From assembly GCA_016235865.1 (NCBI GenBank), contig JACRIK010000018.1, forward strand, positions 66,891-130,890: a stretch of 64,000 nt of DNA. Reading direction: 5' to 3'. Shown here one piece after another: positions 1 through 64,000 of this stretch. The notes under the pieces are model-generated. The model did not search any database. It saw only the letters and a program-made list of their open reading frames with translations, and had not been told where the DNA came from. The translations under genes were made by a program, and so were the position numbers. How positions within the stretch are numbered: the stretch's first letter is position 1; the number at the start of each line of letters is the position of its first letter. This DNA is from Planctomycetota bacterium. GTDB lineage: Bacteria > Planctomycetota > MHYJ01 > JACQXL01.

Positions 1-390
1 GCCACGGAAGGCGTTTATCTCTGCGGCTTGGCGCATTCACCGAAGAATATAGATGAAAGTATTATTCAGGCCTGCGGCGCGGCTTCAAGGTCATCAACTA
101 TTTTAGGTAAGGATAGGATTGAACTTGATGCGATTGTCAGCGAGGTGGTTGACGAGAATTGCGATGGCTGCGCTTATTGCGTTGACCCCTGCCCGTACCA
201 TGCGCTGGCCTTGATTGAGTATGCCCGCGACGGGGCGATCAAGAAGACGATTGACCGTGATTTGGCGCTCTGCAAGGGATGCGGGGTCTGTCAGGCCACC
301 TGCCCCAAGGGTGGTATTGTGGTCAATAACTTTAAATTGCCGCAGATACAGGCGATGGTGGCCGCAGCATTAGAGTCGTCGACAACTTAA
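1..390 (+). CDS. hdrA: Heterodisulfide reductase subunit A (HdrA), C-terminal fragment with 2x[4Fe-4S] ferredoxin domain. The 5' end lies outside the window.
   Basis: The frame is open from base 1. It reads ATEGVYLCGLAHSPKNID...CDGCAYCVDPCPYHA...CKGCGVCQATCPKGG...QIQAMVAAAL, matching the HdrA C-terminal flavin-site loop and ferredoxin dicluster. It is immediately followed by mvhD. Confidence 0.6.
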   Translation, partial: ATEGVYLCGLAHSPKNIDESIIQACGAASRSSTILGKDRIELDAIVSEVVDENCDGCAYCVDPCPYHALALIEYARDGAIKKTIDRDLALCKGCGVCQATCPKGGIVVNNFKLPQIQAMVAAALESSTT

Positions 391-404
391 ATGAGGAGTA
401 GATT

Positions 405-857
405 ATGAGTGAGACACAAACTTCAACCGGGGAACAGACCGCGACTAATACATTTGAACCATTAATTATTGTTTACTGTTGTAACTGGTGTTCTTATGCC
501 GGCGCAGACTTGGCCGGGACATCACGTTTACAGTATCCGTCAAATATTCGCATTATCCGCGTAATGTGCTCAGGCATGGTTCATCCTAATTTAGTCGTGG
601 AGGCATTAACCAAAGGAGCTAATGGGGTTTTGATGTTGGGTTGCCATATCGGCGATTGCCATTATCTGGAAGGAAACTTAAAGGCCCAGGGGCGCATAGA
701 GGCCATCCAGCTTTTGCTGGATGATATGGGTGTGGAACGGGATCGGTTCCGGCTGGAATGGGTTTCGGCTTCGGAAGGCCCGCGCTTCGCCCAGGTTATC
801 AAGGATATGACAGAGCAGATAAAGAATCTTGGTCCCAGCTCGTTCAGGCAGTATTAG
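405..857 (+). CDS. mvhD: Methyl-viologen-reducing hydrogenase delta subunit (MvhD/FlpD-like)
   Basis: Contains the YCCNWCSYAGADLAG motif typical of MvhD. An SD (GAGGAG) precedes the ATG. It lies between hdrA and mvhGA. Confidence 0.8.
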   Translation: MSETQTSTGEQTATNTFEPLIIVYCCNWCSYAGADLAGTSRLQYPSNIRIIRVMCSGMVHPNLVVEALTKGANGVLMLGCHIGDCHYLEGNLKAQGRIEAIQLLLDDMGVERDRFRLEWVSASEGPRFAQVIKDMTEQIKNLGPSSFRQY

Positions 858-921
858 TTAGTTTAGTAGGAGCGCCCTATAGTAGGGCGTTGAGGCGGTG
901 GAGAGGGTAAAAGGAGTTAGT

Positions 922-1374
922 ATGAAGATAGACAATAACCTTCCACTATATTCTATTTCGGTTGTGGCCAAGCTCTGCTCGACTCCGATAAGGATGCTGC
1001 GAGAATATGAGAAACAGGGATTAATCAAACCGAAGAAGGTCAACCGGCGGCGCTTATTCACGGTTAACGAGGCGGGTTTTATCAAGGATATCAGATATTA
1101 TCTGGCCGAGAAAAGGATGACCATTAACGGGCTGAAGGAGTTTTATCTCAGGTCTTCTTGCTGGGAAATCAAGCAGTGCAACCGCCGGCAATGTCCGGCC
1201 TACGGTAAATTAGACAAGCAATGCTGGGAGGTAGTGACGCACCATAAAATATGCGACGGTAAGGCTTGTCCCTCTTGTCCGATTTTTATTATTAAGACGT
1301 CTTTATGTGGTAAGCAAAACAAGAAATACGAGAGCCACTTTGCCTACGAGGCGGGTGGTGTTAGAGCCAAATGA
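922..1374 (+). CDS. MerR-family HTH transcriptional regulator with a Cys-rich (9 Cys) C-terminal domain. The ORF track gives start 898; ATG 922 has the better SD.
   Basis: The N-terminus LYSISVVAKLCSTPIRMLREYEKQGLIKP is a MerR-type HTH. The C-terminus is CWEIKQCNRRQCPAYGKLDKQCWEV...CDGKACPSCPIF. AAGGAG lies 7 nt upstream of ATG 922. Confidence 0.6.
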   Translation: MKIDNNLPLYSISVVAKLCSTPIRMLREYEKQGLIKPKKVNRRRLFTVNEAGFIKDIRYYLAEKRMTINGLKEFYLRSSCWEIKQCNRRQCPAYGKLDKQCWEVVTHHKICDGKACPSCPIFIIKTSLCGKQNKKYESHFAYEAGGVRAK

Positions 1375-1379
1375 ATCAT

Positions 1380-1443
1380 CCCGATAAAAACTATCGGGAT
1401 AACTGGCTGTAAAGCTCCTTCGTCGCTAACAGCCAGTAAGGAG
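1380..1443 (+). repeat. Structured REP-like element copy C1: hairpin cccgatAAAAActatcggg, then ATAA, then stem ctggctgt...CTAAC...agccag, then TAAGGAG.
   Basis: Same architecture as the copies at 34147, 37895 and 39925. Its 3' end supplies the SD for ATG 1451. Confidence 0.6.
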
Positions 1444-1450
1444 TTAAAGT

Positions 1451-1645
1451 ATGCCAATAAATTACCGCGTTATCAGCAACAAGAAATATATGTGGGACGG
1501 CAAGGTCTATGACAACGAGGGTGATGCCCTTAATGCCGCATCTGGTTACAAGAAGGATAACTTTGACGTCCAATTAATCCAGGAGGAAGGCAAACATTAT
1601 ATTTATACTCGGCGTGTGGCTGCCGCGTCAACTACCGCGAGTTAA
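1451..1645 (+). CDS. Small hypothetical protein (64 aa) inside the mvh/hdr operon
   Basis: Strong SD TAAGGAG 7 nt upstream. No recognisable motifs. Confidence 0.4.
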   Translation: MPINYRVISNKKYMWDGKVYDNEGDALNAASGYKKDNFDVQLIQEEGKHYIYTRRVAAASTTAS

Positions 1646-1678
1646 AGAATAATATTATAAACCCGAAAGGAGGGAAAT

Positions 1679-2677
1679 ATGCCAGTAAGAGTGGCTGAAG
1701 AGTGGCTGAACATCTGTGGCGGATGTGAAGTTACTATTTTGGACATAGGCGAACCGCTCTTGGACCTTCTGCCCCAGTTGGAGTTCGTGCACATCCCGGT
1801 GCTGGCGGACAACAAATACTTCGGGCAGGTCGGCGAGAAGAGCGCTATGGAGATTCCCCAGGCAGATGTGGGAATCATCTCCGGCGGTATCCGCAATGAA
1901 AAGGAAAAGCATGTGGCTGAGGAAATGCGCAAGAAGTGCAAGACCATTGTTGCGCTCGGCTCCTGCGCCTGCTTTGGCGGAATTCCGGCTATGGCGAACA
2001 TGTGGAATCTGCAGGGCCTTTATGACAAGGTCTATCGTGACAGCGTCACGACAGAGAAGGGCGAGACCCCCAAGGAAAACCTACCGCCACTCCTTGACAG
2101 GGTATATGCTTTGGACGAGGTGATTAAGGTTGATGTGGCCATCCCCGGCTGCCCGACGTCTCCGGACTGGGTGGTCGGCGCATTGACTTCTCTTCTGACC
2201 GGCAAGCCTTTTGTCATGCCGGAAAAGAGCGTCTGTGATGAATGCCCGACCAAGCGGGAGAAGAAAGCCGCCGGCGGCCAGATTAAGAGACCTTTGGAAT
2301 CGATTACCTTTAAGCAGGGTGAGCCATGGGAAAATACCCGTTGCTTTATGGAACAGGGATTCCTTTGTCTGGGTCCTGTGACCAAAGCCGGATGCGCCGG
2401 TGGGACCACCGAGCCAGGTGAATCAAAAGTGCCACGTTGCATCAAGGGCTATATGCCTTGCCGCGGCTGTTTTGGGCCAATCCGCAAAGGCGCCAATCCA
2501 TTGGTTGATATGATGACGGCGATTTCCTCAATCGGACTAGATGCCAAACAAGTTGCAGACCGCAGGGCTTTGCTTAACAGGTATATCGGCGGTCAGGGAC
2601 GCTTGAAGCCCATACCTGAACCAAAGGGTGGAGCCCAAGCACAGAAAGGAGGCGCAGAATGCCAGGCAAGACCATAA
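1679..2677 (+). CDS. mvhG: [NiFe] hydrogenase small subunit (F420-non-reducing hydrogenase MvhG-type)
   Basis: N-terminal ICGGCEV...ILD and multiple Fe-S Cys clusters. SD AAGGAGGG precedes the ATG. It overlaps the start of the large-subunit gene. Confidence 0.85.
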   Translation: MPVRVAEEWLNICGGCEVTILDIGEPLLDLLPQLEFVHIPVLADNKYFGQVGEKSAMEIPQADVGIISGGIRNEKEKHVAEEMRKKCKTIVALGSCACFGGIPAMANMWNLQGLYDKVYRDSVTTEKGETPKENLPPLLDRVYALDEVIKVDVAIPGCPTSPDWVVGALTSLLTGKPFVMPEKSVCDECPTKREKKAAGGQIKRPLESITFKQGEPWENTRCFMEQGFLCLGPVTKAGCAGGTTEPGESKVPRCIKGYMPCRGCFGPIRKGANPLVDMMTAISSIGLDAKQVADRRALLNRYIGGQGRLKPIPEPKGGAQAQKGGAECQARP

Positions 2678-4107
2678 CTATTGCGCCGGTCAGCCGAATT
2701 GAAGGTCACGCCAAGATAACCATTCAACTGGATGACGGCGGCAATGTCCAAGATACATGGGTAAATGTCGTGGAACTCAGAGGTTTCGAGAAGTTCTGCC
2801 TGGGCCGGCCTGTGGAAGAGATGCCTCGTATCGTCACGAGCATCTGCGGTGTTTGTCCCTGGTCGCATCATCTGGCGGCAGCCAAGGCCTGCGATGCGGT
2901 TTTCGGGGTGGCACCGACTCCGACCGGGGCAAAACTGAGAGACCTCTGCAACAGTATTGCCTATACCGAGGAGCATATCCTGCATTTCTTCTTCCTGGGC
3001 GGTCCGGATTTCGTAATGGGACCGGATGCCGATCCGTCAGTAAGAAATGTCATTGGGATTGCCAAGGCCAATCCTGAGATAGGCAAGAAGGTGGTTCGTA
3101 ACAGGCACCTGGGCGCCAGGATGCTTAACATCGTTTCCGGTAAGTCCATTCATCCGGTCACAGCGGTTCCGGGCGGATTCTCCAAGCCGCTTACCGAGGA
3201 TGAACGCAAAAAGGTCCTGCCCATGGCTGAAGAGGTATTGGAGTTTGCTAAGTTCTCCATCAAGTTTGCTAAGGAGAGCATCTTCCCCAAATACCTTGAT
3301 GTTGTAAAGACCTTAGCGGTCATTAAGACTGGATTTATGGGAACGGTGGACAAGGATGGAGCGCTTAATTGCTATGACGGTAAAATCAGATTGATGAAGC
3401 CGGATGGCACATACACCGATTTTACCTATGACAAGTACACGGATTACATCGAGGAGAAAATCCTTAACTGGTCATATCTCAAGTTCCCGTATGCCAAGAC
3501 CTGGGGTGAGGGCTTCTCTATGGATTTGAACAATCCTAAGGGAATCTACCGGACCAATACATTGGCCCGCATTAACGTGGCGGAAAAAATGGCTACCCCG
3601 CTGGCGCAGAAGGAATTTGAGGAATTCCGCAAGAACTTCGGCCGACCGGCCCAATTGACCCTGCTTTATCACTGGGCCAGATTGATTGAACTCCTGTATC
3701 ATGCGGAACATGCGGTGGAACTCCTGAACGATAAGGATATCACAGGCAAGGAGACCCGGGTGAAGGTAACGCCCAGGGCCGCACGTGGAGTAGGTTGCGT
3801 GGAAGCGCCCCGCGGGACGCTGATTCACGACTATACCACCGATGCGGACGGTCTCTTGACTAATTGCAATCTGATAGTTGGCACCACCCACAACAATGCC
3901 GCGATTAATATGTCCGTCAAGCAGGCGGCCCAACTCCTGATTAAAGGCGGAAAATATGATCAGGGTATGATGAATAAGGTGGAGATGGCTATCAGGGCTT
4001 ATGACCCCTGTCTGTCTTGCGCGACGCATAATCTTGACGGGACTTTACCTGTTAAGGTTACCATTATGAATGCCAAGGGCAAAGTGGTTGATACACTGGT
4101 AAACTAA
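2659..4107 (+). CDS. mvhA: [NiFe] hydrogenase large subunit (MvhA-type)
   Basis: N-terminal RIEGHAKI plus CGVCPWSHH (L1/L2 Ni-binding motifs). C-terminal DPCLSCATH with cleavage-site His. Confidence 0.9.
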   Translation: MPGKTITIAPVSRIEGHAKITIQLDDGGNVQDTWVNVVELRGFEKFCLGRPVEEMPRIVTSICGVCPWSHHLAAAKACDAVFGVAPTPTGAKLRDLCNSIAYTEEHILHFFFLGGPDFVMGPDADPSVRNVIGIAKANPEIGKKVVRNRHLGARMLNIVSGKSIHPVTAVPGGFSKPLTEDERKKVLPMAEEVLEFAKFSIKFAKESIFPKYLDVVKTLAVIKTGFMGTVDKDGALNCYDGKIRLMKPDGTYTDFTYDKYTDYIEEKILNWSYLKFPYAKTWGEGFSMDLNNPKGIYRTNTLARINVAEKMATPLAQKEFEEFRKNFGRPAQLTLLYHWARLIELLYHAEHAVELLNDKDITGKETRVKVTPRAARGVGCVEAPRGTLIHDYTTDADGLLTNCNLIVGTTHNNAAINMSVKQAAQLLIKGGKYDQGMMNKVEMAIRAYDPCLSCATHNLDGTLPVKVTIMNAKGKVVDTLVN

Positions 4108-4160
4108 AAAGGACAAAAATAGGGGCGTCCCGGCTAATGGGGCGCCCCTATATACCCATT

Positions 4161-4712
4161 ATGGAAACATCTGATTATTATAGTAAGAATATATTGGTGC
4201 TGGGTTGCGGCAATATCCTTTACGGCGATGACGGATTCGGGCCGGATGTGGCCGATTATATTTCAAGCAATTATAAGATACCGGAAAATGCCGCGGTGGT
4301 AAACCTGGGTTTATCCACCCGGGGATTTATATTTGATATTTTATTGAGCGAACAGAGGCCAAAATGTATTGTGGTGGTCGATGCGGTTACCTGTGAAGGT
4401 AAGAAGCCGGGCGAGATATTCGAAATTCCGCTGGATAATCTCTGCAAGGAAAAGGTAGACGATTTCTCGTTCCACCAGGGACCGACATCAAATCTGCTTA
4501 GGGAATTAAGGGATATCTGCGGTGTTGGGATAGTGATTCTGGCCTGCCAGCCGCAGGGGATTCCCAAGGAAATGACCAGGGGGCTGTCAGAGCCGCTTAA
4601 GAAATCGGTTATTAATATGAGCGAGCTTATTTATAATAGATATTTGAATCATGAAATAAACAAGGAGAATTTGAAATATGCCAACCCAAGCAACTGTAAT
4701 GCCCGATGCTAA
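4161..4712 (+). CDS. Hydrogenase maturation endopeptidase (HycI/HoxM family). An alternative in-frame start exists at 4137.
   Basis: ILVLGCGNILYGDDGFGPDV is the maturation-protease signature. It lies directly downstream of mvhA. Confidence 0.7.
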   Translation: METSDYYSKNILVLGCGNILYGDDGFGPDVADYISSNYKIPENAAVVNLGLSTRGFIFDILLSEQRPKCIVVVDAVTCEGKKPGEIFEIPLDNLCKEKVDDFSFHQGPTSNLLRELRDICGVGIVILACQPQGIPKEMTRGLSEPLKKSVINMSELIYNRYLNHEINKENLKYANPSNCNARC

Positions 4713-5244
4713 GTTCCTTAAACAGATGGACGATAAAATCAAGGTAAATGTCAATCTGTGTTTCCAGTGCCGGAAGTGTTCGGCCGGATGCCCGATGGCT
4801 TATGCCATGGACTATACTCCGGCTCAGCTTATCCACGCCATTCGCCTGGGATTGAAGGATATTGTCATTAACAGCAAGACTATGTGGATGTGCTCTTCCT
4901 GCCAGACCTGCACGACCCGCTGCCCGCAGGAGGTTGATATTGCCAGGGTGATGGATACGGTCAAGATCCTTGCGGTGGCCGAGGGGATTAAACCCCCAGT
5001 TTCCAGCGTGCATACGTTCAATAAGGCGGCCTTGCGCAACATCAAATGGCTGGGCCGGATGTATGAACTGGGCATGATTGGCGACCTGAAGATGCGCACC
5101 TTTGAGTTCTTTAAGGATATGGGCTTGGGCATGAAGATGTTTATGAAGGGCAAACTGAAGATTATTCCTTCGGTTTCCCCGGGCCGGACCCTGACCACCT
5201 GGAAGATATTCTCCAGGTCTGCCAAGAAAGATAGGAGTAACTAA
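4678..5244 (+). CDS. hdrC: Heterodisulfide reductase subunit C
   Basis: Two CxxCxxCxxxCP motifs (CFQCRKCSAGCPM, CSSCQTCTTRCPQ). SD AAGGAG precedes the start. Followed by hdrB. Confidence 0.8.
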   Translation: MPTQATVMPDAKFLKQMDDKIKVNVNLCFQCRKCSAGCPMAYAMDYTPAQLIHAIRLGLKDIVINSKTMWMCSSCQTCTTRCPQEVDIARVMDTVKILAVAEGIKPPVSSVHTFNKAALRNIKWLGRMYELGMIGDLKMRTFEFFKDMGLGMKMFMKGKLKIIPSVSPGRTLTTWKIFSRSAKKDRSN

Positions 5245-6104
5245 TGAATACAAAATATGCTTATTATCCGGGCTGTTCGCTGCATTCCACCGGCGCTGAA
5301 TATGATGTGTCATTCAAGAAGGTGGCCGGGAAGTTGGGAGTAGAACTGGCCGAGGTTCCGGGCTGGGTTTGCTGCGGGACTTCACCGGCCCATAGCGCTT
5401 CACATCTCCTGTCCATTGCCTTGCCGGTTAAGAATCTTTCCCTGGTTGAGACCATGGCTAAGGACGTGGTGGTTCCCTGCGCGGCCTGCTATTCCAGGTT
5501 TAAGTTCGCCACCTATGAAATGGGGCACGACAATAAATTGGCCGAGGATGTCAAGGAGGTTATCGGTTCATCATTCCAGAATAAAGTCAAGGTCTTACAT
5601 CCGCTGGAAATATTCGCTCAGATACCTCCGGACGCATTAAAAGCTCAGGTTAAAGAAAACCATAAGGACAAGGCGTTAAAGGTAGTGTGTTATTACGGCT
5701 GTCTGCTGACCAGGCCGCCCAAGGTAATGCAGTTTGACGATGTGGAATACCCGATGACCATGGACAAGGTTCTGGAAAATACCGGTTATCAAATCCTGGA
5801 CTGGTCTTATAAGACCGATTGTTGCGGCGCCAGCTTTGCCCTGAGCGAAACCGATGCGGTTCTGACCCTGACCCAGAAGATTCTCAAGAACGCCAAAGAG
5901 GTCGGGGCTGATGCCATTGCCGTGGCCTGTCCGCTCTGCCACGCCAATCTGGACACCAGGCAGACGGATATTAATGCCAAATACAATACCGATTACAACA
6001 TCCCGATATATTACTTTACCCAACTGATGGGTCTGGCATTCGGTTATAGTCCCAAGGAAATGGGAGTAAATAAGCATTTGACAGAAGCGACAATGAACGT
6101 TTAG
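5244..6104 (+). CDS. hdrB: Heterodisulfide reductase subunit B (two CCG domains)
   Basis: N-terminal YYPGCSLHST, with CCG motifs (WVCCGTS, TDCCGAS). Confidence 0.85.
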   Translation: MNTKYAYYPGCSLHSTGAEYDVSFKKVAGKLGVELAEVPGWVCCGTSPAHSASHLLSIALPVKNLSLVETMAKDVVVPCAACYSRFKFATYEMGHDNKLAEDVKEVIGSSFQNKVKVLHPLEIFAQIPPDALKAQVKENHKDKALKVVCYYGCLLTRPPKVMQFDDVEYPMTMDKVLENTGYQILDWSYKTDCCGASFALSETDAVLTLTQKILKNAKEVGADAIAVACPLCHANLDTRQTDINAKYNTDYNIPIYYFTQLMGLAFGYSPKEMGVNKHLTEATMNV

Positions 6105-6119
6105 GCAAAGGAGGCTATT

Positions 6120-6368
6120 GTGCACGAATGGGGATTGACGGCTGATGTGGTGGAAGAGGTTAAGAAACAAGCCGCTAAGAATGATATTGTTAAGGTAACC
6201 AAGGTTCAGATTGGCCTGGGGAAAAAGGCCGACCTGAGCGAAAGAGCATTCCGGACCTGCTTTAAGGTCCTGGCCAAGGAAACTATTATGGAAAAGGCGC
6301 GGCTGGCTTTTACCAAAAGACCGGACCATATTATCATCGTGAATACTATCGAGGGTAAGCAAGAGTGA
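6120..6368 (+). CDS. HypA-like protein, N-terminal Ni-binding domain only (82 aa, lacks the Zn-finger). GTG start.
   Basis: GTG at 6120 with AAGGAGG 6 nt upstream. Begins MHE... and contains QAAKNDIVKVTKV, like HypA MHE...QAAKHGAKRVT. There are no CxxC pairs. The stop overlaps the next gene's start (GTGA). Confidence 0.55.
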   Translation: MHEWGLTADVVEEVKKQAAKNDIVKVTKVQIGLGKKADLSERAFRTCFKVLAKETIMEKARLAFTKRPDHIIIVNTIEGKQE

Positions 6369-7744
6369 AGACGGCACAATCCATTATTAATGAAGAAGCT
6401 TTAAGCAGGATGCTCTCTGAAAGCCAGGATTCTGCGCCGGCGGCCATCCGCCGTATCATAGCCAAGGCCCGCCTTAAAAAGGGATTAACCGTAGAAGAAG
6501 TCGCCTACCTGGTTAATATTAAGGATAAATCGTTATTAAAGGAACTCTTTGAGACGGCCGCCCTGATTAAGCAGGAGATTTACGGTGAGCGGTTGGTTTT
6601 CTTTGCGCCATTATACGTCTCTGATTACTGCGTCAATGACTGCGCATATTGCAATTTCCATACCCGGAATAAGGAATTATCGCGCCGGCGGCTGACCCTT
6701 GACGAAGTAGCCCAGCAGGCCGAATTTATCATCAATCACGGCCATAAACGGATTCTTCTTGAATTAGGCGAAGACCCGGCCCATAATGAGATTGATTATG
6801 TGGTTGACGTGATTGACCGGATATACTCGGTCCGGACTCCCAAGGGCAATATCCGGCGTGTCAATGTCAATATCGCGGCCACTACCGTGGATGATTACCG
6901 GAAACTAAAGTCCGCCAAAATCGGCACCTATCAGCTCTTCCAGGAAACCTACCACCGACCGACCTATGAGAAACTGCACCAAGGCCCCAAGGCCGATTAT
7001 GACCGCCAGATAACCGCCCATACCCGGGCCTTCGAGGCCGGGGTTGACGATGTGGGCCTGGGTGTTCTCTTCGGTCTTTATGACTGGCGTTTTGAGACGC
7101 TGGGCCTGGTGGCGCACGCCTTGTATCTGGATCAGACCTACGGAGTAGGTCCGCATACTATTTCCGTGCCGAGAATCTGCCCGGCCAGCAGCGTGGATTA
7201 TAAACCGGAATACCCGGTCTCTGACAATGATTTCCTGAAGCTTATTGCTATATTGCGTCTGGCCGTGCCCTATACTGGGATGATTATCTCCACCCGTGAA
7301 AGTGCTGAGATACGAAAGATTGCTTTTAAGATAGGCATTTCCCAGGCCAGCGCCGGCTCGGTCACCACCACCGGCGGCTACGGCAAGGCATCACTGCAGG
7401 CCCAGTTCACGGTCCACGACAACCGTTCTTTGGAAGAGGTTATCCGTGAAGTGATTAAGGACAAGATGATACCCAGTTTCTGCACGGCCTGTTACCGGAG
7501 CGGCCGGACCGGCGAACGGTTTATGAAACTATCCAAGCCCGGTGAAATCCACAAATTCTGCCGGCCTAATGCGCTGCTGACCTTTGCCGAATACCTCTAT
7601 GATTGCACCACCAACGGCATTACGGAATCAGGAATGCAGCTCATCGTGGATTATCTGGAGCAGATAGAAGACGAGCCGATTCGCGCCGAAACCCGCCGGC
7701 GCCTGGCCGATATCAAGAACGGCAAACGCGATTTGTATTTTTAG
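6365..7744 (+). CDS. hydG: HydG-type radical SAM tyrosine lyase ([FeFe]-hydrogenase maturase family)
   Basis: CVNDCAYC radical-SAM motif. IRRVNVNIAATTVDDYRKLKSAKIGTYQLFQETYH is HydG-like. C-terminal CTAC-x22-C (CX2CX22C) auxiliary-cluster motif is present, which ThiH lacks. Confidence 0.8.
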   Translation: MKTAQSIINEEALSRMLSESQDSAPAAIRRIIAKARLKKGLTVEEVAYLVNIKDKSLLKELFETAALIKQEIYGERLVFFAPLYVSDYCVNDCAYCNFHTRNKELSRRRLTLDEVAQQAEFIINHGHKRILLELGEDPAHNEIDYVVDVIDRIYSVRTPKGNIRRVNVNIAATTVDDYRKLKSAKIGTYQLFQETYHRPTYEKLHQGPKADYDRQITAHTRAFEAGVDDVGLGVLFGLYDWRFETLGLVAHALYLDQTYGVGPHTISVPRICPASSVDYKPEYPVSDNDFLKLIAILRLAVPYTGMIISTRESAEIRKIAFKIGISQASAGSVTTTGGYGKASLQAQFTVHDNRSLEEVIREVIKDKMIPSFCTACYRSGRTGERFMKLSKPGEIHKFCRPNALLTFAEYLYDCTTNGITESGMQLIVDYLEQIEDEPIRAETRRRLADIKNGKRDLYF

Positions 7745-8045
7745 TCGCGGTTTGAACGCAATTAATTACTGCGACTTATCCTGAGCAAAGCGAATGGTTA
7801 GGGCGAATTACAGCCCCTTATCCTGCATCAGCGGGGTCCCGATGCATATCGGGGTTAAGCCATTTAGAATTCTTTCAGTATAAACCCCACAAAGGGATAA
7901 ACCCTAAATTCCACCTTGGTTCCTGTCATAATCCGAGCATAATTATCATGTCTTTTTTATATAACTCATTATGCTATAGAATATTGTATAAAATATTACT
8001 CTGCAAAACTAGGGGGAGGGGGTATGGTGGGGGGTAGTACCCTTG

Positions 8046-8320
8046 GCGCTACGGAGGTACGTTATCGGCCCGACGGAGGTACGTCACCGGCACTACCGAG
8101 GTGCATTCCAGGCGCTACAGAGGCATATTCTAGGCGCTACAAAGGTATATTCCAAGCGCTACAAAGGTACATTCCAGGCGCTACAAAGGTATGCTCCAGG
8201 CGCTACGAAGGTATGCTTCTGGCGCTACGAAGGTATGCTTCTGGCGCTACAGAGGTATGCTTCCGGCACTACGGAGGTATGCTTCCGGCGCTACGGAGGC
8301 ACGTCACCGGCACTATCATC
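8046..8320. repeat. Tandem array, 22-bp unit (consensus gcgctacaaaggtatgcttccg), about 12 copies
   Basis: The period can be read directly. Units diverge at the edges. There are no spacers, so it is not CRISPR-like. Confidence 0.85.
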
Positions 8321-8520
8321 GGTGTATGCTCACCATCCCTATAGGGTGGTAAAAAAAGAGGTTATTTATTGGTTTTTACTGAGAAGGAATCGGTAAAATA
8401 CTTAGTTGGCTTTCATTTATCTATTTACAGATAATTCGTCAGCATCATCGGCGAGGTCATAGCGGTTAGGGGGTGAGGTGATAGTGGTCAGATAGTTTTT
8501 ATCAATCATTAAAATACCAT

Positions 8521-8651
8521 TTTTATTGACCCCGTTAGAGATGTTTAATATACTAAATGATTAGTAGTATCAGGATATTTAGTAATGGTGATTAGTAACA
8601 AGATACTGGTAATACGGTCATCCCGATGGAATGACCTATCTCTAACGGGGT
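8521..8651. repeat. Long inverted repeat ttgaccccgttagagat / atctctaacggggttgac flanking about 100 bp of AT-rich DNA, just upstream of the 8682 gene
   Basis: The 17-bp arms are perfect reverse complements. The motif tatctctaacgggg recurs at 39883. Confidence 0.7.
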
Positions 8652-8681
8652 TGACACTGGCTAATTAGAAAGGTTCTACGC

Positions 8682-10052
8682 ATGAAGAGAAAACTGTTGA
8701 TTATGGGCGCGGCCGGCAAGGATTTCCACGTCTTTAATACCCTCTACCGGGATAATCCGGACTATGAGGTGGTCTGCTTTACCGCTACCCAGATACCTAA
8801 TATTGATAACCGGATGTATCCGACAGAACTGGCCGGTTCAATGTATCCCAAGGGAATCCAGATTAAGCCGGAGGCCATGTTGGTTGACCTGATTAAAGAG
8901 CATAAGGTTCAGGAGGTGGTGTTTGCTTATAGCGACGTTTCTTACGAATATATTGATGGCAAGAAAAAGATGGTTCAGGCCGCCGGGGCGGAGTTTACCC
9001 TGCTGGACCCGGTTAAGGTGATGCTCAAGTCCACCAAGCCGGTCATCGCGGTCTGCGCGGTCCGGACCGGCGCCGGCAAAAGCCCGGCTAGCCGTCGGGT
9101 GGTTGATATCCTCAAGAAATACAACAAGAAGACCGCGGTGGTGCGCCATCCCATGCCCTACGGCGACCTGGTCAAGAGCACGGTCCAGCGCTTTGCCACC
9201 TTTGAAGACCTTATCAAATACGATTGCACCATTGAGGAGCGTGAGGAATACGAGCCGCATCTCCAAAAAGGCGCTTTGGTCTATGCCGGTGTGGATTACG
9301 AGAAGATTTTGCGCGAGGTGGAAAAGGAAGCGGATGTGGTTATTTGGGACGGCGGCAATAACGATACGCCATTCTACAAGCCGGACCTACACATCACGAT
9401 TTGCGACCCGCTCCGGCCGGGACACGAACTCTCCTATTACCCGGGCCGGGAGAATTTCGAGATGGCTGATGTTCTGATTATAAATAAGGTGGATACGGCC
9501 AAGACCGAGGATGTGGAGTCCATCCTCAAGAATGCTAAGCAGTATAATCCCAATGCCCAGATAATTATGGCTAATTCGCCGGTCTTTGTTTCTGACTCGG
9601 ATAAGATTAAGGGGAAAAAGGTCCTGGTTATAGAGGACGGCCCGACCGTGACGCACGGCGAGATGGGCTATGGTGCTGGTTTTATCGCGGCTAAGAAATA
9701 CGGCGTGGCTGAGATTGTTGACCCCAGACCCTATGCTAGCCAGGGTATCAAAGAGGTATTTGCGAAGTATCCCAAGACCACCCAGGTTCTGCCGGCCGTG
9801 GGTTATAGTTCCAGGCAGATTAAAGATCTTGAAGAAACCATTGAGAATTGTCCCTGCGACGTGGTTATTATTGCCACCCCGATAAACCTGGCCCGGATAG
9901 TCAAGATAAACAAGCCCTGGGTCCAGGTGACCTATGAGATAGAAGAGATTTCTAAGCCACGGTTAGGGGATATTATGGCGCAGAAATTCGGCTGGCAGGG
10001 CCAGAGCCAATTCGGAAGCCGGCCCGGGATGCAGATGCTGGCGAGACCGTAA
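8682..10052 (+). CDS. COG2403-family P-loop protein (predicted GTPase, cyclic 2,3-diphosphoglycerate synthetase-like)
   Basis: 456 aa with an internal Walker A (AVRTGAGKS). Overall similarity to the archaeal CPGS / COG2403 family is recalled from memory and was not searched. Confidence 0.4.
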   Translation: MKRKLLIMGAAGKDFHVFNTLYRDNPDYEVVCFTATQIPNIDNRMYPTELAGSMYPKGIQIKPEAMLVDLIKEHKVQEVVFAYSDVSYEYIDGKKKMVQAAGAEFTLLDPVKVMLKSTKPVIAVCAVRTGAGKSPASRRVVDILKKYNKKTAVVRHPMPYGDLVKSTVQRFATFEDLIKYDCTIEEREEYEPHLQKGALVYAGVDYEKILREVEKEADVVIWDGGNNDTPFYKPDLHITICDPLRPGHELSYYPGRENFEMADVLIINKVDTAKTEDVESILKNAKQYNPNAQIIMANSPVFVSDSDKIKGKKVLVIEDGPTVTHGEMGYGAGFIAAKKYGVAEIVDPRPYASQGIKEVFAKYPKTTQVLPAVGYSSRQIKDLEETIENCPCDVVIIATPINLARIVKINKPWVQVTYEIEEISKPRLGDIMAQKFGWQGQSQFGSRPGMQMLARP

Positions 10053-10118
10053 AATAAGAGTGATGAAGAAGGGTTGGGATGAACCCAGCCCTTCCCTAAA
10101 TCAGAAAGGAAGGGCTGG

Positions 10119-10598
10119 GTGAATACACAATTTCCCGAACTGATACCCCGTCTGGAGAGTTATTCCACGATAAAGACCTGGCGCGAGCATGATGGCCGAT
10201 ATCGTCTCCAGGGTACCAGATGCCGTAAATGCTCCGAGAAATGGTTTCCGCCCCGGGTTGGGCTTCCCTGTCCCAAATGCCACGCGATTAATATGGAGCC
10301 GTATGAATGCGCCCGGACCGGCGAGGTAATTTCGTTCCAGCTGGAGGTGATGGGCTATCCGGCGATGGGCTACGGAGAATTGTCGCCCCGCAAGATATGT
10401 ATTATTAAACTGGATGACGGCATCCATATCATCGGTGAGGTGGTTGATTGCGGCGAGAATGACGTTCATCCGGCCGAACCCACCAAGAATAAGTCCGGCA
10501 CCCGGGTCAAGATGGTCTTCCGCAAGCAGAAACGCGAGGAAACCGGCAATTGGATGTACGGCTATAAGTTCGTGATTGACCCAGCACATAAGAAATAA
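10119..10598 (+). CDS. DUF35-like Zn-ribbon/OB-fold protein (thiolase-associated family). GTG start.
   Basis: CRKCSEKWFPPRVGLPCPKCHA zinc ribbon followed by a predicted OB-fold. SD AAAGGAAGG precedes the start. Confidence 0.5.
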   Translation: MNTQFPELIPRLESYSTIKTWREHDGRYRLQGTRCRKCSEKWFPPRVGLPCPKCHAINMEPYECARTGEVISFQLEVMGYPAMGYGELSPRKICIIKLDDGIHIIGEVVDCGENDVHPAEPTKNKSGTRVKMVFRKQKREETGNWMYGYKFVIDPAHKK

Positions 10599-11060
10599 GA
10601 TTAAACTGTTATTCCAGTAATTTCATTGTATGTACTGTTCAGTTAAACATTAGACCTCATAATTATGTGCTGGGTTGATAAATAACGCCTGATGAAGTAT
10701 CCATTTTTACTTGTCATCTTCATTATCCACGCCCTGGCATTCGGCAATCTCTACCGTAAAAATCGGAAATACTACTACCTGATACTTACCTTTGGATTCC
10801 TGTTTCTAATCGGTTATTATCTGCCGATGACGCTTAAGGCTGAGATGACTACCTTGCTGATTATTGTGCGCTGGACCGGGATTACCGTGGCCACGGTCGG
10901 CGGCGTATTGCTGCTTAAGGCCCAGTTGAAGTCGTTGAAGCTCTGGCTGATGATGAATCCTAAGACCATGATGCTATTTTTGCGGATAATCCTTGCCTAC
11001 GTCAAGTTCAAAGATAAAATGAATCGGGTATTTAACAATAAAGAAGGAGATAAATCAACT

Positions 11061-11999
11061 ATGTCTAAGACGCCGCTGTATATAATGGTAATCTTTCTGT
11101 GCCTGGTGGCAGTATTTGCATCTAATAGTTTCATAAGTTCGCGCGTGCCAGATATGCTGACCAAGGGCGATCTGAGGATTGTTTATAAGCATGCCAAGGA
11201 GGAAGACGCCGGATATCCCTACCGTTTTAACCTGACCGTTTCCTCGCGCTCGGTTAAGGTTCCGGCCGACGGTGTCAAGGTCTACTGGATGAAGGGCGAG
11301 GATTACCGGGCCAAGAAGGATAACCTGCAGAAATCAGATTTCAATGTCACCACCATGGAAACCACCGGCGACGGCCTGTTTACCGCTTTGTTGCCGACCA
11401 GGGAGAAGAACACCCGTTACGCCATGTTTATGGAAATTAATGATGCCCAGAATAACCTGATTGCGACTATGCCACCTTTACCTGACGATCCGCCGAGGTT
11501 AGGATCAAACGGTACAGGTAATGAGCTGGAAAAACACCAATTCTACGGGATTTCTTACAAAACAGACCCCAACAAATACGGCTTGTTGGTTCATATCGTG
11601 CTGATGTTGGTGGCGTTGATGTTGTTGATTCACGCCTTTTATTACGCCTTTAACTATCTCTGGAATCGCCAGGATTGGATTATCGGCAAATCCGCCTCTT
11701 CGCTGTTCTGGGGCATCCTCTGCTACGGCATCTCGGCCTTCCCGCTGGGTATCTGGATTGAATACGAAAAATACGGCACCTATTGGACCGGATTCCCGCT
11801 GGGCTGGGATATAACGGACTCCAAGACGCTGTTTAATTTCGTCTATTGGGCAATGGTGGTTATCCTGTTGAAGGGGACCATCTTCTCCAAGGACAAGGCC
11901 AAAGATTTAATCAGTTATAAAACCTATGCCTGGGTGGCGATTCTGGGCGGTATCCTGACCATAGTGGTCCGGTTTGCCATCCCGCATGGAGACCTATAA
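11061..11999 (+). CDS. Membrane protein, paralog A (N-terminal TM, about 150-aa extracytoplasmic domain, 4-TM C-terminal domain). The same frame is open back to 10692.
   Basis: Strong SD AAGGAG 8 nt before ATG 11061 (MSKTPLY...). Its length and N-terminus then match paralog B. C-terminal motifs WTGFPLGWDITDSKTL and YKTYAWVAILGGILT are shared with B. Confidence 0.5.
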   Translation: MSKTPLYIMVIFLCLVAVFASNSFISSRVPDMLTKGDLRIVYKHAKEEDAGYPYRFNLTVSSRSVKVPADGVKVYWMKGEDYRAKKDNLQKSDFNVTTMETTGDGLFTALLPTREKNTRYAMFMEINDAQNNLIATMPPLPDDPPRLGSNGTGNELEKHQFYGISYKTDPNKYGLLVHIVLMLVALMLLIHAFYYAFNYLWNRQDWIIGKSASSLFWGILCYGISAFPLGIWIEYEKYGTYWTGFPLGWDITDSKTLFNFVYWAMVVILLKGTIFSKDKAKDLISYKTYAWVAILGGILTIVVRFAIPHGDL

Positions 12000-12017
12000 A
12001 AAGAGGAGAGATGATAG

Positions 12018-12935
12018 ATGACAGATGAAAGTAAATTTCCAAAATGGCCGTTGTATGTGACCGTAGGTGTCGGATTGATTATTGCCTTGTATTATTCCTT
12101 CGGGATGCTCATGGCGGTAACCAGCAAGCATCGGGCCAAAGAGGCCGGACCATACAAAGTGGAATTCTCGGAACGGGGCGAGCGGATGCTGGGTGTCCCG
12201 TGCCGGCTGATGCTCCAGGTGGTTTCCGAGGCGAAACCGAAATCTATTAACCTGGCGTATTACACCTTGAATCGTGAAGAAGCCGGCCCGGCCATGATTT
12301 ATCACAAGATCCCCATGACAAAGACGTTTGAGTCCAGGCCGATGATTCAGGCCGGCAACAGCGGGCTTTATTCGGTGATTCTGCCGCCGCTGAAGGAGAT
12401 GGCCGCGCAGTACTTTTATTATTTTGTCCTGACTGACGAATCCGGCAAGGCCTACGATTTCAATCCGGCCGGAGATGCCAAGAATCCAGAGCCCGGCTGT
12501 ATTACCTACCGCGGCGAAGGCACGCACTGGGTGACGGTGCTGCATATCGCGCTGATGATTCTGGTGGTATTCTTTATGCTCCACGTAGTTTATTCTTCAT
12601 TAGCGCACATTGCCCGGAGCGACTACCCGATAGGCCGGGCGGTTCACGCCGGCTGGTGGGCCAATATATTCTTCTTCCTGACCAGTTTCCCCATCGGGCT
12701 GTATGTCTCCGGAGTGGCTTATGGCCGGCCCTGGACCGGCGTGCCGCAGGTATGGGCCTGGAACGACGCCGATAACAAGAGTTTGGCTATTTTTATCTAC
12801 TGGGTGGTTATCCTGTTCCTTATTTGGGGCGTGAGCAAGGGTAAGAATAAAATCAGCCCGAAGGCGTATGCCTGGCTGAGTTTACTCGGCGCCATCGCGA
12901 CTATATATTTGTTTCTGTCCGGTGGGCACAACTAA
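12018..12935 (+). CDS. Membrane protein, paralog B of the preceding gene
   Basis: SD AAGAGGAG. Shares motifs WTGVPQVWAWNDADNKSL and SPKAYAWLSLLGAIATI with A. Confidence 0.55.
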   Translation: MTDESKFPKWPLYVTVGVGLIIALYYSFGMLMAVTSKHRAKEAGPYKVEFSERGERMLGVPCRLMLQVVSEAKPKSINLAYYTLNREEAGPAMIYHKIPMTKTFESRPMIQAGNSGLYSVILPPLKEMAAQYFYYFVLTDESGKAYDFNPAGDAKNPEPGCITYRGEGTHWVTVLHIALMILVVFFMLHVVYSSLAHIARSDYPIGRAVHAGWWANIFFFLTSFPIGLYVSGVAYGRPWTGVPQVWAWNDADNKSLAIFIYWVVILFLIWGVSKGKNKISPKAYAWLSLLGAIATIYLFLSGGHN

Positions 12936-12989
12936 CTCAAAAGATGAGAGATGATAGAAAAAAGATGATAGATAGGAGAGGTTAGAGAT

Positions 12990-13862
12990 ATGTCACAGGA
13001 ATTCTGGAGATGGAAAGAGTATAACAAAAAGGTGGACGGGGCCAAGGACTGGAAGGACGCCAAGATTATCACGGCCGGCGTGGACGTCGGCTCGGTTTCC
13101 TCCAAGGTCGCCATTATGGCGGACGGCGAGCTGTTTTCCTATAGTTTGATGCGCACCGGCTCGGACAGCGCCCAGAGCGCTACCAAGGCCATTAACGGGG
13201 CTATGGAAGGCACCGGACTGACCATGGATAAGATTCATTACGTGGTCGGCACCGGCTACGGCCGGGTCAATGTGCCCTTTGCCAAGAAGGCCATTACCGA
13301 GATTGCCTGCCACGCTAGAGGCGCTAATTTTATCTGGGGACCGACCGTTAAGACCGTGCTGGATATGGGCGGACAGGATTGCAAGGCCATCAAATGCGAC
13401 GAAAAGGGCAAGGTTACCGCATTCCTAATGAACGACAAATGCGCGGCCGGCACCGGACGCGGCATGGAGGTCTTTGCCGACCTACTCTCGGTCCAGATAG
13501 AACAGATGGGCGACCTGTCATTCACGGTTGATAAGGAACCTGACCCGGTCTCCTCAACCTGCGTGGTCTTTGCCAAATCCGAGGCAGTCGGTTTGTTACG
13601 TCAGGGCTGGACCAAGGAAAAGGTCATTGCGGCCTATTCTTCGGCTATGGCCCATCGGGTATTTACTCTGCTGGAAAAGGTCGGGGTGGAAAAGGATTTT
13701 GTTATTACCGGCGGCATCTCCAAGAACAGAGGTGTGACACAAAGGATAGAAAACGAGTTGAAGATAATCGCGCTACCCAGGCCGGCCAAGTATGATGCGG
13801 CATTAGCTGGGGCCATGGGCGCGGCATTGTTTGCAAAAGCATTGGTGGAGAAAGCTAAATAG
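12990..13862 (+). CDS. BadF/BadG/BcrA/BcrD (HgdC-type) ATPase, CoA-substrate-specific enzyme activase
   Basis: ITAGVDVGSVSSKVAI (ASKHA fold N-terminus), DMGGQDCK, and the cluster-bridging Cys in KCAAGTG. Confidence 0.8.
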   Translation: MSQEFWRWKEYNKKVDGAKDWKDAKIITAGVDVGSVSSKVAIMADGELFSYSLMRTGSDSAQSATKAINGAMEGTGLTMDKIHYVVGTGYGRVNVPFAKKAITEIACHARGANFIWGPTVKTVLDMGGQDCKAIKCDEKGKVTAFLMNDKCAAGTGRGMEVFADLLSVQIEQMGDLSFTVDKEPDPVSSTCVVFAKSEAVGLLRQGWTKEKVIAAYSSAMAHRVFTLLEKVGVEKDFVITGGISKNRGVTQRIENELKIIALPRPAKYDAALAGAMGAALFAKALVEKAK

Positions 13863-13871
13863 CAGAAATTT

Positions 13872-14165
13872 ATGCTCGCAAATTATGGTTACAAGGACGG
13901 TTCAGGGGATTTCTTCATTACCATAGACACGGATAAATGCACCGGCTGTGGCGACTGCATCAAAGCCTGCCCGGCTAAGGTTCTGGAGATGATAACCGAC
14001 GAAAGCGACCCGTTCCGAGAGATACCGGTGGTGGCCGTGACCGACGAGCACCGCAAGAAAATCAAGTATTCCTGTTCACCTTGTAAGGGCGCCGAGCATA
14101 AATCAGCTTCAGACCTGCCCTGTGTTAAATCATGTGCCCCAGGCGCCATTGCGCATTCGTGGTAA
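13872..14165 (+). CDS. 2x[4Fe-4S] ferredoxin
   Basis: CTGCGDCIKACP and CSPC...CVKSCAP motifs. Confidence 0.7.
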   Translation: MLANYGYKDGSGDFFITIDTDKCTGCGDCIKACPAKVLEMITDESDPFREIPVVAVTDEHRKKIKYSCSPCKGAEHKSASDLPCVKSCAPGAIAHSW

Positions 14166-14230
14166 GATCTTATTTCGGCCCAAACTAAGCGAGGCGGGGG
14201 GGAGTCACCGCGTTCAAACAGGCCATAAAC

Positions 14231-14270
14231 AAAAAACCCCTCCGACTTTTACATCGGAGGGGTTTTTCTT
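14231..14270. terminator. Bidirectional rho-independent terminator between convergent genes
   Basis: aaaaaaCCCCTCCGActtttacaTCGGAGGGGtttttctt: a 9-bp GC stem with A/T runs on both sides. Confidence 0.75.
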
Positions 14271-14288
14271 AAAACCCGTGTGCGTTAA

Positions 14289-15401
14289 TTACCACAGTAC
14301 GGTCATTAACAGAGAAACTGAGTTGTTGTCAACTTCCGGACCGCCTGTGACTGTATCTGGTTCGGTGTTGGTTGTGTAATCCAGTTTCAGAGTTGAATTG
14401 TCCGAAAGCTTGTGGCCGCCGCCGATTGACATACGGGTCCAGGTATCAACCGTATCATCAACAGAGCTGTAACGGAATGCCACAAACCACTGCTTGTCTA
14501 CATTGTAAAGAGCGTCAAGCATCATTGTGGTTGTCTCTTCAATGAGGTTCATTGGTCCCTTGGCTCCTGCGCCGTAAGCCAGTCTGAGTACTGCCTTGGC
14601 ATCGCTGGCCAGCGGGGCCTTGGTCGGGTCAAACTTCTGGGCGCCTTCCAGCACGTCAAGACGAACGTTCAGTTCGTAGCCTTTGCTGTACATTCCCGCG
14701 GGTAATCCGGGAGGAACTGCAAGTGTGGCTAGGAAGCTATCAAACAGGTCGCTTGACATTGCAATGGTATTGCCGCCGCCTGCTAATCTCCCTGAATCAT
14801 ACTGTGACAGAGAGAAATAAAGCGGCATGCTCTTCATTGTGGCCATTGCTTTTACGACGTATGCCTTGGTATTGGTGTCATCGGTTGCGCCATTACCATT
14901 CAGAAATGACAGTGAATAGCCCAAGGTTACCGGCAGTTCGATTGGGAGCGCCTTCTGCCTGAATTCAACGCCCAGGTCTTCGCCAGCTAAGCCGCCGATT
15001 GAATTGTTAACCAGGGCGTTTTCCACCGGGTTGTTGCTCCAGGTCTCTTCGCCGAAGTTAACTTTTATCAGGCCGACATAGATATCCGGGTTGACCGTGT
15101 CGCTCTTGGCCAATTTCTTAATGACATTGGTCAATTTAACGTAAGCATAATCAGCGCCATTAGCTGTGCCGTTGTCAAAGTTTAATCTCAGGACTGCTGA
15201 GGTGTCTGCGTCGAAAGTGGCATTGAGTTTTACCTTGGCATCCGGAGCGCCGAAAGTGCCTGGGGTGGTGTTACCTAGTGTGCCATTGTCCATATAACCA
15301 GCGGCAAGGCGGCTGCCATCAAATGTTACCTTGACATCTTCGGCTAATACCGGAAGCGCCAAAAAGGCGATGGCCGCGATTACGCATAATAGTGTCTTCA
15401 T
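14289..15401 (-). CDS. Secreted beta-rich protein, putative outer-membrane porin
   Basis: Signal peptide MKTLLCVIAAIAFLALPVLA. Alternating amphipathic strands. C-terminal ...LLMTVLW (aromatic terminus). Confidence 0.5.
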   Translation of the reverse strand: MKTLLCVIAAIAFLALPVLAEDVKVTFDGSRLAAGYMDNGTLGNTTPGTFGAPDAKVKLNATFDADTSAVLRLNFDNGTANGADYAYVKLTNVIKKLAKSDTVNPDIYVGLIKVNFGEETWSNNPVENALVNNSIGGLAGEDLGVEFRQKALPIELPVTLGYSLSFLNGNGATDDTNTKAYVVKAMATMKSMPLYFSLSQYDSGRLAGGGNTIAMSSDLFDSFLATLAVPPGLPAGMYSKGYELNVRLDVLEGAQKFDPTKAPLASDAKAVLRLAYGAGAKGPMNLIEETTTMMLDALYNVDKQWFVAFRYSSVDDTVDTWTRMSIGGGHKLSDNSTLKLDYTTNTEPDTVTGGPEVDNNSVSLLMTVLW

Positions 15402-15734
15402 TATTTATTCTCCTTAAAGTTAGGACATTTAATCCTCAAATCCTGCTATCTAATCCGGATAACCGACTTTTGGATTGCTTCTGCCGCCTCGTGACAGAAG
15501 GGGCTTTGGTCCTTATCAAAACCCGGCTCGTTCCTTCCCTTCTTCAGTATGAGCCGAGACCTCATACCATCAGCTTTCACCCCCTTTCGGTGGAAAGGGA
15601 AAGAATAATTAAAAGACTATATACTAAATTATCGTCAATATGTCAATGATTTATAATATTTTATTTAAAATATTATTTATGTCTAACCGTATTATGATAA
15701 AGGGGATGAAGCAAGAAAAGCTGGTAAAGACCGG

Positions 15735-17888
15735 TTATTCATCACGGATATCCAGGGTGGTTCTGAGGGTGGCGATGGCGGTTATGATCTCTCCACGCAT
15801 GGATTCATTCGTAACCTTGCCCAGCAGTGTTCTGAGGGTGAATATATCCTCTTTTTCGCCGATATTGGCCAGGATTCTGACCGCGCTGAGCACCAAATCC
15901 GGCTCGTTGCTGTCCAATAGGCCCCTGATAACCGGCAGGGAGCGCTGGTTTTTAATGCCTTGGAGCGAGCGGGTAATCTGGTCTGCCAGATTGCGGTAGA
16001 TTTGATCCTGGGTTCTTTTCCAGCGGTTAATCAGGTCATAATAGCCGCTGACCAGGAGTTCCACTGAAAAGCCGGAAAAGGCGTCCGAAGAGGTAATTCG
16101 GGCTATCTTCTGGATGGCCTGAAGGGTTAGGTCGCTATTGCCCTGGGCAATGATATTTTTGAGAAGTTCAAATGCCTGGGTATCTCCCAAAATAACGGCG
16201 GTTTCCAGGCAGGCCAGTTTGACCTTGGGGTCAGTGCTGGCCAGGCCGATATCAACCAGGCGGTTGACCAGGCGCTGTTTGCCCTGGGCGTTCTCCAGTG
16301 ACATAATCGTTTTTATGGTCGCCAGCTTTACCAGGTCATTCTTGTCTTCGGATAAGGCATAGAGCCGCACGAGTGTCTTTTCACGGTCGGATTTGTCTCC
16401 CAAGCGGACAATGGCCCGGCTGGCAGATAATATTATTCGGTAATCGGTCTCGTTCTTCAGTAGCTCATAAAGAAGCGGCAGCGCCGAGTTATCCGAGATG
16501 CCGGCTAGGGATTCCAGGGCCGCGTTAAAGAGGGGGTTGTCTTTACTCTCGCCCTTTTTTATGATATTGACCAGAATCTTTATCAGTTCGGCGGTATTGG
16601 CCGCGCCGATGGATTTTTTATCCTGAAGTGCGGTCAGGCACAGTTTCCTGGTATCGGTGTCCGTATTTGCGAAGATATCCAGCAAGATTATAGCGCCGCG
16701 GGATGGGTTAATCCCCACGAGCGTCTCGGCCGCGGCTGAACGGTATTCTATATAATAGCCGGATGATTTTATGATCGCCTCAAGTTCCGGATACAGTTTT
16801 TCAGAGCCGACCCGGCTTAAAACCCGGCCCAGATACACGGAGTTATATTTTCCTGATGGCGTGCTTTTAAGGATTTCCATCAAAGAAGGGATGGTTTCTT
16901 CGCCCATTCCGGTCAGGATTGCCTCAGCCGCCAATGCTTTGTCAAAGTCATTACGTTCGCTGAACTGTTTGAGCAGCTCCAGGAGATGTTTAGCTCGGTC
17001 GGCCATATTATCGCCGACCGGCAAATCAAATCCGATTGGTTTTATGCTGATGCTGAAGGCAACCCGTTCACCGGCTTTTACCGGATGTACGGAATTTTTC
17101 CACTCCACCTGCACGGTTCCTTCATCAACGCTGACCGTAGTGATTTTGATACCTTCGGCGCTTATTACGTTGTCATCAATCTGTTTCCGGACCGGCGCAT
17201 TGTATTTCAGGTGATTAACCCTGAATCTGGTTCCGACCACCTTGATTCGGCCTGATTCGGTCTCGACATATAACGTTTTAGGATTCTTGGCCACATCAAG
17301 GTAAATAGAACCTTGGTGCAGGAGGATATTGCCCCGGCTCTTCTCGGACGGTTGGGTGATATTCAGGGCGGTTTGCCGGTCCATCTCTATTTTGGTCCGG
17401 TCAGCCAGGGATAACACGGCCTTGGTTCCGGCGGTTTGCATTACCGTATCGCTTTTGATGTAATATGTCCCTTTTGTGGTTGCCTCCTGAGATTGGTTGT
17501 CTTGCCGGACTGATACTGTTCCGCTATCAAGGGAAATCGGCTGGATTGTTTCAGGTGGTTTAGGGCTGGCCAGCCAGATAACTACTGCTAATAATATTAC
17601 CGCGGCTGAAGCAAATGCATACCTGAGTCGATAAAACAGGTTTACTTCCGGGTACTCATGGACGCCTAATTCATCTATTTTCTCGTTGACGGCTTCTATA
17701 AAGTTATCTTTGGGCGTGATATCGGCCCATTTATGAAGTATTGCCGAGACCTTCTTTGACTGGATAAGAACATTCTTGCATTCCGGGCAACTTTCAAGAT
17801 GATTGGTAACTGAACGCATTTCTTCCTCAGGCAACAATCCCTTTATATAAGCATCTGTGGCCAATCTGATTTTATCGCAATTATTCAT
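15735..17888 (-). CDS. Anti-sigma factor: zf-HC2 N-terminus, one TM, FecR-like segment and a long periplasmic HEAT-repeat domain
   Basis: CxxC...HLESCPECK zinc-finger and TM ASAAVILLAVVIWLA. Lies immediately downstream of the ECF sigma gene. Confidence 0.65.
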   Translation of the reverse strand: MNNCDKIRLATDAYIKGLLPEEEMRSVTNHLESCPECKNVLIQSKKVSAILHKWADITPKDNFIEAVNEKIDELGVHEYPEVNLFYRLRYAFASAAVILLAVVIWLASPKPPETIQPISLDSGTVSVRQDNQSQEATTKGTYYIKSDTVMQTAGTKAVLSLADRTKIEMDRQTALNITQPSEKSRGNILLHQGSIYLDVAKNPKTLYVETESGRIKVVGTRFRVNHLKYNAPVRKQIDDNVISAEGIKITTVSVDEGTVQVEWKNSVHPVKAGERVAFSISIKPIGFDLPVGDNMADRAKHLLELLKQFSERNDFDKALAAEAILTGMGEETIPSLMEILKSTPSGKYNSVYLGRVLSRVGSEKLYPELEAIIKSSGYYIEYRSAAAETLVGINPSRGAIILLDIFANTDTDTRKLCLTALQDKKSIGAANTAELIKILVNIIKKGESKDNPLFNAALESLAGISDNSALPLLYELLKNETDYRIILSASRAIVRLGDKSDREKTLVRLYALSEDKNDLVKLATIKTIMSLENAQGKQRLVNRLVDIGLASTDPKVKLACLETAVILGDTQAFELLKNIIAQGNSDLTLQAIQKIARITSSDAFSGFSVELLVSGYYDLINRWKRTQDQIYRNLADQITRSLQGIKNQRSLPVIRGLLDSNEPDLVLSAVRILANIGEKEDIFTLRTLLGKVTNESMRGEIITAIATLRTTLDIRDE

Positions 17889-17891
17889 ATT

Positions 17892-18458
17892 CTAATTCAC
17901 GTATCCTTTAAGCATCTCAAAGAGCATTTGTTTGCCTCTGAATATCCATGATTTTACCGTGTTCTCATTGGTTTTGAGGACATCGGCGATTTCCTTATAA
18001 GGCAAATCATTATAAACCGCCATTATGATGGCCTCACGCTGGTCTTCAGGCAGTGACTGGACTGCCCGGGACACCTTTTCCCGTATCTCCTTATCTGCCA
18101 GTGCATCTACCGGCGAGGCGTCCCGATTCACATCGGGACGGACCAAATCGGTCAGCTCCACATTCCGGGGGCGCCGGGCTTTATCCCGGAGCTCGTTCTT
18201 GCAGAGATTGACCGCAATCGTATATAACCAGGTGGTAAATTTATACCGCTGGTTATAGTGTTTGATATTAAGATAACAGCGGACAAAGACCTTTTGGGCC
18301 AATTCCTCCGACCTCGAGGCATCGTTGATATTGCGGTAAACAAAATTAACGATGGCCTTATGGTACTTTTCTATTAGGGCATTAAATGCTTTACGGTCTC
18401 CTTTCTGCGCCTGTTTAACCAGCGCCGAATCAGGAAGTTGTTGGCCTGTTTCTTTCAT
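17892..18458 (-). CDS. ECF (sigma-70 family, group 4) RNA polymerase sigma factor
   Basis: Region 2 (FNALIEKYHKAIVNFVYR) and region 4 (YKEIADVLKTNENTVKSWIFRGKQML). Confidence 0.85.
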   Translation of the reverse strand: MKETGQQLPDSALVKQAQKGDRKAFNALIEKYHKAIVNFVYRNINDASRSEELAQKVFVRCYLNIKHYNQRYKFTTWLYTIAVNLCKNELRDKARRPRNVELTDLVRPDVNRDASPVDALADKEIREKVSRAVQSLPEDQREAIIMAVYNDLPYKEIADVLKTNENTVKSWIFRGKQMLFEMLKGYVN

Positions 18459-18521
18459 TATATTATACCCCTGGGTTCAGGAAATAGTTGCAACGATTTA
18501 TGATTTAATAGAACTATCAGT

Positions 18522-19271
18522 TTAGGTTTCCTCTTCAAACGGACCTTCGGAATCGCCTTCCACGAACTGCCTGATAAACGGGTCTTGAGATTTTTGGAAA
18601 TATTCCACATCACCGGTCTGGATAATCTTGCCGTGATAGAGCAGGGCAATCCGGTTTGCCACCATAAAGGTGCTTTTCATATCATGGGTTACCACGACCG
18701 AGGTGATATTCAGTTTTTTCCTCAGGCGGATAATCAGGTTGTTGATCACGTTGGACATTATCGGGTCCAGGCCCGTGGTCGGCTCGTCATAGAGGATGAT
18801 TTCCGGGTATCGGACAATGGAACGGGCCAGCGAGACCCGTTTTCGCATGCCGCCGCTTAATTCAGCCGGCATCAGGTTTTCGGCGTTATGCAGACCTACA
18901 ATCTCCAGAACCTCGGTAACCCGCTTATTTATGCCTTCTTCCGGCATCTCCTGGTGTTCCCTTAAGGGCAGTCCGACATTCTCGCCGACCGTGAGTGAAT
19001 TGAGCAATGCGCTGCCCTGGAAGAGGAATCCGAATTTCTTACGCATATTGCTGAGTAGCATTTCATCCGGGTTGGTGATATCCGTGCCGTCAACGGTAAC
19101 TTTGCCTGAATCAGGTTGCATCAATCCGACCATCAGTTTGAGAGTCACGCTTTTACCAGCTCCGCTTCGGCCGATTATCGCAAAGGTCTCGCCTTTGGCT
19201 ATCTTAAAATTTACTCCGTTCAAAACGGTTTTATTGCCCAGGATTTTTTTAACGCCATTAAATTCTATCAT
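18522..19271 (-). CDS. ABC transporter ATP-binding protein, MlaF/Ttg2A-like (no cognate permease adjacent)
   Basis: Walker A GRSGAGKS, signature LSGGMRKRVSLAR, Walker B ILYDEPT. Confidence 0.8.
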   Translation of the reverse strand: MIEFNGVKKILGNKTVLNGVNFKIAKGETFAIIGRSGAGKSVTLKLMVGLMQPDSGKVTVDGTDITNPDEMLLSNMRKKFGFLFQGSALLNSLTVGENVGLPLREHQEMPEEGINKRVTEVLEIVGLHNAENLMPAELSGGMRKRVSLARSIVRYPEIILYDEPTTGLDPIMSNVINNLIIRLRKKLNITSVVVTHDMKSTFMVANRIALLYHGKIIQTGDVEYFQKSQDPFIRQFVEGDSEGPFEEET

Positions 19272-19322
19272 GTGAGTAAAGAGATGACAGATGAAAGATT
19301 AAAGATGATGAGTAAACCGCCT

Positions 19323-19652
19323 TCATTCCTTTTCTTTCATTATCTTATCTTTTTCTTCGATATTCTCCGCCAGAATCGTTATCTTGGTTGTAGAGAATGG
19401 CTTGGATGTTATTTCTATAAAGCCATCCTTGACAGAATAGGTCTTAACGGAGGGTTTGGGTTCGTTCTGTTTGGACGCATCCTCGGTAACAATATTAAAG
19501 GTGGTTTTGCCGGTTCCCAGAGAGCCGGCAAATGATGCATGTCCGCCCAAAACGCCCATGTAGCCGTGATGAGCCGGAAAAATCAGTGACGAAACCTGGC
19601 CCTTGAATACCGTGCTCTCAGGCGTTATAATCTCAAGTTCAAATGGTTTCAT
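19323..19652 (-). CDS. F-type ATPase epsilon-subunit-like protein (orphan)
   Basis: MKPFELEIITPESTVFKGQVSSLIFPAHHGYMGVLGGHASF follows the AtpC N-terminal beta-sandwich pattern. No other atp genes are nearby. Confidence 0.4.
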   Translation of the reverse strand: MKPFELEIITPESTVFKGQVSSLIFPAHHGYMGVLGGHASFAGSLGTGKTTFNIVTEDASKQNEPKPSVKTYSVKDGFIEITSKPFSTTKITILAENIEEKDKIMKEKE

Positions 19653-19701
19653 ATCAGGTTTAGCTTTCTTTTACTTCGGCCCTCTGCGCAAAACAAGCCG
19701 T

Positions 19702-20658
19702 TTATGCCGGACTATTCACGACCAGCTTCTTGCGGAGATGCGTCAGCATTTCCGCCACCATTTTGGGCAAATCGTAATCGTGTTTCCAGCCCCAGTCCTT
19801 ACGGGCATCCGAATCGTCTATGGACATGGGCCATGAATCCGCTATTTTTTGCCGGAAATCAGGAGTGTAGGTGCAGGTAAAGGCGGGAATATGCTTCTTG
19901 ATTTCCGCTGCGATTTCTTTTGGAGAAAAGCTTATGGCCGCCATGTTGTAGCTGGTTCGGACCCTGATTTTCTTGGCGTCAGCTTCCATGATGTCGATAG
20001 TTCCCTTTATGGCGTCGTCCATATACATCATCGGCATGGTTGTATCGTCCCTGAGGTAGCAGGCGTATTTGCCAGCCTTGATGGCGTCATAGAATATCGC
20101 CACGGCGTAGTCAGTGGTGCCGCCGCCCGGTTCGGTTTTCCAGCTGATTAATCCGGGATATCTCAGGCCGCGGACGTCCAGTCCGTATCTGACAAAATAA
20201 TACTGGCACAGCAATTCGCCGGTGACCTTGGTAACGCCGTACATCGTGGTCGGCTCGAGCATAGTGTGTTGGGGCGTATTTGACCGGGGAGTGGTCGGAC
20301 CAAAAACGGCAATTGAGCTGGGCAGCAATACCTTTGCCTTTTGCTCCACGGCCAGGTCGAGGACATTTTTCAGGCTGGTAACGTTGACATCCCAGGCCAG
20401 CTGCGGATTCTTCTCTCCCGTAGCGGAGAGGATAGAAGCCAGGTGGTATATCTGGGTTATTTTATGCTTCTTGAGAATAGAATGCATAACCTCCTTGTCT
20501 TCGGTGCCGCCTTTTTCCAGTATGCCCTTGAAATCAGCCGGGATATTGCGATGTCCTAGAGCGATGATGTTATCAATTCCGTATCTCTTCTGCAATGCTT
20601 CAACAAGTTCTGTCCCGATTTGCCCGAATGCGCCGGTTACCAGGATTTTCTCTGGCAT
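19702..20658 (-). CDS. tdh: L-threonine 3-dehydrogenase (NAD-dependent epimerase/dehydratase-type TDH)
   Basis: ILVTGAFGQIGTELVEAL Rossmann motif. Full-length similarity to the short-chain TDH family. Kbl is encoded at 27130. Confidence 0.75.
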   Translation of the reverse strand: MPEKILVTGAFGQIGTELVEALQKRYGIDNIIALGHRNIPADFKGILEKGGTEDKEVMHSILKKHKITQIYHLASILSATGEKNPQLAWDVNVTSLKNVLDLAVEQKAKVLLPSSIAVFGPTTPRSNTPQHTMLEPTTMYGVTKVTGELLCQYYFVRYGLDVRGLRYPGLISWKTEPGGGTTDYAVAIFYDAIKAGKYACYLRDDTTMPMMYMDDAIKGTIDIMEADAKKIRVRTSYNMAAISFSPKEIAAEIKKHIPAFTCTYTPDFRQKIADSWPMSIDDSDARKDWGWKHDYDLPKMVAEMLTHLRKKLVVNSPA

Positions 20659-21000
20659 AGTCCGCTCCTTCTATAACTATCGGCGGGTTGTGTCAACCCC
20701 GCACATAATAATGGTTAACTATGTTCCCGGTGCGCTCCTCTCTGGGGTGCTCCCGACCATTGCTTATTTCATTCGCAAAGGGCGGCATATATAAACACCG
20801 GTTTATCTGCCTATTATGCGAAATTATTAACATCATTTATGTGCGGGGTCAAGAAAAATGGTGAGATAACCTTACGGTGATTAGTCCTGGGTTTATTTGC
20901 CTGTGTTTTATATATTTTCGTAGCCGCAATCTTTAGGTTGCGTTTTTCTTGCTGATTCCGGATTATATTTTATACTTTCATCAAGCGGAGGGAGTTTGTA

Positions 21001-21887
21001 TGAAAAAAACAGTTATAATATTTCTGCTTGTCCTTTTTGGCGTAATGCTTTATGGGGCTGACAACGGCACACCGGCGCCCGCGAACCCGGCTCCATCCCG
21101 AAGTGATCGGGACTCCACTGTGGTTCCGGAAAACGAGGATATTATCCTGATTAAAAAGGTTTTTAAAAAGATGGAGGAGTCCACGGCTAAAGAAGATGTT
21201 AATGGATATATGGATGTGTTCTCAAAGCGGGTGGAGATCGCCACGCCGGATGGCGCCAAACTTTCGTACAGTGATATAAAAGATTATTTAGTTGAGCTGT
21301 TTGACAGTTATGATTATATCAAGGATGAGCAGACCAAAGAATTGAATATTCGAATTATGGACAATACCGCCGAGGTGGTTAACACCTACCGGATGAGCGG
21401 TATTCCCAGGGGTGAAAAAGAAGTGGTGGTATTTGATGAGGGAACGCTGATGATAACGCTCCAAAAGCTGCCTTCCTTCTCGCCTAAGATACCGCCTGCA
21501 TATCAGGTAATAAACGTTTCATATGTTATTCCCGTGGAGGATGTGGCCCAGTCCGTTTCCCCGGAAGACAAGACAATGTTGTTGCAGAGAATCAAGGAAA
21601 ATTACGGGGTAGACCTGGAGGCCTCAGGCGGATTTGAACAATACCGTTCGTTGCTTCTCCAGGAACTTAAGGCAGAAAGCGAAGCTAATAAAGAGGAATT
21701 AGAGGCGCGGATTACGATACTGAAGAAACGGTTGCAAAAAACGTTTTCAGCCATGGTCAAACAGGACGTTCAGGCGGAGATTCAGGAATCAGAAAAAGCC
21801 TTGCAGCAGGTAGCCACGGAGAACGAGATAATCTCGATTGTGGACAACGAAATCGCCGACCTTAAGGATATATTTTTGAAGAAATGA
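21001..21887 (+). CDS. Secreted hypothetical protein (NTF2-like N-domain plus coiled coil). The ORF track gives start 20949; ATG 21001 has the SD.
   Basis: SD GGAGGGAG. Signal peptide MKKTVIIFLLVLFGVMLYGA. Confidence 0.5.
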
Positions 21888-21893
21888 TGTCGG

Positions 21894-22289
21894 TTATGGA
21901 TGCTCCGATATTTCGATTAAAACACCGGAAGTGTCTTGGGGAGCCAGGAAATTGACCAGATGCCCGCCGGCACCGGTCTTCGGCTCCGGATATAGCGGCT
22001 TATAACCCTTGGCCTCAAGTTGTTTCATCATTTCCCTGATGTTAGCCACGGCAAAGCAGAGGTGATGGATGCCCTCACCGCGCTTGGCCAGGAATTTGCT
22101 GACTGCCTGCTCGCCTTCCAATGGCTCGACTAATTCGATTACCATATTAGCGGTTGGCAGCTTGGCCGTCCGGACCTTCATTACTGGCACCTCCTCTATA
22201 TGAGGTGTCAGTTCCAGCCCATTCTGGTAAAAGGGCAGGGCGGTTTCTATTTTCTTTACGGCAATCCCGATGTGGTCTAGTTTTATCAT
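21894..22289 (-). CDS. Methylmalonyl-CoA epimerase (glyoxalase/VOC family)
   Basis: MIKLDHIGIAVKKIE...HHLCFAV VOC motifs. Adjacent to the mutase. Confidence 0.7.
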   Translation of the reverse strand: MIKLDHIGIAVKKIETALPFYQNGLELTPHIEEVPVMKVRTAKLPTANMVIELVEPLEGEQAVSKFLAKRGEGIHHLCFAVANIREMMKQLEAKGYKPLYPEPKTGAGGHLVNFLAPQDTSGVLIEISEHP

Positions 22290-22349
22290 AAATTATTTCT
22301 TGCCACTAAGGCACGAAGAAGAACTTGGTGCCTTTGTGGCTAATTGTAT

Positions 22350-23900
22350 TTAAAAGATAATTGCTCCCTTATGTTCCCCGAATACCTCGCGTAAGGCGGA
22401 TGAGATTTCGCCTAATGTGGCGTTCTGTTTTATTGACTCCATAATCGCCGGCATAAGGTTATCGCTTGATTGGGCAACTGATTTCAGCGAGACCAGCGCC
22501 TGGTTGACCGCTTTTATATCCCTCTTTCTCTTGTATTGAGTTATTCGCATTACCTGCTTTTTCTGCAAAGCCGGCGTGACCTTGAGGGTTTTTATCCGGT
22601 TTGATTCCTTATCGGTAAACTTGTTCAACCCGACGATAATTTGTTTCCGAGTTTCAATTTTCTTCTGGTATTCATAGGCGGTTCGGGAGATTTCCTGCTG
22701 GTAGAATCCGCTGGCAATAGCTTTGGTTGAGCCGCCCAGCTGGTCAATCTTATCAATATAACTGACTGCTTCTTTCTCCAGTTTATCCGTAATGGTTTCC
22801 AGATAATAAGAGCCGGCCAGCGGGTCAACGACTTTACCGGCCGCGCTTTCATAGGCCAGGAGTTGTTGGGTACGCAGGGCAATCTGGACCGATTTTTCGG
22901 TCGGCAAAGCTAGGGCCTCGTCCCGTGAATTGGTATGTAGGCTTTGGGTGCCGCCCAGCACGGCTGACATCGCCTGAAGTGCCACGCGCGTCACATTATT
23001 GTCCGGTTGTTGGGCGGTCAGGGTGCAGCCGGCCGTTTGGGTGTGGAAGCGCAGCATCATGGCCCGCGGGTCAGTGGCCTGGAATTGTTCCTTCATAATC
23101 CGGGCCCAGAGCCGCCGGGCGGCCCGGAACTTGGCCACCTCTTCAAAGAAATCATTATGGGCATTGAAGAAGAACGAGATGCGCTTGCCGATTTCATTAA
23201 TATCAAGGTTGCGCTTAAGGCAGGCCCGGACATAGGCAATGCCGTTGGCTAAGGTAAATCCGATTTCCTGCCCGGCCGTTGAGCCGGCCTCGCGGATATG
23301 ATAGCCGCTGACGCTGATGAAATTCCACTTGGGCGTGTTCTTCAGGCAGTATTCTATTATATCCACCACCAGGCGCAGGGACGGGTCAGGCGGGAATATG
23401 TAAGCCCCGCGCGCCACATATTCTTTGAGGATGTCATTCTGGACTGTGCCGGCCAGGTCGGTAAATTTCGCCTTCTGCCGTTCGGCCAGCACCAGGTACA
23501 TCCCTAGGATAATCGGGCAGGTGGCGTTGATGGTCATAGAGACGCTGACTTTATCCAGCGGAATCCCGTCAAAGAGTATTGCCATGTCGGCCAGCGAGCT
23601 GATATTAACGCCGGTCTTGCCGATTTCCCCCCGGCTCATCGGATGGTCTGCATCATAGCCCATCTGGGTGGGCAGGTCAAAGGCGATGCTTAAGCCGGTC
23701 TGGCCTTTCCGGAGCAGGAATTTGGAGCGCCGGTTGGTCTCTTCAGCCGTGGCAAATCCGGAATACTGCCGCATGGTCCAGAGCCGTCCGTGATACATCG
23801 TCGGATGCACGCCTCGGGTAAACGGATATTCTCCGGGCAGGCCCAAATTGATGTTGTAATCGAGATTATCAATATCTGACGGGGAATAAAAATGTTTCAT
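22350..23900 (-). CDS. Methylmalonyl-CoA mutase, catalytic (N-terminal TIM-barrel) subunit
   Basis: GEYPFTRGVHPTMY...RQYSGFATAEETN signature. Confidence 0.85.
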   Translation of the reverse strand: MKHFYSPSDIDNLDYNINLGLPGEYPFTRGVHPTMYHGRLWTMRQYSGFATAEETNRRSKFLLRKGQTGLSIAFDLPTQMGYDADHPMSRGEIGKTGVNISSLADMAILFDGIPLDKVSVSMTINATCPIILGMYLVLAERQKAKFTDLAGTVQNDILKEYVARGAYIFPPDPSLRLVVDIIEYCLKNTPKWNFISVSGYHIREAGSTAGQEIGFTLANGIAYVRACLKRNLDINEIGKRISFFFNAHNDFFEEVAKFRAARRLWARIMKEQFQATDPRAMMLRFHTQTAGCTLTAQQPDNNVTRVALQAMSAVLGGTQSLHTNSRDEALALPTEKSVQIALRTQQLLAYESAAGKVVDPLAGSYYLETITDKLEKEAVSYIDKIDQLGGSTKAIASGFYQQEISRTAYEYQKKIETRKQIIVGLNKFTDKESNRIKTLKVTPALQKKQVMRITQYKRKRDIKAVNQALVSLKSVAQSSDNLMPAIMESIKQNATLGEISSALREVFGEHKGAIIF

Positions 23901-24325
23901 TTTGCTAATTTCGGTTTCATGCCCGCCTTATTGCAGGCGTCTATCGCGTCAACCACGCACTGGGTCGGAATTTCCTTTTGGGGTTCTATTAGGACAGATA
24001 TTTCCCTGGTTGAATTACTGATGGTTTCTAATGTCTTGGTAAGTTCATCATAATTTGTCAGGGATATACCGTCAAGTTTTATCGTTGGCATCATCGGATT
24101 GCGGTCATTGTGGGTAAGTGTGATGATGACCTGATTTACACCGGTCAGCGGTTTTGTTATCTCTTTGTTAGCCGGTAGGACGGTTTCAAGTTTGGTTTCA
24201 AGCGACCTGAAATGAAGCGCGCACATCAGGAATATAAGCAACTGGAATATGACGTCTATCATCGGCGTCATTTTGAGTGCCATTAGCTCATTGCCGGAAT
24301 CCTGAATTGCGGGGAATTTAGCCAT
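23897..24325 (-). CDS. exbD: ExbD/TolR-family biopolymer transport protein (orphan; 4-nt overlap with the mutase gene)
   Basis: MTPMIDVIFQLLIFLM TM segment followed by a periplasmic domain. Confidence 0.65.
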   Translation of the reverse strand: MAKFPAIQDSGNELMALKMTPMIDVIFQLLIFLMCALHFRSLETKLETVLPANKEITKPLTGVNQVIITLTHNDRNPMMPTIKLDGISLTNYDELTKTLETISNSTREISVLIEPQKEIPTQCVVDAIDACNKAGMKPKLAK

Positions 24326-24328
24326 AAC

Positions 24329-24526
24329 CTAATGCAAGATTAATCTTGATATCTTATCCACGAATGGCTTGGAAATAATCTGTCCGACCTTTCTGATGTG
24401 TCTCCTTCTCTTGGCGTTCTTGGCGGATAAGAGATGGCTCTTTCCGGGCCTGTGCCTGAGCAGTTTTCCGGTGGCGGTGCGTTTGATTCGCTTGGACACG
24501 GCCTTGCAGGTTTTCATTTTCGGCAT
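24329..24526 (-). CDS. rpmI: 50S ribosomal protein L35
   Basis: MPKMKTCKAVSKRIKRTATGKLLRHRPGKSHLL is a near-canonical L35. Confidence 0.9.
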   Translation of the reverse strand: MPKMKTCKAVSKRIKRTATGKLLRHRPGKSHLLSAKNAKRRRHIRKVGQIISKPFVDKISRLILH

Positions 24527-24597
24527 ATAAACTCTCTTTCTTAAGGCGTTCCTTTTGGAAGCGCCAGATTAGAGCCCGACGAGTATCGGGATATACA

Positions 24598-25137
24598 TTA
24601 TGTATTCGTAGCAACCGGTTTTTCCGACTGCGTATTACTCGGCGCTAAAATCAGGGTTAGACGATGACCTTCCCTGGAGATATTCTTATCTACCTTGGCC
24701 ACACCCTTTAATTCGTCCCTGATACGTTCCATCAACTTAAATCCGATTTCCTTGTGGGCGATTTCCCGGCCCTTGAAGAAGAGATTGAAAAGCACCCGGT
24801 CGCCTTTCTTCAGAAAACCTTTGGCTTGGTTCACCCGCACCATAAGATCGTGTTCTTCGGTTATCGGCCGTAGCCTGAGTTCTTTTAAGCGTCCCTGATG
24901 ATGTTGTTTCTTTGCTTTCTGTTCTTTCTTATGCTCCTCGTATTTATATTTGCTGTAACTCATTATCTTGCAAACCGGTGGCGCGGCATCAGGTGAGACC
25001 TCAACCAGGTCAAATCCTTTTTCCAGCGCCATTTTCAGGGCATCAGCCGTGGGCATAATCCCTAGATGCGTGCCGGTCTCGTCAATTACTCGGATGGTTT
25101 TTATTCTGATCCGGTCGTTTTTTCTTAGGTCTTTAAT
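24598..25137 (-). CDS. infC: Translation initiation factor IF-3, with a non-AUG (ATT) start
   Basis: The frame is open upstream of the first ATG (25056) and encodes IKDLRKNDRIRIKTIRVIDETGTHLGI, the IF-3 N-domain. A TAA lies just upstream. SD AGAGAGG precedes ATT at 25135-25137. Confidence 0.75.
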   Translation of the reverse strand: MKDLRKNDRIRIKTIRVIDETGTHLGIMPTADALKMALEKGFDLVEVSPDAAPPVCKIMSYSKYKYEEHKKEQKAKKQHHQGRLKELRLRPITEEHDLMVRVNQAKGFLKKGDRVLFNLFFKGREIAHKEIGFKLMERIRDELKGVAKVDKNISREGHRLTLILAPSNTQSEKPVATNT

Positions 25138-25224
25138 GATTTCACCTCTCTTTTCTTACCCGCTGTTAACGACAAGGGAGTGTTGCAGCGAGTTAGATCC
25201 CGCCGAAAGGCGGGATTTTCATGA

Positions 25225-26958
25225 TTATTTCTTCTGTTCTATTTCTCCGGTTATTCTTTTGATAAACTCATCCAGTTTCAGGGCGGTTATTTCCCTCTGG
25301 CCCCGTTCGCGCAGCGCCACGGTGTTTTCCTTCTCTTCCTTTTCGCCCACCACCAGGATATAAGGTACCTTCTGGTCCGCCGCGTCCTTGATGCGCTCGG
25401 ACAGCCGCTCATTGCGTAGGTCTATCTTGGCGCGCACTCCGGCCGCCAGCAGTTCCGAATGTATTTTCTTGGCGTATTCGTTTTGCCCTTCCAGCACCGG
25501 GATGACCGTGGTCTGGACCGGGGCCAGCCAGACCGGGAATGCGCCGGCGTAATGTTCAATCAATATCCCGAAAAACCGTTCCAGCGAGCCCATCAGCGCC
25601 CGGTGCAGCATTATCGGCCTCTGCCTGGTCCCGTCCTGGGCGTTGTAATAAAGGTCAAACCGCTCCGGCAGGTTGAAATCCACCTGGAGCGTGAAGCACT
25701 GCCAGTCGCGGCCCAACGAATCCTTGATATCAATATCCGCCTTGGGCCCATAAAAGACCGCCTGGCCCTCGTCCACCGTATAAGGCAGTCCGGTCTGCAC
25801 GATGGCTTCTTTGAGTACGGCCGTGGCCTTGTCCCAGTTTTCAATCGTGCCGACATATTTCTCCGTCGGCCGGGTCGAGAGCCGCATCTTGAAATCGCTG
25901 AACCCGAACGCCCGGAAGATATGCAGGCCGAAATTAATCACGCCCTTGGCTTCTTCCAGCAACTGGTCCATCCGGCAGAACAGGTGCGCGTCGTCCTGGG
26001 TAAACCCGCGCACCCGGAACAGGCCCTGGAGCACGCCGGAGCGCTCGTAGCGGTAAACCGTGCCCAATTCCGCCCAGCGGATGGGTAGGTCGCGGTAACT
26101 GCGCACCTTGGTTTTATAGACCAGGATATGGCCCGGGCAGTTCATCGGTTTCAGGATATACTCCTGGCCGTCGATATCCATCGGGGAATACATATTCTCG
26201 TGGTAAAAATCCCAGTGTCCCGAGGTCTTCCACAGCCCAATCCGGGCGATATGGGGCGCGAAAATCATCTCGTAGCCGTTTCTGAGATGCTCATTGCGCC
26301 AAAAATCCTCCATGGTCTTGCGAATCATCGCGCCCTTGGGATGCCAGAAGACCAGGCCCGGGCCGGCGTCGTCATACTGGATGCTGAACAAATCCAGGTC
26401 CTTGCCCAGACGGCGGTGGTCGCGCTTCTTGACTTCTTCAATGTGTTTTAGATGACCGTCCAGTTCTTCTTTGGTCAGGAATGCCGTGCCGTAGATGCGC
26501 TGGAGCATTTTATTATGTTCGTCGCCGCGCCAGTAAGCGCCGGTGGCTGAAAGCAGTTTGTAATATTTGGCCAGTCCGGTCCGCTCTATGTGCGGCCCGC
26601 GGCACATATCCATGAAATTACCGTGCTTGTAGAAAGTCGCCTTCTCGTCCGGCAGTTCCCGGAGCATCTCCAGTTTATACGGCTCATCCTTGAGGAGCTT
26701 TTCTGCCTCCGGTTTGCTTAATTCCGTCCGCTCGAATTTGCTGTTCTCCTTGGCGATCCGGGCCATCTCTTTTTCTATCGAGGCCAGGTCTTCCGGTAAA
26801 AACGGCTTGGGCGTGTCAAAATCATAATAGAAGCCGTCGTCAATGGCCGGTCCGATGGCCAGTTTAGTGGCCGGGAAAAGCCGTTTGACTGCGTCCGCCA
26901 TTATGTGCGAGATGGAATGTCTCAGGGTATCCAATTCCTGTTTATTCTGAATACTCAT
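25225..26958 (-). CDS. thrS: Threonyl-tRNA synthetase (lacks the N-terminal TGS extension)
   Basis: RHSISHIMADAVKRLFP editing-domain motif. Class II core and anticodon-binding domain. Conserved thrS-infC-rpmI order. Confidence 0.9.
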   Translation of the reverse strand: MSIQNKQELDTLRHSISHIMADAVKRLFPATKLAIGPAIDDGFYYDFDTPKPFLPEDLASIEKEMARIAKENSKFERTELSKPEAEKLLKDEPYKLEMLRELPDEKATFYKHGNFMDMCRGPHIERTGLAKYYKLLSATGAYWRGDEHNKMLQRIYGTAFLTKEELDGHLKHIEEVKKRDHRRLGKDLDLFSIQYDDAGPGLVFWHPKGAMIRKTMEDFWRNEHLRNGYEMIFAPHIARIGLWKTSGHWDFYHENMYSPMDIDGQEYILKPMNCPGHILVYKTKVRSYRDLPIRWAELGTVYRYERSGVLQGLFRVRGFTQDDAHLFCRMDQLLEEAKGVINFGLHIFRAFGFSDFKMRLSTRPTEKYVGTIENWDKATAVLKEAIVQTGLPYTVDEGQAVFYGPKADIDIKDSLGRDWQCFTLQVDFNLPERFDLYYNAQDGTRQRPIMLHRALMGSLERFFGILIEHYAGAFPVWLAPVQTTVIPVLEGQNEYAKKIHSELLAAGVRAKIDLRNERLSERIKDAADQKVPYILVVGEKEEKENTVALRERGQREITALKLDEFIKRITGEIEQKK

Positions 26959-27129
26959 TATGTTCTACAATAACCTCATTTCTTTTCCTACAGTATGGCA
27001 AATTTCCAGCACCTTGTCAAGTTCCTGGTCGGTGAGTGTTGCCATATAACCCCGCTCCGATGTTTATCGGGCGGGATAACTCGCTGTAACGCCCTGGCGC
27101 CTACAGCGCCATGACTAACAGCGAGAAAT

Positions 27130-28311
27130 TTATAGTAACTTCATCTCCTTGCCGACAGATTGACAAACCTCTAATACTTTATCTAATTCTTTATCCGTGT
27201 GGGTGGCCATATAACTGGTGCGAATCAGCGCGCCGTCCGGTGGTACAGCCGGCGAAATTACCGGGTTGCTGAATATGCCTCGCTCAAATAATTGTTTCCA
27301 GAACCCGAAAGTGACCATATCCTCGCCGAGGATTAAAGGCACGATCGGCGTCTGGGTCGGGCCGATATTGAATCCCAGCTTGCGGTATTCCCGATGCATT
27401 TTATGGGTAATCTCCCAGAGCCGCTGGCGGCGCTGGGGCTCGGTTTTCATAATCTTTAGTGTCGCCAGGACCGTGGCTACGGCCGCCGGCGGCATACTGG
27501 CTGAGAATATCAGGGCCCGGGCATGGTGCTTGATGTAACTGATGACTTTTTCCTCGCCGACAATGAATCCGCCCAGCGAGGCGAATGACTTGCTGAAGGT
27601 GCCCATCACCAAATCAACGTCATTTTCCAGATTGAAATGTTCCGCGCAGCCGCGGCCGTGCTCGCCCATCACCCCGATGCCATGCGCGTCGTCCACCATC
27701 AGCCGGCACTTGTATTTCTTCTTGAGTTTGGCTATTTCAGGCAGGTTGGCCAGGTCGCCTTCCATGCTGAATACGCCGTCTACCACAATCAGGGCATTGG
27801 ACGGAGCGGGCAGTTCGGCCAGAATCCGTTCCAGGTCGGCCATATCGTTATGTTTGTATTTGATGGTCTTGCCGAAGGACAGCCGGCAGCCGTCCACGAT
27901 ACTGGCATGGTCGCCCCGGTCAACCAGGACGACATCGTCCTTACCGACCACGGTGGAAATGACGCCCTGGTTGGTCTGGAATCCGGTGGAGAAAATCAGC
28001 GCCGCTTCCTTGCGCATAAACGAAGCCAGTTCCCGCTCTAATTCCTCGTGGATATCGAGTGTCCCGTTCAGGAATCGCGAGCCGGTGCAGCCCGAACCGT
28101 ATTTCTCCACGGCCTTGATGGCCGCTTCCTTGACCCGCTGGTCCTGGGTCAGGCCCAGGTAGTTATTAGAGCCGATCATGATCATCTTCCGGCCGTCAAT
28201 AAACACCTCGGTATCCGCCCCGGACTGGATGGCCTTGAAATAGGGGTAGTAGCCCTGTTCCTTGGCTTCTTTAACGCGGGTATAATTGTAACACTTGGAA
28301 AATATTTCCAT
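27130..28311 (-). CDS. kbl: 2-amino-3-ketobutyrate CoA ligase (glycine C-acetyltransferase)
   Basis: Alpha-oxoamine synthase family. GSNNYLGL, a PLP-lysine region, and full-length Kbl-like similarity. Confidence 0.8.
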   Translation of the reverse strand: MEIFSKCYNYTRVKEAKEQGYYPYFKAIQSGADTEVFIDGRKMIMIGSNNYLGLTQDQRVKEAAIKAVEKYGSGCTGSRFLNGTLDIHEELERELASFMRKEAALIFSTGFQTNQGVISTVVGKDDVVLVDRGDHASIVDGCRLSFGKTIKYKHNDMADLERILAELPAPSNALIVVDGVFSMEGDLANLPEIAKLKKKYKCRLMVDDAHGIGVMGEHGRGCAEHFNLENDVDLVMGTFSKSFASLGGFIVGEEKVISYIKHHARALIFSASMPPAAVATVLATLKIMKTEPQRRQRLWEITHKMHREYRKLGFNIGPTQTPIVPLILGEDMVTFGFWKQLFERGIFSNPVISPAVPPDGALIRTSYMATHTDKELDKVLEVCQSVGKEMKLL

Positions 28312-28363
28312 TGCGGAGGGATTATATAACTGCAGTTATGGAGTGTCAATTAAAATATTATTT

Positions 28364-28409
28364 TAATCTGCGTAATCTGTGTAATCTGTGTAATCTGTGT
28401 AATCTGTGG
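28364..28409. repeat. 5 tandem copies of 9-mer TAATCTG(C/T)G, ending AATCTGTGG. They abut the kinase stop and lie upstream of kbl.
   Basis: Direct reading. The same terminal motif occurs at 40571-40588 and 56484-56511. Confidence 0.8.
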
Positions 28410-29297
28410 TTAAGGGTGGAATTCCAGACTCTTGAATCCCTCGGTCTGCGATTTGATGTCGGCGATGACCTCCTGCGGATTCTGATACCTGATTTCCTTT
28501 TCCTTGGCCATCATCTTCTCGATGAAATACAGGACCTGCGGCGAGATGCCGCGGTTCTTTATCTCATCCGACTGCAGGCTGGCCAGGACCTGTTTGGCCA
28601 TCACTTCCATGTCGCCGGTGCCGGAAAAGGGGGTCTTGCCGGTAATCAGGTGGTAAAGCGTGGCGCCCAGCGAATAGATATCGCTCCGGATATCGGCCGC
28701 CTGGCCCCGGGCCTGTTCCGGCGACATATAGGCAATCGTGCCCGAGGTGGTAATCGCCGTATTGGCCGGCTGGCCGGTCGGTTGGCTGATGGGTTGCGCA
28801 AATCCCAGGTCGCACAGCTTGATTACGCCCTTTTTCTTGTCCAGCAGCAGGTTATCCGGCTTGATATCCCGGTGCAGGATATTATTCTTTTGCAGGTAGT
28901 CCAGGGCATTGGCCGCCTGCATAATGATCAGCAGCGCCAGTTCATCATTAATGCCGACCACGGTGCCGGCCTTTTCCTGGGTTTCGTCTATCAGTTTCTG
29001 GACCGAGTCGCCGGCCACATACTCCATGACCAGATAATGCAGTCCGTTAATGCCCTCAGGCGGCGTGACATAGTAGCCCCTGATGATATTGGGGTGGTTG
29101 AACTTAATCAGCAGCCGGGCTTCCCGCTGAAAACTCTTGAAGAAAGCCGGATTGGCCACGGTCTTGGGGAAAATCATCTTAATGGCCATCGTGCGGTTGG
29201 TCTTGATTTCCAGGGCCTTAAAGACAAGGCCCATTCCGCCGGCGCCTAATTTGCCCAATACCTGGTAGCCCGGAAGTGATTCTGATTTCTCGGTCAT
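28410..29297 (-). CDS. Hanks-type Ser/Thr protein kinase (soluble, 295 aa)
   Basis: GKLGAGGMGLVFKA, AIKMI, HRDIKPDNLLL, DLGFA, SGTIAYMSPE. Confidence 0.85.
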   Translation of the reverse strand: MTEKSESLPGYQVLGKLGAGGMGLVFKALEIKTNRTMAIKMIFPKTVANPAFFKSFQREARLLIKFNHPNIIRGYYVTPPEGINGLHYLVMEYVAGDSVQKLIDETQEKAGTVVGINDELALLIIMQAANALDYLQKNNILHRDIKPDNLLLDKKKGVIKLCDLGFAQPISQPTGQPANTAITTSGTIAYMSPEQARGQAADIRSDIYSLGATLYHLITGKTPFSGTGDMEVMAKQVLASLQSDEIKNRGISPQVLYFIEKMMAKEKEIRYQNPQEVIADIKSQTEGFKSLEFHP

Positions 29298-29466
29298 AAT
29301 CTGAAGAATTTCAAAGATAACAACTAGATTAAATAACCCCCTTTTATTCCCCCTTTGTTAAGGGGGACTGCGGGGGTTGTTATTCCGTTAAATCCTGTTG
29401 TTTAATTTCTCAATTATTAGGATTATATTTCTTGCCTGGGTGAATTCAATATATAATAATATAAAT

Positions 29467-31188
29467 ATGAGTGCCTTAAAGACGAAGAAACCGTTTGGCG
29501 AGATCGTCATCGAGATGAAACTGGCGACCGCGGCGCAGATTAAAGAGGCGCTGGCCGCCCAGAAGGCCCTGGCTACCGGTGCCAAGCCGGTCAAAAAGAA
29601 AACCGGCGAGATTCTGGTCGAGAAAAATATCCTTTCCGCCTCCCAGGTTACGGCCATCCTGGCCAAACAGGCCAACCTTAAATTCGTCCGGATTTCCTCC
29701 GGCACGATTACCGATGAGATAATTAAACTGGTGCCCAAGAGCCTGGCCCTGGAACACAAGATTATGCCGCTCCAGAAAAAAGGCAAGGTCCTGACCGTGG
29801 CCGCATCTTCGCCGCCGGATATGTTCGCCCTGGATAATCTCCGCTTCGCCCTGAACAGCGATATCGAAGTGGTCCTGACGGCGCAGGATGAACTGAACCA
29901 GGCCATCGCCAAATATTACGGCTCGACGATTGACGACTACGGCAACCTGGTCGGCGATATCAGCGACATCGACATCGCCCAGCGCGACGGCAAGGAAGAG
30001 GAAGCGGTTGAGGATGATGCGCCGATTATCAGGCTGGTTCACACCATTATTTCCGACTCGGTCAAGGTCCGGGCCAGCGATATTCATATCGAACCCATGG
30101 AAAAGGCGTTGCGCATCCGCTACCGGATTGACGGCGTCTGCCGCGAGATAGAATCACCGCCCAAACGGCTCCAGGGACCGGTCCTTTCCCGTATCAAACT
30201 TATGGCCGGGATGGACATTGCCGAAAAACGCCGGCCCCTGGACGGCCGGATTGCCACCTCTATTGACGGCAAGGATTTTGATATCCGCGTTTCGTCACTG
30301 CCTTCACAATACGGCGAGAGTATCGTCATGCGGCTGCTGGAAAAGCAATCGTTGGCCAGTTTGGATGACCTGGGATTCCACGGCGAGGACTACCGCCGAT
30401 TCAGGTCCATCATCAAAAGACCACACGGCATCTTCCTGGTTACCGGCCCGACCGGCTCAGGCAAGACCACCACCCTCTATGCGGCCATCAAGGAACTCAA
30501 CAAGCCCAATGTCAAGATTATCACAGCCGAAGACCCGGTGGAGTACGTAATGAGCGGAGTCAACCAGTGTCCGGCCAAGCGTGAAATCGGATTTACCTTT
30601 GCTTCTATCATACGAGCGATGTTAAGACAGGCGCCGCAGATTATTCTGGTCGGCGAAATCCGCGATGCCGAGACCGCCACCATAGCCACCCAGGCGGCCC
30701 TGACCGGCCACCTGGTCTTCAGCACCCTTCATACTAACGATGCGCCGTCCGCACTGACGCGTCTTTTGGATATGGGCGTAAAACCATTTCTGGTCGCGGC
30801 CTCTATCCAGGCCATTATGGCCCAACGCCTCATCAGGATACTCTGCCCCAAATGCAAACAGCCTTATACGCCGGAAGAGCCGGAACTGGCCATGCTCGGC
30901 CTGACGCAGAAAGACATCGAAGGCAAGACCATCTACAAGGCGGTCGGCTGCAAGGACTGCAAAGAGGGCTACAAAGGCCGGCGCGGCATCTTTGAACTCC
31001 TGGAAATGAGCTCCACCCTGAAAGAAATGACCTTCCGCAAGGAGCCGACCGTGAAACTCTACGAAGAAGCCAAAATCAGCGGCAAGATGACCTCGCTCAT
31101 GGAAGACGGCGTAAGAAAGATTCTGGACGGGCTGACCACACTGGAAGAGGTTGTGTCGCTGGCCAAGCGGGAGGATATCGGGTACTAA
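29467..31188 (+). CDS. pilB: Type IV pilus / T2SS assembly ATPase (PilB/GspE/MshE family) with two MshEN-like N-terminal motifs. The ORF track gives start 29398.
   Basis: Walker A GPTGSGKTTT, Asp box, Walker B ILVGEIRD, His box, tetracysteine CPKC...CKDC. N-terminal GEIVIEMKLATAAQIKEALAAQ and GEILVEKNILSASQVTAILAKQ. Confidence 0.8.
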   Translation: MSALKTKKPFGEIVIEMKLATAAQIKEALAAQKALATGAKPVKKKTGEILVEKNILSASQVTAILAKQANLKFVRISSGTITDEIIKLVPKSLALEHKIMPLQKKGKVLTVAASSPPDMFALDNLRFALNSDIEVVLTAQDELNQAIAKYYGSTIDDYGNLVGDISDIDIAQRDGKEEEAVEDDAPIIRLVHTIISDSVKVRASDIHIEPMEKALRIRYRIDGVCREIESPPKRLQGPVLSRIKLMAGMDIAEKRRPLDGRIATSIDGKDFDIRVSSLPSQYGESIVMRLLEKQSLASLDDLGFHGEDYRRFRSIIKRPHGIFLVTGPTGSGKTTTLYAAIKELNKPNVKIITAEDPVEYVMSGVNQCPAKREIGFTFASIIRAMLRQAPQIILVGEIRDAETATIATQAALTGHLVFSTLHTNDAPSALTRLLDMGVKPFLVAASIQAIMAQRLIRILCPKCKQPYTPEEPELAMLGLTQKDIEGKTIYKAVGCKDCKEGYKGRRGIFELLEMSSTLKEMTFRKEPTVKLYEEAKISGKMTSLMEDGVRKILDGLTTLEEVVSLAKREDIGY

Positions 31189-31325
31189 AAGAGGTTACAT
31201 AAGGTTACAACCGGTTACAAGGGGTTACACATTCGCTTTGCTCAGTGCAAGCAAAAGGTTACAGTAACCTCTTGTAACATCAATGTAACATCTTGTAACT
31301 TCTTGTAACATTTAGGAGGAACAGC
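31189..31325. repeat. Palindromic GTTACA-array element, copy 1 (5x ggttaca, then core gcactgagcaaagcgaatgtgtaacc in reverse, then 5x tgtaac), between pilB and pilT
   Basis: The 34-bp core is identical, in inverted orientation, to 35947-35980. Confidence 0.75.
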
Positions 31326-32423
31326 ATGGCCGTAGATTTAAATAAATTACTTGATGTAGTGGTTGACCAGGGCGCGTCGGACCTGCACCTGACGGTCGGC
31401 CTGCCCCCGATGATTCGGGTGCACAGCCACCTGAAACCGCTCAACCATCCGCCCCTGACCAATGACGATACCGTGGCCTTCATGCATTCGGTCACCTCGG
31501 AGCGCCACCAGCAGGAACTGAAAGAAAAGGGCGGCTGCGACCTGGCATTCGCCTACGGCACAAAGGCCCGGTTCCGCGTGGCCGTCTATACCCAGCGCGG
31601 CCAGACCGGCCTGGTCCTGCGCCTTATCCCGAACAAGTTGCGGACCATTGAGGAACTGGGCCTGCCCGATGTGATAAAGGAACTGATAAACCGGCCCCGG
31701 GGCCTGATACTGGTCACCGGCCCGACCGGCTGCGGCAAAAGCACCTCGCTGGCCGCCATGATAAATCACATTAATACCAACGACGACTGCCATATCATCA
31801 CCATTGAAGACCCGATTGAATATTACCACGAGCACAAGAAATCCATCATTACCCAGCGCGAAGTCCACAACGACGTCGGCTCGTTCTCCGAGGCCATCAG
31901 CAAGGCCTTGAGAATGGACCCGGACGTGATTCTGGTCGGCGAAATGCGCGACCTGGATACTATCGGCACCGCCATTACCGCCGCGGAAACCGGCCACCTG
32001 GTCTTCGGAACTCTGCACACTACCGGCGCGGCCCGGACCATCAACCGCATCGTGGATGCCTTCCCGAATATGCAGCAGGAACAGATTCGCACCCAGCTGG
32101 CGACCGCCATCATCGCCATCATCTCCCAGGTCTTGATGCCCAAGGCCGATGGCAAGGGTGTGGTTGCGGCCTATGAAATAATGATTGCCACGCCGGCCGT
32201 CCAGCACCTTATCCGGGAAAACGAACCGCACAAAATCATCTCGGCCATCCAGACCGGCACAAAACTGGGCATGGTTCTCTTAGACGATTACCTCTTCAAG
32301 CTGTTCCTCCAGAAGAAGATTACATATCAGGACATGATGGAATACTCCCAGAACCCGGCTGATTTGGCCATCAAGATACAGGAATACGCCAAGCAGCAGC
32401 AGGCCGCGTTTAAGAAGCAGTAA
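31326..32423 (+). CDS. pilT: Twitching-motility ATPase PilT
   Basis: GLILVTGPTGCGKSTS, VILVGEMRD, GHLVFGTLHT. Confidence 0.9.
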   Translation: MAVDLNKLLDVVVDQGASDLHLTVGLPPMIRVHSHLKPLNHPPLTNDDTVAFMHSVTSERHQQELKEKGGCDLAFAYGTKARFRVAVYTQRGQTGLVLRLIPNKLRTIEELGLPDVIKELINRPRGLILVTGPTGCGKSTSLAAMINHINTNDDCHIITIEDPIEYYHEHKKSIITQREVHNDVGSFSEAISKALRMDPDVILVGEMRDLDTIGTAITAAETGHLVFGTLHTTGAARTINRIVDAFPNMQQEQIRTQLATAIIAIISQVLMPKADGKGVVAAYEIMIATPAVQHLIRENEPHKIISAIQTGTKLGMVLLDDYLFKLFLQKKITYQDMMEYSQNPADLAIKIQEYAKQQQAAFKKQ

Positions 32424-32468
32424 TACTGTCTAACGGTGAATTGAACAGGTGTTACTGGGAATCAGCAT

Positions 32469-33263
32469 ATGAAGATAATAGATCTGCCGGAAAATCATCA
32501 ACAACTCTATTTTATGTGCCTGGAGGACTGGTCCGACGAAATCAAAGAGGCCGGCAATCACAAGGCCATCTGGTACGGCAAGATGAAGGACAAGGGACTG
32601 CGGGTAAAACTGGTCCTGGACGACCACGGCGCGGTCGGCGGGATGATACAATACCTGCCGGTGGAACATTCCTGGATTGAAGGCCAAGGCCTTTATTTCA
32701 TACCCTGCATCTGGGTGCACGGCTACAAGGGCAAAGGCGTGGGCAACCTGCAGAAAAAGGGCATGGGCAAGGCACTGCTTCAGGCCGCGGAAACAGATGC
32801 TAAGACGCTGGGCGCCCAGGGCATCGCGGCCTGGGGCGTTCCGCTGCCGTTCTGGATGCGCGCCTCCTGGTTCAAGAAGCAGGGCTATAAACCGGCGGAT
32901 AAACTGGGATTCCTTGGCCCGGTGCTATTATGGAAACCGTTTACTGACGATGCGCTGGCTCCCAAATGGATTCGGAGAAAGAAGATACCTGAAAATATTC
33001 CGGGTAAGGTGGCGGTGACATCATTCATCAACGGCTGGTGTCCGGCCATGAACATGGTGCACGAACGGGCCAAGAAGGCCGCAACCGGATTCGGCGACCG
33101 GGTGGCATTCCAAAAGATTGATACATCCGACCGTGATACCTTTCTGGAATGGGGCATAGCCGATGCCCTGTTTATAGACGGCAGGGAGGTGCGCACCGGC
33201 CCGCCGCCGTCCTATGACAAAATCCGCAAACTCATCGCCAAAAGGGTGAGGAAATTGACCTGA
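32469..33263 (+). CDS. GNAT-family N-acetyltransferase fused to a C-terminal thioredoxin-fold domain (single Cys)
   Basis: GKGVGNLQKKGMGKALL acetyl-CoA-binding motif. The C-terminal KVAVTSFINGWCPAM...FIDGREV has a Trx-like topology. Confidence 0.5.
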   Translation: MKIIDLPENHQQLYFMCLEDWSDEIKEAGNHKAIWYGKMKDKGLRVKLVLDDHGAVGGMIQYLPVEHSWIEGQGLYFIPCIWVHGYKGKGVGNLQKKGMGKALLQAAETDAKTLGAQGIAAWGVPLPFWMRASWFKKQGYKPADKLGFLGPVLLWKPFTDDALAPKWIRRKKIPENIPGKVAVTSFINGWCPAMNMVHERAKKAATGFGDRVAFQKIDTSDRDTFLEWGIADALFIDGREVRTGPPPSYDKIRKLIAKRVRKLT

Positions 33264-33350
33264 TAAGTTGGCATTCCTCCAGCCGGGTTGTAGAATGTCG
33301 ATAAATTGGTATGTGTTCCCGGATTAACCCGGATTAAAGAGTAAAAAATA

Positions 33351-33730
33351 GGGGGGATACCCCCATATATCCGGGGGGATATCCCCAGGGTATCTAATAG
33401 ATACCCCCTACACTACCAGTAGATACCCCCCTACCTACTACTGGATACCCCGGTACCTACTAATAGATACCCCCATACCTACTGACGGATATCCCCCTAC
33501 CTACTAATGGATACCCCCGTACCTACTGATAGATATACCCCTACCTACCAATGGATACCCCCTATAGTAGTAACGGATATACCCCTGCCTACTGACGGAT
33601 ACCCCCGGTAGTAGTAACGGATACCCCCCGACCTAGCAGTGGATACCCCCATACCTACTGATGGATATACCCCTACCTACTATGGGATACCCCCTGAGGT
33701 AGTAGTGGATACCCACCTACCTGCTACCTG
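33351..33730. repeat. Tandem array, about 22-bp unit GGATACCCCCNTACCTACTRAY, about 17 copies. Some units carry the inverted core ggtagtagta.
   Basis: Direct reading. Units are contiguous with no unique spacers. Confidence 0.85.
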
Positions 33731-33785
33731 ATTTAGAACATTTTGCGACAGACCGTATTCCTTTGCCAAGAAATACGATTTGGGC

Positions 33786-34010
33786 TAATAACTCTTGGCG
33801 CTGCTTATATACTGTGCATTTTGGTAAGTTTACAAGCGGGGATGTTTGTTTTGATGAGAAATGCCGCTTGTTTGTTAATCAGATGCCACTTCTTTTTCAA
33901 TCAAATACCGGCTCTTATATACTGTGCATTTTGGCAAGTTGACAAGCGGCGCTGGCTGTCTTGATTAGAAATGCCGTCTGTTCGTAGTAAAAATGGCGCT
34001 TCATTTGGTT
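33786..34010. repeat. Two direct copies (about 85% identical) of a roughly 75-bp segment cttatatactgtgcattttggYaagttKacaagcgg...gaaatgccg
   Basis: Direct reading. The listed ORF 33743..33964 spans the repeats and is probably spurious. Confidence 0.7.
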
Positions 34011-34146
34011 ATTTGGGTGAGTGGAAGAGGTCAGGGGGGTGGGGTATCCCCCCCTGCCTACATAAGATATTAATTTATAAGGAGTTACGGAAGAAAAAAC
34101 AGGTAAAATGGCATGTTTGGGCTATGAGATAGGGTTGGTTTTACCT

Positions 34147-34243
34147 CCCGACAAAAACTGTCGGGATAAGGGTCTCTAATTCACTAAGTTCACTCCGCTC
34201 CGGTAGGTGCTCGTGGTCACGCTGCGCTTAGTTCAAAGAGTCC

Positions 34244-34254
<11 letters not shown>
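34147..34254 (+). repeat. Structured REP-like element copy C2: hairpin cccgacAAAAActgtcggg, ATAA, a long insert, then CTAACCTAACC. It overlaps the hutU stop codon.
   Basis: Hairpin and ATAA are identical to C3. CTAAC at 34244-34248 contains the reverse-strand TAG of hutU. Confidence 0.55.
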
Positions 34255-35890
<1,636 letters not shown>

Positions 35891-36063
35891 ATAATATGAT
35901 GTTACAGGATGTTACATCGCCTTCGGGCGAGGTTACATGAGGTTGCGGTAACTTTTTGCTTGCACTGAGCAAAGCGAATGTGTAACCTCTTGTAACTTTT
36001 TGCCCCTCTGGGGTTCTCGTCCCGAGACCCCCGACGGGGTCGAGGGATAACCCCTTGTAACGG
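35891..36063. repeat. Palindromic GTTACA-array element, copy 2 (core tgcttgcactgagcaaagcgaatgtgtaacc), between hutH and hutU
   Basis: Shares the 34-bp core, in inverted orientation, with 31226-31262. A partial core (ctgagcaaagcgaatg) is also at 7783-7798. Confidence 0.75.
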
Positions 36064-37587
36064 TTATTTTAACTTTCCCACTACCTTTTCCACGGCTTCG
36101 AGTATCTCGCCGGATTTCACCAGCGCTTTCATGGCGTTGTGGTCGTCGAACAGCGGCCGGTCCACTTCCAGGTGCGCCACGTGTTTGCGGATGATTTCCC
36201 GGGCCTTGAGCGAGCCCTTGCCGGGCGTGAATTCTCTGAAATCCAGGGCCTGGGCCGCGGCCATTAATTCGATGCCGATGACGCCGTAGGCATTATCAAG
36301 AATCTGGGTGTTTTTCAGGGCGGTGTTCATGCCCATTGATACAAAATCCTCCTGGTCAGCCGCGGCCGGGATGGACATAATGGATGCCGGGGCGCTCAGG
36401 ATACGCTGCTCGACGATGAGCGAGTCGGCGGTGTATTGCGAGAGCATCAGGCCTGAATAAAATCCCGGTTCGTGGGCCAGGAAGTCGGGCAGTCCCTGGC
36501 TCAGGGCCGGGTTGGTCAGCCGGTTTAAGCGGCGCTCGGAGATGACGCAGACCATGGTGACAGCCGCGCCGGCCATATCCATGGGTAGCGCCACCGGCGA
36601 GCCCTGGAAGTTGGCGCCGGTCAGGGTCAGTTTCAGTTCCGGAACGAATATCGGGTTGTCGCCCACGCCGTTGAGTTCTATTTCGACCTGGGAGCGGGCG
36701 TAGGCAATGGCGTCGCGGGCCGCGCCGCTGACCTGCGGGGTGGAGCGCATCGAGTAGGCGTCCTGGACCTTGGTTTTCATCTTGCCGGTGGTCAGGTCCG
36801 AGCCCTCGAACATACGGCGCATGTTATCGGCCGAGTCAACCGCGCCTTTGAATCCGCGCAGTTCGTGGAGTTTGCCGGTGTAGGGTTTCATGTTGCCCAG
36901 GAGCGCCTCGATGGTCATGGCAGCGGCGATTTCAGACTGCTTGATTAGACGTTCCATGTCGAAGATGTTCAGGGCCGAGATGGCGGTCAGCAGGTTAGAG
37001 CCGTTGATGGCGGCCAGGCCGTCCCGGGCCTGCAGTCCGGGAATCGGGATGCCGGCCTTTTCCATGGCCGTCTTGCCCGGTAATATTTCGCCTTTATAAA
37101 ATGCCTTGCCTTCACCCATGAGCAGCAGAGCTGCCTGGGCCATCGGGGCCAGGTCGCCGGATGCGCCGACCGAGCCCTTGGCGCAAACGACCGGGGTGAC
37201 GCCCTTATTGAGCATGGCCACCATGGTTAGCGTAATCTCGGGACGGCAGCCGGAGTTGCCGTGGGCGTGGACGTTGATGCGCCCGGCCAGCGCCGCCCGG
37301 ACGTGTTCGATGGGCGCCGGCTCGCCGATGCCGGCCGCGTGGTTGTAAACCAGATAACGCTGGAATTCCTTGACCTGTTCGTCGTTGAGCATCTTCTCGG
37401 AGAATTCGCCGATGCCGGTGTTGGTGCCGTACATGACCTCTTTTTTGGCGAGTTTGTCTTCGAGCATGGCCCGGCAGACCTTGATACGCTCCAGGGCAAC
37501 GGGCGCCAGTTCCACTTTCTCATTGTGCCGGGCTATCTTGACCAGGTCTTCAATGGTTAAATGAGAGCCGTCTAATACAACTGCCAT
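36064..37587 (-). CDS. hutH: Histidine ammonia-lyase
   Basis: MIO-forming SVGASGDL motif and full-length HAL similarity. Confidence 0.9.
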   Translation of the reverse strand: MAVVLDGSHLTIEDLVKIARHNEKVELAPVALERIKVCRAMLEDKLAKKEVMYGTNTGIGEFSEKMLNDEQVKEFQRYLVYNHAAGIGEPAPIEHVRAALAGRINVHAHGNSGCRPEITLTMVAMLNKGVTPVVCAKGSVGASGDLAPMAQAALLLMGEGKAFYKGEILPGKTAMEKAGIPIPGLQARDGLAAINGSNLLTAISALNIFDMERLIKQSEIAAAMTIEALLGNMKPYTGKLHELRGFKGAVDSADNMRRMFEGSDLTTGKMKTKVQDAYSMRSTPQVSGAARDAIAYARSQVEIELNGVGDNPIFVPELKLTLTGANFQGSPVALPMDMAGAAVTMVCVISERRLNRLTNPALSQGLPDFLAHEPGFYSGLMLSQYTADSLIVEQRILSAPASIMSIPAAADQEDFVSMGMNTALKNTQILDNAYGVIGIELMAAAQALDFREFTPGKGSLKAREIIRKHVAHLEVDRPLFDDHNAMKALVKSGEILEAVEKVVGKLK

Positions 37588-37596
37588 CTGGTGCTC

Positions 37597-37640
37597 ACTT
37601 TCTTAGAGCCAGTTATCCCGACAGGGAGTTACTGGGTCTT
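37597..37640 (-). repeat. REP-like element copy C4 (minus orientation: ccctgtcgggATAActggctct), immediately upstream of the hutH start
   Basis: The tcgggataactggct string is shared with C1. Confidence 0.45.
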
Positions 37641-37665
37641 AGATGGCGCCACTGGCGCCATTCAT

Positions 37666-37695
37666 TATCACGGTTTACCCCCACACCAATACTTT
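37666..37695. repeat. Perfect 13-bp-stem hairpin acccccacaccaa-tact-ttggtgtgggggt. The cacaccaat/attggtgtg motif recurs at 58716-58760.
   Basis: Direct reading. Confidence 0.7.
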
Positions 37696-37894
37696 GGTGT
37701 GGGGGTTACCAAGAGGGTCGTTAATATACCTGTGATAAATAAACTAATCAAGAAAAATAGAGAGAAAATAATGGCCGGGCAGTGACAAGCGGATAAAATA
37801 AATATTTTACTTGACATTTTCGTGTAATAGGGATATATTAAATTATATTAAATATCAAAACCGAGAAGAGATACCCCGCCATGCGGCGGGGTCT

Positions 37895-37978
37895 CCCGAT
37901 GAGTAATCGGGATAAGTCGCTGTCCCTAACGGGACTCCTGTGGTCGTAACGACCAAAGGTCTAACAGCGACTAATAAG
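37895..37978 (+). repeat. Structured REP-like element copy C5: hairpin cccgatGAGTAatcggg, ATAA, stem gtcgctgt...CTAAC...agcgac, TAATAAG. It sits in the 5' leader of the OMP gene.
   Basis: Same architecture as C1 and C3 with a different but self-complementary outer stem. Flanked by GC hairpins ccccgccatgcggcgggg and gcggcgctaaggcgccgc. Confidence 0.6.
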
Positions 37979-38042
37979 AGTCTGTAACGTCGTGCGGCGC
38001 TAAGGCGCCGCCCAACTAACAGTCTCTAAGAGGAGCAAAAAG

Positions 38043-39506
38043 ATGAAGAACACCAGATGGATAGCAGCGGTTGTCGCAATCATAATGGTAAGCAGTTTAG
38101 CGGTCAATGCCGAGGAATGGTCGATATACGGGCCGCGGGCCGAGGGCATGGGCGGGGCCGGGGTAGCCACGGCGGACGGCGCCACGGCGCATTACTGGAA
38201 TCCGGGCGCCACCACCAAGAATGAGAAATCCGGCCTTTATATTACCGGCGGATTGGTAACCTCAGCCGAAGGCGATGTTGTTGCCTCTTTGGATAAGGTT
38301 GCCCAAAAGGGCGCCGGGATTGACTGGAACACGGTGATGGGCAAGGTCAACGGCGGAACACCGCTTACCGTGACCGAGGCGCAGCAGGTTATCGGATTCT
38401 TTTCCACTGCGGCAACTGAATTAAACCAGCCCGGCCAGGGTTTCCTGGTTAATGGCAGCGGTGGATTATCGTTCGCCGTGGGGAGTTGGACCGTCTTCGG
38501 AAATGGATTTATGAATATGAACCTGGACCCGGTGGGCGATGACCAGAACCTGGCTGTCAACTCCGGTCCATCTGCCATTACCAATACGGTCGGTAGCGTT
38601 TCTTTAGGTTCTCCGGCCAATAGCACACTGGCATCCAATATTGCTTCACAGTCCTGGTGGATAGCCGGCGCGGGCGATGCAGCGCTCCAGGCAGATAACT
38701 TTGTTTATCTGGCTGAGCAGGGCGGCGCCGATACCTCAGACCCGGAAGTTCAGCAGACCATAATGATTATGGCCCAGAACCTGGCCGGCGGCACAGCCAC
38801 TGTCCAGAATAACGAGACCGGCGTCATTATCAACGGACTTATCGTCAGCGAATTCGGCGCTTCGCATAGCTGGGATTTTGTGGATGTTATCGGTCAGACG
38901 TTGTCCGTGGGGGTTAATCTTAAATTGATGCAGGGCCAGACCTACTATCAGGAAATCAAATACAGCGACTTGGAAGGCACCGATAAGCTAATGAATAATG
39001 TTAATAGCAAGGAAAACACCAAGTCGTCAACCGCCTTTGGTATTGATGCGGGCGCCTTGGTATCGTTTTCAGACGTTCTCAAGGGCGGTCTGGTTATCAG
39101 GAATCTCAACAGTCCTAAATTTTCCTATGCCGGTAGAGGCGATGCGGTATTGGACCCGCAGATAAGGGCGGGTGTGGCCATGAATCTGGGGATGATTACC
39201 CTGGCGGCTGATTACGATGTGACCAAGAACAAATCCAGTTTATTAAAGGGTTATGAGTCGCAGATGTTCGGGTTAGGCGCGGAGGTGAGTTTAATCGGGA
39301 CCCTGAAACTGCGCATGGGCACATACCAGAATATGGCATCGGTGGCTCCCTCAGCGGTAATGACCTATGGCCTGGGGTTCCATCTGCTGTTCCTTGACCT
39401 GGACCTGGCCGGAGCGATGGCCAGTAAAAATGTGAAGGTTGAGGATTCCGGCAGTGAAATACCTGCCAGTTTTGGCGGTTCAGCGGCAATAGCGTTGAGG
39501 TTCTAA
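38043..39506 (+). CDS. Secreted outer-membrane beta-barrel protein (TraF/FadL-like)
   Basis: Signal peptide MKNTRWIAAVVAIIMVSSLAVNA. YGPRAEGMGGAGVATADGATAHYWNPGA motif. C-terminal ...AIALRF. Confidence 0.5.
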   Translation: MKNTRWIAAVVAIIMVSSLAVNAEEWSIYGPRAEGMGGAGVATADGATAHYWNPGATTKNEKSGLYITGGLVTSAEGDVVASLDKVAQKGAGIDWNTVMGKVNGGTPLTVTEAQQVIGFFSTAATELNQPGQGFLVNGSGGLSFAVGSWTVFGNGFMNMNLDPVGDDQNLAVNSGPSAITNTVGSVSLGSPANSTLASNIASQSWWIAGAGDAALQADNFVYLAEQGGADTSDPEVQQTIMIMAQNLAGGTATVQNNETGVIINGLIVSEFGASHSWDFVDVIGQTLSVGVNLKLMQGQTYYQEIKYSDLEGTDKLMNNVNSKENTKSSTAFGIDAGALVSFSDVLKGGLVIRNLNSPKFSYAGRGDAVLDPQIRAGVAMNLGMITLAADYDVTKNKSSLLKGYESQMFGLGAEVSLIGTLKLRMGTYQNMASVAPSAVMTYGLGFHLLFLDLDLAGAMASKNVKVEDSGSEIPASFGGSAAIALRF

Positions 39507-39566
39507 ATAAATATTATTAAACAACCCCGTACCTACCTAAAGGATGGGTGCGGGGTTGTTCTATTT

Positions 39567-39782
39567 ATGCGCAGTATTATCATATTTCTGGTTCGGGCTT
39601 ACCAATACGGTATCTCGCCTTTGCATCCGCCGGTCTGCCGTTTCCAGCCGACCTGTTCGGAGTATTTCATCCAGGCCGTGGACAAGAAGGGGATATTGCT
39701 GGGCGTATTTTATGGCTTGCGGCGCCTGTTAAGATGCCATCCTTTAGGCGGCCATGGCTATGACCCGGTGGACCCCAGTTAG
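39567..39782 (+). CDS. yidD: Membrane protein insertion efficiency factor YidD
   Basis: [26 protein letters not shown] is a canonical YidD. Confidence 0.85.
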
Positions 39783-39924
39783 AGATAGGTCGTCCCAAAG
39801 GGACGATCGTGTTAATGGCGCACAAGATATAAATCTTACAAAACATCCGAATAAAGGTGTTTTATTAAATGTCAAGTTCAGTATCTCTAACGGGGTGGAG
39901 TAAATATGGTTTTGGCCGGATGAC

Positions 39925-39997
39925 CCCGACAAAAACTGTCGGGATAAGAACCAGTAAGTCCCCCGAAGGCTTTCGGGGTCCTAACTGGTTCTAATGG
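39925..39997 (+). repeat. Structured REP-like element copy C3: hairpin cccgacAAAAActgtcggg, ATAA, stem gaaccagt...(inner hairpin cccccgaaggctttcggggt)...CTAAC...tggttc, TAATGG. It abuts the nrdR stop codon.
   Basis: Direct reading. The outer stem is compensatory relative to C1 and C5. Confidence 0.6.
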
Positions 39998-40447
39998 TTA
40001 TTTGTGGATGTTCTGAAGTTCCTTCATGAACTGCCGGGCATCCTTGAATTCCCGATAGACCGAGGCAAATCTGACATAGGCTACGTGGTCCAGCGATTTT
40101 AGTTCCTTCATTATCAGTTCGCCGATTTCCTTGGCCGGCACCTCGCGGTCGAATTTGTCGTAGATGGCCCGTTCAATCCGGCTCAGTACCTCTTTTATTT
40201 TCTCGGTTGAGACCGGCCTTTTTTCGCAGGCCTTCATCAGACCGGATACGATCTTTTCGTGGTTAAAGGGCTGGCGGGTGCCGTCTTTCTTGACGACTCT
40301 TAATGAGGCTTCTTCGCGCTTTTCATAGGTGGTATAACGGCGCTTACAGGCCAGGCATTTCCGCCGGCGCCGAATCACAAAGCCTTCGTCCGAGGAACGT
40401 GAATTGATGACCTGGTCGTTGTCTTTCTTGCAAAATGGGCAACGCAT
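39998..40447 (-). CDS. nrdR: Transcriptional repressor NrdR
   Basis: MRCPFCKKDNDQVINSRSSDEGFVIRRRRKCLACKRRYTTYE zinc ribbon plus ATP-cone. Confidence 0.9.
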   Translation of the reverse strand: MRCPFCKKDNDQVINSRSSDEGFVIRRRRKCLACKRRYTTYEKREEASLRVVKKDGTRQPFNHEKIVSGLMKACEKRPVSTEKIKEVLSRIERAIYDKFDREVPAKEIGELIMKELKSLDHVAYVRFASVYREFKDARQFMKELQNIHK

Positions 40448-40570
40448 AACAATTAAGTAAACGGATTAAGCGGATTAAACGGATGTTTTGATTAACACGC
40501 TTTAACCATTTTCACGACTTATAGCAGAAACCCGGATAAATTTCAACTAATTATATTGATAAATTAATAA

Positions 40571-40588
40571 AATCTGTGTAATCTGTGG
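40571..40588. repeat. 2x 9-mer AATCTGTG(T/G) directly upstream of the acs start. An ACGGATTAAGCGGATTAAACGGAT 9-bp-periodic array lies at 40462-40486.
   Basis: Direct reading. Shared with 28364-28409 and 56449-56511. Confidence 0.75.
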
Positions 40589-40590
40589 CT

Positions 40591-42519
40591 ATGAAAGACG
40601 TCATTTGGACGCCATACGGCGACTACCTGGCCAAGAGCAATATCACCCGCTTTATGCAGAAGTATTCCATCAAGGACTACGATGAACTAGTCAGGCGTTC
40701 CACGTCGGATATTGAATGGTTTTGGGATGCGGCCCTCAAGGACCTTGGGATGGAGTGGTTTAAGCCATACACCAAGGTGTTGGATGACTCCAAGGGATTT
40801 CCCTGGGCCAGGTGGTTCATCAACGGCAAGATGAATATTGTTTACAACTGCATAGATAGGCATATCTCAAATCCCAAAATCGCCTTTGTCTGGGAAGGTG
40901 ATGATGGCGTAATCCGTAATGTTTCTTATGCCGAGTTGAATAAGATGGTCTGCCAGGCAGCCAATGCTTTGAAGTCATTGGGAATCAGGAAGGGCGATAC
41001 AGTGGGCATCTATATGCCGATGATACCGGAGATTGTGGCAACTTTTTTCGGATGCCTCAAAATCGGCGCAGTGGTGATTCCGATATTTTCCGGATTCGGT
41101 TCAACCGCCCTGTCCACCCGTTTGAGCGATGCCAAGGCCAAGGTGATATTCACCGCGGACGGCGGCCTCAGGCGCGGCAAACAGGTTCTGCTCAAGAAAG
41201 AGGTGGATATCGCAGCCAAAGATATACCTTCCCTGAAAAACATCATCGTGGTAAAACGGCTGGGACTCAAAGATACTCCGATGACCAAAGGCCGAGACCG
41301 TTTCTGGGATGAGATAGTCGATAAACAGCCGGCCGAATGCCCGACCGAGGCGCTGGAGGCAGAGGATATTTCCATTATTATATATACTTCAGGCACGACC
41401 GGCAAGCCCAAGGGCACGGTGCATACGCACGCCGGATGCCTGGCCCAGATGGCCAAGGAACTGGGCTATTATTTTGACGTCAAACCGGATGATATCTTTT
41501 TTTGGTTCACGGATATCGGTTGGATGATGGGTCCCTGGGAGATGATTGGGGTGACGTTCTTCGGAGCGACCTTTGTGATTTACGAAGGGGCGCCGGATTT
41601 CCCCAAGCCGGACCGGCTCTGGGATATTATCGAGAGGCATAAGATAAATTCACTGGGCATTTCGCCGACCGCCATCAGGTTGCTGATTACCTACGGCGAC
41701 GAGTGGCTGGCCAAGCATAATCTTTCGTCCCTGCGGATACTCGGTTCAACCGGCGAGCCGTGGGACGGAGAATCGTATATGTGGTTCTTTGAGAAAGTGG
41801 GCGGCAAACGATGTCCGATTATAAATATTTCAGGCGGAACGGAGATAGTGGGCTGCTTATTGTCGCCGATGCCGATAACCGAATTGAAACCATGCACCTT
41901 GCGCGGTCCGGGCCTGGGTATGGACATAGATGTTTTTGACGATATGGGCCAGCCGATTCGGGGCGGTATCGGGCATCTGGTCTGCAAGAAGCCCGCGCCG
42001 TCTATGACCAAGGGATTCCTGAACGACCCGCAGAGGTATCTGGACACCTATTTTTCCAAATGGCCCAATGTTTGGTATCACGGCGACTGGGCCAAGGTGG
42101 ATGAGGACGGATTTTGGTTCCTATTTGGTCGGAGCGATGATACCATAAAGGTAGCCGGCAAGAGGACCGGACCGGCCGAGATAGAGGCGGCGCTGATAGA
42201 ACACAATGCAGTGGCCGAGGCCGCGGCCATCGGCGTACCGCACGACATCAAGGGCGAGACCGTGGTTTGTTTTGTGGTGTTGAATCCGGGCGTAGTGCCT
42301 TCAGAAGCGCTCCGGGAGGAACTTAAGGCGCAAGTTGTAAAGCATCTCGGGAAAACCCTCAAGCCCGAGGCATTGAAATTTATCAGGGCGCTGCCCAAGA
42401 CGCGCTCTGCTAAAATCGTCCGGGGCGTGATTAAACGCAAATACCTGGGCGAACCGCTGGGCGATATCTCCTCTGTGGAAAACCAGGATACCATTGAAGA
42501 GGTCAGCCGGGCTATTTAA
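40591..42519 (+). CDS. acs: AMP-forming acetyl-CoA synthetase family (acetate/short-chain acyl--CoA ligase). The ORF track gives GTG 40585.
   Basis: FWDAALKDL...W, NIVYNCIDRH, YTSGTTGKPKG, and the C-terminal AMP-binding lysine region. Confidence 0.8.
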   Translation: MKDVIWTPYGDYLAKSNITRFMQKYSIKDYDELVRRSTSDIEWFWDAALKDLGMEWFKPYTKVLDDSKGFPWARWFINGKMNIVYNCIDRHISNPKIAFVWEGDDGVIRNVSYAELNKMVCQAANALKSLGIRKGDTVGIYMPMIPEIVATFFGCLKIGAVVIPIFSGFGSTALSTRLSDAKAKVIFTADGGLRRGKQVLLKKEVDIAAKDIPSLKNIIVVKRLGLKDTPMTKGRDRFWDEIVDKQPAECPTEALEAEDISIIIYTSGTTGKPKGTVHTHAGCLAQMAKELGYYFDVKPDDIFFWFTDIGWMMGPWEMIGVTFFGATFVIYEGAPDFPKPDRLWDIIERHKINSLGISPTAIRLLITYGDEWLAKHNLSSLRILGSTGEPWDGESYMWFFEKVGGKRCPIINISGGTEIVGCLLSPMPITELKPCTLRGPGLGMDIDVFDDMGQPIRGGIGHLVCKKPAPSMTKGFLNDPQRYLDTYFSKWPNVWYHGDWAKVDEDGFWFLFGRSDDTIKVAGKRTGPAEIEAALIEHNAVAEAAAIGVPHDIKGETVVCFVVLNPGVVPSEALREELKAQVVKHLGKTLKPEALKFIRALPKTRSAKIVRGVIKRKYLGEPLGDISSVENQDTIEEVSRAI

Positions 42520-42524
42520 TAATT

Positions 42525-43142
42525 ATGGAACCTGACAGTAATGGCAGTATTCTCAGCAGCAGTGTGTTGGTCTTAAACAAATTCTACACGGCCTTGCGGG
42601 TGATTTCCGCCCGGCGCGCCTTTGTCTTCCTGGCCAAGGATTTTGCCGAGGTCATCCATAAGAACAACGGCCGGTTTGAGAATTACCGGTTTGACCACTG
42701 GATTGAGGAATCCCGCACCAACGGCCGGGAATTTACGGATTATATCCATACGCCGAGCGTGCAGATAATGGTGCCGCGGGTGATACGGCTCCTGGAATAC
42801 GGGAAACTGCCGCGGCGGGTGCTTAAGTTCAACCGCAAGAATATCATGATGCGCGATAATTACCAGTGTCAGTATTGCGGCAAAAAGCAGGCCTTAAACT
42901 CAATGACCATTGACCATGTTGTACCCCGTTCCAGAGGCGGAACGACCGAATGGACCAATGCGGTGACCTGTTGCAGTAAATGCAATACCAAGAAGGGCGG
43001 ACGTCTGCCCCAAGAGGCTGGGATGAAATTGATTGCCAAGCCGCAGGCGCCTAAATTCAACCAGAGTATTTTCAGGCTGTTCAATGACCGGCGATACGAG
43101 CTCTGGAAGGAATTTATTAAGGATTTGTCAGAAATTGGGTAG
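42525..43142 (+). CDS. HNH endonuclease (McrA-like, stand-alone)
   Basis: CQYCGKK...DHVVPRSRGGTTEWTNAVTCCSKCNTKKG. Confidence 0.75.
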   Translation: MEPDSNGSILSSSVLVLNKFYTALRVISARRAFVFLAKDFAEVIHKNNGRFENYRFDHWIEESRTNGREFTDYIHTPSVQIMVPRVIRLLEYGKLPRRVLKFNRKNIMMRDNYQCQYCGKKQALNSMTIDHVVPRSRGGTTEWTNAVTCCSKCNTKKGGRLPQEAGMKLIAKPQAPKFNQSIFRLFNDRRYELWKEFIKDLSEIG

Positions 43143-43187
43143 CCCGGGTTGGGGGAACATCTGGTCGGGCTATACGAAAGGTAAAAT

Positions 43188-45140
43188 ATGAAAAATATAT
43201 TAGTTTATTCTTTGGCGCTGTTGATTGTTTTGGCGGCGGCACTGCGGGGCGGGGCGGAAAATAAAGACGGGCGGGCAGCCGAGTTAATCAAGCGCCTGGA
43301 TTCCGAAAAGGAATCATTACGGAGTTCCGCGGCCTATGCCCTGGGCGAGATGGGCGCCAAAGAGGCCATTCTGGAATTAAAACGGCTCCTGATAGACAAG
43401 GAATGGACCGTGCGCCAAGCCGCGGTTGATGCCTTGAGAAAACTTGAAGCAAATGACCTGGCCGCCGATATAATGCGGCTGTTAAAAGATAAAAGCAGCG
43501 ATGTGCGCGAGTCAGCGGTGGTGGCGATGGGCGAATTCCGCGCCCGAGAGTCGGTGCCCGCGCTGGTAAAAATCATCAACGATGACGATGATGACATGGT
43601 GCGCACAGCGGCCATTTATGCGCTGGGTAAAATGGGCGATAAGGGTGCTATCTCTGATTTGACAGCGCTGGTGAAGAAGAATAACTGGGGTATCCGAGTT
43701 TCGGCGGTTTTGGCGCTGGCCGAACTTGATGCGAAGGAATCAATTCCTGATTTGGTAAAAATGCTCAGCGATACGGACAAGGCAATTTGCAGTTATGCGG
43801 CGTGTACTCTGGGTTTGCTTGGAGCCAGGGATGAAATGTTGCGTATTAAAGAGGCTGCCAAGGATAAGGATAAGTCCCTGGCGCAGTCAGCGGCTTATGC
43901 CTTGATGGAACTCGGCGACAAAGAGTCGATTTCTCTGATGATAAAAGAGGATAGCTGGCGGAATTACGAATTAGTTAAAGATGCGATTGAAAGAGTTGAC
44001 CCCAAAGAGTCGATTCCTGAATTAGTAAAATTACTGGGAAGCAAGCAGGAGCTAATCCGCGGCTATGCGGCTCTTTTCCTAGGAGAGCTGGGCGCCAAAG
44101 AAACAATACCGGAACTGACTAAATTGCTTAAGGATAACGAAAAATATCCGCGTTCGACCGCGGCTATTGCGCTAGCAAAATTAGGACACCGTGAAGTCAT
44201 TCCGGAACTGGTCAAATTACTCAAACACAAAGACAGGGATCTGAATGTTTCGGCGGCCGTAGCGCTTGGAGAGCTTGACGCCAAGGAGGCCATACCTGAC
44301 TTAAAGAAGATGCTGAAAGATAATGATGCCTATGTCCGCGGCTGGGTTATTTACCTGCTCGGACGGCTGTGCGGCAGCGAAATGGTTCCGGATCTCAAAA
44401 AATGGCTGAATAAAGAAACCGGCTATGTCCGCGGCGTAGTTGTTTCCACTCTGGCTGAGCTTGATGTGAAAGAATCGGCGCCTGATATAATTAAATTATT
44501 AAACGACAAGGATCCCGGGGTTTCCCAGAGAGCTGTTTATGCATTGGGCAAATTAGGAGCTAAAGAATCGATTCCTGAATTGATGAAACAATTCAGTGTG
44601 GTTACGATGACCCAGGCGGTTATTATTACCCTGGGGGATTTTGGTGTTAAGGAGATAATTCCGGATTTAAAGAGGATGTTGAAAGAAGGCGATGATAACG
44701 AACTGCGCCAGGCCGCGTCATATGCGCTCGGTGAAATGGGGGTAAAAGAGGTTACTCCTGAATTGATGAGATTACTCAAGGACGATAAGTGGTTGGTGCG
44801 CCGGCTGGTTATAAATTCACTGGGCGGGGCCGGTAACCGTATGCCTTTTGAAGAATCGGTCAGGGCGGTCAGAACGCAGGTTTATGAAGTCCGTAAATCC
44901 GCGGCATATGCCCTGGCAAGATTGGGCGACAAGGAGGCCGTGCCGGAATTAATGAAACTTCTTAGATGTGGCAATAAAGAAACCCGCGGCTGGGCGGCGA
45001 TTGCCTTAATTGAGTTGGGCGAGAAGGACAAGGTGCCAATGGATGTAATCAAGGATATAAAGGCCCTTAGTGGTATGACCAATGCTGACATGAAACGGGC
45101 CATAAAAGCCCTGAAAGAATTAAGTGTAGCCAAGGATTAA
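43188..45140 (+). CDS. Secreted HEAT-repeat (PBS-lyase type) protein, about 20 repeats
   Basis: Signal peptide. The iterated unit is A..ALGELGAKEAIPELVKLLKD. Confidence 0.7.
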   Translation: MKNILVYSLALLIVLAAALRGGAENKDGRAAELIKRLDSEKESLRSSAAYALGEMGAKEAILELKRLLIDKEWTVRQAAVDALRKLEANDLAADIMRLLKDKSSDVRESAVVAMGEFRARESVPALVKIINDDDDDMVRTAAIYALGKMGDKGAISDLTALVKKNNWGIRVSAVLALAELDAKESIPDLVKMLSDTDKAICSYAACTLGLLGARDEMLRIKEAAKDKDKSLAQSAAYALMELGDKESISLMIKEDSWRNYELVKDAIERVDPKESIPELVKLLGSKQELIRGYAALFLGELGAKETIPELTKLLKDNEKYPRSTAAIALAKLGHREVIPELVKLLKHKDRDLNVSAAVALGELDAKEAIPDLKKMLKDNDAYVRGWVIYLLGRLCGSEMVPDLKKWLNKETGYVRGVVVSTLAELDVKESAPDIIKLLNDKDPGVSQRAVYALGKLGAKESIPELMKQFSVVTMTQAVIITLGDFGVKEIIPDLKRMLKEGDDNELRQAASYALGEMGVKEVTPELMRLLKDDKWLVRRLVINSLGGAGNRMPFEESVRAVRTQVYEVRKSAAYALARLGDKEAVPELMKLLRCGNKETRGWAAIALIELGEKDKVPMDVIKDIKALSGMTNADMKRAIKALKELSVAKD

Positions 45141-45225
45141 TAACGGATAAAGAAAATTATGAATAAGATGGACTTAACAAGAGATGTTTGTATTGAATGA
45201 TCATACAGAAGGGGTGCGATAATTT

Positions 45226-48200
45226 ATGGGATTAAGGGGAGATTTATCCACGCTGGCATTAACCGAGGTTTTTCAGTTAATTACTTCTTCAGGCAAGGAA
45301 GGTACTTTGGTTGTCTATGACGAGAAAAGCCGTAAGGAGATATATTTTGCCAAGGACGGTATCAGGCTGTTATCAACCGGCGAACGAAAGGGGATGCCCT
45401 TAGGCGAGTTACTGGTTAAAAAAAAGATTATCACGCCAACCCAGCTTTCCCAGGCATTGACCACCCAGAAAACAACCGAGATTAAACTCGGCGAGGTGCT
45501 TTGCCATCTTGGTTATATCAAGCAGGACGAGCTTGAAAGGATTGTGCATGGTCAGATTGAAAATGAAATCTATGATATTTTCAGATGGTCGAGTGCTAAG
45601 TTTGAGTTTATCGAAGGCCCGCCGCCTACAGAGCCGCTGATGTCCGACCAAAATCCTGTTTCCATCCTGACACTGGATGTTAATTCCCTGATTGCTAAAA
45701 TCAACAAGCGTAATCAGGATTGGGAAAACGTAAAGGATTTATTTAACAATCCGAACTCCATATTTAAATTAACAGAGGATTATGAAGACAAACTGGCGGA
45801 GATTCACCTGACCGAGGATGAGAGGTTGGTTTTCCGCGTGGTGAGCGGGTTTAAGACATTACACGACATCGTGGATGAGTCACCACTGGATGCTTTCGAG
45901 ACCTATAAGGCGGTTCACGGTCTCAAAGAGCGCCAGATTATCAAGGAGATCGGTCCCGAAGAAATCAAGAACTATGCCAAGCAGCTTCTTAAAGAGAAGA
46001 AGTTTGAGCAGGCGTTATTTTTCTGCCAGCAAGCGCAGAAGATTAGTCCTTCTGACTGGGTGGTGTTGGAAAATATAGCCGAGATACTGGAGAAGTTGGA
46101 ACGTCCGACAGAAGCCGGACAGAAATATAAGGAATTAGCCAAACTGCTCGCCGATAAGAATGATATGAACCTGGCCGCGGTGGCTTATAAGAAGGCTCTG
46201 GTATACCTGCCGGCAGATGAGGATGTTTACACTCAATTATTTAATTTATGGGTGTTACAAGGCCAGGCATCCGAGGCAGCCGCTGTTGGCAAGGAATTAA
46301 TAAAAATACATGCCAAATCCAAAAAGATGGGTGATATCCTGTCGCTTTCCCAGAAGATAGCCGGATTGACCAAGGCAGATATTGACTTGAGGGCATATAT
46401 GGCGGCGGCTTATTTCCAGATGGGCGAGTATAATAAATCCAAGGAGGAAATTGACCAGGCCATAAAAGAAGTGCCTTCCCAGAAAACAAATTTGCTTATC
46501 AAGGCGTATGAGAAAATTTTGAGCGTTGAACCGCGGCATTCTGATGCCCGCTATCGGTTGGATGCGCTGCGTAAAATACAATTGGAACAGAGCAGAAAGC
46601 GTAAACGATTAATCATTATATCGTCGGTATTTTTAGGGGTTATTCTGGTGGGCGGCATTTTCTCATTGAGAGATTATTTGGCGTATAAGGAATTCTTGCT
46701 GGTTAAAAAGGAGGCGGATGAAGTCAAGGCGAAAGGCGAATATGAATCGGCGCTTATTAGATACCGTTCTTTCCCGCATTCTTTTACCATATATACTAAA
46801 TCAGCGGTACAGAAGGAGATCAACGAGATATTGCTTCTGACACGCAATAAAGAAGATAAAATTACAGCTACTATAGATGCGGGATTGATTCATCTTAGGG
46901 AGCTTTATCAGGGCGGCCAGGCAGTGAAGGACAAGAACAATAATTTTGACGAGGCTCTAAAGATCATGAAGGATGTGGAATCCCAGACGATTGAAGTCAT
47001 GAAAGGCATTAGTAAGAAAGTTTCCTCAATGGGTGGCAGTTCGGATATTGCAGAAAAACAGATTAAAAACTATGAGGAATTCCTGGAAGCAGTCAAAAGA
47101 AATATTAACGATACTGAAAAATATCTTAAGCAGGCGAACGATTTATACGCCACAATTCAAGAATTGGATAAGACGGGCCGGTTGGATGAGGCTGCCAAAG
47201 CCATCAGGCAGTTGCTTAATAGTTATCCCGGTTCCGGTATTGCCAAATCCGCCCGGGTTCCGGTAAAAATAGAATCCACTCCCTCTGATGCTGAAGTGGC
47301 TCTTAACGGCGCCCGGCAGGGCAGAACTCCCTTAAAGATTTACCTGCCGGTCAAGGAGGCGGTTACGATAACGGTATTCAAAAGGGGGTTTGGTAGATAT
47401 TCCAAAGAAGTTAAATCATATGAGCAATCTTATATGATGATAGCGTTGGAGAAAGCGGCTAAATGGGCTGTGGATACAGGCGCACAACTGGAGACGAGCC
47501 CACTTTTAGTCGGCGACACGATTTTCATAACCACCAGAGACGGACACCTCAAGGCGATTGATGAAGAAACCGGTAAGATAAAATGGTCTTTTAGGACGGA
47601 TAATCCCACCGAGATATACTCGTCACCTATGATAAATAACAGCCAAATTATATTCGGCGCCAACGATAATAGCTTCTATGCGGTGCGCTCAAATGCCGCT
47701 GTTAAGATTTACCAGGTGAAAACAAACGGCCCCATCAGGGCTTCCGCTTTCTTTTCTCCCGATGGCAATGTGACCCTTATCGGTAGCGCGGATAAAAACC
47801 TTTACGCGATTGGCGGAAACGGCGCGGTTATTTGGAAATATAATGCCAATGCCAAAATAGTAAATGCCGGGATTGTGGATAAGCAGATTGTTTACATCAC
47901 TTCTGAAGATGGCATGCTTCACGCTATAAATCTGGTTAACGGCGAGAAACTCTGGAATTTATCACTGGGCGGAAAGCTGACTTCGCCGGTCATTAATGAG
48001 AATATGCTTTATGTCGGCGGGACTAATAATGCTGTTTATGCCGTTAACCTCTTGACCCGTAAGGTTCACTGGTCTTACCGTATGAAGCAGGAAGTAGTTG
48101 CATCATTGAATATAAACGGTAATATTCTTTTTGTTCCCTGCTGTGATGGCACGCTATATGCTCTTGACACAATCTTCCAGAAGCCGGTCTGGCAGTTTGA

Positions 48201-48420
48201 GACCAAGGCATCTTTAATCGGTGGTGTGGCAATATCCCGGAAGGATGGGATGATGTATTTTGGGAGCGAGGATTCTTATCTTTATGCGATAACGCTTAAC
48301 GAGGGCCGAGAAGTGTGGAAATACAAAACAAAGAGCAAGGTTCGTTCCACTCCGGCTATTGGCGATAGTATAATTTATGTGGCCAATGACAACGGTTACC
48401 TGTCTGCGGTGGAAAAATAG
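45226..48420 (+). CDS. Multidomain protein: DUF4388, T2SSE_N-like segment, TPR repeats, one TM, PEGA domain and PQQ-like beta-propeller
   Basis: LSTLALTEVFQLI..GTLVV (DUF4388). LGELLVKKKIITPTQLSQAL (GspE_N-like). TM LIIISSVFLGVILVGGIF. PVKIESTPSDAEVALNG..GRTPL (PEGA). Repeated DG.LYA(I/V) blades. Confidence 0.6.
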   Translation: MGLRGDLSTLALTEVFQLITSSGKEGTLVVYDEKSRKEIYFAKDGIRLLSTGERKGMPLGELLVKKKIITPTQLSQALTTQKTTEIKLGEVLCHLGYIKQDELERIVHGQIENEIYDIFRWSSAKFEFIEGPPPTEPLMSDQNPVSILTLDVNSLIAKINKRNQDWENVKDLFNNPNSIFKLTEDYEDKLAEIHLTEDERLVFRVVSGFKTLHDIVDESPLDAFETYKAVHGLKERQIIKEIGPEEIKNYAKQLLKEKKFEQALFFCQQAQKISPSDWVVLENIAEILEKLERPTEAGQKYKELAKLLADKNDMNLAAVAYKKALVYLPADEDVYTQLFNLWVLQGQASEAAAVGKELIKIHAKSKKMGDILSLSQKIAGLTKADIDLRAYMAAAYFQMGEYNKSKEEIDQAIKEVPSQKTNLLIKAYEKILSVEPRHSDARYRLDALRKIQLEQSRKRKRLIIISSVFLGVILVGGIFSLRDYLAYKEFLLVKKEADEVKAKGEYESALIRYRSFPHSFTIYTKSAVQKEINEILLLTRNKEDKITATIDAGLIHLRELYQGGQAVKDKNNNFDEALKIMKDVESQTIEVMKGISKKVSSMGGSSDIAEKQIKNYEEFLEAVKRNINDTEKYLKQANDLYATIQELDKTGRLDEAAKAIRQLLNSYPGSGIAKSARVPVKIESTPSDAEVALNGARQGRTPLKIYLPVKEAVTITVFKRGFGRYSKEVKSYEQSYMMIALEKAAKWAVDTGAQLETSPLLVGDTIFITTRDGHLKAIDEETGKIKWSFRTDNPTEIYSSPMINNSQIIFGANDNSFYAVRSNAAVKIYQVKTNGPIRASAFFSPDGNVTLIGSADKNLYAIGGNGAVIWKYNANAKIVNAGIVDKQIVYITSEDGMLHAINLVNGEKLWNLSLGGKLTSPVINENMLYVGGTNNAVYAVNLLTRKVHWSYRMKQEVVASLNINGNILFVPCCDGTLYALDTIFQKPVWQFETKASLIGGVAISRKDGMMYFGSEDSYLYAITLNEGREVWKYKTKSKVRSTPAIGDSIIYVANDNGYLSAVEK

Positions 48421-48499
48421 ATAAATATTCATTATTCTTGACTCTTAATACGGCTGAAATTATAAAGGTATAAATAACCGTTTAACGAAAGGAGAAAAT

Positions 48500-49588
48500 A
48501 TGAGGAAACTGAAAGGGAATTGGACTGATATATTTAACGGCTTCTCAGTGGCGTTGGATATCAAGAAGATGTTCGTCGGGTTTATCGGGTTATTTCTGAC
48601 CATGGTTATTTTGGGGCTTATTCCGGTTCTGGTGGCTGGGTATATTAATCCGTCGATTAAAGACATAAGCGATCCTTGCGAGCTTCATCAGCGCGCAAAA
48701 GAAACCATCATGGCCGGAACGCCCTGGAAAGTATATCTTTTCATCGCAGGGATATATCTGCTTATGATTCTGGTCTGGTCTTATCTGGGCGGTATTATCA
48801 GCCGGATTGCCGCAGTGAATATCACCAAGGATGAAGGACTCGACTTAAAGAAGGCAATTAGTTTTGTTAACAAGAAGTATATCTCCCTGTTCTCGCCGTT
48901 TATCCTGTCCATTCTTGGGTTTTTATTTTTCCTGGTTTGCAACCTGCTGGGCGGATTAGTCGGACGGATTCCCTTTGTCGGCGAATTATTGGTGGCTTTG
49001 TTGCTGCCGCTGGCCATAATCTCCGGCTTTATTATGGTCTTTATCTTTATCGGTTATGCCTTCAGCGCCAGGTTCTTCATTTCTACCATTGCGGTGGAGT
49101 CATCCGATGCCTTTGATGCGGTCAGCCGCAGCTTCCAGTATCTCTATGCCGAGCCTTGGCACTACATCTGGTATGTCCTGGTGGCTAAGGTCTATGGTAT
49201 AATTACCACCGCTTTTGTCTGGCTTTTCGGCGGAGCGATGATAGCTGTTTCATTAGCCACGGTTAAATTAGGTATGGGAGTGAAATTACAAGATATCCTT
49301 GCTATGACCGGGTTACATAATTGCGGGCAGATACCCGCTTCTGCGCCGATTACTTATAACATTGCGGCATATGTTATAATGGTGTGGTTGGTGCTTATCA
49401 TCGGCATGCTCCTGGCCTATGTCGTCTCATATTGTTTCTCAGCGCATACCATAATATATTTATTGATGCGCAAGAAGGTTGACGATATTGAGATGACCGA
49501 GCTCTATGAGGAAGAACCGGCCGGTGATTTGGCCGCGGTTCCGGAAGCGCCTAAGGCGGATAATCCGGCTACCCCGTCATCGACATAG
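48500..49588 (+). CDS. Polytopic membrane protein, hypothetical
   Basis: Multiple hydrophobic spans. SD GAAAGGAG. Confidence 0.45.
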   Translation: MRKLKGNWTDIFNGFSVALDIKKMFVGFIGLFLTMVILGLIPVLVAGYINPSIKDISDPCELHQRAKETIMAGTPWKVYLFIAGIYLLMILVWSYLGGIISRIAAVNITKDEGLDLKKAISFVNKKYISLFSPFILSILGFLFFLVCNLLGGLVGRIPFVGELLVALLLPLAIISGFIMVFIFIGYAFSARFFISTIAVESSDAFDAVSRSFQYLYAEPWHYIWYVLVAKVYGIITTAFVWLFGGAMIAVSLATVKLGMGVKLQDILAMTGLHNCGQIPASAPITYNIAAYVIMVWLVLIIGMLLAYVVSYCFSAHTIIYLLMRKKVDDIEMTELYEEEPAGDLAAVPEAPKADNPATPSST

Positions 49589-49590
49589 TT

Positions 49591-50334
49591 TTAATAGTTT
49601 ACTTTGATAAGGCAGAGCCCTTTGGCTGGCGCCGTTGGGCCTGCCTTTTTTCTTTCCTGCGAGTTAAGAATTTCCCTGATGCTTTCCGGCTTAATCTTTC
49701 CCTGGGCGACTAATAGCAATGTCCCGACAATCGTGCGCACCATATTGTATAAAAATCCGTTGCCTTTGATATCCACATAAACGTATTCGTTCTTTTTGAC
49801 TATTTTAATGGAATATATCTTCCGGATGCAGTTTTCTTTGGCGGATGATTTGCTGGCAAAGGCCCGGAAATCATGCCGGCCGACCAGATAGCGCGCGGCT
49901 TTTTTCATTCTGGCCAGAGAGATTCGGTAGGGCGCAAAATAATAGAAATTTCTGTCTAAGACAGACCGGATAAAGGAGTTTAATATGGTATAGCGGTAGT
50001 CTTTGCTTTTGGCATCATACATGGAATTGAATGATTTAGGGACTTCTTTTGCCGCGCGTATTGCGATATCATCAGGCAGATTGGAATTGAGCGCTTTGAT
50101 GAATTGCTGGGGCGTCATTCGCGAGCGGGTGCGGAAATTGGCTGCCTGTCCTTTGGCGTGGACCCCGCTGTCGGTCCGGCTGGCGCCGTAGAGTGTTATC
50201 TTATGACCGGTGATTTTGGTTAAGGCTTCGGTAATCACATCCTGAACCGCCTTGGCGTTCTGCTGAATCTGCCAGCCGCAGTAATTCGTGCCGTCGTACT
50301 CTATGGCTAATTTTATATTGCGCAGTTCTGCCAC
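49591..50334 (-). CDS. truA: tRNA pseudouridine(38-40) synthase
   Basis: IEYDGTNYCGWQIQ...ASRTDSGVHA catalytic Asp motif. Confidence 0.85.
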   Translation of the reverse strand: MAELRNIKLAIEYDGTNYCGWQIQQNAKAVQDVITEALTKITGHKITLYGASRTDSGVHAKGQAANFRTRSRMTPQQFIKALNSNLPDDIAIRAAKEVPKSFNSMYDAKSKDYRYTILNSFIRSVLDRNFYYFAPYRISLARMKKAARYLVGRHDFRAFASKSSAKENCIRKIYSIKIVKKNEYVYVDIKGNGFLYNMVRTIVGTLLLVAQGKIKPESIREILNSQERKKAGPTAPAKGLCLIKVNY

Positions 50335-50337
50335 GGC

Positions 50338-51492
50338 TTATTTCTTTTTCTCTAGTTCAGTTACGGTATTTAATAAATCCGGATAGCTCGGCATGGAAGT
50401 ATACTCCCTGATTATTTCACGTTTTGTTTGGCTGCTGCTTATTCCGCTGGCGACTCTGGTTAATCTGAATGTCTCTTTATTTTCTTTAGTAGGCCGTTTA
50501 GTATTTCCGTAAATTTCATAAATATAAGATGGATTTTTATCGACCCCTTCCTGATAGACTTCAAAATAATAATCCGCATAACGGAATCTAGACTCATTAG
50601 AATGGGGAAAAGGTGTAATGCGTTCTTTAACGATAATCACTTTTGGTTTTATATTAATAATGTCAAGTACGATTAGTTCTAAATAGCCGAAGTTAAGGCC
50701 TTGGTCAAATCTCTTAAGGTAAATTTCTTTAATCTGGGCTCTTAATTCTTCTCCTTTTTTATAATCCTGCTTAGCGTGGTAACACTGAATCAGTGGTTCA
50801 TAGGCGCGCCAGAAAGCCACATCAGATTTGAGGATGTTTTCCAATTCCTTAATGGCGTTGTCAAACATACCTCTGCTCTTATAGATAAGCGCCTTGCCCA
50901 GCGTGGCATCAAGGTAGTCCTTGTTGTTCTGTAATATCTTGTCCCAGATTTTCAGCGCCTCGGTGATATTGTCAGTTTCGTAATGCACCAGAGCTGTCTG
51001 ATGTAGGACATCCAATGATTCGGGTCTGAGTTTTGCTGCCATATCCAGGTATTGGAGCGCCTCCTTATATTTTTTGCTATCCAGGTAGAACTGCCCGAAT
51101 CCGAAATAGACCCAGAAACGCAGTTCTTGATTAGGCGTTTTGGACTCCAGCTCCAGCGCCCGCTTAAATGCGTTCTCTAATTCCTTGTCTTCCGCCAGGC
51201 GTCCGTAGAGATAATAATAGAGCGGATTCTGCGGTTCGGCGTTCATTTTCAGCAAGTATTCTTCTTTCAGGTCATTCAAGCCACCCCACTGGCGCATAAA
51301 ATTCTGATAAGCCCGGTGAGTTTCTATATCATTGGGATTACTCGCTATCTTCTGGCGGTATTCGGCTATCTTTTTTTGGTTAGTTTCCTGCTGCGGTGTT
51401 AAGCTGGTTTTATCCGGCTCATTGGCGGTCTGGGCATAAAGACCGGACGTGATTGTTATCAGGACTAATATAATGCCAATATTCTTTAACAT
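50338..51492 (-). CDS. Secreted TPR-repeat protein
   Basis: Signal peptide plus TPR-like repeats (YYLYGRLAE..., AYEPLIQCYHAKQDY). Confidence 0.6.
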   Translation of the reverse strand: MLKNIGIILVLITITSGLYAQTANEPDKTSLTPQQETNQKKIAEYRQKIASNPNDIETHRAYQNFMRQWGGLNDLKEEYLLKMNAEPQNPLYYYLYGRLAEDKELENAFKRALELESKTPNQELRFWVYFGFGQFYLDSKKYKEALQYLDMAAKLRPESLDVLHQTALVHYETDNITEALKIWDKILQNNKDYLDATLGKALIYKSRGMFDNAIKELENILKSDVAFWRAYEPLIQCYHAKQDYKKGEELRAQIKEIYLKRFDQGLNFGYLELIVLDIINIKPKVIIVKERITPFPHSNESRFRYADYYFEVYQEGVDKNPSYIYEIYGNTKRPTKENKETFRLTRVASGISSSQTKREIIREYTSMPSYPDLLNTVTELEKKK

Positions 51493-51505
51493 AGTTAGCC
51501 TCTTT

Positions 51506-52267
51506 TTATTTCCATCCCATTATCTGATGCATCTGCGGGATGATTCTAACATCGGACAGCTCCTTAGTAAATATATTGTGTATCCTAATAATCCGGTTCA
51601 GTACCGGGGTTTTTACGCCCCAGCGGACTGCGGAAACCGGCTGGAGCACCACCGGAATGTGTTTATTGATGCCGGCAATAATCCTTAGCGCCTTCTGATA
51701 TTCAGCCAGGGGGGTGGTGTGATTCATTATAATTTTTATATAGGTCTCTGTTTTCTTACTATCTGCCAGGGTCAGAAATCTTTTAGTCGATTCCCATAGT
51801 TTGTTATTGCTTTTGGCATCAGACGGCATCTTGATATCCATGGATATAATATCTATCAGGTCTATTACTTGTTTCAGTTGTTCAGGCAGGGTGCCGTTAG
51901 TTTCAAGCAATATGGGTATCTTTAGCCGCCTCAGGTAGCGCAGAAACACCTTTAGGAATGCGGCATGCAATAACGGTTCTCCGCCGGTCAGGGCAATGGC
52001 GTGGTAATGCGGGAATAGGGCGGTCAGCCGTTTTATGGTGTGTAACAGATAACCGTTCTCCATCGGATTGCGGCATGTATGCGAGATTTTGCCAAAAGGC
52101 GCGGTTTCTATCCGGCAATGTTTGGGTATGACCAATCCTTCAGGGGTATCGCAGTAAGAGCATCGCAGGTTACAGCCGGCAAGGCGGATAAAAAGATGAG
52201 GCCGGCCGACATATAATCCCTCGCCCTGGATGGAAGAAAATACAGAAACGACAGGGGCGTTAGCCAT
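51506..52267 (-). CDS. queE: 7-carboxy-7-deazaguanine synthase (radical SAM QueE)
   Basis: VFSSIQGEGLYVGRPHLFIRLAGCNLRCSYCDT. Confidence 0.8.
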   Translation of the reverse strand: MANAPVVSVFSSIQGEGLYVGRPHLFIRLAGCNLRCSYCDTPEGLVIPKHCRIETAPFGKISHTCRNPMENGYLLHTIKRLTALFPHYHAIALTGGEPLLHAAFLKVFLRYLRRLKIPILLETNGTLPEQLKQVIDLIDIISMDIKMPSDAKSNNKLWESTKRFLTLADSKKTETYIKIIMNHTTPLAEYQKALRIIAGINKHIPVVLQPVSAVRWGVKTPVLNRIIRIHNIFTKELSDVRIIPQMHQIMGWK

Positions 52268-52363
52268 AGGGGTGTATTATATTAGAATCCGTCTTGCAGT
52301 TCAAATAATAAGGGGCGCTCCGATATTAACCGGAACGCCCCTTTATCCGTTAAAGAACCGATG

Positions 52364-53737
52364 TTAGTTCTTGGACTTGTCCGTGTTCTCTTTATTTTCC
52401 TTGTTGGTATCGCCCTGGCCCTTGCCCTGTCCAGCGCTGTCGCGGCCTTCGCCTTTGCCGCCGTCTCTGACGCCGTTATTATCATTGTCCTTGGGAACGG
52501 TTCCGGTTACATCCATACTACCCTGGGACGTATTGGGCTTGCGGTTCTTACCTTCATTCCTTAGTTTCGGGTTGCAAATCGGGCAGGTTCTGGGATTATG
52601 CGGCGGTCTCAGGCGGGCATCTTTATCGTTACCCTGTCCGGAATTACCGTCACCGGGCCGGTCTACCTTGCCGCTATTGGCATCATCGCGGTTGTCGCCT
52701 CTGCGTTTGTTGTCAGATGAGCCGGAACTGCCTCCCTGCGGTTGTTTGGGCTGTGTTTTCGGCCTGTCGACGCCTTCTCTCTTGGGCGGCAGTTTTCTGT
52801 CGTTACCCTGTCCGGAATTGCCGTCACCGGGCCGGTCTATCTTGCCGCTCGTGGAATCGTCGCGGTTGTCTCCGGCGCCCCATTTACGCTTGGGCGGAAA
52901 TTTATTATCGCGCCTGTCCTCGCGGCGGTCACGGACATCCTCGCGTTTGTCTTTGGCGTCCTCACGTCTGTCCTTGACATCTTCGCGATTGTCGCGCCTG
53001 TCTTCTTTTCTATCCCAGGCATCTTCTTTTTTATCGCGTCGGTCTTCGGCCCTATCCCATTTGCCGCCATCTGTTTTGCTGTCACGTTTATCTTCTGCTC
53101 TGTCGCGTTTGTCCTCGCGGCGGTCTTTGATATCCTCGCGTTGATCGCGTTTGTCTTCGCGTTTGTCTTTGATATCCTCGCGGTTATTGCGCTGGTCTTC
53201 TTTCCGGTCCCGGACATCCTCGCGCCGGTCCGCGCCCCATTTACGCCTTAAGGAAGAATTATCCTTCCTGTTTTCATCGCCTTGACCTTTGCCCTGGCCT
53301 ATGCCATTGCGTCCTTCGCCCTGGCCGCGGTCCCGGACTCCGGAGTTATCATTATCTTTGGGATTGGTAGTCTGCGGAGGTTGTCGCTTGGGCGATTCTT
53401 TCTTGGGCGGCAGATGCCGCTTGCAAAGTGGGCAGGTCCTGGGGTCATGCTTGGGTGGTTTTACCCCGGGTTTTTTATCATCGCCCTGTCCGGAATTGCC
53501 GTCGCCCGGTCGGTCAACCTTACCGCTCTTGGCGTCATCGCGGTTATCGCCTTTACGGTCGTTGGCTGATGGTGCATTCTTGTTGGGAGTGTTTTTATTG
53601 CCGGCCTTGGGTCCGTTGTTGTTTCCGCCGGCCTTGGCCGGCGCCCTGCCAGGTTCAGCGTACAACGAGGCAACTAAACTGACTAACAGCATTACTGCCA
53701 GCAGATAGCCCATTCCCTTTCTTATGTTCTGCCACAT
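52364..53737 (-). CDS. Secreted hyper-charged low-complexity repeat protein (RED[IV]KDRREDKRD x about 14; flanking GKVDRPGDGNSGQG and PRTCPxC modules)
   Basis: Signal peptide MWQNIRKGMGYLLAVMLLVSLVASLYA. The internal repeat architecture is visible in the translation. Confidence 0.5.
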   Translation of the reverse strand: MWQNIRKGMGYLLAVMLLVSLVASLYAEPGRAPAKAGGNNNGPKAGNKNTPNKNAPSANDRKGDNRDDAKSGKVDRPGDGNSGQGDDKKPGVKPPKHDPRTCPLCKRHLPPKKESPKRQPPQTTNPKDNDNSGVRDRGQGEGRNGIGQGKGQGDENRKDNSSLRRKWGADRREDVRDRKEDQRNNREDIKDKREDKRDQREDIKDRREDKRDRAEDKRDSKTDGGKWDRAEDRRDKKEDAWDRKEDRRDNREDVKDRREDAKDKREDVRDRREDRRDNKFPPKRKWGAGDNRDDSTSGKIDRPGDGNSGQGNDRKLPPKREGVDRPKTQPKQPQGGSSGSSDNKRRGDNRDDANSGKVDRPGDGNSGQGNDKDARLRPPHNPRTCPICNPKLRNEGKNRKPNTSQGSMDVTGTVPKDNDNNGVRDGGKGEGRDSAGQGKGQGDTNKENKENTDKSKN

Positions 53738-53833
53738 ATCCCTGCTCCTTTCGTTAGAGTCCGTTGGACCCCGAAAGCATTCGGGGAACTTACGGACTCT
53801 TACGTCCCGCCGTATGGCGGGACATCTTGATTA

Positions 53834-54679
53834 TTATTTATTATTTCCTCCTGCCTTTGGCGGAGGGTTAGTTTTGTTTGGTTGGTGCCTTTTCTGGCCT
53901 TGCTTGGGAGCGCTATTATTATCGCCGCCTTGCTTGTTGTTATCCGGTCTCTTGGCATTATCAGGGTTTTTCTTTCTTTGTTCATCGCAGAGCTTCTTCA
54001 GCTGTTCCCGTCTCTGTTCGGGCGGAAGCTTCTTGAGTTCCTCAACCTTATCCGGTCCCAGTTTCTTCTTGAGGTCTTCCTCCAGTAGTTTCTTGATTTC
54101 CTTACGGCGTTCCTCGGGCGGAAGGTTCTTCAGCTCTTTCCTCTTTTCCTCGGGCAGTTGCTTGACCGCATCGATGGTATGCTGGACCATTTGGCGTTTG
54201 GCCGGGGTCATGTTCTGGATTTTGTGCATCAGTTCCTTGCGTTTTTCCGGGTCCATATTCTGGAGCCGTTCCTTAAGCGCCTGGCGTTTCTCCGGCGGCA
54301 TCTGCTGGAGTTGCTTATGGGCCTGCTGGAGACGTTCCTTTTCCTCCGGGGTCATCTTCTGGAACTTTCTGAAGGCCGCCTTGGTTTTCTCCTTCTGCTC
54401 CGGAGACATCTTCTGCCACTGTTCCTTCCGGCGTTCCATCATCATCTTGCGGAAACGAGGTTTTTCATCGGATGATTTACCGTTGTCTTTATTATCCGTT
54501 TTATCTTTGGCGTTGTCGTCTTTGGTATTATCCTGAGAAACGGACGGCGTATTATTTCCCTGATCCTTAGCCGGCTGGTTATTCTCTTGTGCAGAAGAAA
54601 TCAAAGCGCTTGCTGTAAAGAGTAGCGCCGCACACGCCATCATCAATAATCCGTGCAATCTGAGGAATCTGTGTTTCAT
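53834..54679 (-). CDS. Periplasmic LTXXQ-motif (Spy/CpxP/ZraP-like) repeat protein
   Basis: Signal peptide. About 8 repeats of [LM][STP]PE[QEK] (MSPEQ, MTPEE, MPPEK, MDPEK, LPPEQ...). Confidence 0.5.
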   Translation of the reverse strand: MKHRFLRLHGLLMMACAALLFTASALISSAQENNQPAKDQGNNTPSVSQDNTKDDNAKDKTDNKDNGKSSDEKPRFRKMMMERRKEQWQKMSPEQKEKTKAAFRKFQKMTPEEKERLQQAHKQLQQMPPEKRQALKERLQNMDPEKRKELMHKIQNMTPAKRQMVQHTIDAVKQLPEEKRKELKNLPPEERRKEIKKLLEEDLKKKLGPDKVEELKKLPPEQRREQLKKLCDEQRKKNPDNAKRPDNNKQGGDNNSAPKQGQKRHQPNKTNPPPKAGGNNK

Positions 54680-54681
54680 AA

Positions 54682-55146
54682 TTATTCTCCGTTCAGGTCC
54701 GCATCCATAATCTCGGGCATTGCCTCAACCAGTTCATAATCCTGGACGATATCCGCCACTTGGGCGGTTTCCATGTCCTCTAAGAGTTCGATATTGGCGA
54801 TTATCTCGGTATCTGAGCCGTTAAATGGGTTGACCAGCCAGACTAGGGCGGCCACCATAACCACGGCCGCCGAGGCCAGCAATCCGACCCGGCGCCAGCC
54901 CAGATGGAACCTATAGGCGCGTTCTAATTTATCTATCTTTTGGTTAAGCCCGGCCTGGAGATTGCCGGTTGCCGGCGCAACCTGATAGGCATCCAGCAGG
55001 GTATCCAATTGCTCCAACGCCTTTAACTCGCTTTGGCAGGCGGGGCAGGCACCCAGATGCGACGCTATCAGGGCCTTTAATTCCGGTGCCGTCTCGTCCC
55101 GGCGGTAGGCCTCTAACTCATTAATAACCTCATTACACTTAATCAT
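54682..55146 (-). CDS. zf-HC2 anti-sigma factor (single TM). The ORF track gives start 55182; ATG 55146 fits the family.
   Basis: MIKCNEVINELEAYRRDE...HLGACPACQ, plus TM RVGLLASAAVVMVAALVWLV. Confidence 0.55.
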   Translation of the reverse strand: MIKCNEVINELEAYRRDETAPELKALIASHLGACPACQSELKALEQLDTLLDAYQVAPATGNLQAGLNQKIDKLERAYRFHLGWRRVGLLASAAVVMVAALVWLVNPFNGSDTEIIANIELLEDMETAQVADIVQDYELVEAMPEIMDADLNGE

Positions 55147-55220
55147 ATTAGCGCTCTCTTTCTGACGATGGTATAAACACACCGGGGTGTGAAAAGTTAC
55201 GGTGAAAATAAATAAATTAA

Positions 55221-56387
55221 TTACAGGCCCATGCCCTGGGTAATCTTGAATTCGGAGAAATCCTTATTGCCGAAGCGGTTCAGAGTCAATTTGTCTATAA
55301 TAATAGAAGGCGGTTTATTTAGGGCTATCTCAGCCACAAGCTTGCCCAGCATCCCGGCTCGCATAAAGCCATAGCCGTTATCGCCGGTAGCCAGGATAAA
55401 ATTGGGTATCTCAGGCATCCGGCCGATAATCGGCATCCGGTCCGGCGTGGCCGTGACTAACCCGGCCCAGCTGTTGGCCACGCCCGCATCGGCCATCCCG
55501 GGTATCAGGTATGAAATCTTCTGGGCAATCTCTTCCAGGAATGCGTTGTCAGCCTTCTGCCGGAACTGGTCCGGATTCTCCTCGGTTTCGGTGGTGCCGT
55601 CGCCGGCCAGGAGCAGTCCGCCGGTCTCAGAGTGGAAATAGACATTCCGGTTAATATCATAGACCGCCGTGATGTTCTGAGGCAGGGGATGCGAGGGTTT
55701 CAATACCGCAATCTGGGTCCGGTATGGCTTTAAAGGCAGTTTCAGGCCCAGCAGTTCGCCCACCTTCTTGGCCCAGCATCCGGCCGCATTAATGAGCAGG
55801 GGAGTGGAGAATGTTCCCTCGCTTGATGTGACTTCAAAAATATCGCCAGTTCTGCGGAGGCCCGTAACCGGCGCCATTTCGTATAGCTTGGCGCCGTTTC
55901 GGCGTGCTTCCTTGGCAAAGCCGTTGACAATCTGGAATGGGTCGAGATAGCCGTCCTCCGGTGTGTATAGTCCGGCCGGAAAATCATCCAGATGCATCCA
56001 GTGCCCGAGATGTTTGCGGATGCCGGCCCGGTCCAGCCAGTCGGATTTGATATTATATTTATTTAACAGTGTCTGCGAGTCCCTGAGATATTGTTCCTCC
56101 TGAGCAGTGGTGGCCAGATAAATCAGGCCGCTCTGGTGGAATTTGATATCCTTATTGCGTTTGATAAGTTCCCGGTAGATATCCAGAGAGCCCTGAACCA
56201 GCTGGACGTCAATCTCATTGGCCCACTGGAGTATGGTCAATCCGGCCGCCTTGCCGGATGAGCCGCTGCCCAGCAGGTTCTTTTCCAGCAGGACGATATT
56301 TCTGGCTCCGGCCTGTGAGAGGTGGTAGGCGATGCTGGCGCCGATTACCCCTCCGCCGATGATAACAATATCTGCTGTCTTGCTCAT
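55221..56387 (-). CDS. FAD-dependent oxidoreductase, DAO family (glycine/D-amino-acid/sarcosine oxidase-like)
   Basis: DIVIIGGGVIGASIAYHLSQAG dinucleotide-binding motif. Confidence 0.8.
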   Translation of the reverse strand: MSKTADIVIIGGGVIGASIAYHLSQAGARNIVLLEKNLLGSGSSGKAAGLTILQWANEIDVQLVQGSLDIYRELIKRNKDIKFHQSGLIYLATTAQEEQYLRDSQTLLNKYNIKSDWLDRAGIRKHLGHWMHLDDFPAGLYTPEDGYLDPFQIVNGFAKEARRNGAKLYEMAPVTGLRRTGDIFEVTSSEGTFSTPLLINAAGCWAKKVGELLGLKLPLKPYRTQIAVLKPSHPLPQNITAVYDINRNVYFHSETGGLLLAGDGTTETEENPDQFRQKADNAFLEEIAQKISYLIPGMADAGVANSWAGLVTATPDRMPIIGRMPEIPNFILATGDNGYGFMRAGMLGKLVAEIALNKPPSIIIDKLTLNRFGNKDFSEFKITQGMGL

Positions 56388-56483
56388 AGTTAGGAGAATT
56401 TATATTATTATAATTGATTTTACAATAATATCATGATAAGTAATTTCGTAAGCGGATTAAGCGGATTTGGCAGATTGAGCGGA

Positions 56484-56511
56484 TAATCTGCGGAATCTGT
56501 GCAATCTGTGG
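56484..56511. repeat. 3x 9-mer AATCTG(C/T)G(G/C) ending AATCTGTGG, preceded by an AAGCGGATTAAGCGGATTT array (56449-56470). Lies upstream of the aminotransferase gene.
   Basis: Direct reading. Confidence 0.75.
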
Positions 56512-56526
56512 TTAGAAAGGTATTTT

Positions 56527-57459
56527 ATGTCAGATTTGATATGGTTAAACGGCGAATACATCAAGCGCAACGAGGCCAGGATAAGTTTATACGAAAGCGG
56601 ACTGCTTTACGGCTACGGGGTTTTTGAGACCATCATGATAAACAAGGGCCGGGGCTTCCAGTTGACGGCCCATTACGACCGGCTCAAGACCTCGGCCAAG
56701 CATATCCGGATGCCGGTCCATATCAGCCAGAAATCGCTGGATAAGGTTATCAGTCGGCTGGCCCAGATAAACAGCATTGAAAAGGGCTATGTCCGGATGG
56801 TCGTTTCGTCTTCTGAAGAGCCGATGAAGTCAATGAGGTTCTCATCGTCAGCCGAAGAGCCGAAAAAGGGATTGGATGAGACCGGAGAATATCAGACCTC
56901 CTCGATGATACTGGTCGAGACCGGTCCGATATCGCCGGACTATGAGAAATTCCGCTCCTCCGGCGTGAATGTCATTCTCTATCCGTCCCGGCGGAGCGCG
57001 GACACGGCTTACTATCGCCACAAGACCCTGGCTTATATGGAAAACCTGATAACCCGGCGCTGGGCATTCAAGAACAAGGCCCTGGAGGCGATTTTCGCCA
57101 ATACCAACGACAATATAATGGAAGGCACGCGCAGTTCGTTCTTCATCGTCAAGGACCGCAAGGTTTTTACGCCGTCCATCGAATCCAATATTCTGGCCGG
57201 GGTGACCCGGGACGTGGTCATGGGCCTGTGCACCAAGAATGCCATCAAGGTCCGGGAAAAACTTATGACCAAGGAAGACATCTTCACCGCGGACGAGGCA
57301 TTCCTGACCAGCACCCTGATGGAGATCATGCCGATCATCGCTTGCAAGGTCGAGAACAAGAATGGCGAGATAGACACCAAGGTGATAAAGGGCGGCCAGG
57401 TCGGCCCGGTCACCCGGGTGCTCCAGACCAGTTTCCGTGATTTGCTGGAGATGGCGTAA
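56527..57459 (+). CDS. Class IV aminotransferase (branched-chain / D-amino-acid aminotransferase or aminodeoxychorismate-lyase family)
   Basis: WLNGEYIKRNEARISLYESGLLYGYGVFET plus the fold-type IV C-terminal region. Confidence 0.7.
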   Translation: MSDLIWLNGEYIKRNEARISLYESGLLYGYGVFETIMINKGRGFQLTAHYDRLKTSAKHIRMPVHISQKSLDKVISRLAQINSIEKGYVRMVVSSSEEPMKSMRFSSSAEEPKKGLDETGEYQTSSMILVETGPISPDYEKFRSSGVNVILYPSRRSADTAYYRHKTLAYMENLITRRWAFKNKALEAIFANTNDNIMEGTRSSFFIVKDRKVFTPSIESNILAGVTRDVVMGLCTKNAIKVREKLMTKEDIFTADEAFLTSTLMEIMPIIACKVENKNGEIDTKVIKGGQVGPVTRVLQTSFRDLLEMA

Positions 57460-57487
57460 TTATATTATTAAGATTGGAAAAGACCTG

Positions 57488-58693
57488 ATGCCGAATAATG
57501 AAACGGACCCCGGACGCTCAAAACTATCCCGGCTGGCGGACATCCTGCTGAAAATCGCCGCTTTCTTTATCATCCTGGAACCTATCTGGATGCTATTGCC
57601 CTTTGCCGGGTTCCTTTACGGCTCGGTCATGCACATCCAGATGCTCAGCAGTAATCCCAAGCTATCCTGGCTGGTCTATTTCGTCCTGCCCACCCATACG
57701 CTCTTCCCGGTCGGCATAATTTTGGTAGTAGTCGGCTTTATGATTTTCCTTATCGGCGCTTCCCAGATATACTACGCCAAACTCTTCAAAAAAGGCATGG
57801 TCACCAAAGGCATCTACCGGTTCTTCCGCCATCCGCAATATGTATCGCTGTCGATTTTCTGCATTGGCATCATCCTGACCTGGGGCCGGTTCATCACCTA
57901 CATCGCCTTCTTTGTCATGCTCTGGCTCTATTATTATTTATCCAAGAGCGAGGAGCGCCAGTGCCAGGCCGCCTTCGGCGCCGAATATGACGCCTACAAG
58001 AAAACGGTCTGGTTCCTGTTCCCCGGAGAGGGGCTTCTGTTTAAGCTCTGGGCTGGCGTGCCGAAACCGAAACTGCCCAAATCGGCCGCAATTGCTGTCT
58101 CAGGCATCCTGGTTATAAGTTTTGCCATAGCCAGCGGTTTCTTTATCCAATGGGTTCGGGCTGAAACCCGGCAGACCATTCCCTGCATCCAGGCCAAGAA
58201 AACATTCACCGGAAGCTCAGCCGAGGTTGACCTGATTATGGTCAAGGGACCGGCTATGCAGGCCGCGCCTTTTGAAGCCGGGCGGACCGAGTTTATGGAC
58301 AAGCAATTCCAGGCGCTGATGGCCTCGGCCAAGATAAATAAACTGCTCGGTTATCTCGGCCTGGGCGAAAAAGATACTGTTCTGGTCTTCCTGACTCCGG
58401 GAAAAAATTGGCACGACCAGATGGGCCGGCACGACTCCAATAAAGTTGATTTATTTATTCTTGTCCTGAATACCCCGGTCAAATACAATGGCGCTAATTT
58501 CAGTCAATTCCGGCGCGCTTGGGCCATCCGCAAGGCCGTATTCGTGGACGATTTCTCATATCAGGCGTTCAAGGAAGGCAAAGACCCGGCCCAGGGTGAG
58601 ATGACCATTCCGGGACCGCCGCGGGGTGAATTTCCTGAATTCCTGCGCGTCAAGTTTGAGGAGCGGGTCGATTTCTTCCTGAGCGGGCTGTAA
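57488..58693 (+). CDS. Membrane protein with N-terminal ICMT/PEMT-type methyltransferase domain and a 200-aa C-terminal domain of unknown function
   Basis: KGIYRFFRHPQYVSLSIF...SEERQCQAAFGAEYDAYKK matches the isoprenylcysteine carboxyl / phospholipid methyltransferase motif. Confidence 0.6.
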   Translation: MPNNETDPGRSKLSRLADILLKIAAFFIILEPIWMLLPFAGFLYGSVMHIQMLSSNPKLSWLVYFVLPTHTLFPVGIILVVVGFMIFLIGASQIYYAKLFKKGMVTKGIYRFFRHPQYVSLSIFCIGIILTWGRFITYIAFFVMLWLYYYLSKSEERQCQAAFGAEYDAYKKTVWFLFPGEGLLFKLWAGVPKPKLPKSAAIAVSGILVISFAIASGFFIQWVRAETRQTIPCIQAKKTFTGSSAEVDLIMVKGPAMQAAPFEAGRTEFMDKQFQALMASAKINKLLGYLGLGEKDTVLVFLTPGKNWHDQMGRHDSNKVDLFILVLNTPVKYNGANFSQFRRAWAIRKAVFVDDFSYQAFKEGKDPAQGEMTIPGPPRGEFPEFLRVKFEERVDFFLSGL

Positions 58694-58844
58694 ATCCTAA
58701 CGTCAATACACCCACACACCAATGTATTGGTGTGCAGGGTACATTGGTGTGCGGGATAAAAGAGAATTGAAGACGGCGTTCCCCGAAATTCAAAAATCAA
58801 TTTGGCTTGACAAACCGTCATTTGTTATGTATGAGAACAATTGA

Positions 58845-60887
58845 ATGAAACGCCAGAAATTACTTGTAGTAACCCCGCCGAGGCGGGCGAATCTATCCGA
58901 TTATCTTAACCAAATCAAAGCAGCTCTGGACCAGCAGGACTATAACAAGGCAAAACGATTAGGTGGGATTGCATCAAAGAAACTTGCTTCTTTAGAGCAT
59001 TCTCCGCTTGAGGAATATTTATTATACAGCAGATTGGGACATTCTCATTATTTACTGGCGCAGTATTCTTTTGCTTTGGATGCTTTTTATAAAGCATTTC
59101 TGATAGCCCAAAAGAATTCTTTGCATCCGGCATACCAAAATTATATTTCAGCCCAAATGGGAGATATTCTTCGTTTAATTGGAAATATCAGCCAGGCATT
59201 ACGGCAGTTCGAAAAAGTAGGGCAGTACTACAAGCAGTATGGCGATGGTGTTTCGCCTATGAATAAGCAGTTGTATGGCGGCTATTTACTCAGCCTGGTG
59301 GGTTGTTATTTGCATCAAGGCAAACCCGATAAAGCAAAGAATATTATAACCATTAGTGAAGCAGATGATAGCTTATCACAAACCCAGATGTTTTTAATGG
59401 ATTATAATCACTTTAAAGGAGAGTATCTGATATTGGTGGAAGAATACAATGATTCCAGGGAAACGTTTCTAAAATGCATAGAAATATGTAAACAAAACAA
59501 CGACCAATGCGGTTGGTTACAAGCATCGATACACCTCGCCCAAATTGACCTTATAGAAGAAAAAATAAGTAACGCTATTAAATTATTGAACATAATTCTA
59601 AAATCTGCCCGGCAATTAAAACTTAATGACCTCATTTGTGAATCAGGACTTCTTTTGAGCAAGTGTTATTTGCTTAAAGGTCTGCCTGATAAAGCTATTG
59701 CTATGGAGCAACGGATTAAACCCATTCTCTCAAAATTAGATACGGCCTGGCTCTATGAAAAGACCCGTGAGTTTGAGAAACTCTATCGCCAGTTGTCCTC
59801 CACAGGCGGATCCCGCTTAGCGGGACAATCATCTCCAAAACCCCTGCCTGTCCCGGCTGCACCTGCGATTCTGGTCAAGACATTGAATCACCGCTACGAA
59901 ACTTCGCCGTATAAAGAGATGGTCATTGGCAGTTCCGAGTTAATGCGCGAGGTATTTCAGTTAATAGAGAAGATTGCGCCATCGGATTTGCCGATTCTAA
60001 TCCAGGGCGAAACCGGCACCGGCAAGGAACTGATTACCCGGGCGATTCACGCCAAGAGCCAACGGGCCGAAAAGGTCTTCCTAGCATTTAATTGCGGGGC
60101 GATACCGGAGTCGCTCATGGAAAGCGCGCTTTTCGGCCATACCAGAGGCGCCTTTACCGGCGCCACTGAAGACAAGAAGGGATATATTGAACTTGCCTCG
60201 GGCGGAACGCTTTTTATAGACGAGGTTGGTAATATGTCCGTTGGGATGCAGCAGAAACTCCTGCGCGTCCTGGAGGAGAATCTGGTCTGGCGTATCGGCG
60301 CGCAGAAACAGGTATCTGTTAACACTCGGTTCATCTTTGCCAGCAATCAGAATGTCGAGCAGTTAGTTCAGCGGAAACTTTTCCGCGAAGACTTGTTTTA
60401 TCGTATCAATACTATTGTGCTCAACCTACCGTCTTTGAAAGAACGCCAAGACGATATTCCGTTATTGATAGAACACTTCCTTAAGAAATATGCCACTGGA
60501 ATGCAGAATGTAGAATTGGGAGTGGGGAATGAAAAATTCCGCATTCCGGATTCCACACTCCGCATTCTGATGGACTATTCCTGGCCCGGCAATATCCGCG
60601 AACTGGAAAACGAAATTCAGAGAATCTGCGTCCTGCACCCTGAAGCAAAGATTATCACTGAGCTGATGCTTTCTGAATCAATTCGTACTTGTATGTCTAC
60701 ATCTCTATCTATAGCTAAGGATATATTGACTCTTAAAGAAATAGAACAAAATAGTATTGTGGAAGCGCTTAAAAGATGTAACGGTAATATGACTAAAACA
60801 GCCGGGCAACTTGGACTTACCCGGGCCGGTCTTTACAGAAAAATGAAACGGCTTGGAATAAAACCGTCCCTTGTTACCATATCGTAA
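58845..60887 (+). CDS. Sigma-54-dependent transcriptional activator: TPR-like N-terminal sensor domain instead of a receiver, then AAA+ and Fis-type HTH
   Basis: ILIQGETGTGKELITRAIH, GAFTGA, ESALFGH, and C-terminal MTKTAGQLGLTRAGLYRKMKRLGI. Confidence 0.85.
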   Translation: MKRQKLLVVTPPRRANLSDYLNQIKAALDQQDYNKAKRLGGIASKKLASLEHSPLEEYLLYSRLGHSHYLLAQYSFALDAFYKAFLIAQKNSLHPAYQNYISAQMGDILRLIGNISQALRQFEKVGQYYKQYGDGVSPMNKQLYGGYLLSLVGCYLHQGKPDKAKNIITISEADDSLSQTQMFLMDYNHFKGEYLILVEEYNDSRETFLKCIEICKQNNDQCGWLQASIHLAQIDLIEEKISNAIKLLNIILKSARQLKLNDLICESGLLLSKCYLLKGLPDKAIAMEQRIKPILSKLDTAWLYEKTREFEKLYRQLSSTGGSRLAGQSSPKPLPVPAAPAILVKTLNHRYETSPYKEMVIGSSELMREVFQLIEKIAPSDLPILIQGETGTGKELITRAIHAKSQRAEKVFLAFNCGAIPESLMESALFGHTRGAFTGATEDKKGYIELASGGTLFIDEVGNMSVGMQQKLLRVLEENLVWRIGAQKQVSVNTRFIFASNQNVEQLVQRKLFREDLFYRINTIVLNLPSLKERQDDIPLLIEHFLKKYATGMQNVELGVGNEKFRIPDSTLRILMDYSWPGNIRELENEIQRICVLHPEAKIITELMLSESIRTCMSTSLSIAKDILTLKEIEQNSIVEALKRCNGNMTKTAGQLGLTRAGLYRKMKRLGIKPSLVTIS

Positions 60888-61014
60888 CATAGCGTATATT
60901 TTATATACACCATCTTAATAAATGGCAATTAGCATACGGCATACCTTTGTCGTAACCGCATTATTTATAATGTGTTAATACAAAATTAATCTCCCCGTAT
61001 TATTTTACTAAATC

Positions 61015-61030
61015 TGGCACGCTATTTGCT
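61015..61030 (+). promoter_or_regulatory. Sigma-54 (-24/-12) promoter TGGCAC-N5-TTGCT
   Basis: cTGGCACgctatTTGCTt matches the consensus exactly. It lies about 100 nt upstream of ATG 61132 and 128 nt downstream of the activator gene. Confidence 0.65.
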
Positions 61031-61131
61031 TATATAAGAGTAAACTGATTAAGCAGATACAGTGGAGTAAACAGATTTCCGTTAAATCAGTCATATTTGC
61101 TGAATTAGCTTACTAAATTTAGGATGTTTTT

Positions 61132-61332
61132 ATGAGTAAATTAGCCGCTATGCAAAGCAGATGCCCGCCTTTGAGTGAAAATGATGTCCTTAATCTCCGG
61201 GGCCAACCGGCATGCAAATCCAAACTATTGAAAGATGAGGAATGGGTCTATTATTCTTTACCTAACTATACCGAGGAGCATTATTTCTTCCGAAACGGAC
61301 GTTTGGTGAGATGGAAGGAGATAAGGATATGA
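61132..61332 (+). CDS. Small hypothetical protein (66 aa), translationally coupled (ATGA) to the downstream lipoprotein gene
   Basis: ORF with a 4-nt overlap, downstream of the sigma-54 promoter. Confidence 0.4.
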   Translation: MSKLAAMQSRCPPLSENDVLNLRGQPACKSKLLKDEEWVYYSLPNYTEEHYFFRNGRLVRWKEIRI

Positions 61333-64000
61333 CAAAAAAATGGATGGCGGCTCATCTCAGCAAAGGCGTAATAATTTTTATTACCTTAACCTTACTCCTG
61401 ATAACCACCAGTTGTTTTAACCGCAAGAAATCAGCCCCACAATCCGGCAGCAGCGCACTGCCCGACGCTTTCCAGACCATACTGCCGGCCGACGGTGCTA
61501 TCAATGTGGATGTCTTCTCCGCGCCAGTGCCGGTGGCTTGGAACGGCTCAAGCAATGCCACCAGTTATATCCTGGAAGTAGCCAAGGAAGACGATTTCGC
61601 GCCGGTTAATATGCTTTATTCTGCCACCTTAGGTCCAAATACTACCAATCACTCCGTGACCTACGGCTTGTTATCGGGCGGGGTTTGGTATTACTGGCGG
61701 GTCACGGCTGTCAATGCCAACGGCACGACAGTTTCATCGGATGCGCCATCGTGTTTCTATACCTCATCAGGCGGCATTATTCCCGGCGCATTCAACTTAG
61801 CCGCGCCCATTGATAATGATTCCGGGCTGGTCCTGACCCCTGAACTAGACTGGACCAATGCACCCAAGGAAAGCAAATACATCGTCTATCTGGATAACGA
61901 CTCCAATTTCTCCTCGCCGATTTATACGGACACGACCAGGCCCGGCGAACTGGGTATCCAGATCCCCATCGGGGCGGGGCTGACCGAGACCTCACGTTAT
62001 TATTGGAAGGTTGATGCAATTAACTACTTCGGAAACCGGCAATCATCAATTTATTCGTTCGTGACCGGCCCGATAAAGTATTACACTATCACGCCCACTG
62101 CCGCGACTATCACAGCCGGTCAGGGCGTGACGATGACCATCACGGCCTATAATTCTAATAATGAGATAGTTTCTTCACATATTCCATTTACGATGACGAT
62201 GAATTCCGGCACCGGACTTACCTACTATACTGATAATACCTTAAGCACGATAAACAGTACCGGCACATATGCAATGACTAATGGAACGGCAAGGGTTTAT
62301 CTAAAGATAACCGTAGCCGGATCGATTGCGATTACCGCCACAGACCGGGCCGGACGGACAAAGAGTTGTGATCCAATTACCGTCAATGCTGGACCTGTTA
62401 TCTTGGTAACCGTTTCCGGTCAATCATCCATCGCATCGGGAGTAGAGTCGTCTTCATATGCTGCGGCTTCCTATGATGCCTATAATAACACGGTTGCCGA
62501 TACTTATACCTGGTCAAAGGCCAACGGCACCGGTACAGCCACGCAAAACATAGATAAACTCACGGGTATTTTAGCCGGCACAGTTACTATTACAGCGACA
62601 TCCAATGCAGCGCCTACTATATCAATGGGTAAAACAGTTACCGTTGTTCAGGGGGGGGTCGCTACAATAACTGTTTCAGGCCCAGATCCGATTACCTCAG
62701 GTATACAATCTTCGTCATACACTGCGGTTTCCAGAGATTTTAATAACAATATTATCTCAGATACCTATATTTGGTCTAATTCAAATGGTACCGGCACTGC
62801 CACCCGTAGTGTGGATAAACTTACCGGCGTTCTGGCCGGAACCGTGACGATTACGGCCACTTCGGTCTCGGCACCAGCTAAATCAGGCGGCAAAATAGTT
62901 ACAGTAGCCTCCGGAGCTATTACCACAGTAACTGTTTCAGGCTCAGACCCGATAACCTCTGGGATCCAATCTTCCTCGTATACTGCAGTATCACGAGATG
63001 CAGCCGGTAACATAGTCGCGGACACCTTTGCTTGGAGTAAAGCCAACGGCACTGGCTCGGCCAACCTGGTTGCGGATAGATTGACCGGTGTAATATCCGG
63101 CACAGTCACCATCACCGCCACCTCGGTTGCTGCCCCAACTAAATCCGGCGGCAAAACGGTTACGGTTATCCCCGGCGCAGTTAACGCCGTCACCGTGGCC
63201 GGCCCTGATCCAATTACCTCTGCTGTGGAATCTTCATCATATACCGCGGTTTCTAGAGACATTAATAATAATATTGTCTCAGATGCTTATACCTGGTCAC
63301 ATTCGAACGGCACCGGTACCGCCACCCGTAATGTGGATAAGTTGACCGGTGTAATATCTGGCACAGTCACTATCACCGCCACATCAATGGCTGCTCCGAG
63401 TAAATCAGGCGGTAAGCTGGTTCAGATAGTCCCGGGCGTTGTTAACATGGTAACCGTGGCCGGCTCCGACCCGATTACATCCGGTATCCAATCGTTGTCG
63501 TACATTGCGGTCTCCAGGGACATCAATAATAACACGGTCTTAGATACCTATACTTGGACAAAAGCAGATGGGAGCGGTACGGCCAACCTTAGCGGAGATA
63601 AACTCACGGGTATCTTAGTCGGCACAGTTACCATCACCGCCACCTCAAACTCTGCTCCGGCTAAATCAGGCGGTAAAACAGTTACCGTTGTTCAGGGTAA
63701 TATAGCCACAGTAACTGTTTCAGGCTCAGACCCGATTACCTCCGGCATCCAATCATCGTCATACACCGCGGTTTCCCGGGACATCAATAATAACCTTGTT
63801 TCAGATACCTTCACCTGGAGTAAAGCCAACGGCACCGGCTCGGCCAATCTCAGTGTTGATAAGTTGACCGGGGTAATATCAGGCACAGTAACTATCACCG
63901 CCACCTCGGTGGTGGCGCCGGCTAAATCCGGAGGCAAGACTGTTACCGTAATCCCAGGCGCGATTGTCTCAATAACAGTATCCGGAAATGCTAACATTGT
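61329..64000 (+). CDS. Large surface lipoprotein with two Fn3-like domains and at least 9 tandem Big_2 (bacterial Ig-like) domains. The 3' end lies outside the window.
   Basis: MTKKWMAAHLSKGVIIFITLTLLLITTSC lipobox-like N-terminus. YYWRV/YYWKV Fn3 signatures. The unit DPITSGIQSSSYTAVSRD...TYTWSKANGTGTA...DKLTGV.AGTVTITATS repeats to the window end. The frame is open through 64000. Confidence 0.7.
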   Translation, partial: MTKKWMAAHLSKGVIIFITLTLLLITTSCFNRKKSAPQSGSSALPDAFQTILPADGAINVDVFSAPVPVAWNGSSNATSYILEVAKEDDFAPVNMLYSATLGPNTTNHSVTYGLLSGGVWYYWRVTAVNANGTTVSSDAPSCFYTSSGGIIPGAFNLAAPIDNDSGLVLTPELDWTNAPKESKYIVYLDNDSNFSSPIYTDTTRPGELGIQIPIGAGLTETSRYYWKVDAINYFGNRQSSIYSFVTGPIKYYTITPTAATITAGQGVTMTITAYNSNNEIVSSHIPFTMTMNSGTGLTYYTDNTLSTINSTGTYAMTNGTARVYLKITVAGSIAITATDRAGRTKSCDPITVNAGPVILVTVSGQSSIASGVESSSYAAASYDAYNNTVADTYTWSKANGTGTATQNIDKLTGILAGTVTITATSNAAPTISMGKTVTVVQGGVATITVSGPDPITSGIQSSSYTAVSRDFNNNIISDTYIWSNSNGTGTATRSVDKLTGVLAGTVTITATSVSAPAKSGGKIVTVASGAITTVTVSGSDPITSGIQSSSYTAVSRDAAGNIVADTFAWSKANGTGSANLVADRLTGVISGTVTITATSVAAPTKSGGKTVTVIPGAVNAVTVAGPDPITSAVESSSYTAVSRDINNNIVSDAYTWSHSNGTGTATRNVDKLTGVISGTVTITATSMAAPSKSGGKLVQIVPGVVNMVTVAGSDPITSGIQSLSYIAVSRDINNNTVLDTYTWTKADGSGTANLSGDKLTGILVGTVTITATSNSAPAKSGGKTVTVVQGNIATVTVSGSDPITSGIQSSSYTAVSRDINNNLVSDTFTWSKANGTGSANLSVDKLTGVISGTVTITATSVVAPAKSGGKTVTVIPGAIVSITVSGNANI

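What the first reader, a model, noticed from the sequence alone, without database searches (positions are those of the whole stretch)
898..1645. Cys-rich MerR-family regulator and an SD-driven small ORF inserted between mvhD and mvhG
Seen in sequence. The usually contiguous hdrA-mvhD-mvhGA block is interrupted by a MerR HTH protein. Its C-terminal 70 aa hold 9 cysteines (C-x5-C-x4-C ... C ... C-x4-C-x2-C-x2-C), suggesting an Fe-S or metal site. This is followed by a REP-like structured element whose 3' end forms the SD of a 64-aa ORF. Inference: a redox-, H2- or metal-responsive regulator embedded in the bifurcating hydrogenase operon. The small protein could be a regulator partner or an assembly factor.
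Basis: partly seen in the sequence, partly recalled or inferred. Interest (0 to 1): 0.55.

Follow-up and report, generated by a model that had tools for sequence, protein, structure and literature searches.

The report
Cysteine-sensor regulator inserted into hydrogenase operon
A small DNA-binding regulator with an uncharacterised cysteine-rich sensor domain was recently inserted into a hydrogenase/heterodisulfide-reductase operon, next to a tiny conserved gene that belongs to the hydrogenase cluster and not to the regulator.

Summary

**Regulator (window 922-1374, ATG start rather than GTG 898).** It encodes a 150-aa protein under strong purifying selection. The N-terminus is a MerR-type winged helix-turn-helix closest to GlnR/TnrA. 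The C-terminus is a shortened "two-CW" domain (NCBIfam NF045718). Six cysteines are conserved in at least 94% of 200 related domain copies; this protein also has the frequent seventh.

**Sensor domain.** The same domain sits in histidine kinases, diguanylate cyclases and chemoreceptors, so it is a sensory input module. I found no structure, cofactor or paper for it.

**Where the gene sits.** Only a shallow Planctomycetota clade (at least 78% identity) carries it between mvhD and mvhG. More distant relatives lie next to formate dehydrogenase, hydrogenase-maturation genes, DsrE/SQR-like/rhodanese sulfur genes, or unrelated genes.

**64-aa ORF (1451-1645).** It is not the regulator's partner. It belongs to a family of at least 417 small proteins. 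It lies between mvhD and mvhG in five loci with no MerR gene, one of them only 45% identical.

**Hairpins (1378-1437).** They are real but single-copy in the window and lineage-specific, so not REP-like.

**Verdict.** This is a new variant of a known kind of one-component regulator. Its signal and target are inferred, not shown.

The parts
1..390 (+). 3' end of hdrA (C-terminal 4Fe-4S ferredoxin domain)
   Evidence: Pfam Fer4_7 and other Fer4 models. 94% identical to the end of the 1044-aa HdrA-like gene of L001.
405..857 (+). mvhD (FlpD family)
   Evidence: Pfam FlpD, E 6.2e-54, full length.
871..891 (+). 9-bp stem-loop in the mvhD-merR spacer (AGCGCCCTA-TAG-TAGGGCGTT), no T-tract
   Evidence: Fold; the whole spacer gives only z = -1.95. 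A similar ACGCC..GGCGT hairpin is present in L064, L065 and L066 but weak in L001. No terminator-like site.
922..1374 (+). 150-aa regulator gene: GlnR/TnrA-like MerR HTH plus two-CW Cys-rich domain (Shine-Dalgarno AAGGAG at 911-916)
   Evidence: dN/dS is 0.03-0.08 against L001, L064, L065 and L011.
949..1140 (+). Winged helix-turn-helix (aa 10-73)
   Evidence: Pfam MerR_1 and MerR above cutoff. PDB profile search finds GlnR at E 1.9e-13 and TnrA at 4e-6. AF2 pLDDT is 83-91 here. Foldseek top hits are GlnR-DNA complexes.
1156..1305 (+). Two-CW-type Cys-rich sensor domain (aa 79-128): C80-W, C86, C91-PAY, C101-W, C111, C116, C119-P
   Evidence: hhalign against two-CW segments of signalling proteins gives probability 99.4%, E 3e-21.
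1378..1400 (+). Intercistronic stem-loop 1 (ATCCCGATA-AAAAC-TATCGGGAT)
   Evidence: In L001 the stem keeps pairing through one compensatory change and G-U pairs. Absent in L064 and L065.
1402..1437 (+). Intercistronic stem-loop 2 (ACTGGCTGT-N18-ACAGCCAGT)
   Evidence: L001 and L056 carry a compensatory T:A to A:T swap. Absent in L064 and L065.
1438..1443 (+). Shine-Dalgarno AAGGAG of the 64-aa gene, 7 nt before the ATG
   Evidence: Sequence. The AGGAG core is conserved in all five aligned relatives, with or without the hairpins.
1451..1645 (+). 64-aa conserved small protein, an ancestral member of the mvhD-X-mvhG cluster
   Evidence: dN/dS 0.08-0.09. AF2 beta-beta-alpha-beta-beta model, pLDDT 80.
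1679..2677 (+). mvhG-like [NiFe]-hydrogenase small subunit
   Evidence: Pfam Oxidored_q6, E 1.5e-31.
2659..4107 (+). mvhA-like [NiFe]-hydrogenase large subunit
   Evidence: Pfam NiFeSe_Hases. The L001 orthologue also hits HoxH.
4137..4712 (+). HycI-type hydrogenase maturation protease
   Evidence: Pfam HycI, E 3.8e-17.
4678..6104 (+). hdrC-like (4678-5244) and hdrB-like (CCG domain, 5244-6104) genes
   Evidence: ORFs. The L001 orthologues hit Fer4_8/Fer4_17 and CCG and are 94-95% identical.

Best explanation
**Regulator (922-1374).** It encodes a one-component transcription factor. Residues 8-78 form a minimal MerR-type winged HTH of the GlnR/TnrA/HspR kind, without the long MerR coiled coil. 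Residues 79-128 form a shortened two-CW domain. This is a cysteine-rich sensory module also used as an input domain by histidine kinases, diguanylate cyclases and chemoreceptors.

**Origin.** The gene entered the gap between mvhD and a pre-existing 64-aa gene once, in a shallow Planctomycetota clade. The operon is hdrA-mvhD-X-mvhG-mvhA-hycI-hdrC-hdrB. The regulator is most likely transcribed with the operon.

**Inferred mechanism.** The six or seven cysteines hold a metal or Fe-S centre, or act as reactive thiols. The redox or ligation state of that centre would control dimerisation and DNA binding of the GlnR-like HTH. This would tie expression of redox-enzyme genes, most plausibly the surrounding hdr/mvh operon itself, to the cell's redox, thiol or metal status.

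**64-aa gene X (1451-1645).** It is not linked to the regulator. It is a conserved small beta-beta-alpha-beta-beta protein that travels with mvhD and mvhG. It is most likely an accessory subunit or assembly factor of this Mvh-type hydrogenase.

**Stem-loops (1378-1437).** They are a later, lineage-specific RNA-level insertion. They probably affect mRNA stability or processing between merR and X.

**Shown versus inferred.** Domain identities, conservation, insertion history and gene linkage are shown. Cofactor, signal, target promoter and the role of X are inferred.
For: **Domain identities**
- HTH: Pfam MerR_1 and MerR above cutoff. The nearest solved relatives are GlnR (E 1.9e-13) and TnrA. 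Foldseek top hits are GlnR-DNA complexes, 32-36% identity, TM 0.74-0.84 normalised to the target.
- The AF2 model has only a 10-residue helix (68-77) where MerR proteins have the coiled coil.
- Six Cys are invariant in 25 homologues and at least 94% conserved over 200 domain copies.
- The C-terminal profile finds 159 proteins at E <= 1e-3. They include histidine kinases, GGDEF, GGDEF-EAL and MCP proteins.
- P0093 scores 57.5 bits on NF045718 (cutoff 35) at the matched segment. hhalign gives 99.4%, E 3e-21. 20 of 21 compared segments hit NF045718.

**Selection and insertion history**
- Purifying selection: dN/dS is 0.03-0.08 for merR.
- MerR-bearing loci are the closest to the window (MvhD 90-93% identical). 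MerR-less loci are more distant (71-87%).
- The mvhD-merR spacer is homologous in all five bearers.
- Same strand, 64-nt and 76-nt gaps, no terminator-like site and no more promoter-like sites than in shuffles.

**Redox-related neighbourhoods of relatives**
- FdhE/FdhD operon: L011, L016, L017.
- HypC-radical SAM: L022.
- Cytochrome b-Fer4-MvhD fusion: L023.
- ApbE/FMN_bind: L013.
- DsrE, DrsE_2, SQR-like or rhodanese genes across several phyla: L008, L027, L030, L033, L034, L035, L036, L041.

**Gene X**
- It lies between mvhD and mvhG without merR in L053, L055, L058, L059 and L067.
- At least 417 homologues.
- It is a frameshifted remnant after the relocated merR in L011.
Against: - No operator was found. 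No palindrome is shared upstream of 41 family members, and there is no TnrA/GlnR-type box in the operon.
- The TGTGA-N6-TCACA dyads at the hdrA promoters of relatives L001 and L015 are CRP/FNR-like. A near-copy also occurs upstream of hdrA in L053, which has no embedded merR. They may belong to another regulator.
- The hdrA promoter lies outside the window.
- About half of the family's loci have no obvious redox neighbour, and I computed no background rate.
- The gaps in this operon are repeatedly invaded by unrelated small genes, so the position could be incidental.
- The Cys domain was modelled poorly (pLDDT 43-67), so cofactor geometry could not be examined.
- The window protein itself scores only 13 bits on NF045718 (cutoff 35).
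- No literature or structure exists for the domain.
Confidence: 0.6

Rival explanations
1. Passenger gene. The two-CW MerR regulator controls some other regulon. It sits in the mvhD-X gap only because this operon's intergenic gaps tolerate insertions, and it has no regulatory tie to hdr/mvh.
For: - Unrelated insertions occur in the same gaps: 23S-rRNA-IVP-like genes between hdrA and mvhD and between mvhD and X in L061, and one after hdrB in L001.
- L015 has about 280 nt of GC-rich palindromic filler between mvhD and merR.
- Family members lie at many unrelated loci.
- No operator was found in the operon.
- The dyad at the hdrA promoter also occurs in the merR-less locus L053.
Against: - The gene has been kept in place under strong purifying selection across a clade whose synonymous sites are near saturation (pS 0.67-0.75).
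- Sister copies sit beside other H2- or formate-enzyme clusters: Fdh in L011 and L016, hypC-radical SAM in L022. Purely random placement does not predict this.
- It has no promoter of its own, so its expression depends on the operon.
Confidence: 0.28
2. Structural zinc domain. The six cysteines bind Zn (for example two Zn sites or a Zn2Cys6-like cluster) only to fold or dimerise the protein. The actual signal arrives through a protein partner, as glutamine synthetase does for GlnR/TnrA or DnaK for HspR.
For: - The HTH is closest to GlnR/TnrA and HspR, which are controlled by protein partners.
- The normal MerR dimerisation helix is missing, so another dimerisation device is needed.
- Six Cys with no match to a standard Fe-S motif or Pfam Fer4 model.
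Against: - The same domain is a recurrent, often tandem, N-terminal or C-terminal module of histidine kinases, GGDEF proteins and MCPs, and also occurs alone. This is typical of signal-input domains, not of dimerisation scaffolds.
- Both halves end in Cys-Pro, as Fe-S ligand motifs often do; this point rests on my own knowledge, not on a test.
- No partner gene is conserved next to it.
Confidence: 0.2
3. First reader's version for the small ORF. The 64-aa protein is a dedicated partner (co-regulator, anti-regulator or chaperone) of the MerR protein, and the pair forms a two-gene module.
For: - The two genes are adjacent in the window, L001, L064 and L065.
- A piece of the small ORF travelled with merR to the Fdh locus L011.
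Against: - The small gene sits between mvhD and mvhG without any merR in L053, L055, L058, L059 and L067, down to 45% identity.
- At least 417 homologues, against about 77 MerR fusions among the proteins examined.
- The copy that travelled with merR is frameshifted and truncated.
- None of the distant MerR-two-CW loci has it.
Confidence: 0.03

Closest known systems
GlnR/TnrA (minimal MerR-family regulators of Bacillus nitrogen control; PDB 4r4e, 7tea, 7tec, 4r22)
   Same: Best sequence and fold match for residues 2-78 (E 1.9e-13; Foldseek TM 0.74-0.84 normalised to the target). Short protein with a winged HTH, no long coiled coil, and a C-terminal segment as the regulatory part.
   Different: The C-terminal glutamine-synthetase-binding tail is replaced by a 50-residue Cys-rich two-CW domain. 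No TGTNA-N7-TNACA site in the operon. No link to nitrogen genes.
NCBIfam NF045718, two-CW domain (named by NCBI; I found no experimental paper)
   Same: Same motif order, CW-x4-C-x4-CPAY-x7-CW ... C-x2-C. Profile-profile probability 99.4%. The profile retrieves bona fide members that pass the NF045718 cutoff.
   Different: The MerR version lacks about 8 residues between the second CW and the CxxC. It scores only 13 bits against a cutoff of 35. It is fused to a DNA-binding domain instead of kinase, GGDEF or MCP outputs.
SoxR ([2Fe-2S] redox-sensing MerR-family activator)
   Same: A MerR-type HTH followed by a C-terminal cysteine cluster; redox sensing by a metal centre is the working model here. 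One paralogue (L013) lies next to ApbE/FMN_bind genes. From my own knowledge, this recalls the Rsx/ApbE system that reduces SoxR.
   Different: The SoxR motif CX2CXCX5C is absent. SoxR has the long coiled coil and 4 Cys. TIGR01950 matches only the HTH, weakly (best E 4e-4 in 13 of 25 members).
HspR (MerR-family heat-shock repressor)
   Same: Best NCBIfam hit for the HTH: all 25 family members match, best E 2.4e-15.
   Different: The score is far below the cutoff (29.3 against 105 bits). No dnaK context and a different C-terminus.
Mvh-Hdr (MvhAGD-HdrABC) electron-bifurcating hydrogenase gene clusters
   Same: hdrA, mvhD, mvhG, mvhA, hycI, hdrC and hdrB are all present and co-oriented.
   Different: Two extra genes lie between mvhD and mvhG. 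One is the conserved 64-aa gene, present in every related locus examined. The other is the regulator, found only in a shallow clade. To my knowledge, neither is part of the described archaeal mvhDGAB or MvhAGD-HdrABC complex.

Membership tests
MerR family (Pfam PF13411 / PF00376) | N-terminal winged HTH matching the family models above the gathering score | tested here: met
   MerR_1 scores 34.4 bits (cutoff 21.6) over aa 10-73. MerR scores 34.1 bits (cutoff 28.2).
MerR family (canonical metal or drug sensors such as CueR, SoxR, BmrR) | Long antiparallel coiled-coil dimerisation helix after the HTH | tested here: not met
   The AF2 model shows only helices 48-63 and 68-77 before the Cys domain. 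The best structural matches are GlnR/TnrA, which lack it. Alignments to CueR, CadR and SoxR have rmsd of 8-19 A.
MerR family (canonical) | Palindromic operator inside a promoter with a 19-20 bp spacer, usually next to or divergent from the regulator gene | tested here: inconclusive
   No shared palindrome upstream of 41 family members. No more promoter-like sites in 300-2000 than in shuffles. The hdrA promoter is outside the window.
GlnR/TnrA subfamily | HTH similarity to GlnR/TnrA | tested here: met
   E 1.9e-13 to GlnR 7tec and 4e-6 to TnrA. Foldseek top five hits are GlnR-DNA complexes.
GlnR/TnrA subfamily | C-terminal glutamine-synthetase-binding tail and TGTNA-N7-TNACA operator | tested here: not met
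   The C-terminus is a two-CW domain. No such site in window 1-6100 or in the hdr/mvh loci. The NCBIfam TnrA model scores 12.4 bits against a cutoff of 140.
two-CW domain (NCBIfam NF045718) | Score at or above the curated cutoff (35 bits) | tested here: not met
   13 bits, E 0.1, for the window protein. 9 of 25 family members give weak hits, best E 0.0043.
two-CW domain (NCBIfam NF045718) | Two Cys-Trp dipeptides and the conserved Cys set, in order | tested here: met
   C80-W81, C86, C91-P-A-Y, C101-W102, C111, C116 and C119. The same columns are 94-100% conserved over 200 domains.
two-CW domain (NCBIfam NF045718) | Profile-level homology to members that pass the cutoff | tested here: met
   The A3 profile finds P0093 at E 1e-7, and P0093 scores 57.5 bits on NF045718 at the same segment. 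hhalign of A3 against A10 gives 99.4%, E 3e-21. 20 of 21 A10 segments hit NF045718.
SoxR-type [2Fe-2S] MerR regulators | CX2CXCX5C cluster motif near the C-terminus | tested here: not met
   The Cys spacing is C-x5-C-x4-C-x9-C-x9-C-x4-C-x2-C.
HspR | NCBIfam equivalog score at or above the cutoff | tested here: not met
   29.3 bits against 105.
Fe-S or metal-binding sensor (functional class) | Bound cofactor | not testable with these tools
   The AF2 confidence in the domain is 43-67. No PDB relative. Protein chemistry is needed.
REP / repetitive extragenic palindrome | Many dispersed copies of the same palindrome in the genome | tested here: not met
   Each hairpin occurs once in the 64-kb window and is absent from close relatives. 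The whole genome is not available.
Mvh-type (MvhD/G/A) hydrogenase cluster | FlpD, Oxidored_q6 small subunit, NiFe large subunit and maturation protease, co-oriented with hdrA/B/C | tested here: met

The most novel reading that the evidence does not exclude
The two-CW domain is an unrecognised class of cysteine-based redox sensor, built on an Fe-S cluster or on thiol/persulfide chemistry, and used across many phyla. In this operon it gives an electron-bifurcating Mvh-Hdr hydrogenase direct transcriptional feedback from the thiol/disulfide or low-potential redox pool. The recurrence of DsrE, SQR-like and rhodanese neighbours in distant relatives would then mean that the family senses reactive sulfur or disulfide stress. 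In addition, the 64-aa protein would be a previously unnoticed subunit or dedicated assembly factor of bacterial Mvh-type hydrogenases.
Probability: 0.25. Interest if true: 0.7.

Novelty: new variant of a known kind. Interest (0 to 1): 0.45.

Why it matters
- How bacteria regulate Mvh-Hdr-type electron-bifurcating hydrogenases is, to my knowledge, poorly understood, and my literature searches found nothing on it for this kind of cluster.
- The two-CW domain is common in signalling proteins, but I found no cofactor, ligand, structure or paper for it. A 150-aa, two-domain regulator locked inside a defined redox operon is about the simplest system in which to find out what the domain senses. Its relatives beside formate dehydrogenase and sulfur-transfer genes offer comparisons.
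- Separately, a 60-70-aa protein lies between mvhD and mvhG in every related locus examined, and its family has hundreds of homologues. It is a concrete candidate for a missing component of these hydrogenases, easily lost in annotation because of its size.

Tried and rejected
- **Operator search.** I enumerated inverted repeats (5-6-nt arms, 0-16-nt spacers) in the 250 nt upstream of 41 non-redundant family members. Nothing was shared beyond close relatives.
- **TnrA/GlnR-type boxes.** TGTNA-N7-TNACA gives none in the hdr/mvh loci and 4 hits in about 0.5 Mb of loci, no more than I estimate chance would give. One perfect 6-5-6 palindrome lies 33 nt upstream of merR in L023, but it is a single case.
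- **TGTGA-N6-TCACA dyads.** They sit just downstream of the hdrA promoters in L001 and L015. They look CRP/FNR-like, and a near-copy occurs in the merR-less locus L053. I did not assign them to this regulator.
- **Rfam.** A scan of 1-8000 at E <= 1 found no RNA family for the hairpins.
- **Structure of the Cys domain.** AF2 with 25 sequences gave pLDDT 43-67 there, so I attempted no fold comparison of the domain. The PDB profile search found nothing.
- **Literature.** Searches for two-CW, NF045718, LIC12097, and MerR with Hdr/Mvh or with Fe-S found nothing relevant.
- **REP or MITE idea for the hairpins.** Rejected: single copy and lineage-specific.
- **Hairpin 1 as a DNA operator.** Considered unlikely. 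In L001 the stem is kept through G-U pairs, which work only at the RNA level on the sense strand, and the element is absent in L064 and L065.
Full report
**1. What is in the sequence**

Window 1-6104 holds one co-oriented gene row:
- the 3' end of hdrA (1-390, Fer4 models)
- mvhD (405-857, FlpD, E 6e-54)
- a MerR-type ORF
- a 64-aa ORF (1451-1645)
- mvhG (1679-2677, Oxidored_q6)
- mvhA (2659-4107, NiFeSe_Hases)
- a HycI protease gene (4137-4712)
- hdrC-like (4678-5244) and hdrB-like (5244-6104) genes

The ORF listing extends the MerR ORF to GTG 898. Homologues start MKIDNN, and an AAGGAG lies at 911-916, so ATG 922 is the likely start.

The protein has nine cysteines, at positions 19, 80, 86, 91, 101, 111, 116, 119 and 129. 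Eight lie in the last 71 residues.

The 76-nt gap before the small ORF folds into two 9-bp stem-loops, 1378-1400 and 1402-1437. The free energy is -29.9 kcal/mol, z = -5.2, and none of 200 shuffles folds as well. The Shine-Dalgarno sequence AAGGAG (1438-1443) starts right after the second stem.

No terminator-like site was found in 300-2000, and promoter-like sites were no more frequent than in shuffles. Rfam has nothing for this region.

**2. The regulator is a real, conserved gene**

A search of 5.8 billion proteins gave 46 homologues in MAGs of Planctomycetota, Elusimicrobia and Nitrospinae. In 25 of them, at 38-88% identity, C80, C86, C91, C101, C116 and C119 are invariant. So are P92, A93, W102 and P120; W81 and Y94 are nearly invariant.

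Against four relatives, non-synonymous differences are 0.06-0.16 per site and synonymous ones 0.67-0.75. That gives dN/dS of 0.03-0.08, similar to mvhD.

**3. The two domains**

*DNA-binding domain.* It passes the Pfam MerR_1 and MerR cutoffs. Its nearest solved relatives are GlnR (E 1.9e-13) and TnrA. Foldseek with the AF2 model (pLDDT 83-91 in this part) ranks GlnR-DNA complexes first. NCBIfam's HspR model is the best hit there but falls far below its cutoff. The model has no long coiled coil. This is therefore a minimal MerR-type HTH, like GlnR/TnrA/HspR, and not a CueR/SoxR-type protein.

*C-terminal domain.* It has no Pfam model and no relative in the PDB.
- A 59-column profile of it was run against 1.84 billion representative proteins. 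It found 159 proteins at E <= 1e-3.
- I pooled these with the close homologues and sorted the 192 proteins. There were 77 MerR fusions, 74 short stand-alone proteins, 26 multidomain proteins and 15 others.
- The ten multidomain proteins I scanned against Pfam are histidine kinases (P0087, P0105, P0139, P0181), GGDEF proteins (P0089, P0093, P0116), a GGDEF-EAL protein (P0135) and chemoreceptors (P0106, P0134); several carry the domain in tandem.
- P0093 scores 57.5 bits on NCBIfam NF045718, the "two-CW domain" (cutoff 35), at exactly the matched segment.
- A profile-profile comparison of the MerR C-termini with the segments from signalling proteins gives 99.4% probability, E 3e-21, over 51 columns. 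The MerR form has an 8-residue deletion. 20 of the 21 segments hit NF045718.
- Over 200 domain copies, the six cysteines are 94-100% conserved. A seventh, C111 here, is present in about half.

The window protein alone reaches only 13 bits on NF045718. It is therefore a divergent relative and not a formal member by score. I found no paper on the domain.

**4. Where the gene sits in relatives**

*Inside the hdr/mvh row.* The arrangement hdrA-mvhD-merR-X-mvhG is present in L001-L004 (89% identity), L064 (78%) and L065 (81%). L015 (83%) and L066 (85%) show it as far as their contigs reach.

*Other loci:*
- At 69-71% identity the gene follows a molybdopterin oxidoreductase/NrfD/FdhE/FdhD operon (L011, L016; also L017).
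- At 55% it follows a HypC-radical SAM-BATS fusion (L022).
- At 56-61% it sits beside a 297-317-aa protein with no Pfam match (L005, L019) or after ApbE/FMN_bind genes (L013).
- In a deltaproteobacterial MAG it precedes a cytochrome b-Fer4-MvhD fusion (L023).
- In Nitrospinota, Spirochaetia, Calditrichia and Bacteroidota MAGs the neighbours include DsrE, DrsE_2, an SQR-like flavoprotein and rhodanese (L008, L027, L030, L033-L036, L041).
- Other loci show nothing redox-related (L014, L037-L040 and others).

Two MAGs carry two paralogues each. The family is therefore not tied to Mvh-Hdr. Many members do sit beside redox or sulfur enzymes, but I computed no background rate, so this remains a lead and not a result.

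**5. The insertion**

Loci with the regulator are the closest to the window: MvhD 90-93% and MvhG 96-97% identical. Loci without it are more distant: MvhD 71-87%. The mvhD-merR spacer is alignable in all five bearers. The simplest reading is one gain in a shallow clade.

The same operon gaps hold other insertions elsewhere:
- 23S-rRNA-IVP-like genes in L061 and L001
- about 280 nt of GC-rich palindromes in L015

This keeps the "passenger" reading alive.

**6. The small ORF**

It has 30 close homologues and at least 417 at profile level. All 120 hits listed are 48-78 aa and none has a Pfam domain. K11, K12, W15, D16, Y20, Y33, F38, Y52, R54 and R55 are invariant down to 39% identity. dN/dS is about 0.09.

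It lies between mvhD and mvhG with no MerR gene in L053, L055, L058, L059 and L067. L067 is only 45% identical and follows a different, 1077-aa HdrA-like gene. After the relocated merR of L011 only a frameshifted fragment remains.

The gene therefore belongs to the hydrogenase cluster, not to the regulator. AF2 gives a beta-beta-alpha-beta-beta fold (pLDDT 80). Nothing in the PDB matches it significantly. I infer an accessory subunit or an assembly factor of the Mvh module. This rests on linkage alone.

**7. The hairpins**

They are present in the window, L001 and L056. One compensatory swap occurs in each stem, and L001 has G-U pairs that work only in sense-strand RNA. They are absent from L064 and L065, where the merR stop lies about 15 nt from the ATG of X. 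Each occurs once in the window.

They are a young, lineage-specific intercistronic RNA structure. They are not a REP family and not an essential part of the system.

**8. Mechanism and its limits**

By analogy with GlnR/TnrA, the C-terminal part controls dimerisation and DNA binding; this step rests on established knowledge of that subfamily. I therefore propose that the state of the cysteine centre gates DNA binding. Whether the centre is an Fe-S cluster, a bound metal or reactive thiols is unknown.

The regulator is probably made from the operon's own transcript and feeds back on it.

I could not find an operator. The CRP/FNR-like dyads at the hdrA promoters of L001 and L015 may belong to another factor, because L053, which has no embedded merR, has a similar site.

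Cofactor, signal and target are all inferences.

**9. Verdict**

- The regulator is a new variant of a known kind: a MerR/GlnR-like HTH fused to an uncharacterised but catalogued sensor domain.
- Its position inside an Mvh-Hdr operon is recent and narrow.
- The more general by-product is the conserved small gene between mvhD and mvhG.

Noticed in passing
window 6120-6368 (+): An 82-aa HypA-like ORF starts MHE, the nickel-binding N-terminal motif. It seems too short to hold the usual CxxC...CxxC zinc domain. The same 82-aa form is present in L001 13634-13882, where it hits Pfam HypA.
   Followed up: partly
window 6365-7744 (+); L055 7568-8944; L022 78-1250: A radical SAM + BATS protein (BioB/HydE-like) directly follows hypA in this [NiFe]-hydrogenase cluster, and again in L055. 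In L022 it is fused to HypC and sits just upstream of a 55%-identical MerR-two-CW paralogue. It may be an unusual hydrogenase maturation factor.
   Followed up: partly
window 8045-8315: A tandem array of a 22-nt unit, about 12 copies at 79% matches, lies in the roughly 940-nt gap between the radical SAM gene and the next gene.
   Followed up: no
L001 3985-4000 and 4158-4173; L015 494-509; L053 913-928: TGTGA-N6-TCACA dyads (CRP/FNR-like) lie just downstream of TTGAC(T/A)-N16-TAATAT promoter-like sites upstream of hdrA in the closest relatives. L053, which has no embedded MerR, has TGTGATAGAAATAACA between hdrB and hdrA. This candidate operator for the operon lies outside the window.
   Followed up: partly
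L061 666-1025 and 1651-2001; L001 13223-13579; L015 5727-6000: The intergenic gaps of this operon are repeatedly invaded. L061 and L001 carry 23S-rRNA-intervening-sequence-like four-helix genes. L015 carries about 280 nt of GC-rich nested palindromes between mvhD and merR.
   Followed up: partly
L011 6533-6700 (also L012, L062, L063): A frameshifted remnant of the 64-aa gene follows the merR copy that sits after the FdhE/FdhD operon. This shows that merR and the start of the small gene were moved together from an mvh locus.
   Followed up: yes
L067 1-2157: In a distant relative, the HdrA-like/mvhD/X/mvhG/mvhA row is preceded by CBS-HATPase_c, DRTGG, PHP and HATPase_c genes. This looks like a different putative regulatory module attached to the same kind of hydrogenase cluster.
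   Followed up: no
window 15735-18458 (-): An ECF sigma factor gene (17892-18458) is followed by a 717-aa zf-HC2/FecR/HEAT-repeat anti-sigma-like protein gene (15735-17888). It appears unrelated to the finding.
   Followed up: no

Follow-up and report, generated by a model that had tools for sequence, protein, structure and literature searches.

The locus was analyzed within a 64-kb window, the whole stretch of DNA under study, and was found to contain the following genes and features.

28..390, + strand: HdrA-like subunit, C-terminal ferredoxin-like part, partial at the window start (Pfam Fer4 dicluster domains)
405..857, + strand: MvhD, delta subunit of methyl-viologen-reducing hydrogenase (Pfam FlpD, E=6e-54)
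898..1374, + strand: MerR-family regulator with a Cys-rich C-terminal tail, inside the operon (Pfam MerR_1/MerR)
1451..1645, + strand: conserved 64-aa ORF 5' of mvhG, function not assigned (cluster c10)
1679..2677, + strand: MvhG, [NiFe] hydrogenase small subunit (Pfam Oxidored_q6)
2659..4107, + strand: MvhA, [NiFe] hydrogenase large subunit (Pfam NiFeSe_Hases)
4137..4712, + strand: HycI-type large-subunit maturation endopeptidase (Pfam HycI, E=3.8e-17)
4678..5244, + strand: HdrC-like ferredoxin subunit (Fer4_8/Fer4_17)
5244..6104, + strand: HdrB-like subunit (Pfam CCG, two stretches)
6109..6114, + strand: Shine-Dalgarno AGGAGG, 5 nt 5' of the hypA GTG start at 6120 (sequence)
6120..6368, + strand: zinc-domain-less HypA, 82 aa (Pfam HypA; MHE, no CxxC pairs)
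6365..6368, + strand: GTGA start/stop overlap of hypA and hydG (sequence; hypA TGA at 6366-6368, hydG GTG at 6365)
6365..7744, + strand: homologue of HydG, radical SAM tyrosine lyase / Fe(CO)2(CN) synthon synthase, 459 aa (TIGR03955)

The initial annotation placed hypA and hydG last in a [NiFe] Mvh-Hdr operon, and the identity of the upstream genes was confirmed by Pfam. Both the gene set and the large-subunit CxxC...DPCxxCxxH motifs of a group 3c [NiFe] hydrogenase with heterodisulfide-reductase-like subunits are present. As read from its translation, MvhA carries an N-terminal CGVC and a C-terminal DPCLSCATH followed by a 24-aa extension, and its top NCBIfam model was VhuA (441.6 bits). The hypA and hydG genes are on the same strand as the genes for MvhA and the protease, an order on one strand with a [NiFe] large subunit and protease that was also found in loci L008, L009, L011 and L033. 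The window layout is kept in relatives at 74-91% identity. The full-length counterpart of the partial ORF at 28..390 is an HdrA-like protein of 1025-1044 aa in relatives L002 and L008, the MerR-family regulator gene keeps its position in L001 and L002, and the ORF at 1451..1645, which matched none of the protein families, has counterparts of 64-66 aa in 8 related loci. Promoter and terminator counts across positions 1-10200 were at chance level, and no Rfam family was detected in the 940-bp gap 3' of hydG.

The GTG-initiated ORF of 82 aa had been described as starting with MHE and carrying the nickel-binding domain of HypA, and sequence and Pfam analyses bore this out at 6120-6368. The encoded protein (MHEWGL...KKQAAKNDIVKVTKV...) matched Pfam HypA (PF01155) with an E-value of 1.7e-14 and 54.2 bits (gathering score 28.9) over profile positions 1-68 of 112. 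The MHE nickel motif forms residues 1-3, and in an alignment of short and full-length forms M1 and H2 were invariant and E3 was at least 90% conserved. No CxxC pair was found in the protein, so the structural zinc site of two CxxC pairs is not present. In this respect the initial annotation was correct, but its view that the protein ends before the zinc finger needed revision: by alignment, a precise internal deletion has removed the zinc-finger insert (~30 residues), and the protein retains its C-terminal strand (HIIIVNTIEG), which is a part of the HypA nickel domain. The comparison with HypA that had been suggested at the outset was made with an AF2 model, which had a pLDDT of 95.4 and the alpha/beta nickel-domain fold; by Foldseek against the PDB the top 14 matches were all HypA (TMq 0.71-0.91). 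Matches of the 82-aa query to PPR proteins in the PDB were rejected as artefacts of summation over repeats, no single domain being significant.

Compared to the HypA proteins of the HypABCDEF system (T. kodakarensis 3A43 and H. pylori 6G81), the short HypA shares the Met-His-Glu, the fold (TM-score up to 0.91, query-normalised) and the C-terminal strand, and is likewise encoded in a hydrogenase operon with a protease. By contrast, it is without the CxxC...CxxC zinc module (~30 residues) and has no adjoining gene for HypB, the usual partner in nickel delivery, and its gene is followed by hydG rather than by hypB or hypC-F. The short form represents at least 45 clusters (50% identity), with lengths of 78-93 aa and mostly of 80-85 aa; the query for the metagenome scan was an alignment of six sequences, as alignment A2 was too diverse. 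Judged by these sequences, the zinc-less HypA is a broad family.

The 459-aa radical SAM protein scored 541.8 bits against the HydG model TIGR03955 (cutoff 312.15) and 279.9 bits against the ThiH model (cutoff 380), which was its second-best family; the HMM comparison proposed earlier thus placed HydG over and ThiH under the cutoff. Both of the motifs originally noted, CVNDCAYC and a C-terminal CTAC-x22-C, were verified. The former is the radical SAM CX3CX2C motif (C88/C92/C95), invariant in 84 aligned homologues, and the latter the auxiliary-cluster motif CX2CX22C (C371/C374/C397). Over its full length the protein is 62% identical to TiHydG of the HydEFG system (Thermoanaerobacter italicus, PDB 4WCX), with which it shares these two motifs, the BATS domain and the TIGR03955 assignment, and its C-terminal domain aligns with 4WCX through to the terminal RDLYF. 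Residue H249, conserved in 81 of the 84 sequences, aligns with 4WCX chain position 265; in TiHydG, H265 is the histidine that coordinates the fifth ('dangler') iron. The window protein is, as judged from these features, a full and canonical HydG with all cluster ligands, and tyrosine lyase/synthon chemistry is predicted for it.

These data also bear on an explanation in which hypA has decayed and the 82-aa ORF is its remnant, or in which the 459-aa protein is a ThiH-type tyrosine lyase of thiamine or other cofactor synthesis, so that their pairing is meaningless. That the short HypA falls under the cutoff of the NCBIfam HypA equivalog models (49.2 versus 88.1 bits) and that ThiH is the second-best family of the 459-aa protein would fit this explanation; a score under the equivalog cutoff is also expected of a domain-deleted form. 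Against decay are the recurrence of the short HypA across so many clusters with a (near-)invariant MHE, the precision of the excision and a confident model (pLDDT 95) that matches only HypA; against ThiH are the score under cutoff and the presence of the CX2CX22C domain, which ThiH does not have. We regard this explanation as highly improbable.

The stop codon of hypA overlaps the start codon of hydG (GTGA) as first reported, and the same 4-nt overlap was found in L008/L013 and L011. The overlap indicates that hypA and hydG are translationally coupled. Differing from the HydEFG system, this hydG ends a [NiFe] operon and has no hydE, hydF or hydA within 64 kb. Pfam scans of every window ORF of 110 aa or longer detected none of hydE, hydF, hydA or hypB-F, and a profile of HypC::HydE fusions (see below) run against the six-frame translation of the window matched only HydG itself; the two approaches agree with the earlier statement that hydE, hydF and [FeFe] hydrogenase genes are absent from the 64 kb. 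The hypCDEF, hydE/F and hydA genes may be elsewhere in the source genome, beyond the 64-kb window. In MAG GCA_043801445.1, the closest relative with the window layout, the layout is on contig 41 and a HypC::HydE fusion on contig 15. Among Planctomycetota, the fusion gene is not always linked to hydrogenase genes.

Two candidates for a missing partner were rejected. A 456-aa P-loop protein encoded at 8682-10052 was considered as a HypB or HydF analogue; its top match was cyclic 2,3-diphosphoglycerate synthetase, and its CobW/HypB-like stretch was a weak local match of only 40 residues. The Planctomycetes HypC::HydE fusion P0230, from the same SRA series, has an accession (MBI4834568) far from those of the window proteins (MBI5778848/MBI5778849) and was therefore assigned to a different MAG.

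To our knowledge, HydG is known only for the iron-carbonyl-cyanide unit of [FeFe] hydrogenase. A census was taken of the 80 species-representative loci with the closest HydG relatives, which are not phylogenetically independent, with a neighborhood of 10 kb on each side. By this approach, HydG was found to adjoin a HypC::HydE fusion in 53 of the 80 loci. Of the fusion loci, 26 had [NiFe]/Mbh genes, 10 had HypA, two had HydF and none had HydA; where HydE was unfused (13 loci), none had [NiFe] genes, six had HydF and three had HydA (Fisher p = 9e-4 and 6.6e-5, for loci that are not phylogenetically independent). About half of the fusion loci showed no hydrogenase within 10 kb, many of these on short contigs. 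Where [NiFe] hydrogenases were present beside the fusion they belonged to groups 1, 3b, 3c or 4: the HypA-HydG-HypC::HydE set comes after a group-1-like enzyme (L009) or a group-4 Mbh/Mrp enzyme (L011), and is also found with enzymes of groups 3b and 3c in CPR, DPANN, Omnitrophota, Elusimicrobia and Thermodesulfobacteriota. The HypC Cys2 motif MC[YL][AT]IP is placed at the start, or close to it, in nearly all of the 53 fusions; in 52 of the 53 it matched among residues 1-120 of the called ORF. In one CPR locus (L065), HypC, HydE and HydG form a single protein that is encoded beside [NiFe] small and large subunits and a short HypA. When the search was started from the short HypA, hydG was directly 3' of it in L093 and L095-L100. 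The neighborhood survey called for by the initial annotation thus found the pairing of short HypA with HydG to recur across many uncultured phyla. The HypC::HydE fusion, the usual third partner, had been overlooked in that annotation.

Genes for the conventional pathway were also sought around HydG. No HypD/E/F motifs were detected in ~1.4 Mb of HydG loci, these being found only at canonical full-length HypA loci; no recurrent HypB/D/E/F family was present by Pfam among 146 neighbors of the surveyed HydG loci, and no HypX in any surveyed HydG neighborhood.

The census was weighed against the possibility that the window hydG is an ordinary dispersed [FeFe] maturase gene, with its [FeFe] hydrogenase, hydE and hydF elsewhere and its position beside hypA and mvh a neighborhood effect among hydrogenase genes. 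Neither sequence nor motifs set the window HydG apart from canonical HydG. No position cleanly separated [NiFe]-linked from [FeFe]-linked HydGs (the best candidate, Y252, displayed only a tendency), and the two contexts interleave in a neighbor-joining tree, so the HydG protein itself gives no sign of a new function. The [FeFe]-linked HydGs of Firestonebacteria (L019/L022/L025) are 64-66% identical to the window HydG and as close as many [NiFe]-linked ones, fusion and true HydF occur together in two Omnitrophota loci (L023 and L037), and the gene absences recorded here pertain to the 64-kb window. These observations are in keeping with a dispersed [FeFe] maturase. By contrast, the closest relatives of the window HydG pair with HypC-fused HydE and [NiFe] genes and not with HydF/HydA, as the counts for the fusion loci reveal, and this association covers four [NiFe] groups. 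The start/stop overlap of hypA and hydG is kept across phyla. The fusion partner of HydE is HypC, which acts as a chaperone specifically for [NiFe] large subunits and here retains its Cys2 motif; the HypC-HydE-HydG triple fusion, moreover, adjoins a [NiFe] enzyme. A dispersed [FeFe] maturase is thus considered an unlikely explanation.

The initial annotation had left two options, a HydG that serves a distant [FeFe] enzyme or a HydG/HypA-like pair that serves the adjacent Mvh hydrogenase. Comparative genomics favors the second, because HypA-HydG recurs beside four [NiFe] groups in many phyla with HydA absent and HydF almost always absent within 10 kb on each side; the function itself is predicted from this context. 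We estimate at roughly 60% the probability that the last two genes of the Mvh-Hdr operon encode maturation factors for the adjacent [NiFe] hydrogenase rather than stray [FeFe] genes.

For such a role, HydG would cleave tyrosine by radical SAM chemistry and assemble CO and CN- at the additional iron that its C-terminal cluster holds. The formation of CO/CN- on iron from tyrosine is established chemistry for canonical HydG, and is proposed for the window HydG because the ligands are fully conserved. The Fe-carbonyl-cyanide unit would pass to the HypC::HydE fusion, of which the HydE domain may process the unit and Cys2 of the HypC domain may bring it into apo-MvhA. Homology and fold suggest that the zinc-less HypA would bind Ni via its N-terminal Met-His-Glu for subsequent insertion, and the HycI-type protease would cut off the C-terminal extension of MvhA. 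A HydG-based route of this type would act partly or wholly in place of HypD/E/F and provide a source of the CO ligand under anoxia. The role proposed is the same as that of HypC/HypD with HypE/HypF, where ligands are made on iron and delivered to the apo large subunit via the HypC Cys2 thiolate, and the HypC domain of the fusions retains the MCxxIP motif. The ligand source differs: with HypC-F and HypX, CN comes from carbamoyl phosphate and CO from a C1 carrier, as opposed to tyrosine and a radical SAM enzyme in the proposed route. A point against a HydG-based route is the ligand count, with two CO and one CN in the product of HydG but one CO and two CN at the [NiFe] site; the route might yield a [NiFe] cofactor with a different CO/CN ratio.

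HydG may instead act solely as an anaerobic donor of CO (perhaps CN) to a conventional HypCDEF system encoded elsewhere, similar to HypX in aerobes, with HypA as the nickel chaperone of the operon; HydG would then fill in a single step of that system without replacing any part of it. HydG is able to release free CO and CN in vitro, which counts for this alternative, as do the presence in the window of HydG without a HydE/HypC partner and the finding that the fusion can be unlinked from hydrogenase in Planctomycetota. The source of CO in anaerobic [NiFe] maturation is described as unresolved in a review that makes no mention of HydG or radical SAM enzymes (PMC12134894), and this opening also favors a simple CO donor. 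However, the near-universal pairing of HydG with HypC::HydE suggests a carrier-bound Fe unit and not free CO, and HypD/E/F were never found in HydG neighborhoods yet are present at canonical HypA loci. The module is also found in small CPR/DPANN genomes and in a 1.52-Mb symbiont genome (for which HydG is not mentioned). We consider it improbable that HydG is a CO donor only.

The symbiont is Ca. Centrionella anaeramoebae, for which an 'unusual HydE-HypC fusion' was reported in a group-3 [NiFe] operon together with HypA and a protease (bioRxiv 10.64898/2026.04.11.717937). The fusion is given one sentence in that preprint and is not interpreted, and no HypD/E/F is named (bioRxiv 10.64898/2026.04.11.717937). 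HypB is reported and HydG not mentioned for the symbiont operon, in contrast to the window, which has HydG and HypA but no fusion. Beyond this one sentence, no description of HydG with HypA or HypC in [NiFe] maturation was found in the openly accessible literature, and within the papers searched the arrangement can still be called undescribed.

The recurrence of HypA-HydG beside [NiFe] operons points to an undescribed route of [NiFe] maturation. On present genomic grounds we advance only tentatively, at somewhat less than even odds, the broader proposal that HydG and HypC::HydE build the Fe-CO/CN half of the [NiFe] site in many uncultured anaerobes, by radical SAM chemistry taken over from [FeFe] maturation and with nickel added by a HypA that is often zinc-less, replacing HypD/E/F and supplying CO anaerobically. 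The anaerobes in question are Planctomycetota, Omnitrophota, Elusimicrobia, CPR bacteria, DPANN archaea and some Thermodesulfobacteriota.

The conserved HypA-HydG-HypC::HydE set in [NiFe] operons provides a concrete and testable candidate route and connects Hyp and Hyd maturation, which are usually treated separately. A compact maturation set of about four genes could ease heterologous production of [NiFe] hydrogenases. HydG and HydE matches in metagenomes are common markers of [FeFe] hydrogenase capacity, and may often signal [NiFe] maturation instead, with consequences for the interpretation of H2 metabolism in candidate phyla, CPR and DPANN among them. The HypC::HydE fusions are named '[FeFe] hydrogenase maturase HydE' by NCBI.

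The window derives from a Planctomycetota metagenome-assembled genome (MAG), and NCBI entries MBI5778848.1 and MBI5778849.1, located on a 132-kb contig, have the same sequences as its HypA and HydG, respectively. The two genes were found at the end of an Mvh-Hdr operon organized as follows:

28-390, + strand, HdrA-like gene, tail only
405-857, + strand, mvhD
898-1374, + strand, MerR-family gene with a Cys-rich C-terminal tail, between mvhD and mvhG
1451-1645, + strand, conserved 64-aa ORF, between mvhD and mvhG
1679-2677, + strand, mvhG
2659-4107, + strand, mvhA; motifs CGVC and DPCLSCATH, C-terminal extension of 24 aa
4137-4712, + strand, HycI-type protease gene
4678-5244, + strand, hdrC
5244-6104, + strand, hdrB
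6120-6368, + strand, short HypA (82-aa ORF), GTG start 15 bases past hdrB and 5 bases past AGGAGG
6365-7744, + strand, HydG (459-aa ORF), GTG start

The GTG-initiated 82-aa ORF and its overlap with the 459-aa ORF, as described in the initial annotation, were both confirmed, with the TGA of hypA and the GTG of hydG sharing four bases (GTGA, 6365-6368). A gap of about 940 bp follows the HydG ORF on its 3' side and precedes a separate gene.

The 459-aa protein had been assigned to HydG rather than ThiH, and this assignment was upheld by profile comparison: the protein scored 541.8 bits against TIGR03955 (cutoff 312) and 279.9 bits against the ThiH model, under the ThiH cutoff of 380. ThiH is devoid of the HydG C-terminal domain. 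Alignment of the window protein with Thermoanaerobacter italicus HydG (4WCX) was end-to-end, including this domain, at about 62% identity. Among 84 aligned homologues, the radical SAM cysteines (C88, C92 and C95) and those of the auxiliary cluster (C371, C374 and C397) were invariant, and H249, which aligns with position 265 of the T. italicus enzyme, was kept in 81. Judged by its sequence, the protein is a complete HydG.

The Pfam HypA family covers residues 1-68 of the 82-aa protein (E=1.7e-14). In a search of 1.8 billion cluster representatives, some 45 separate clusters, 78-93 aa in length and mainly 80-85 aa, aligned full-length and outranked ordinary HypAs of about 113 aa. When short and full-length HypAs were aligned, the short forms kept MHE and the final strand (I..IEGE) and were missing exactly the CxxC...CxxC insert. 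Thus, the zinc module is absent as first noted, but the protein is not truncated at its C-terminus; by alignment it is a HypA that has lost the zinc module by internal domain deletion. The AlphaFold2 model is very confident (pLDDT 95.4), and its best 14 PDB matches were all HypA, with TM-scores of up to 0.91 on the query. Reading the pair as a pseudogene or as ThiH is contradicted by this model, the recurrent short clusters with their exact deletion, and the HydG scores and alignment. Zinc-site cysteines of Helicobacter pylori HypA are reportedly important for its function (PMC5557546), and a natural zinc-less HypA family is therefore notable by itself.

Relatives at 74-91% identity share the Mvh-Hdr-HypA-HydG layout, and HydGs of other lineages, 69-71% identical to that of the window, also lie directly 3' of HypA. 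At one such locus (L009), the genes of a group-1-like [NiFe] enzyme, coding for its small and large subunits, and a protease gene are followed by short HypA and HydG; at another, from Elusimicrobia (L011), a group-4 Mbh/Mrp-type enzyme is followed by full-length HypA and HydG. Next after HydG in both is a fusion protein, about 392 aa long, in which HypC forms the N-terminal domain and is joined to a radical SAM enzyme that scores above the HydE equivalog cutoff (HypC::HydE). As an independent check, the survey was also conducted from short HypA, by metagenome scan and contig look-ups, and HydG was next in seven further loci (L093 and L095-L100), with HypC::HydE third wherever the contig extends far enough. 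L101, a short contig, has a membrane protein in the next place instead; the link is frequent, not absolute.

A census was taken of the best 80 HydG loci on GTDB contigs (one genome per species; 52-74% identical to the window HydG), from Planctomycetota, Omnitrophota, Elusimicrobia, Firestonebacteria, many CPR/Patescibacteria, DPANN archaea, Thermodesulfobacteriota and Chlamydiae, with neighbours assigned by local profiles.

Features within 10 kb of HydG in loci with fused or unfused HydE
Adjacent HypC::HydE (n=53): [NiFe] large subunit or Mbh/Mrp, 26; HydF, 2; HydA, 0; HypA, 10
Unfused HydE (n=13): [NiFe] large subunit or Mbh/Mrp, 0; HydF, 6; HydA, 3; HypA, 0

HydF or HydA was present in 7 of the 13 unfused-HydE loci. 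The two classes differed in [NiFe] context (p = 9e-4) and in HydF/HydA (p = 6.6e-5) by Fisher tests that treat loci as independent and ignore shared ancestry. The hydrogenases belonged to groups 3c, 3b, 1 and 4, with beta and gamma subunits confirmed for 3b. Of the two options initially proposed, the census favours a HydG/HypA pair serving the adjacent [NiFe] hydrogenase and makes a distant [FeFe] enzyme less favoured. We estimate at about 0.6 the probability that the HypA-HydG(-HypC::HydE) module is [NiFe]-dedicated, as its genomic context suggests. Alternatively, HydG could be a dispersed but ordinary maturase for an [FeFe] enzyme: it has a canonical sequence, HydGs of [NiFe] and [FeFe] context interleave in the tree, and the data from this genome are those of the 64-kb window. 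Moreover, two Omnitrophota loci (L023:16675-17907 and L037:16652-17884) encode a true HydF, composed of a GTPase domain and the dimer and tetramer domains of HydF, some 5 kb 3' of HydG and HypC::HydE; with neither hydrogenase type within 10 kb, they depart from the [NiFe]-only pattern.

Pfam scans of all window ORFs of at least 110 aa detected no HydE, HydF, HydA or HypB-F, in agreement with the earlier statement that hydE, hydF and an [FeFe] hydrogenase gene are missing from the 64 kb. A profile of 52 fusions likewise found no HypC::HydE in the six-frame translation, matching HydG alone because the radical SAM core is common to both. Sequence motifs of HypD, HypE and HypF were present in five canonical full-length HypA loci (L103, L105, L106, L109 and L110), whereas the loci with HydG, about 1.4 Mb in total, yielded none. 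Among 146 same-strand neighbours in fusion loci, 25 Pfam families were listed at 3 or more neighbours each; they included Mrp subunits, ferredoxins and Rex but none of HypB, HypD, HypE and HypF. The module may replace HypD, HypE and HypF or merely supplement them; replacement is put forward tentatively from gene content, at somewhat short of even odds. Another possibility is that HydG only supplies CO to a normal set of HypCDEF proteins.

HypC::HydE forms a family of more than 7000 proteins (E<=1e-20), with both domains in all of the top 120, labelled by NCBI as '[FeFe] hydrogenase maturase HydE' or 'HypC family chaperone'. MC[YL][AT]IP is the HypC motif, in which Cys2 binds the iron unit; it stands at or near the start of nearly all fusions (in 52 of 53 it falls among the first 120 residues of the called ORF). 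In one Falkowbacteria (CPR) genome, HypC, a radical SAM domain resembling HydE, and HydG form a single 881-aa protein (L065:8732-11377) adjoining [NiFe] small and large subunits and a short 84-aa HypA, directly joining the three activities. A further 779-aa fusion of HypC, HydE, DUF362 and a 4Fe-4S ferredoxin domain (L033:11390-13729) belongs to a group-3c locus, where it lies 3' of short HypA and HydG, and a separate DUF362 gene is near an unlinked fusion in L111.

Canonical HydG yields two CO and one CN, and the [NiFe] site holds one CO and two CN. In the module, regarded as a Hyd/Hyp hybrid and variant of known maturation systems, HydG would use tyrosine to form CO and CN bound to Fe, the HydE domain would process the Fe unit, HypC Cys2 would carry it into apo-MvhA, short HypA would supply nickel and the protease would complete maturation. 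A review published in 2025 on how the [NiFe] cofactor is made (PMC12134894) considers the anaerobic origin of CO the most pressing question and nowhere mentions HydG or radical SAM enzymes. The module is widespread and apparently undescribed, as was initially claimed of the HypA-HydG arrangement: literature outside subscription journals contained nothing related beyond one sentence in a 2026 preprint (bioRxiv 10.64898/2026.04.11.717937) on a HydE-HypC fusion in a [NiFe] operon.

In the closest species representative (MAG GCA_043801445.1; HydG 74% identical), contig JAZDMB010000041 has the window layout with no HypC::HydE adjoining hydG, and the fusion is on contig JAZDMB010000015, 3' of a ribosomal-protein cluster and M50 peptidase gene. 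A second Planctomycetota MAG has the same arrangement and a third a different one, unlinked to hydrogenase genes; thus, genomes of this lineage do contain the triad, in dispersed form. The window's genome likely has the same dispersed triad, with HypC::HydE outside the 64 kb. At L117:5082-9179 and L116:5100-9179 (two Planctomycetota MAGs), the order is S17-L14-L24-L5-S14-S8, M50 peptidase, HypC::HydE, far from any hydrogenase genes.

The gap past hydG contains a tandem repeat with a 22-bp unit present about 12 times (8045-8315; consensus GGCGCTACGGAGGTATGCTTCC, 79% matches), which accounts for spurious repetitive ORFs at 8024-8396 and had no Rfam family match; a relative (L002) has a similarly sized gap. 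The 456-aa P-loop protein beyond it (8682-10052) is related to cyclic 2,3-diphosphoglycerate synthetase (PDB 9sxb, E=5e-7), with a CobW/HypB-like stretch of 40 residues only; it adjoins hydG throughout the genus examples (L002, L095), on the opposite strand in L013. The 64-aa ORF (1451-1645) was found again in eight related loci, some more distant (e.g., L033). A 23S_rRNA_IVP-family (four-helix-bundle) gene, missing there in the window, is between hdrB and hypA at L002:9590-9946 and L014:7841-8215. A ThiF/MoeB-family E1-like gene immediately precedes hydG in an [FeFe] context in Firestonebacteria and in a [NiFe] 3b context at one Omnitrophota locus (L025:9250-10017; also L019, L022 and L031). 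The Rex redox-sensing repressor was the commonest extra neighbour of HydG-HypC::HydE clusters (7 of 146 scanned; L016, L018, L023, L031, L037 and others).

Follow-up and report, generated by a model that had tools for sequence, protein, structure and literature searches.

In the stretch of DNA analysed here (64,000 nucleotides of a Planctomycetota bacterium, referred to throughout as the window), the spacer between pilB and pilT carries what we take, with a probability of about 0.6, to be a nested composite, that is, a constrained intercistronic palindrome of GGTTACA units into which an independent sequence of 24 nucleotides, ACATTCGCTTTGCTCAGTGCAAGC (the 24-mer), has been inserted, while the similar structure between hutH and hutU would be a duplicate of the pil composite in its already filled state.

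The filled site, the empty site and the copy between hutH and hutU

From a reading of its sequence, the pilB-pilT junction can be divided as follows:

29398-31188, + strand: PilB/MshE-type ATPase gene, left neighbour of the array
31189-31325, + strand: spacer between pilB and pilT, with the composite
31193-31228, + strand: 5' arm of the array, GGTTACA units, the last one split after GGTTAC by the insertion
31229-31252, + strand: 24-nt insertion ACATTCGCTTTGCTCAGTGCAAGC, delimited by filled versus empty site against the relatives L036 and L037
31253-31269, + strand: spacer AAAA and central palindrome GGTTACAGTAACC, identical in L036 and L037
31270-31309, + strand: 3' arm of the array, TGTAAC units, 100% identical in L036 and L037
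31314-31319, + strand: AGGAGG ribosome-binding site of pilT (ATG at 31326), just outside the predicted hairpin
31326-32423, + strand: PilT gene, right neighbour of the array

Letter by letter, the first half of the spacer reads aaga GGTTACA taa GGTTACA acc GGTTACA agg GGTTACA CATTCGCTTTGCTCAGTGCAAGC aaaa GGTTACAGTAACC tc, and it continues with TTGTAAC atcaa TGTAAC atc TTGTAAC ttc TTGTAAC attt AGGAGG aacagc ATG; the array, palindromic in GGTTACA/TGTAACC and with a heptad period of 10-11 bp, thus runs from the pilB stop nearly to the ribosome-binding site of pilT. A motif scan places GGTTACA at 31193, 31203, 31213 and 31223, exactly 10 bp apart, and again at 31257, and TGTAAC at 31273, 31284, 31294 and 31304. 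The centre, GGTTACAGTAACC at 31257-31269, is a perfect palindrome of 13 bp in which the fifth left unit is fused with the first right unit, and the five plus five units counted by the earlier, sequence-only reading of this DNA are correct if the halves of this palindrome are included, the separate units being four GGTTACA and four TGTAAC. GTTACA occurs 32 times in the window (17.3 +/- 4.7 expected), with 15 of the 32 in the pil and hut junctions, and the 27-nt core sequence CATTCGCTTTGCTCAGTGCAAGCAAAA, which spans 31230-31256, has 0.00 expected occurrences in shuffled sequence.

Two close relatives, L036 and L037, whose PilT is 93% identical and whose gene order, SPT-kinase-pilB-pilT, is that of the window, also possess this palindromic array between pilB and pilT, uninterrupted and without the 24-mer. 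Where the window reads ...agg GGTTAC(ACATTCGCTTTGCTCAGTGCAAGC)A aaa GGTTACAGTAACC, these relatives read ...agg GGTTACA aaa GGTTACAGTAACC tc TTGTAAC..., or, as continuous strings, the filled site is ...aggGGTTAC(24-mer)AaaaGGTTACAGTAACC and the empty site is ...aggGGTTACAaaaGGTTACAGTAACC. Taking exactly 24 nt out of the window leaves a regular 5+5 array, the boundary of the 24-mer is ambiguous by one A only, and no target duplication is seen at the insertion when it is set against the empty site. The core is a precise 24-nt insertion into one heptad, after GTTAC and without target duplication, and it is an independent one, because the orthologous site is empty in both relatives. The alternative history, an exact deletion in L036 and L037 instead of an insertion in the window, may be considered, and it would imply mobility too.

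An exact-match scan recovered the 24-mer in 21 metagenome loci. Six copies lie in GTTACA arrays (two in the window, one in L410, two in L413 and one in L416), in at least four independent sites, and in all six the position is GTTAC^A; that is, in every other GTTACA array recovered the 24-mer again stands directly after GTTAC. L410 and L036 come from one metagenome, but the array of L410 is at a different locus, between genes for a short-chain dehydrogenase and an enoyl-CoA hydratase; in L413, with its two copies, it is the second unit that is interrupted, as against the penultimate unit in the window; and in L416 a further unit contains a second 24-mer in decayed form. Since unit positions and spacers are unlike among these three arrays, and the insertion positions differ, the GTTACA arrays that contain the 24-mer are not all copies of one composite, although in part they could descend from a single composite that spread.

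The second full copy, and a diverged third one, are found on the minus strand:

34244-35890, - strand: HutU gene, neighbour of the hut copy
35891-36063, - strand: composite between hutH and hutU, with GTTACA units, the 24-mer, a degenerate centre AGTTACCGCAACC and TGTAAC units
35958-35981, - strand: second 24-nt insertion, 24/24 identical, at GGTTAC^A
36064-37587, - strand: HutH gene, neighbour of the hut copy
7776-7799, - strand: diverged solo 24-mer CCATTCGCTTTGCTCAGGATAAGT, 38 nt after a radical-SAM/BATS (HydG-like) gene

The sequence-only reading had described a core of 34 bp repeated here; what recurs without mismatch is the 27-nt core (35954-35980, minus strand), and the inserted unit is of 24 nt. 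It had also called the copies inverted, and they do lie on opposite strands of the window, but relative to the flanking genes their orientation is the same, with the order upstream stop, GGTTACA arm, core, TGTAAC arm and downstream start on the coding strand in both. Its partial copy behind hydG at 7783-7798 is borne out, the 16-mer CTGAGCAAAGCGAATG being present there, so that the conserved block of 16 nt is intact in the solo copy.

The pil and hut copies have in common a block of 68 nt with 91% identity (31214-31281 versus 35929-35996), as well as the spacer sequence on either side of the insertion, GGTTAC(24-mer)Aaaa(a)GTTAC...AACCtc, and the hut copy is nearer to the pil copy than to the array of any relative. 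From this similarity of the spacers, the hut copy most likely arose within the genome by duplication of the pil composite in its filled state. That composite would have been copied into the nearby hutH-hutU spacer, in place of an array of the CACAGATTA type as it is found in relatives, and the hut copy would later have gained two small GC-rich hairpin insertions, those now seen at about 35917-35930 and about 36000-36050.

The two 68-nt repeats, inverted in the window, enclose 4647 nt, and pilT and hutU, at either end of this segment, are not adjacent in relatives. Both facts speak for a reading, close to the insertion or inversion cassette suggested earlier, in which recombination at the copies inverts or inserts a cassette of 4.7 kb (pilT, an ORF of 264 aa, tandem arrays and hutU). 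This is highly improbable. The two copies are each enclosed by a conserved gene pair and do not mark the edge of a cassette, the adjacency of pilB with pilT and of hutH with hutU being the same in all the relatives examined, and the outer flanking synteny matches as well; therefore there has been no inversion between the copies, and the current state is the un-inverted one. The synteny break falls at 32.4-34.2 kb, between pilT and hutU, and not at the repeats, and no target duplication was found. Nor is a recombinase-like gene seen within 31.3-35.9 kb, where only pilT, hutU and the 264-aa ORF are present, the last of which had been labelled GNAT-Trx, a label to which its search against Pfam and NCBIfam, with no match, lends nothing.

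Constraint and replacement of the intercistronic arrays

The best homologues of PilT and HutU come from Planctomycetota / Candidatus Brocadiia MAGs, and a HutU 100% identical to that of the window (P0121) is present in a Planctomycetes MAG at NCBI. With the 24-mer left out, the pil spacer is identical at 110 of 113 positions to that of L036 and at 108 of 113 to that of L037, in contrast to 70-74% identity at the fourfold-degenerate sites of pilB and pilT and 69-75% at the third positions of the 100 codons that abut the array on each side (binomial p about 1e-10). Not one change is found in the ten heptads, all the differences being confined to the edges and to spacers that are predicted to be unpaired. 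An identity of 96-97%, next to synonymous sites with 70-75%, implies that the array is under constraint, and thus the pilB-pilT array is orthologous in the close relatives and subject to purifying selection. The number of units is another matter, since L036 has seven in the left arm and L037 five, with the same PilT protein in both, which indicates that unit number slips quickly; it changes by slippage.

Over longer times, the families of arrays are swapped. At pilB-pilT, L038 and L039 (PilT 86% identical) have a TAATTGC...GCAATTG palindrome and no GTTACA array, and in L040 (PilT 80% identical) the spacer is only 16 nt; at hutH-hutU, L041-L043, L403 and L404 (HutU 93-96% identical) have CCACAGATTA/TAATCTGTGG arrays, not GTTACA, which enclose an insert of roughly 250 nt or a PDDEXK_3 gene fragment. 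As the mechanism behind this pattern, we infer replacement of one family by another. The GTTACA arrays themselves, far from being unique to the two sites in the window, occur at no fewer than seven distinct junctions, and the genes downstream are unrelated (pilT, hutU, a purF-like amidotransferase, an enoyl-CoA hydratase); the copy in L038 lies between Nramp and purF-like genes, and in L413 two inverted copies of the array surround a cassette of two genes. A second family is represented in the window too:

28364-28408, + strand: TAATCTGTG x5 (CACAGATTA on the gene strand), from the stop of a Ser/Thr kinase gene to the start of an SPT-like gene
40451-40584, + strand: inverted arrays, (A/G)CGGATTA x3 and, after about 75 nt, AATCTGTG x2, directly next to the ATG of an acetyl-CoA synthetase-like gene
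56442-56513, + strand: palindromic array, GCGGATTA-type units and then AATCTG(C/T)G units; it closes with GTGGTTA, and an ATG follows after 13 nt

In the CACAGATTA family the right arm usually ends a few bases 5' of the start codon. The pil array, then, belongs to a class of intercistronic palindromic arrays in the Planctomycetota lineage, of which CACAGATTA/TAATCTGTG and TAATTGC/GCAATTA are other flavours.

These observations bear on the idea, already put forward as a MITE-like element in the sequence-only reading, that the whole structure of 137-173 bp is a single MITE or foldback transposon, with the heptads as terminal inverted repeats and the core as its internal part, which moved into both junctions. 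The 68 nt held in common by the copies in the window are in line with it, as are the GTTACA arrays at unrelated junctions (L038, L410, L413, L416), the lack of the array at pilB-pilT in L038-L040 together with the other family at hutH-hutU in relatives, and the inverted copies around the cassette of L413. It is an unlikely history all the same, firstly, because there are arrays without the core at the orthologous site and cores without arrays in other phyla; secondly, because the pil array is stationary and conserved far above neutral sites; and finally, because the position of the core varies among arrays and neither a TSD nor, beside the arrays examined, a matching transposase turned up. The mobility proposed at the outset therefore applies to the 24-nt core, with its empty site in L036 and L037, while the array is conserved in place.

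As regards what the array does, its predicted folding energy in the pil junction is -48.2 kcal/mol (z = -6.4), with the ribosome-binding site of pilT left free, and the arrays are mostly located between co-directional genes. A scan of the pil and hut junctions found neither a sigma-70-like promoter nor an intrinsic terminator; a sigma-54 or sigma-70 promoter in the core, considered as a candidate, was found neither by eye nor by scan. By analogy with REP/BIME sequences, the array most likely acts as a stem-loop or hairpin: the polycistronic transcript could fold there into a large stem-loop, or the DNA could extrude a hairpin, and the array might modulate the stability or the processing of the mRNA, or the read-through between the flanking genes. 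The unrelated downstream genes, the swapping of unit families and the lack of promoter and terminator in the scan argue against a dedicated regulon and for a structural element, and suggest that the array is a structural intercistronic control element in Planctomycetota.

It is rather unlikely, on this evidence, that the heptads are operator or iteron sites for a protein polymerising on one face of the helix (of the OmpR/PhoB, ribbon-helix-helix or ParR-like type), with pilT and hutU in its regulon. Such a protein would explain the conservation of the heptads and their 10-bp phasing, one heptad per helical turn, equally well: the period is of 10-11 bp, the central palindrome of 13 bp is perfect, and the ten heptads have no substitutions against about 28% synonymous divergence. 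A role as double-stranded DNA would also fit the inconsistent asymmetry of folding between strands. Over nine arrays, this asymmetry proved too mixed to serve as a test of RNA versus DNA, the sense strand folding better in six, because the mismatches there are G.U, with L410 as the extreme (-26 versus -13 kcal/mol), and worse in three. However, the downstream genes are functionally unrelated, another unit family is present at the orthologous junctions of slightly more distant relatives, unit number varies, and the location is from stop codon to ribosome-binding site between co-directional genes, with no sigma-70-like promoter. The other intergenic regions of the window contain no isolated operator-like palindrome, the other near-matches to GGTTACNGTAACC being all coding. 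The co-regulation of pili and histidine catabolism that had been proposed loses its ground here, given that the genes are unrelated, that the family at the hut junction is a different one in relatives whose HutU is 93-96% identical, and that a promoter-like site is missing.

The 24-mer in other phyla and its possible movement

When the pattern CATTCGCTTTGCTCAGNNNAAG was searched in genomes, it gave 35 loci, against about 4 expected by chance according to our own estimate from database size. About 28 of them are non-coding and often multi-copy, and about seven are coding coincidences, such as the IRFAQEK motif in Peribacillus dehydrogenases. The members of the family are distributed as follows:

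One groundwater Chloroflexi MAG: at least 14 copies
Richelia, Rivularia and Plectonema: 7 copies
One Chloroflexia contig: 3 copies
Two Planctomycetota MAGs: 2 copies
Dadabacteria, Nitrospirae (Nitrospirota), Cloacimonetes (Cloacimonadota) and Dehalococcoidia: present
L015, an unclassified genome: present

Members of the family thus occur in no fewer than eight phyla or candidate phyla of bacteria, that of the window included, at loci with a GC content of 34 to 59%, and the cyanobacterial copies have one to three changes. In cyanobacteria the insert is ACATTCGCTTTGCTCAGTACAAGC, in register within arrays of TTTTAGA/TTTTGGA heptamers, and its removal gives back the heptamer register in L002, L020, L024 and L030-L032; the distance between two copies in L020 is exactly one heptamer, and in the TTTTGCC array of L421 the 24-mer is likewise in register. 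Other settings, also away from GTTACA arrays, are between the arms of small palindromes and within dispersed repeats of the GTCATTGCGAG...GAAGCAATCTC type (L418, L419, L420, L424 and L425).

In a comparison of 16 variants, no change is seen at positions 2, 4-9 and 12-16 (C.TTCGCT..GCTCA), and the last third is variable. TTAC is directly 5' of the insertion in eight cases (the two in the window, L410, the two in L413, L416, L407 and L412), and in other lineages the adjacent bases are GGAC, TGAC, AGAT and others. A stable hairpin within the 24-mer was considered and discarded, the internal folding being weak (-3.2 kcal/mol, z about -1) and compensatory covariation being absent across the variants; a covariation of 2 bp flanking the 16-mer (CA/TG, TA/TA, CC/GG) fails in several lineages, and these are partly target bases. 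The conserved trait of the 24-mer seems, then, to be recognition of its sequence rather than of a structure. The insertion points fall in loops of hairpins predicted in the flanks in 15 of 45 instances, as against 50 of 261 displaced controls, a modest enrichment among instances that are not independent.

No Rfam family was found for the array or the core, either in the window at the gathering threshold or in the junction and five related loci at permissive E-values. The core has no match in viral contigs, and in plasmids a BLAST search with its cyanobacterial version gave only a 19-nt match at chance level. A link of the GGTTACA x3 arrays to phages was also tried and rejected: the matches in viral contigs, at least 120, are uninformative because the composition-matched control heptamers GTGTCAA and GATGCTA also give at least 120 each, and many of the GGTTACA matches are collagen-like GYT coding repeats. 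In the literature searched, the 24-mer sequence had no match, and searching by topic led to the context of REP/REPIN only.

The 24-mer is too small to encode anything and so must be moved in trans. This would probably occur on DNA that is single-stranded where strands slip or hairpins form, by the action of a putative enzyme of HUH/Y1 or similar type that would cut and paste, or copy, a single strand; an RNA intermediate, as is reportedly proposed for the small dispersed repeats (SDRs) of cyanobacteria, could be the alternative route. The lack of TSD, the conserved sequence block, the short 5' motif and the preference for DNA prone to single-strandedness favour a mechanism of the single-strand kind, and we hold either route, both being proposed by analogy, with low confidence. 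A tblastn search of the window and about 60 loci (about 0.4 Mb), with approximate IS608 TnpA and E. coli RAYT queries, gave no IS200/RAYT-like transposase, and no transposase is seen beside any array in the window or in the loci of relatives.

Taken together, a broader and tentative proposal can be made, namely that the 24-mer is an ultra-small mobile element distributed across phyla, with a recognition block of about 15 nt, a precise insertion without TSD and a putative mover acting in trans, and that the heptad palindromes are selected and interchangeable control elements of Planctomycetota. If so, the 24-mer would be among the smallest mobile DNAs, with a host range far broader than that of the cyanobacterial SDRs. 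If mobile across phyla, CATTCGCTT(T/C)GCTCAG would constitute a searchable handle for the machinery that moves very small repeats, whose identity has, to our knowledge, been an open question since SDRs and REPs were described; in the form CATTCGCTTYGCTCAG, the motif lends itself to phylogenetic profiling, in that genomes with and without it could point to the enzyme. As for the array, a tandem-repeat palindrome between genes is near-invariant against about 28% synonymous divergence and yet is swapped in the next clade, in a phylum where gene regulation is, as far as we know, little characterised. Nested repeats of this kind may also cause assembly breaks and spurious ORFs, and they should not be taken for regulons. 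The leads that are worth following up are the spread of the 24-mer across phyla and the selection on the phased-heptad palindrome.

Likeness to known systems

Of the descriptions known to us, that of the SDRs (SDR1-8) comes closest to the 24-mer in size, setting and behaviour. These repeats of 21-27 nt, described by Elhai et al. in 2008 in the heterocystous cyanobacterium Nostoc punctiforme and relatives, are reportedly restricted in essence to one cyanobacterial subgroup, and SDR4-6 are said to share a hairpin feature, with an RNA intermediate proposed. The 24-mer is like them in that its size is within this range, in being dispersed, multi-copy and non-coding, with recent mobility evident, in being located within tandem heptamers (TTTTAGA, TTTTGGA, TTTTGCC, GGTTACA), and in its nested or adjacent insertions (L020, L416). 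It is unlike them in that Planctomycetota, Chloroflexota, Nitrospirota, Dadabacteria, Cloacimonadota and others are also hosts, and unlike SDR4-6 in that a hairpin is not supported.

IS608 inserts 3' of TTAC, and the 24-mer resembles the IS200/IS605 group in being strand-specific and without TSD, TTAC preceding it in eight cases and other bases in other lineages; in contrast, 24 nt are too few for two subterminal hairpins, and the 24-mer has one weak hairpin only. With operator or iteron arrays, the pil array has in common its phased, invariant heptads with a period of 10-11 bp, and it differs from them in having no promoter-like site and no coherent set of downstream genes, and in that the motif is swapped at orthologous junctions.

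Foldback elements are eukaryotic and have terminal inverted repeats composed of short tandem repeats. The array is reminiscent of these and of MITEs in several respects: (i) its inverted arms of tandem short units, with a fold of -48 kcal/mol; (ii) a centre that in relatives holds cargo (the roughly 250-nt insert or the PDDEXK_3 fragment); (iii) and finally, dispersed copies with presence and absence among relatives, as in L038-L040, where it is absent at pilB-pilT. It is unlike a MITE in that neither a TSD nor, beside the arrays examined, a cognate transposase is to be seen, and in that the pil copy is fixed in place under purifying selection. No direct repeat surrounds the array, whose flanks are aaga...attt at the pil junction and aataacc...atcatatt at the hut junction, the exact boundary being blurred by the divergence of the empty sites, and this absence of TSDs is one of the things that the earlier reading had named as speaking against it.

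REP, BIME and REPIN sequences are short extragenic palindromes between co-transcribed genes, with proposed roles as RNA stem-loops and with RAYT, a tyrosine transposase of the HUH type, acting in trans on single-stranded DNA (PMC3116915; PMC3733652); what defines them is a palindrome of 20-40 nt with a conserved tetranucleotide, GTAG or CGTC, as a tag on one side, and some REPs sit in 'target palindromes' of the host (PMC3733652). The array with its 24-mer in the window is comparable to them as an intercistronic palindromic repeat with an insert within the palindrome. It differs in that the GTAG or CGTC tag is lacking, in that the arms are phased tandem heptads and not a single stem, and in that the 24-mer is near-invariant across phyla, whereas REP families are largely species-specific or found among related species. 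Thus, since the GTAG/CGTC tag is missing, the composite is set apart from the REPs, and, since neither a TSD nor, in the DNA examined, a parent transposon was found, from the MITEs; we class it as a mini-element of SDR/REP-like kind within an intercistronic repeat that is foldback-like.

Cargo in the hut arrays of relatives and possible kin of the 24-mer

In the relatives, the palindromic array of CACAGATTA type between hutH and hutU carries cargo at its centre, either a 54-aa PDDEXK_3 gene fragment or an insert of about 250 nt, and these arrays are therefore landing pads. The regions concerned, together with a metagenome locus containing paired arrays, are:

L042 7255-7419, hutH|hutU array region with cargo
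L403 1161-1325, hutH|hutU array region with cargo
L041 and L043, hutH|hutU spacers with cargo
L413 190-345 and 1280-1400, two GTTACA arrays in inverted orientation (ERZ1292630 contig, 1467 nt)

The two arrays of L413 are near-identical, each with the 24-mer (the core inserted at GTTAC^A), and they enclose two small genes (83 and 150 aa) whose products gave no Pfam match; the layout resembles a composite transposon or cassette.

The 24-mer, read as its reverse complement, has a 14-nt block, CTGAGCRAAGCGAA, in common with dispersed repeats of the GTCATTCTGAGC(A/G)AAGCGAAGAATC and GTCATTCC..GCAGGAATC types. These repeats are widespread and are found at the following loci:

L043 5654-5680
L410 about 2760-2880 (reverse complement)
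L418, L425, L026 and L009

In two of these loci, L418 and L425, the 24-mer is itself embedded in such a repeat, and the 24-mer and these repeats may form one superfamily. Their GC(A/G)AAGC centre resembles the stable d(GCGAAGC) mini-hairpin.

Tandem repeats and hairpins of the window

Other repeats of the window, both coding and non-coding, are:

8045-8315, long tandem array, 22-bp period, about 12 units
33394-33726, long tandem array, 22-bp period, about 15 units
39512-39536, further position listed with the 22-bp-period arrays
33804-33896 and 33914-34006, two 93-nt direct repeats (78% identity)
43188-45140, repeat-rich gene of HEAT/PBS-lyase-like repeats, period about 93 or 186 nt
62406-63985, coding repeat of 261-nt period, continuing past the window end
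1380-1403, 34147-34170, 39925-39948, and inverted at 37603-37624, dispersed hairpin repeat CCCGACAAAAACTGTCGGGATAAG
26959-27129, 37588-38042, 39945-39981 / 53766-53802, examples of nested hairpins

The two long 22-bp-period arrays, with consensus units GGCGCTACGGAGGTATGCTTCC and CTAATAGATACCCCCTACCTA, are non-coding or overlap only with a doubtful ORF, and their units look like distant kin in opposite orientation. The solo 24-mer copy is 250 nt away from the first, and the second lies within the 4.7-kb segment between the pil and hut arrays. The 93-nt direct repeats, in the non-coding DNA between this second array and hutU, may be either promoters or small RNA genes that have undergone duplication. 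Nested hairpins built as ATAAGnnnnnnGTAA[inner hairpin]CTAACnnnnnnTAAT often come after the CCCGACAAAAACTGTCGGGATAAG repeat, and nested small palindromes crowd the intergenic DNA of the source genome.

Heptamer arrays in viral contigs and in the window

Tandem arrays of every heptamer tested, at a period of 9-12 bp, are very common in IMG/VR viral contigs, each of the three matching at least 119 loci (L044-L363). Many non-coding clusters of GGTTACA/TGTAACC, direct plus inverted, look like phage iterons or operators, and many other matches are collagen-like GYT coding repeats. Further arrays in the window are:

54647-54679, CACAGATTC/CAGATTG/CGGATTA array
12009-12028, 12942-12973, 19282-19308 and 60536-60567, short heptamer arrays AGATGA(C/T/A), ATTCCGC

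The first overlaps the initial codons, as annotated, of a minus-strand gene (53834-54679). This gene probably begins at the ATG ATG further downstream, and the array would then lie immediately upstream of it, as at other genes. The AGATGA(C/T/A) and ATTCCGC arrays occupy small intergenic spacers, and recall the STRR heptamers of cyanobacteria.

Follow-up and report, generated by a model that had tools for sequence, protein, structure and literature searches.

The hairpin element that begins at position 39925 of the 64,000-nt stretch of Planctomycetota DNA analysed here (the window) raises the question of what kind of family it belongs to: a structured RNA kept for its function in transcripts, or a palindromic repeat kept and spread as DNA. 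An earlier reading made from the letters of the window (the sequence-only reading) had listed five copies sharing one 5′ hairpin, had taken the compensatory changes in their outer stems as selection on RNA structure, and had left a miniature mobile element as the alternative. All five are indeed family members, although a covariance model raises the number of copies in the window to at least 10 (nine loci and the second module of the array at 37895; Table 1), or about one per 6 kb. The flagged hairpins are genuine members of an abundant family of small palindromic repeats in uncultured groundwater Planctomycetota. The family is previously undescribed; it is lineage-restricted, high-copy, mosaic and extragenic.

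The 5′ hairpin, P1, defines the clearest copies. The pattern CCCGA-N7/9-TCGGGATAA has exactly four matches in the window, all on the plus strand (1380, 34147, 37895 and 39925), where 100 shuffles gave an expectation of 0. Each of these four exact-P1 copies folds into two hairpins, the 5′ hairpin and then a longer one, with z scores of -3.6 to -6.7 against shuffles (for the flagged copy, MFE -39.5 kcal/mol and z -6.2), and the two-hairpin shape proposed earlier is thereby borne out. The statement that all five original copies share P1 holds for these four but not for the reverse copy (C3), which had been mis-parsed: the 'tcgggataa' taken for its P1 is the 3′ half of the inner hairpin UCCC-UGUC-GGGA followed by UAA, and its true 5′ hairpin is GGCGCC-AGU-GGCGCC. 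By strand of the contig, the nine window copies divide into five plus and four minus.

Table 1. Copies of the repeat in the window, with their parts and neighbouring features (scores are covariance-model bits)
Feature	Positions	Strand	Parts	Score (bits)	Neighbourhood
C1	1380..1439	+	P1 1380-1398; AUAA; P2 CTGGCTG/CAGCCAG; inner block GCTCCTTCGTCGC; UAA 1437-1439	82.4	Fills the spacer from a MerR-like gene (stop 1374) to a 64-aa ORF; SD GGAG at 1440, ATG 1451
Copy	7736..7857	-		28.2	Antisense to flanking genes; 3′ C-UAA junction is the TAG stop (7742-7744) of a radical-SAM gene, 6365-7744 (+)
Copy	25151..25218	-	5′ hairpin CCCGCC-UUUC-GGCGGG	37.1	Fills the thrS-infC spacer; UAA followed by GAGAGG, then the infC AUU start at 25137
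Copy	27047..27133	+		40.2	Antisense to both neighbours; 3′ end overlaps the stop of an aminotransferase gene, 27130-28311 (-)
C2	34147..34247	+	P1 34147-34165; UAA 34245-34247	49.9	C34244 + UA is the TAG stop of convergent hutU (34244-35890, minus; urocanase by Pfam)
C2 P2	34170-34176 / 34238-34244	+	GGGTCTC/GAGTCCC; long inner insert, 61 nt
C3 (reverse copy)	37603..37660	-	Hairpin UGGCGCC-AGU-GGCGCCA 37660-37644; UCUAA; P2 GACCCAG/CTGGCTC; P3 UCCC-UGUC-GGGA; UAA 37605-37603	27.6 (match 37598-37663)	Precedes hutH (36064-37587, minus); 15 nt from UAA to ATG 37587
C4 array	37895..38029	+	P1 37895-37911; AUAA		5′ leader of a TraF_2-like outer-membrane protein gene; promoter-like TTGACA-17-TATATT upstream, 37811-37839; SD GAGGAG at 38030, ATG at 38043
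C4 module a	37916-37971	+	GTCGCTG...CAGCGAC, then UAAUAA
C4 module b	37978-38026	+	GAGTCTG...CAGTCTC, then UAA 38027-38029
C5 (flagged copy)	39925..39994	+	P1 39925-39943; AUAA 39944-39947	67.5	142 nt past yidD (39567-39782); 3 nt from the convergent nrdR stop (39998-40000); nrdR 39998-40447, minus
C5 P2	39948-39954 / 39985-39991	+	GAACCAG/CTGGTTC; UAAG 39955-39958 after the 5′ strand
C5 inner and end	39959-39994	+	P3 hairpin 39959-39981; UAA 39982-39984; terminal UAA 39992-39994
Copy	53749..53825	-	5′ hairpin CCCGCC-AUAC-GGCGGG; P2 GAGTCCG/CGGACTC	30.3	UAAC, then GAAAGGAG, then the ATG of gene 52364-53737 (-)

Some neighbour assignments of the sequence-only reading survive this parsing and others change hands. 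C1 does end just before the SD of the ORF at 1451, and C2 does supply the TAG stop of hutU. The gene at 38043, which C5 had been said to precede, is instead preceded by the 37895 copy and its second module (37978-38029); it encodes the TraF_2-like outer-membrane protein, and hutH, formerly paired with C4, has the reverse copy before it. The nrdR stop, attributed to C3, is adjoined by C5.

Wider searches, which had been proposed together with the original list, placed the window copies in a larger set. In a scan of one genome per species the exact P1 pattern was found at 22 loci, only in five Planctomycetota MAGs, and it gave 38 matches in metagenome contigs from groundwater and other sources. 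A covariance model built from a 22-copy alignment returned 125 matches (about 50 from the window together with the first loci, and a further 73 from 40 additional loci, 38 of which came from the metagenome scan). One hundred of these are non-identical, drawn from related Planctomycetota MAGs and groundwater metagenomes. The unit reads in the order (UAAY) – P1 – AUAA – P2 5′ strand (7 nt) – UAAC – P3 – YUAA – P2 3′ strand – UAA. P1 (CCCGAY-AAAAACU-RUCGGG) is conserved in sequence, whereas P2 is a 7-bp stem around an exchangeable and variable insert, P3, of 15-77 nt. UAA flanks every helix strand; the AUAA, UAAC, YUAA and UAA elements are near-invariant, and TAAY precedes P1 in about half of the copies. 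Some copies carry extra nested hairpins in the P1 loop and in P3.

Copies are mostly single. An inverted facing pair was seen only in L052, where two copies of opposite orientation (2138-2280) face each other and overlap by 22 nt. In L002 (34-161) modules stand in tandem in a way that allows alternative pairings: a P2 3′ strand can also pair with the P2 5′ strand of the module after it and thereby enclose P1.

That the outer stems differ between copies and remain complementary was confirmed in both folds and alignments. In the 22-copy alignment 98.2% of cells were paired, both sides had changed in six of seven P2 pairs, and the covariation score was 0.459, compared with 0.111 for shuffles and no more than 0.07 for slid partners; the covariance-model check suggested earlier thus finds stems that do covary. 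With 82 distinct copies, an alignment that leans towards structure through having been fitted to the covariance model, 96.7% of cells were paired, covariation was 0.499 (slid-partner controls at most 0.05) and double changes occurred in all seven P2 pairs. There were 36 distinct P2 stems among the 92 copies that could be parsed.

The P2 covariation is genuine, yet it does not look like the product of RNA-level selection. Mismatches in P2 comprised 9 G·U, 7 A·C and 19 others, G·U accounted for about 3% of pairs on either strand, and the folding energies of the sense and antisense strands differed by a mean of 0.2 kcal/mol (Wilcoxon p = 0.49). Covariation is not proof of selection on RNA here, because G·U is no commoner than A·C and both strands fold equally well, and because about a quarter of the first 53 covariance-model matches are antisense to their neighbours and the neighbouring genes are functionally unrelated. 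On this point the sequence-only reading does not stand. The copies are near-perfect DNA palindromes with Watson-Crick stems on both strands; the outermost P2 pairs vary most and an inner C-W-G is best conserved. For RNA discovery this is a caution, as palindromic DNA repeats can yield very strong compensatory-change statistics without RNA selection, and counting G·U against A·C together with folding both strands reveals the DNA-palindrome origin of such covariation.

We compared syntenic loci, fetched through NrdR homologues, from relatives with 85-97% NrdR identity. C5 is absent at the orthologous site in L028 (93% NrdR identity), L023 and L025, the empty site in L028 reading ggccggataTAAttattt, and L027, L029 and L030 lack the entire yidD-nrdR spacer. 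The leader of the outer-membrane protein gene holds no element in L029 (where it reads …gagaaTAAGGAGtataaaaATG), L025 or L023, one module in L028, and two modules with extra inserts in the window. Past the stop of the same gene, the window and L027 have an intrinsic terminator (in the window, a terminator-like hairpin with a U-run at 39520-39567, between this gene and yidD, which is conserved in L027). Antisense copies stand at that place in four relatives: with P2 = GAGCCAG in L028 and L023, and with P2 = GATACTG and differing P3 inserts in L029 and L025. C3 is absent from the hutH leaders of L023 and L025, while L029 and the window share the flanks of this leader and differ in the hairpins between them. 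Upstream of a 1064-aa gene, copies are good in L023 and L029, decayed in L025 and L027, and lacking in the window. Identical inner blocks recur within different P2 stems, and the inner insert of L023 (10842-10950) is, as read by eye rather than by computed alignment, about 93% identical to a non-orthologous one in L015 (5480-5591). Copies are thus gained, lost, swapped and decaying between relatives, which shows DNA-level spread or exchange, with the direction of change taken by parsimony from a few loci and no insertion or excision event directly seen. Such turnover is the behaviour of dispersed, exchanging repeats and not of a conserved gene-specific regulator. The REP or miniature mobile element offered earlier as an alternative fits this presence and absence, the swaps and decay at orthologous sites, and the inner blocks shared across stems best of all. 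Turnover is also fast enough for the copies to be usable as strain-level markers.

Placement is non-random, as had been noticed in the window, and follows a sharp rule. Copies are always intergenic, and it is the 3′ (P2′-UAA) end that is sharply anchored, not the P1 end. An SD and start codon lie 9-19 nt past the 3′ UAA in 44 of the 100 non-identical copies and in 30 of the 49 copies defined by P1 alone; the second figure therefore shows that SD adjacency is not a bias from the tail of the covariance model. A tRNA end lies within 12 nt of the 3′ end in 13 of 100 copies and of the P1 side in none, and inward-facing pairs of copies bracket four tRNAs. Six of eight independent convergent genes stop in the junction TAG formed by the last C of P2′ and UA; in the outer-membrane protein gene, TAA has become TAG at the junction with the C-terminal Phe unchanged. 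Upstream stop codons lie 1 to 30 nt before P1. Sense copies are in excess by about 2:1.

Comparison of filled and empty sites suggests how this rule arises. Five of six informative comparisons show one TAA in the empty site, precisely where the element has its 3′ UAA, and in two clean pairs (C5 against L028, and L025:688 against the window) the 5′ junction lacks a TAA. The SD is part of the gene and not, as had been supposed, of the element: copies that do not precede genes end in UAA and unrelated sequence. The filled and empty sites are most simply read as insertion directly 5′ of a TAA that was already there, which on the other strand is 3′ of TTA, and without duplication. The extended SD UAAGGAGG (UAAGGAG) pairs with the 3′ end of 16S rRNA. 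Because TAAs are typical of extended SDs, of TTAA stop contexts and of AT-rich tRNA flanks, copies would come to lie at gene boundaries and to face genes and tRNAs from both sides, and their orientation would follow the neighbouring gene on both strands because the element inserts at such TAAs. The grammar of the family is unusual in its nested hairpins punctuated by UAA and in a 3′ end set on a TAA at SD, stop-codon and tRNA boundaries. From this positional rule follow testable questions on how the element inserts (cleavage next to TTA/TAA) and on what a natural hairpin immediately 5′ of an SD does.

Known families gave no counterpart. Rfam had no match to the window at the gathering score and nothing overlapping the elements at E ≤ 10 between 37800 and 40050, in line with the earlier proposal of a new family without an Rfam counterpart. 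No similarity to the elements was found in plasmid or phage collections, no P1 match in IMG/VR viral contigs, and nothing relevant in the literature on planctomycete REP or MITE elements. No enzyme that could mobilise the elements turned up: in about 0.55 Mb of fragmentary MAG loci, neither tblastn with approximate IS200 TnpA and E. coli RayT queries nor a scan for HUH..Y motifs gave a match, both being weak tests. A 407-aa ORF beside an element in L029, considered as a transposase, proved to be HEAT-repeat-like.

Several other identities were tried and set aside. Intrinsic termination, part of the role first suggested, does not suit the elements: no copy has a U-tract, the tails being UAA followed by purine-rich or arbitrary sequence, and no terminator-like site between 37550 and 40100 coincides with any copy. 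As integron attC sites the core sequences (R″ RYYYAAC, R′ GTTRRRY) would have to be complementary and are not; CUAAC faces GUAAC, not GTTAG, and the junctions read UAA on the same strand at both arms. An independent small RNA at 39925 has no promoter-like site upstream.

What, then, maintains the family? Coincidental similarity, local duplication or ordinary intrinsic terminators would have in their favour only the hairpin shape. Against four observed P1 matches where none is expected, about 100 non-identical copies in independent assemblies, and stems with no U-tract behind them, this can be given practically no weight. A dedicated cis-acting RNA leader module, in which transcribed P1-P2-P3 is selected for an RNA function, deserves more consideration. 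It might act as a 5′ stabiliser, as a block to 3′ exonucleases or as a ribosome-loading platform stacked on UAAGGAGG, with P1 perhaps bound by a lineage-specific protein. It would account for the 44-61% of copies whose end lies 9-19 nt ahead of a start codon and leaves the SD unpaired, for the retention of the P1 sequence and loop in at least five species, and for an orientation that tracks the neighbouring gene on both strands of the window; the downstream genes, as read from their N-termini, include many that are secreted, lipoprotein, pilin-like or rubredoxin-like and probably highly expressed. We nevertheless consider it unlikely. The elements are not conserved at orthologous leaders at 85-93% NrdR identity and some are visibly decaying, they show neither tolerance of G·U nor a strand-specific structure, the SD is part of the gene, the target genes form no coherent functional set, and about a quarter of the first 53 matches either lie antisense to both neighbours or flank tRNAs.

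Spread as DNA could take more than one form. A MITE of the DDE type (IS5/Harbinger-like), mobilised by a transposase, would insert with duplication of TAA and build the mosaic by repeated nesting into TAA-containing loops. The TAA on both sides of every module, the TAAY 5′ of P1 in about half of the copies and the nested extra hairpins in P1 loops and P3 all agree with it. The two cleanest filled and empty pairs, which lack a 5′ TAA, do not, nor do the outer ends of P2, which vary where terminal repeats bound by a transposase should be conserved. Empty P2 hairpins (TAA-N7-TAA-N7′-TAA) were not found, so that nested insertion with TAA duplication was rejected, and no transposase was found nearby. 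We regard this form as improbable. Our preferred reading, to which we assign a probability of about 0.62, is that of a REP/BIME- or PATE-type family whose palindromic repeats are mosaic, extragenic, high-copy and lineage-restricted, and the elements look like REP-type selfish or mosaic DNA rather than dedicated regulatory RNA.

The family spreads or is exchanged as DNA, and its copies lie with the P2′-UAA end on a TAA already found in empty sites. Under the REP/PATE reading, mobilisation may be by a single-strand enzyme of the HUH/Y1 type (IS200/IS605 or RAYT-like), which is suggested because insertion adjoins a fixed trinucleotide without duplication and uses hairpins, or it may proceed by conversion from one repeat to another. 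Either this way of spreading or the template-switch correction of quasi-palindromes, and not RNA selection, is probably what keeps the stems perfectly complementary. Some observations tell against such mobilisation: the weak enzyme search over about 0.55 Mb turned up no transposase, the 5:4 strand split of the window copies does not fit a strict IS200/IS605 lagging-strand bias, and the variability of the outermost P2 pairs is unlike that of terminal inverted repeats.

Sense copies would join 5′ UTRs and intercistronic spacers and so set a stable double hairpin directly 5′ of an unpaired SD. Judging from these positions, it is plausible that this double hairpin protects or insulates the mRNA, as E. 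coli REPs and 5′ stem-loops do, and the stabiliser or translation-module role of the sequence-only reading would be a reasonable consequence of where the copies lie. Selection for a benefit at the RNA level could also lie behind the sense excess and the narrow range of distances to start codons. In a more speculative extension, which we hold to be a long shot, the elements would not be merely selfish: a domesticated single-strand DNA enzyme would install and exchange cassettes of hairpins at the first TAA of the extended SD (UAAGGAGG). Were this true, the clade would have a programmable and rapidly evolving layer of leader hairpins, in which a dedicated protein binds P1 and the hairpins tune both mRNA stability and ribosome loading across hundreds of genes, as well as the processing of tRNA flanks.

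Among described systems, IS200/IS605-derived PATEs and IS608-type insertion resemble the planctomycete family in having hairpins at both ends and insertion beside a fixed short target without duplication. The IS608 target is TTAC, and that of the planctomycete family is TTA on the complementary strand. PATEs differ in that, for the planctomycete family, no TnpA or TnpB was found, the window shows no strand bias, and the target-proximal hairpin varies greatly. BOX elements of Streptococcus pneumoniae and Correia/NEMIS elements of Neisseria are, like the planctomycete family, modular or mosaic intergenic repeats with stable folds that alter the UTRs of their neighbours. Their sequences are unrelated to it; the BOX modules A, B and C are conserved in sequence, and Correia elements, unlike the planctomycete copies, show a TA duplication together with terminal repeats that are conserved. 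In cyanobacteria, the very small dispersed repeats (SDR) resemble the planctomycete elements in being tiny palindromic and mobile insertions, nested within one another and within hairpins. They belong to another phylum and have other sequences, and to our knowledge neither TAA anchoring nor SD adjacency has been described for them. SDR are cited in PMC3116915. The REP/BIME/REPIN elements of Enterobacteria and Pseudomonas are mobilised by RAYT transposases (PMC3116915). They share with the planctomycete family a short, high-copy, strictly extragenic, imperfectly palindromic form, transcription within operons, occurrence in mosaics and clusters, insertion into or beside one another, and hairpin potential kept despite sequence drift. 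In contrast to them, the planctomycete unit has UAA(Y) punctuation in place of a GTAG tag, is bipartite (a conserved and a variable nested hairpin) rather than an inverted REP doublet, and occupies mostly 5′ leaders adjoining the SD instead of 3′ ends; a weak search of roughly 0.55 Mb of fragmentary loci gave no RAYT for it.

Other features of the window and its relatives were observed alongside the repeats. Just upstream of C2, in an 880-nt gene-free stretch, a 22-nt unit (consensus CTAATAGATACCCCCTACCTA) is repeated 15 times in tandem at 33394-33726. Behind it come two direct repeats, each about 50 nt long, near 33793 and 33912, and this region resembles iterons or a protein-binding array. 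A motif, (A)TCTCTAACGGGGT, recurs at 8529 (minus), 8641 (plus) and 39886 (plus) of the window and also in L023, L025, L028 and 10 other loci. At 8641 it directly adjoins a TTGACA hexamer, with the ATG at 8682 about 35 nt further on. Within the yidD-nrdR spacer the motif belongs to a stretch of some 140 nt that the window, L023, L025 and L028 share and that L027, L029 and L030 lack; the motif may represent a promoter/operator box or a second dispersed element. The infC gene (24598-25137, minus) has an apparent AUU start at 25137, 13 nt past the UAA of the element before it, and in the reading frame from this AUU the IF3_N domain begins at residue 7. Two relatives, L029 (3607-4830) and L023 (3703-5093), carry on the minus strand an additional HEAT-repeat-like ORF, inserted between the 1064-aa gene and a 650-aa HEAT-repeat gene; the window, L025 and L027 lack it.
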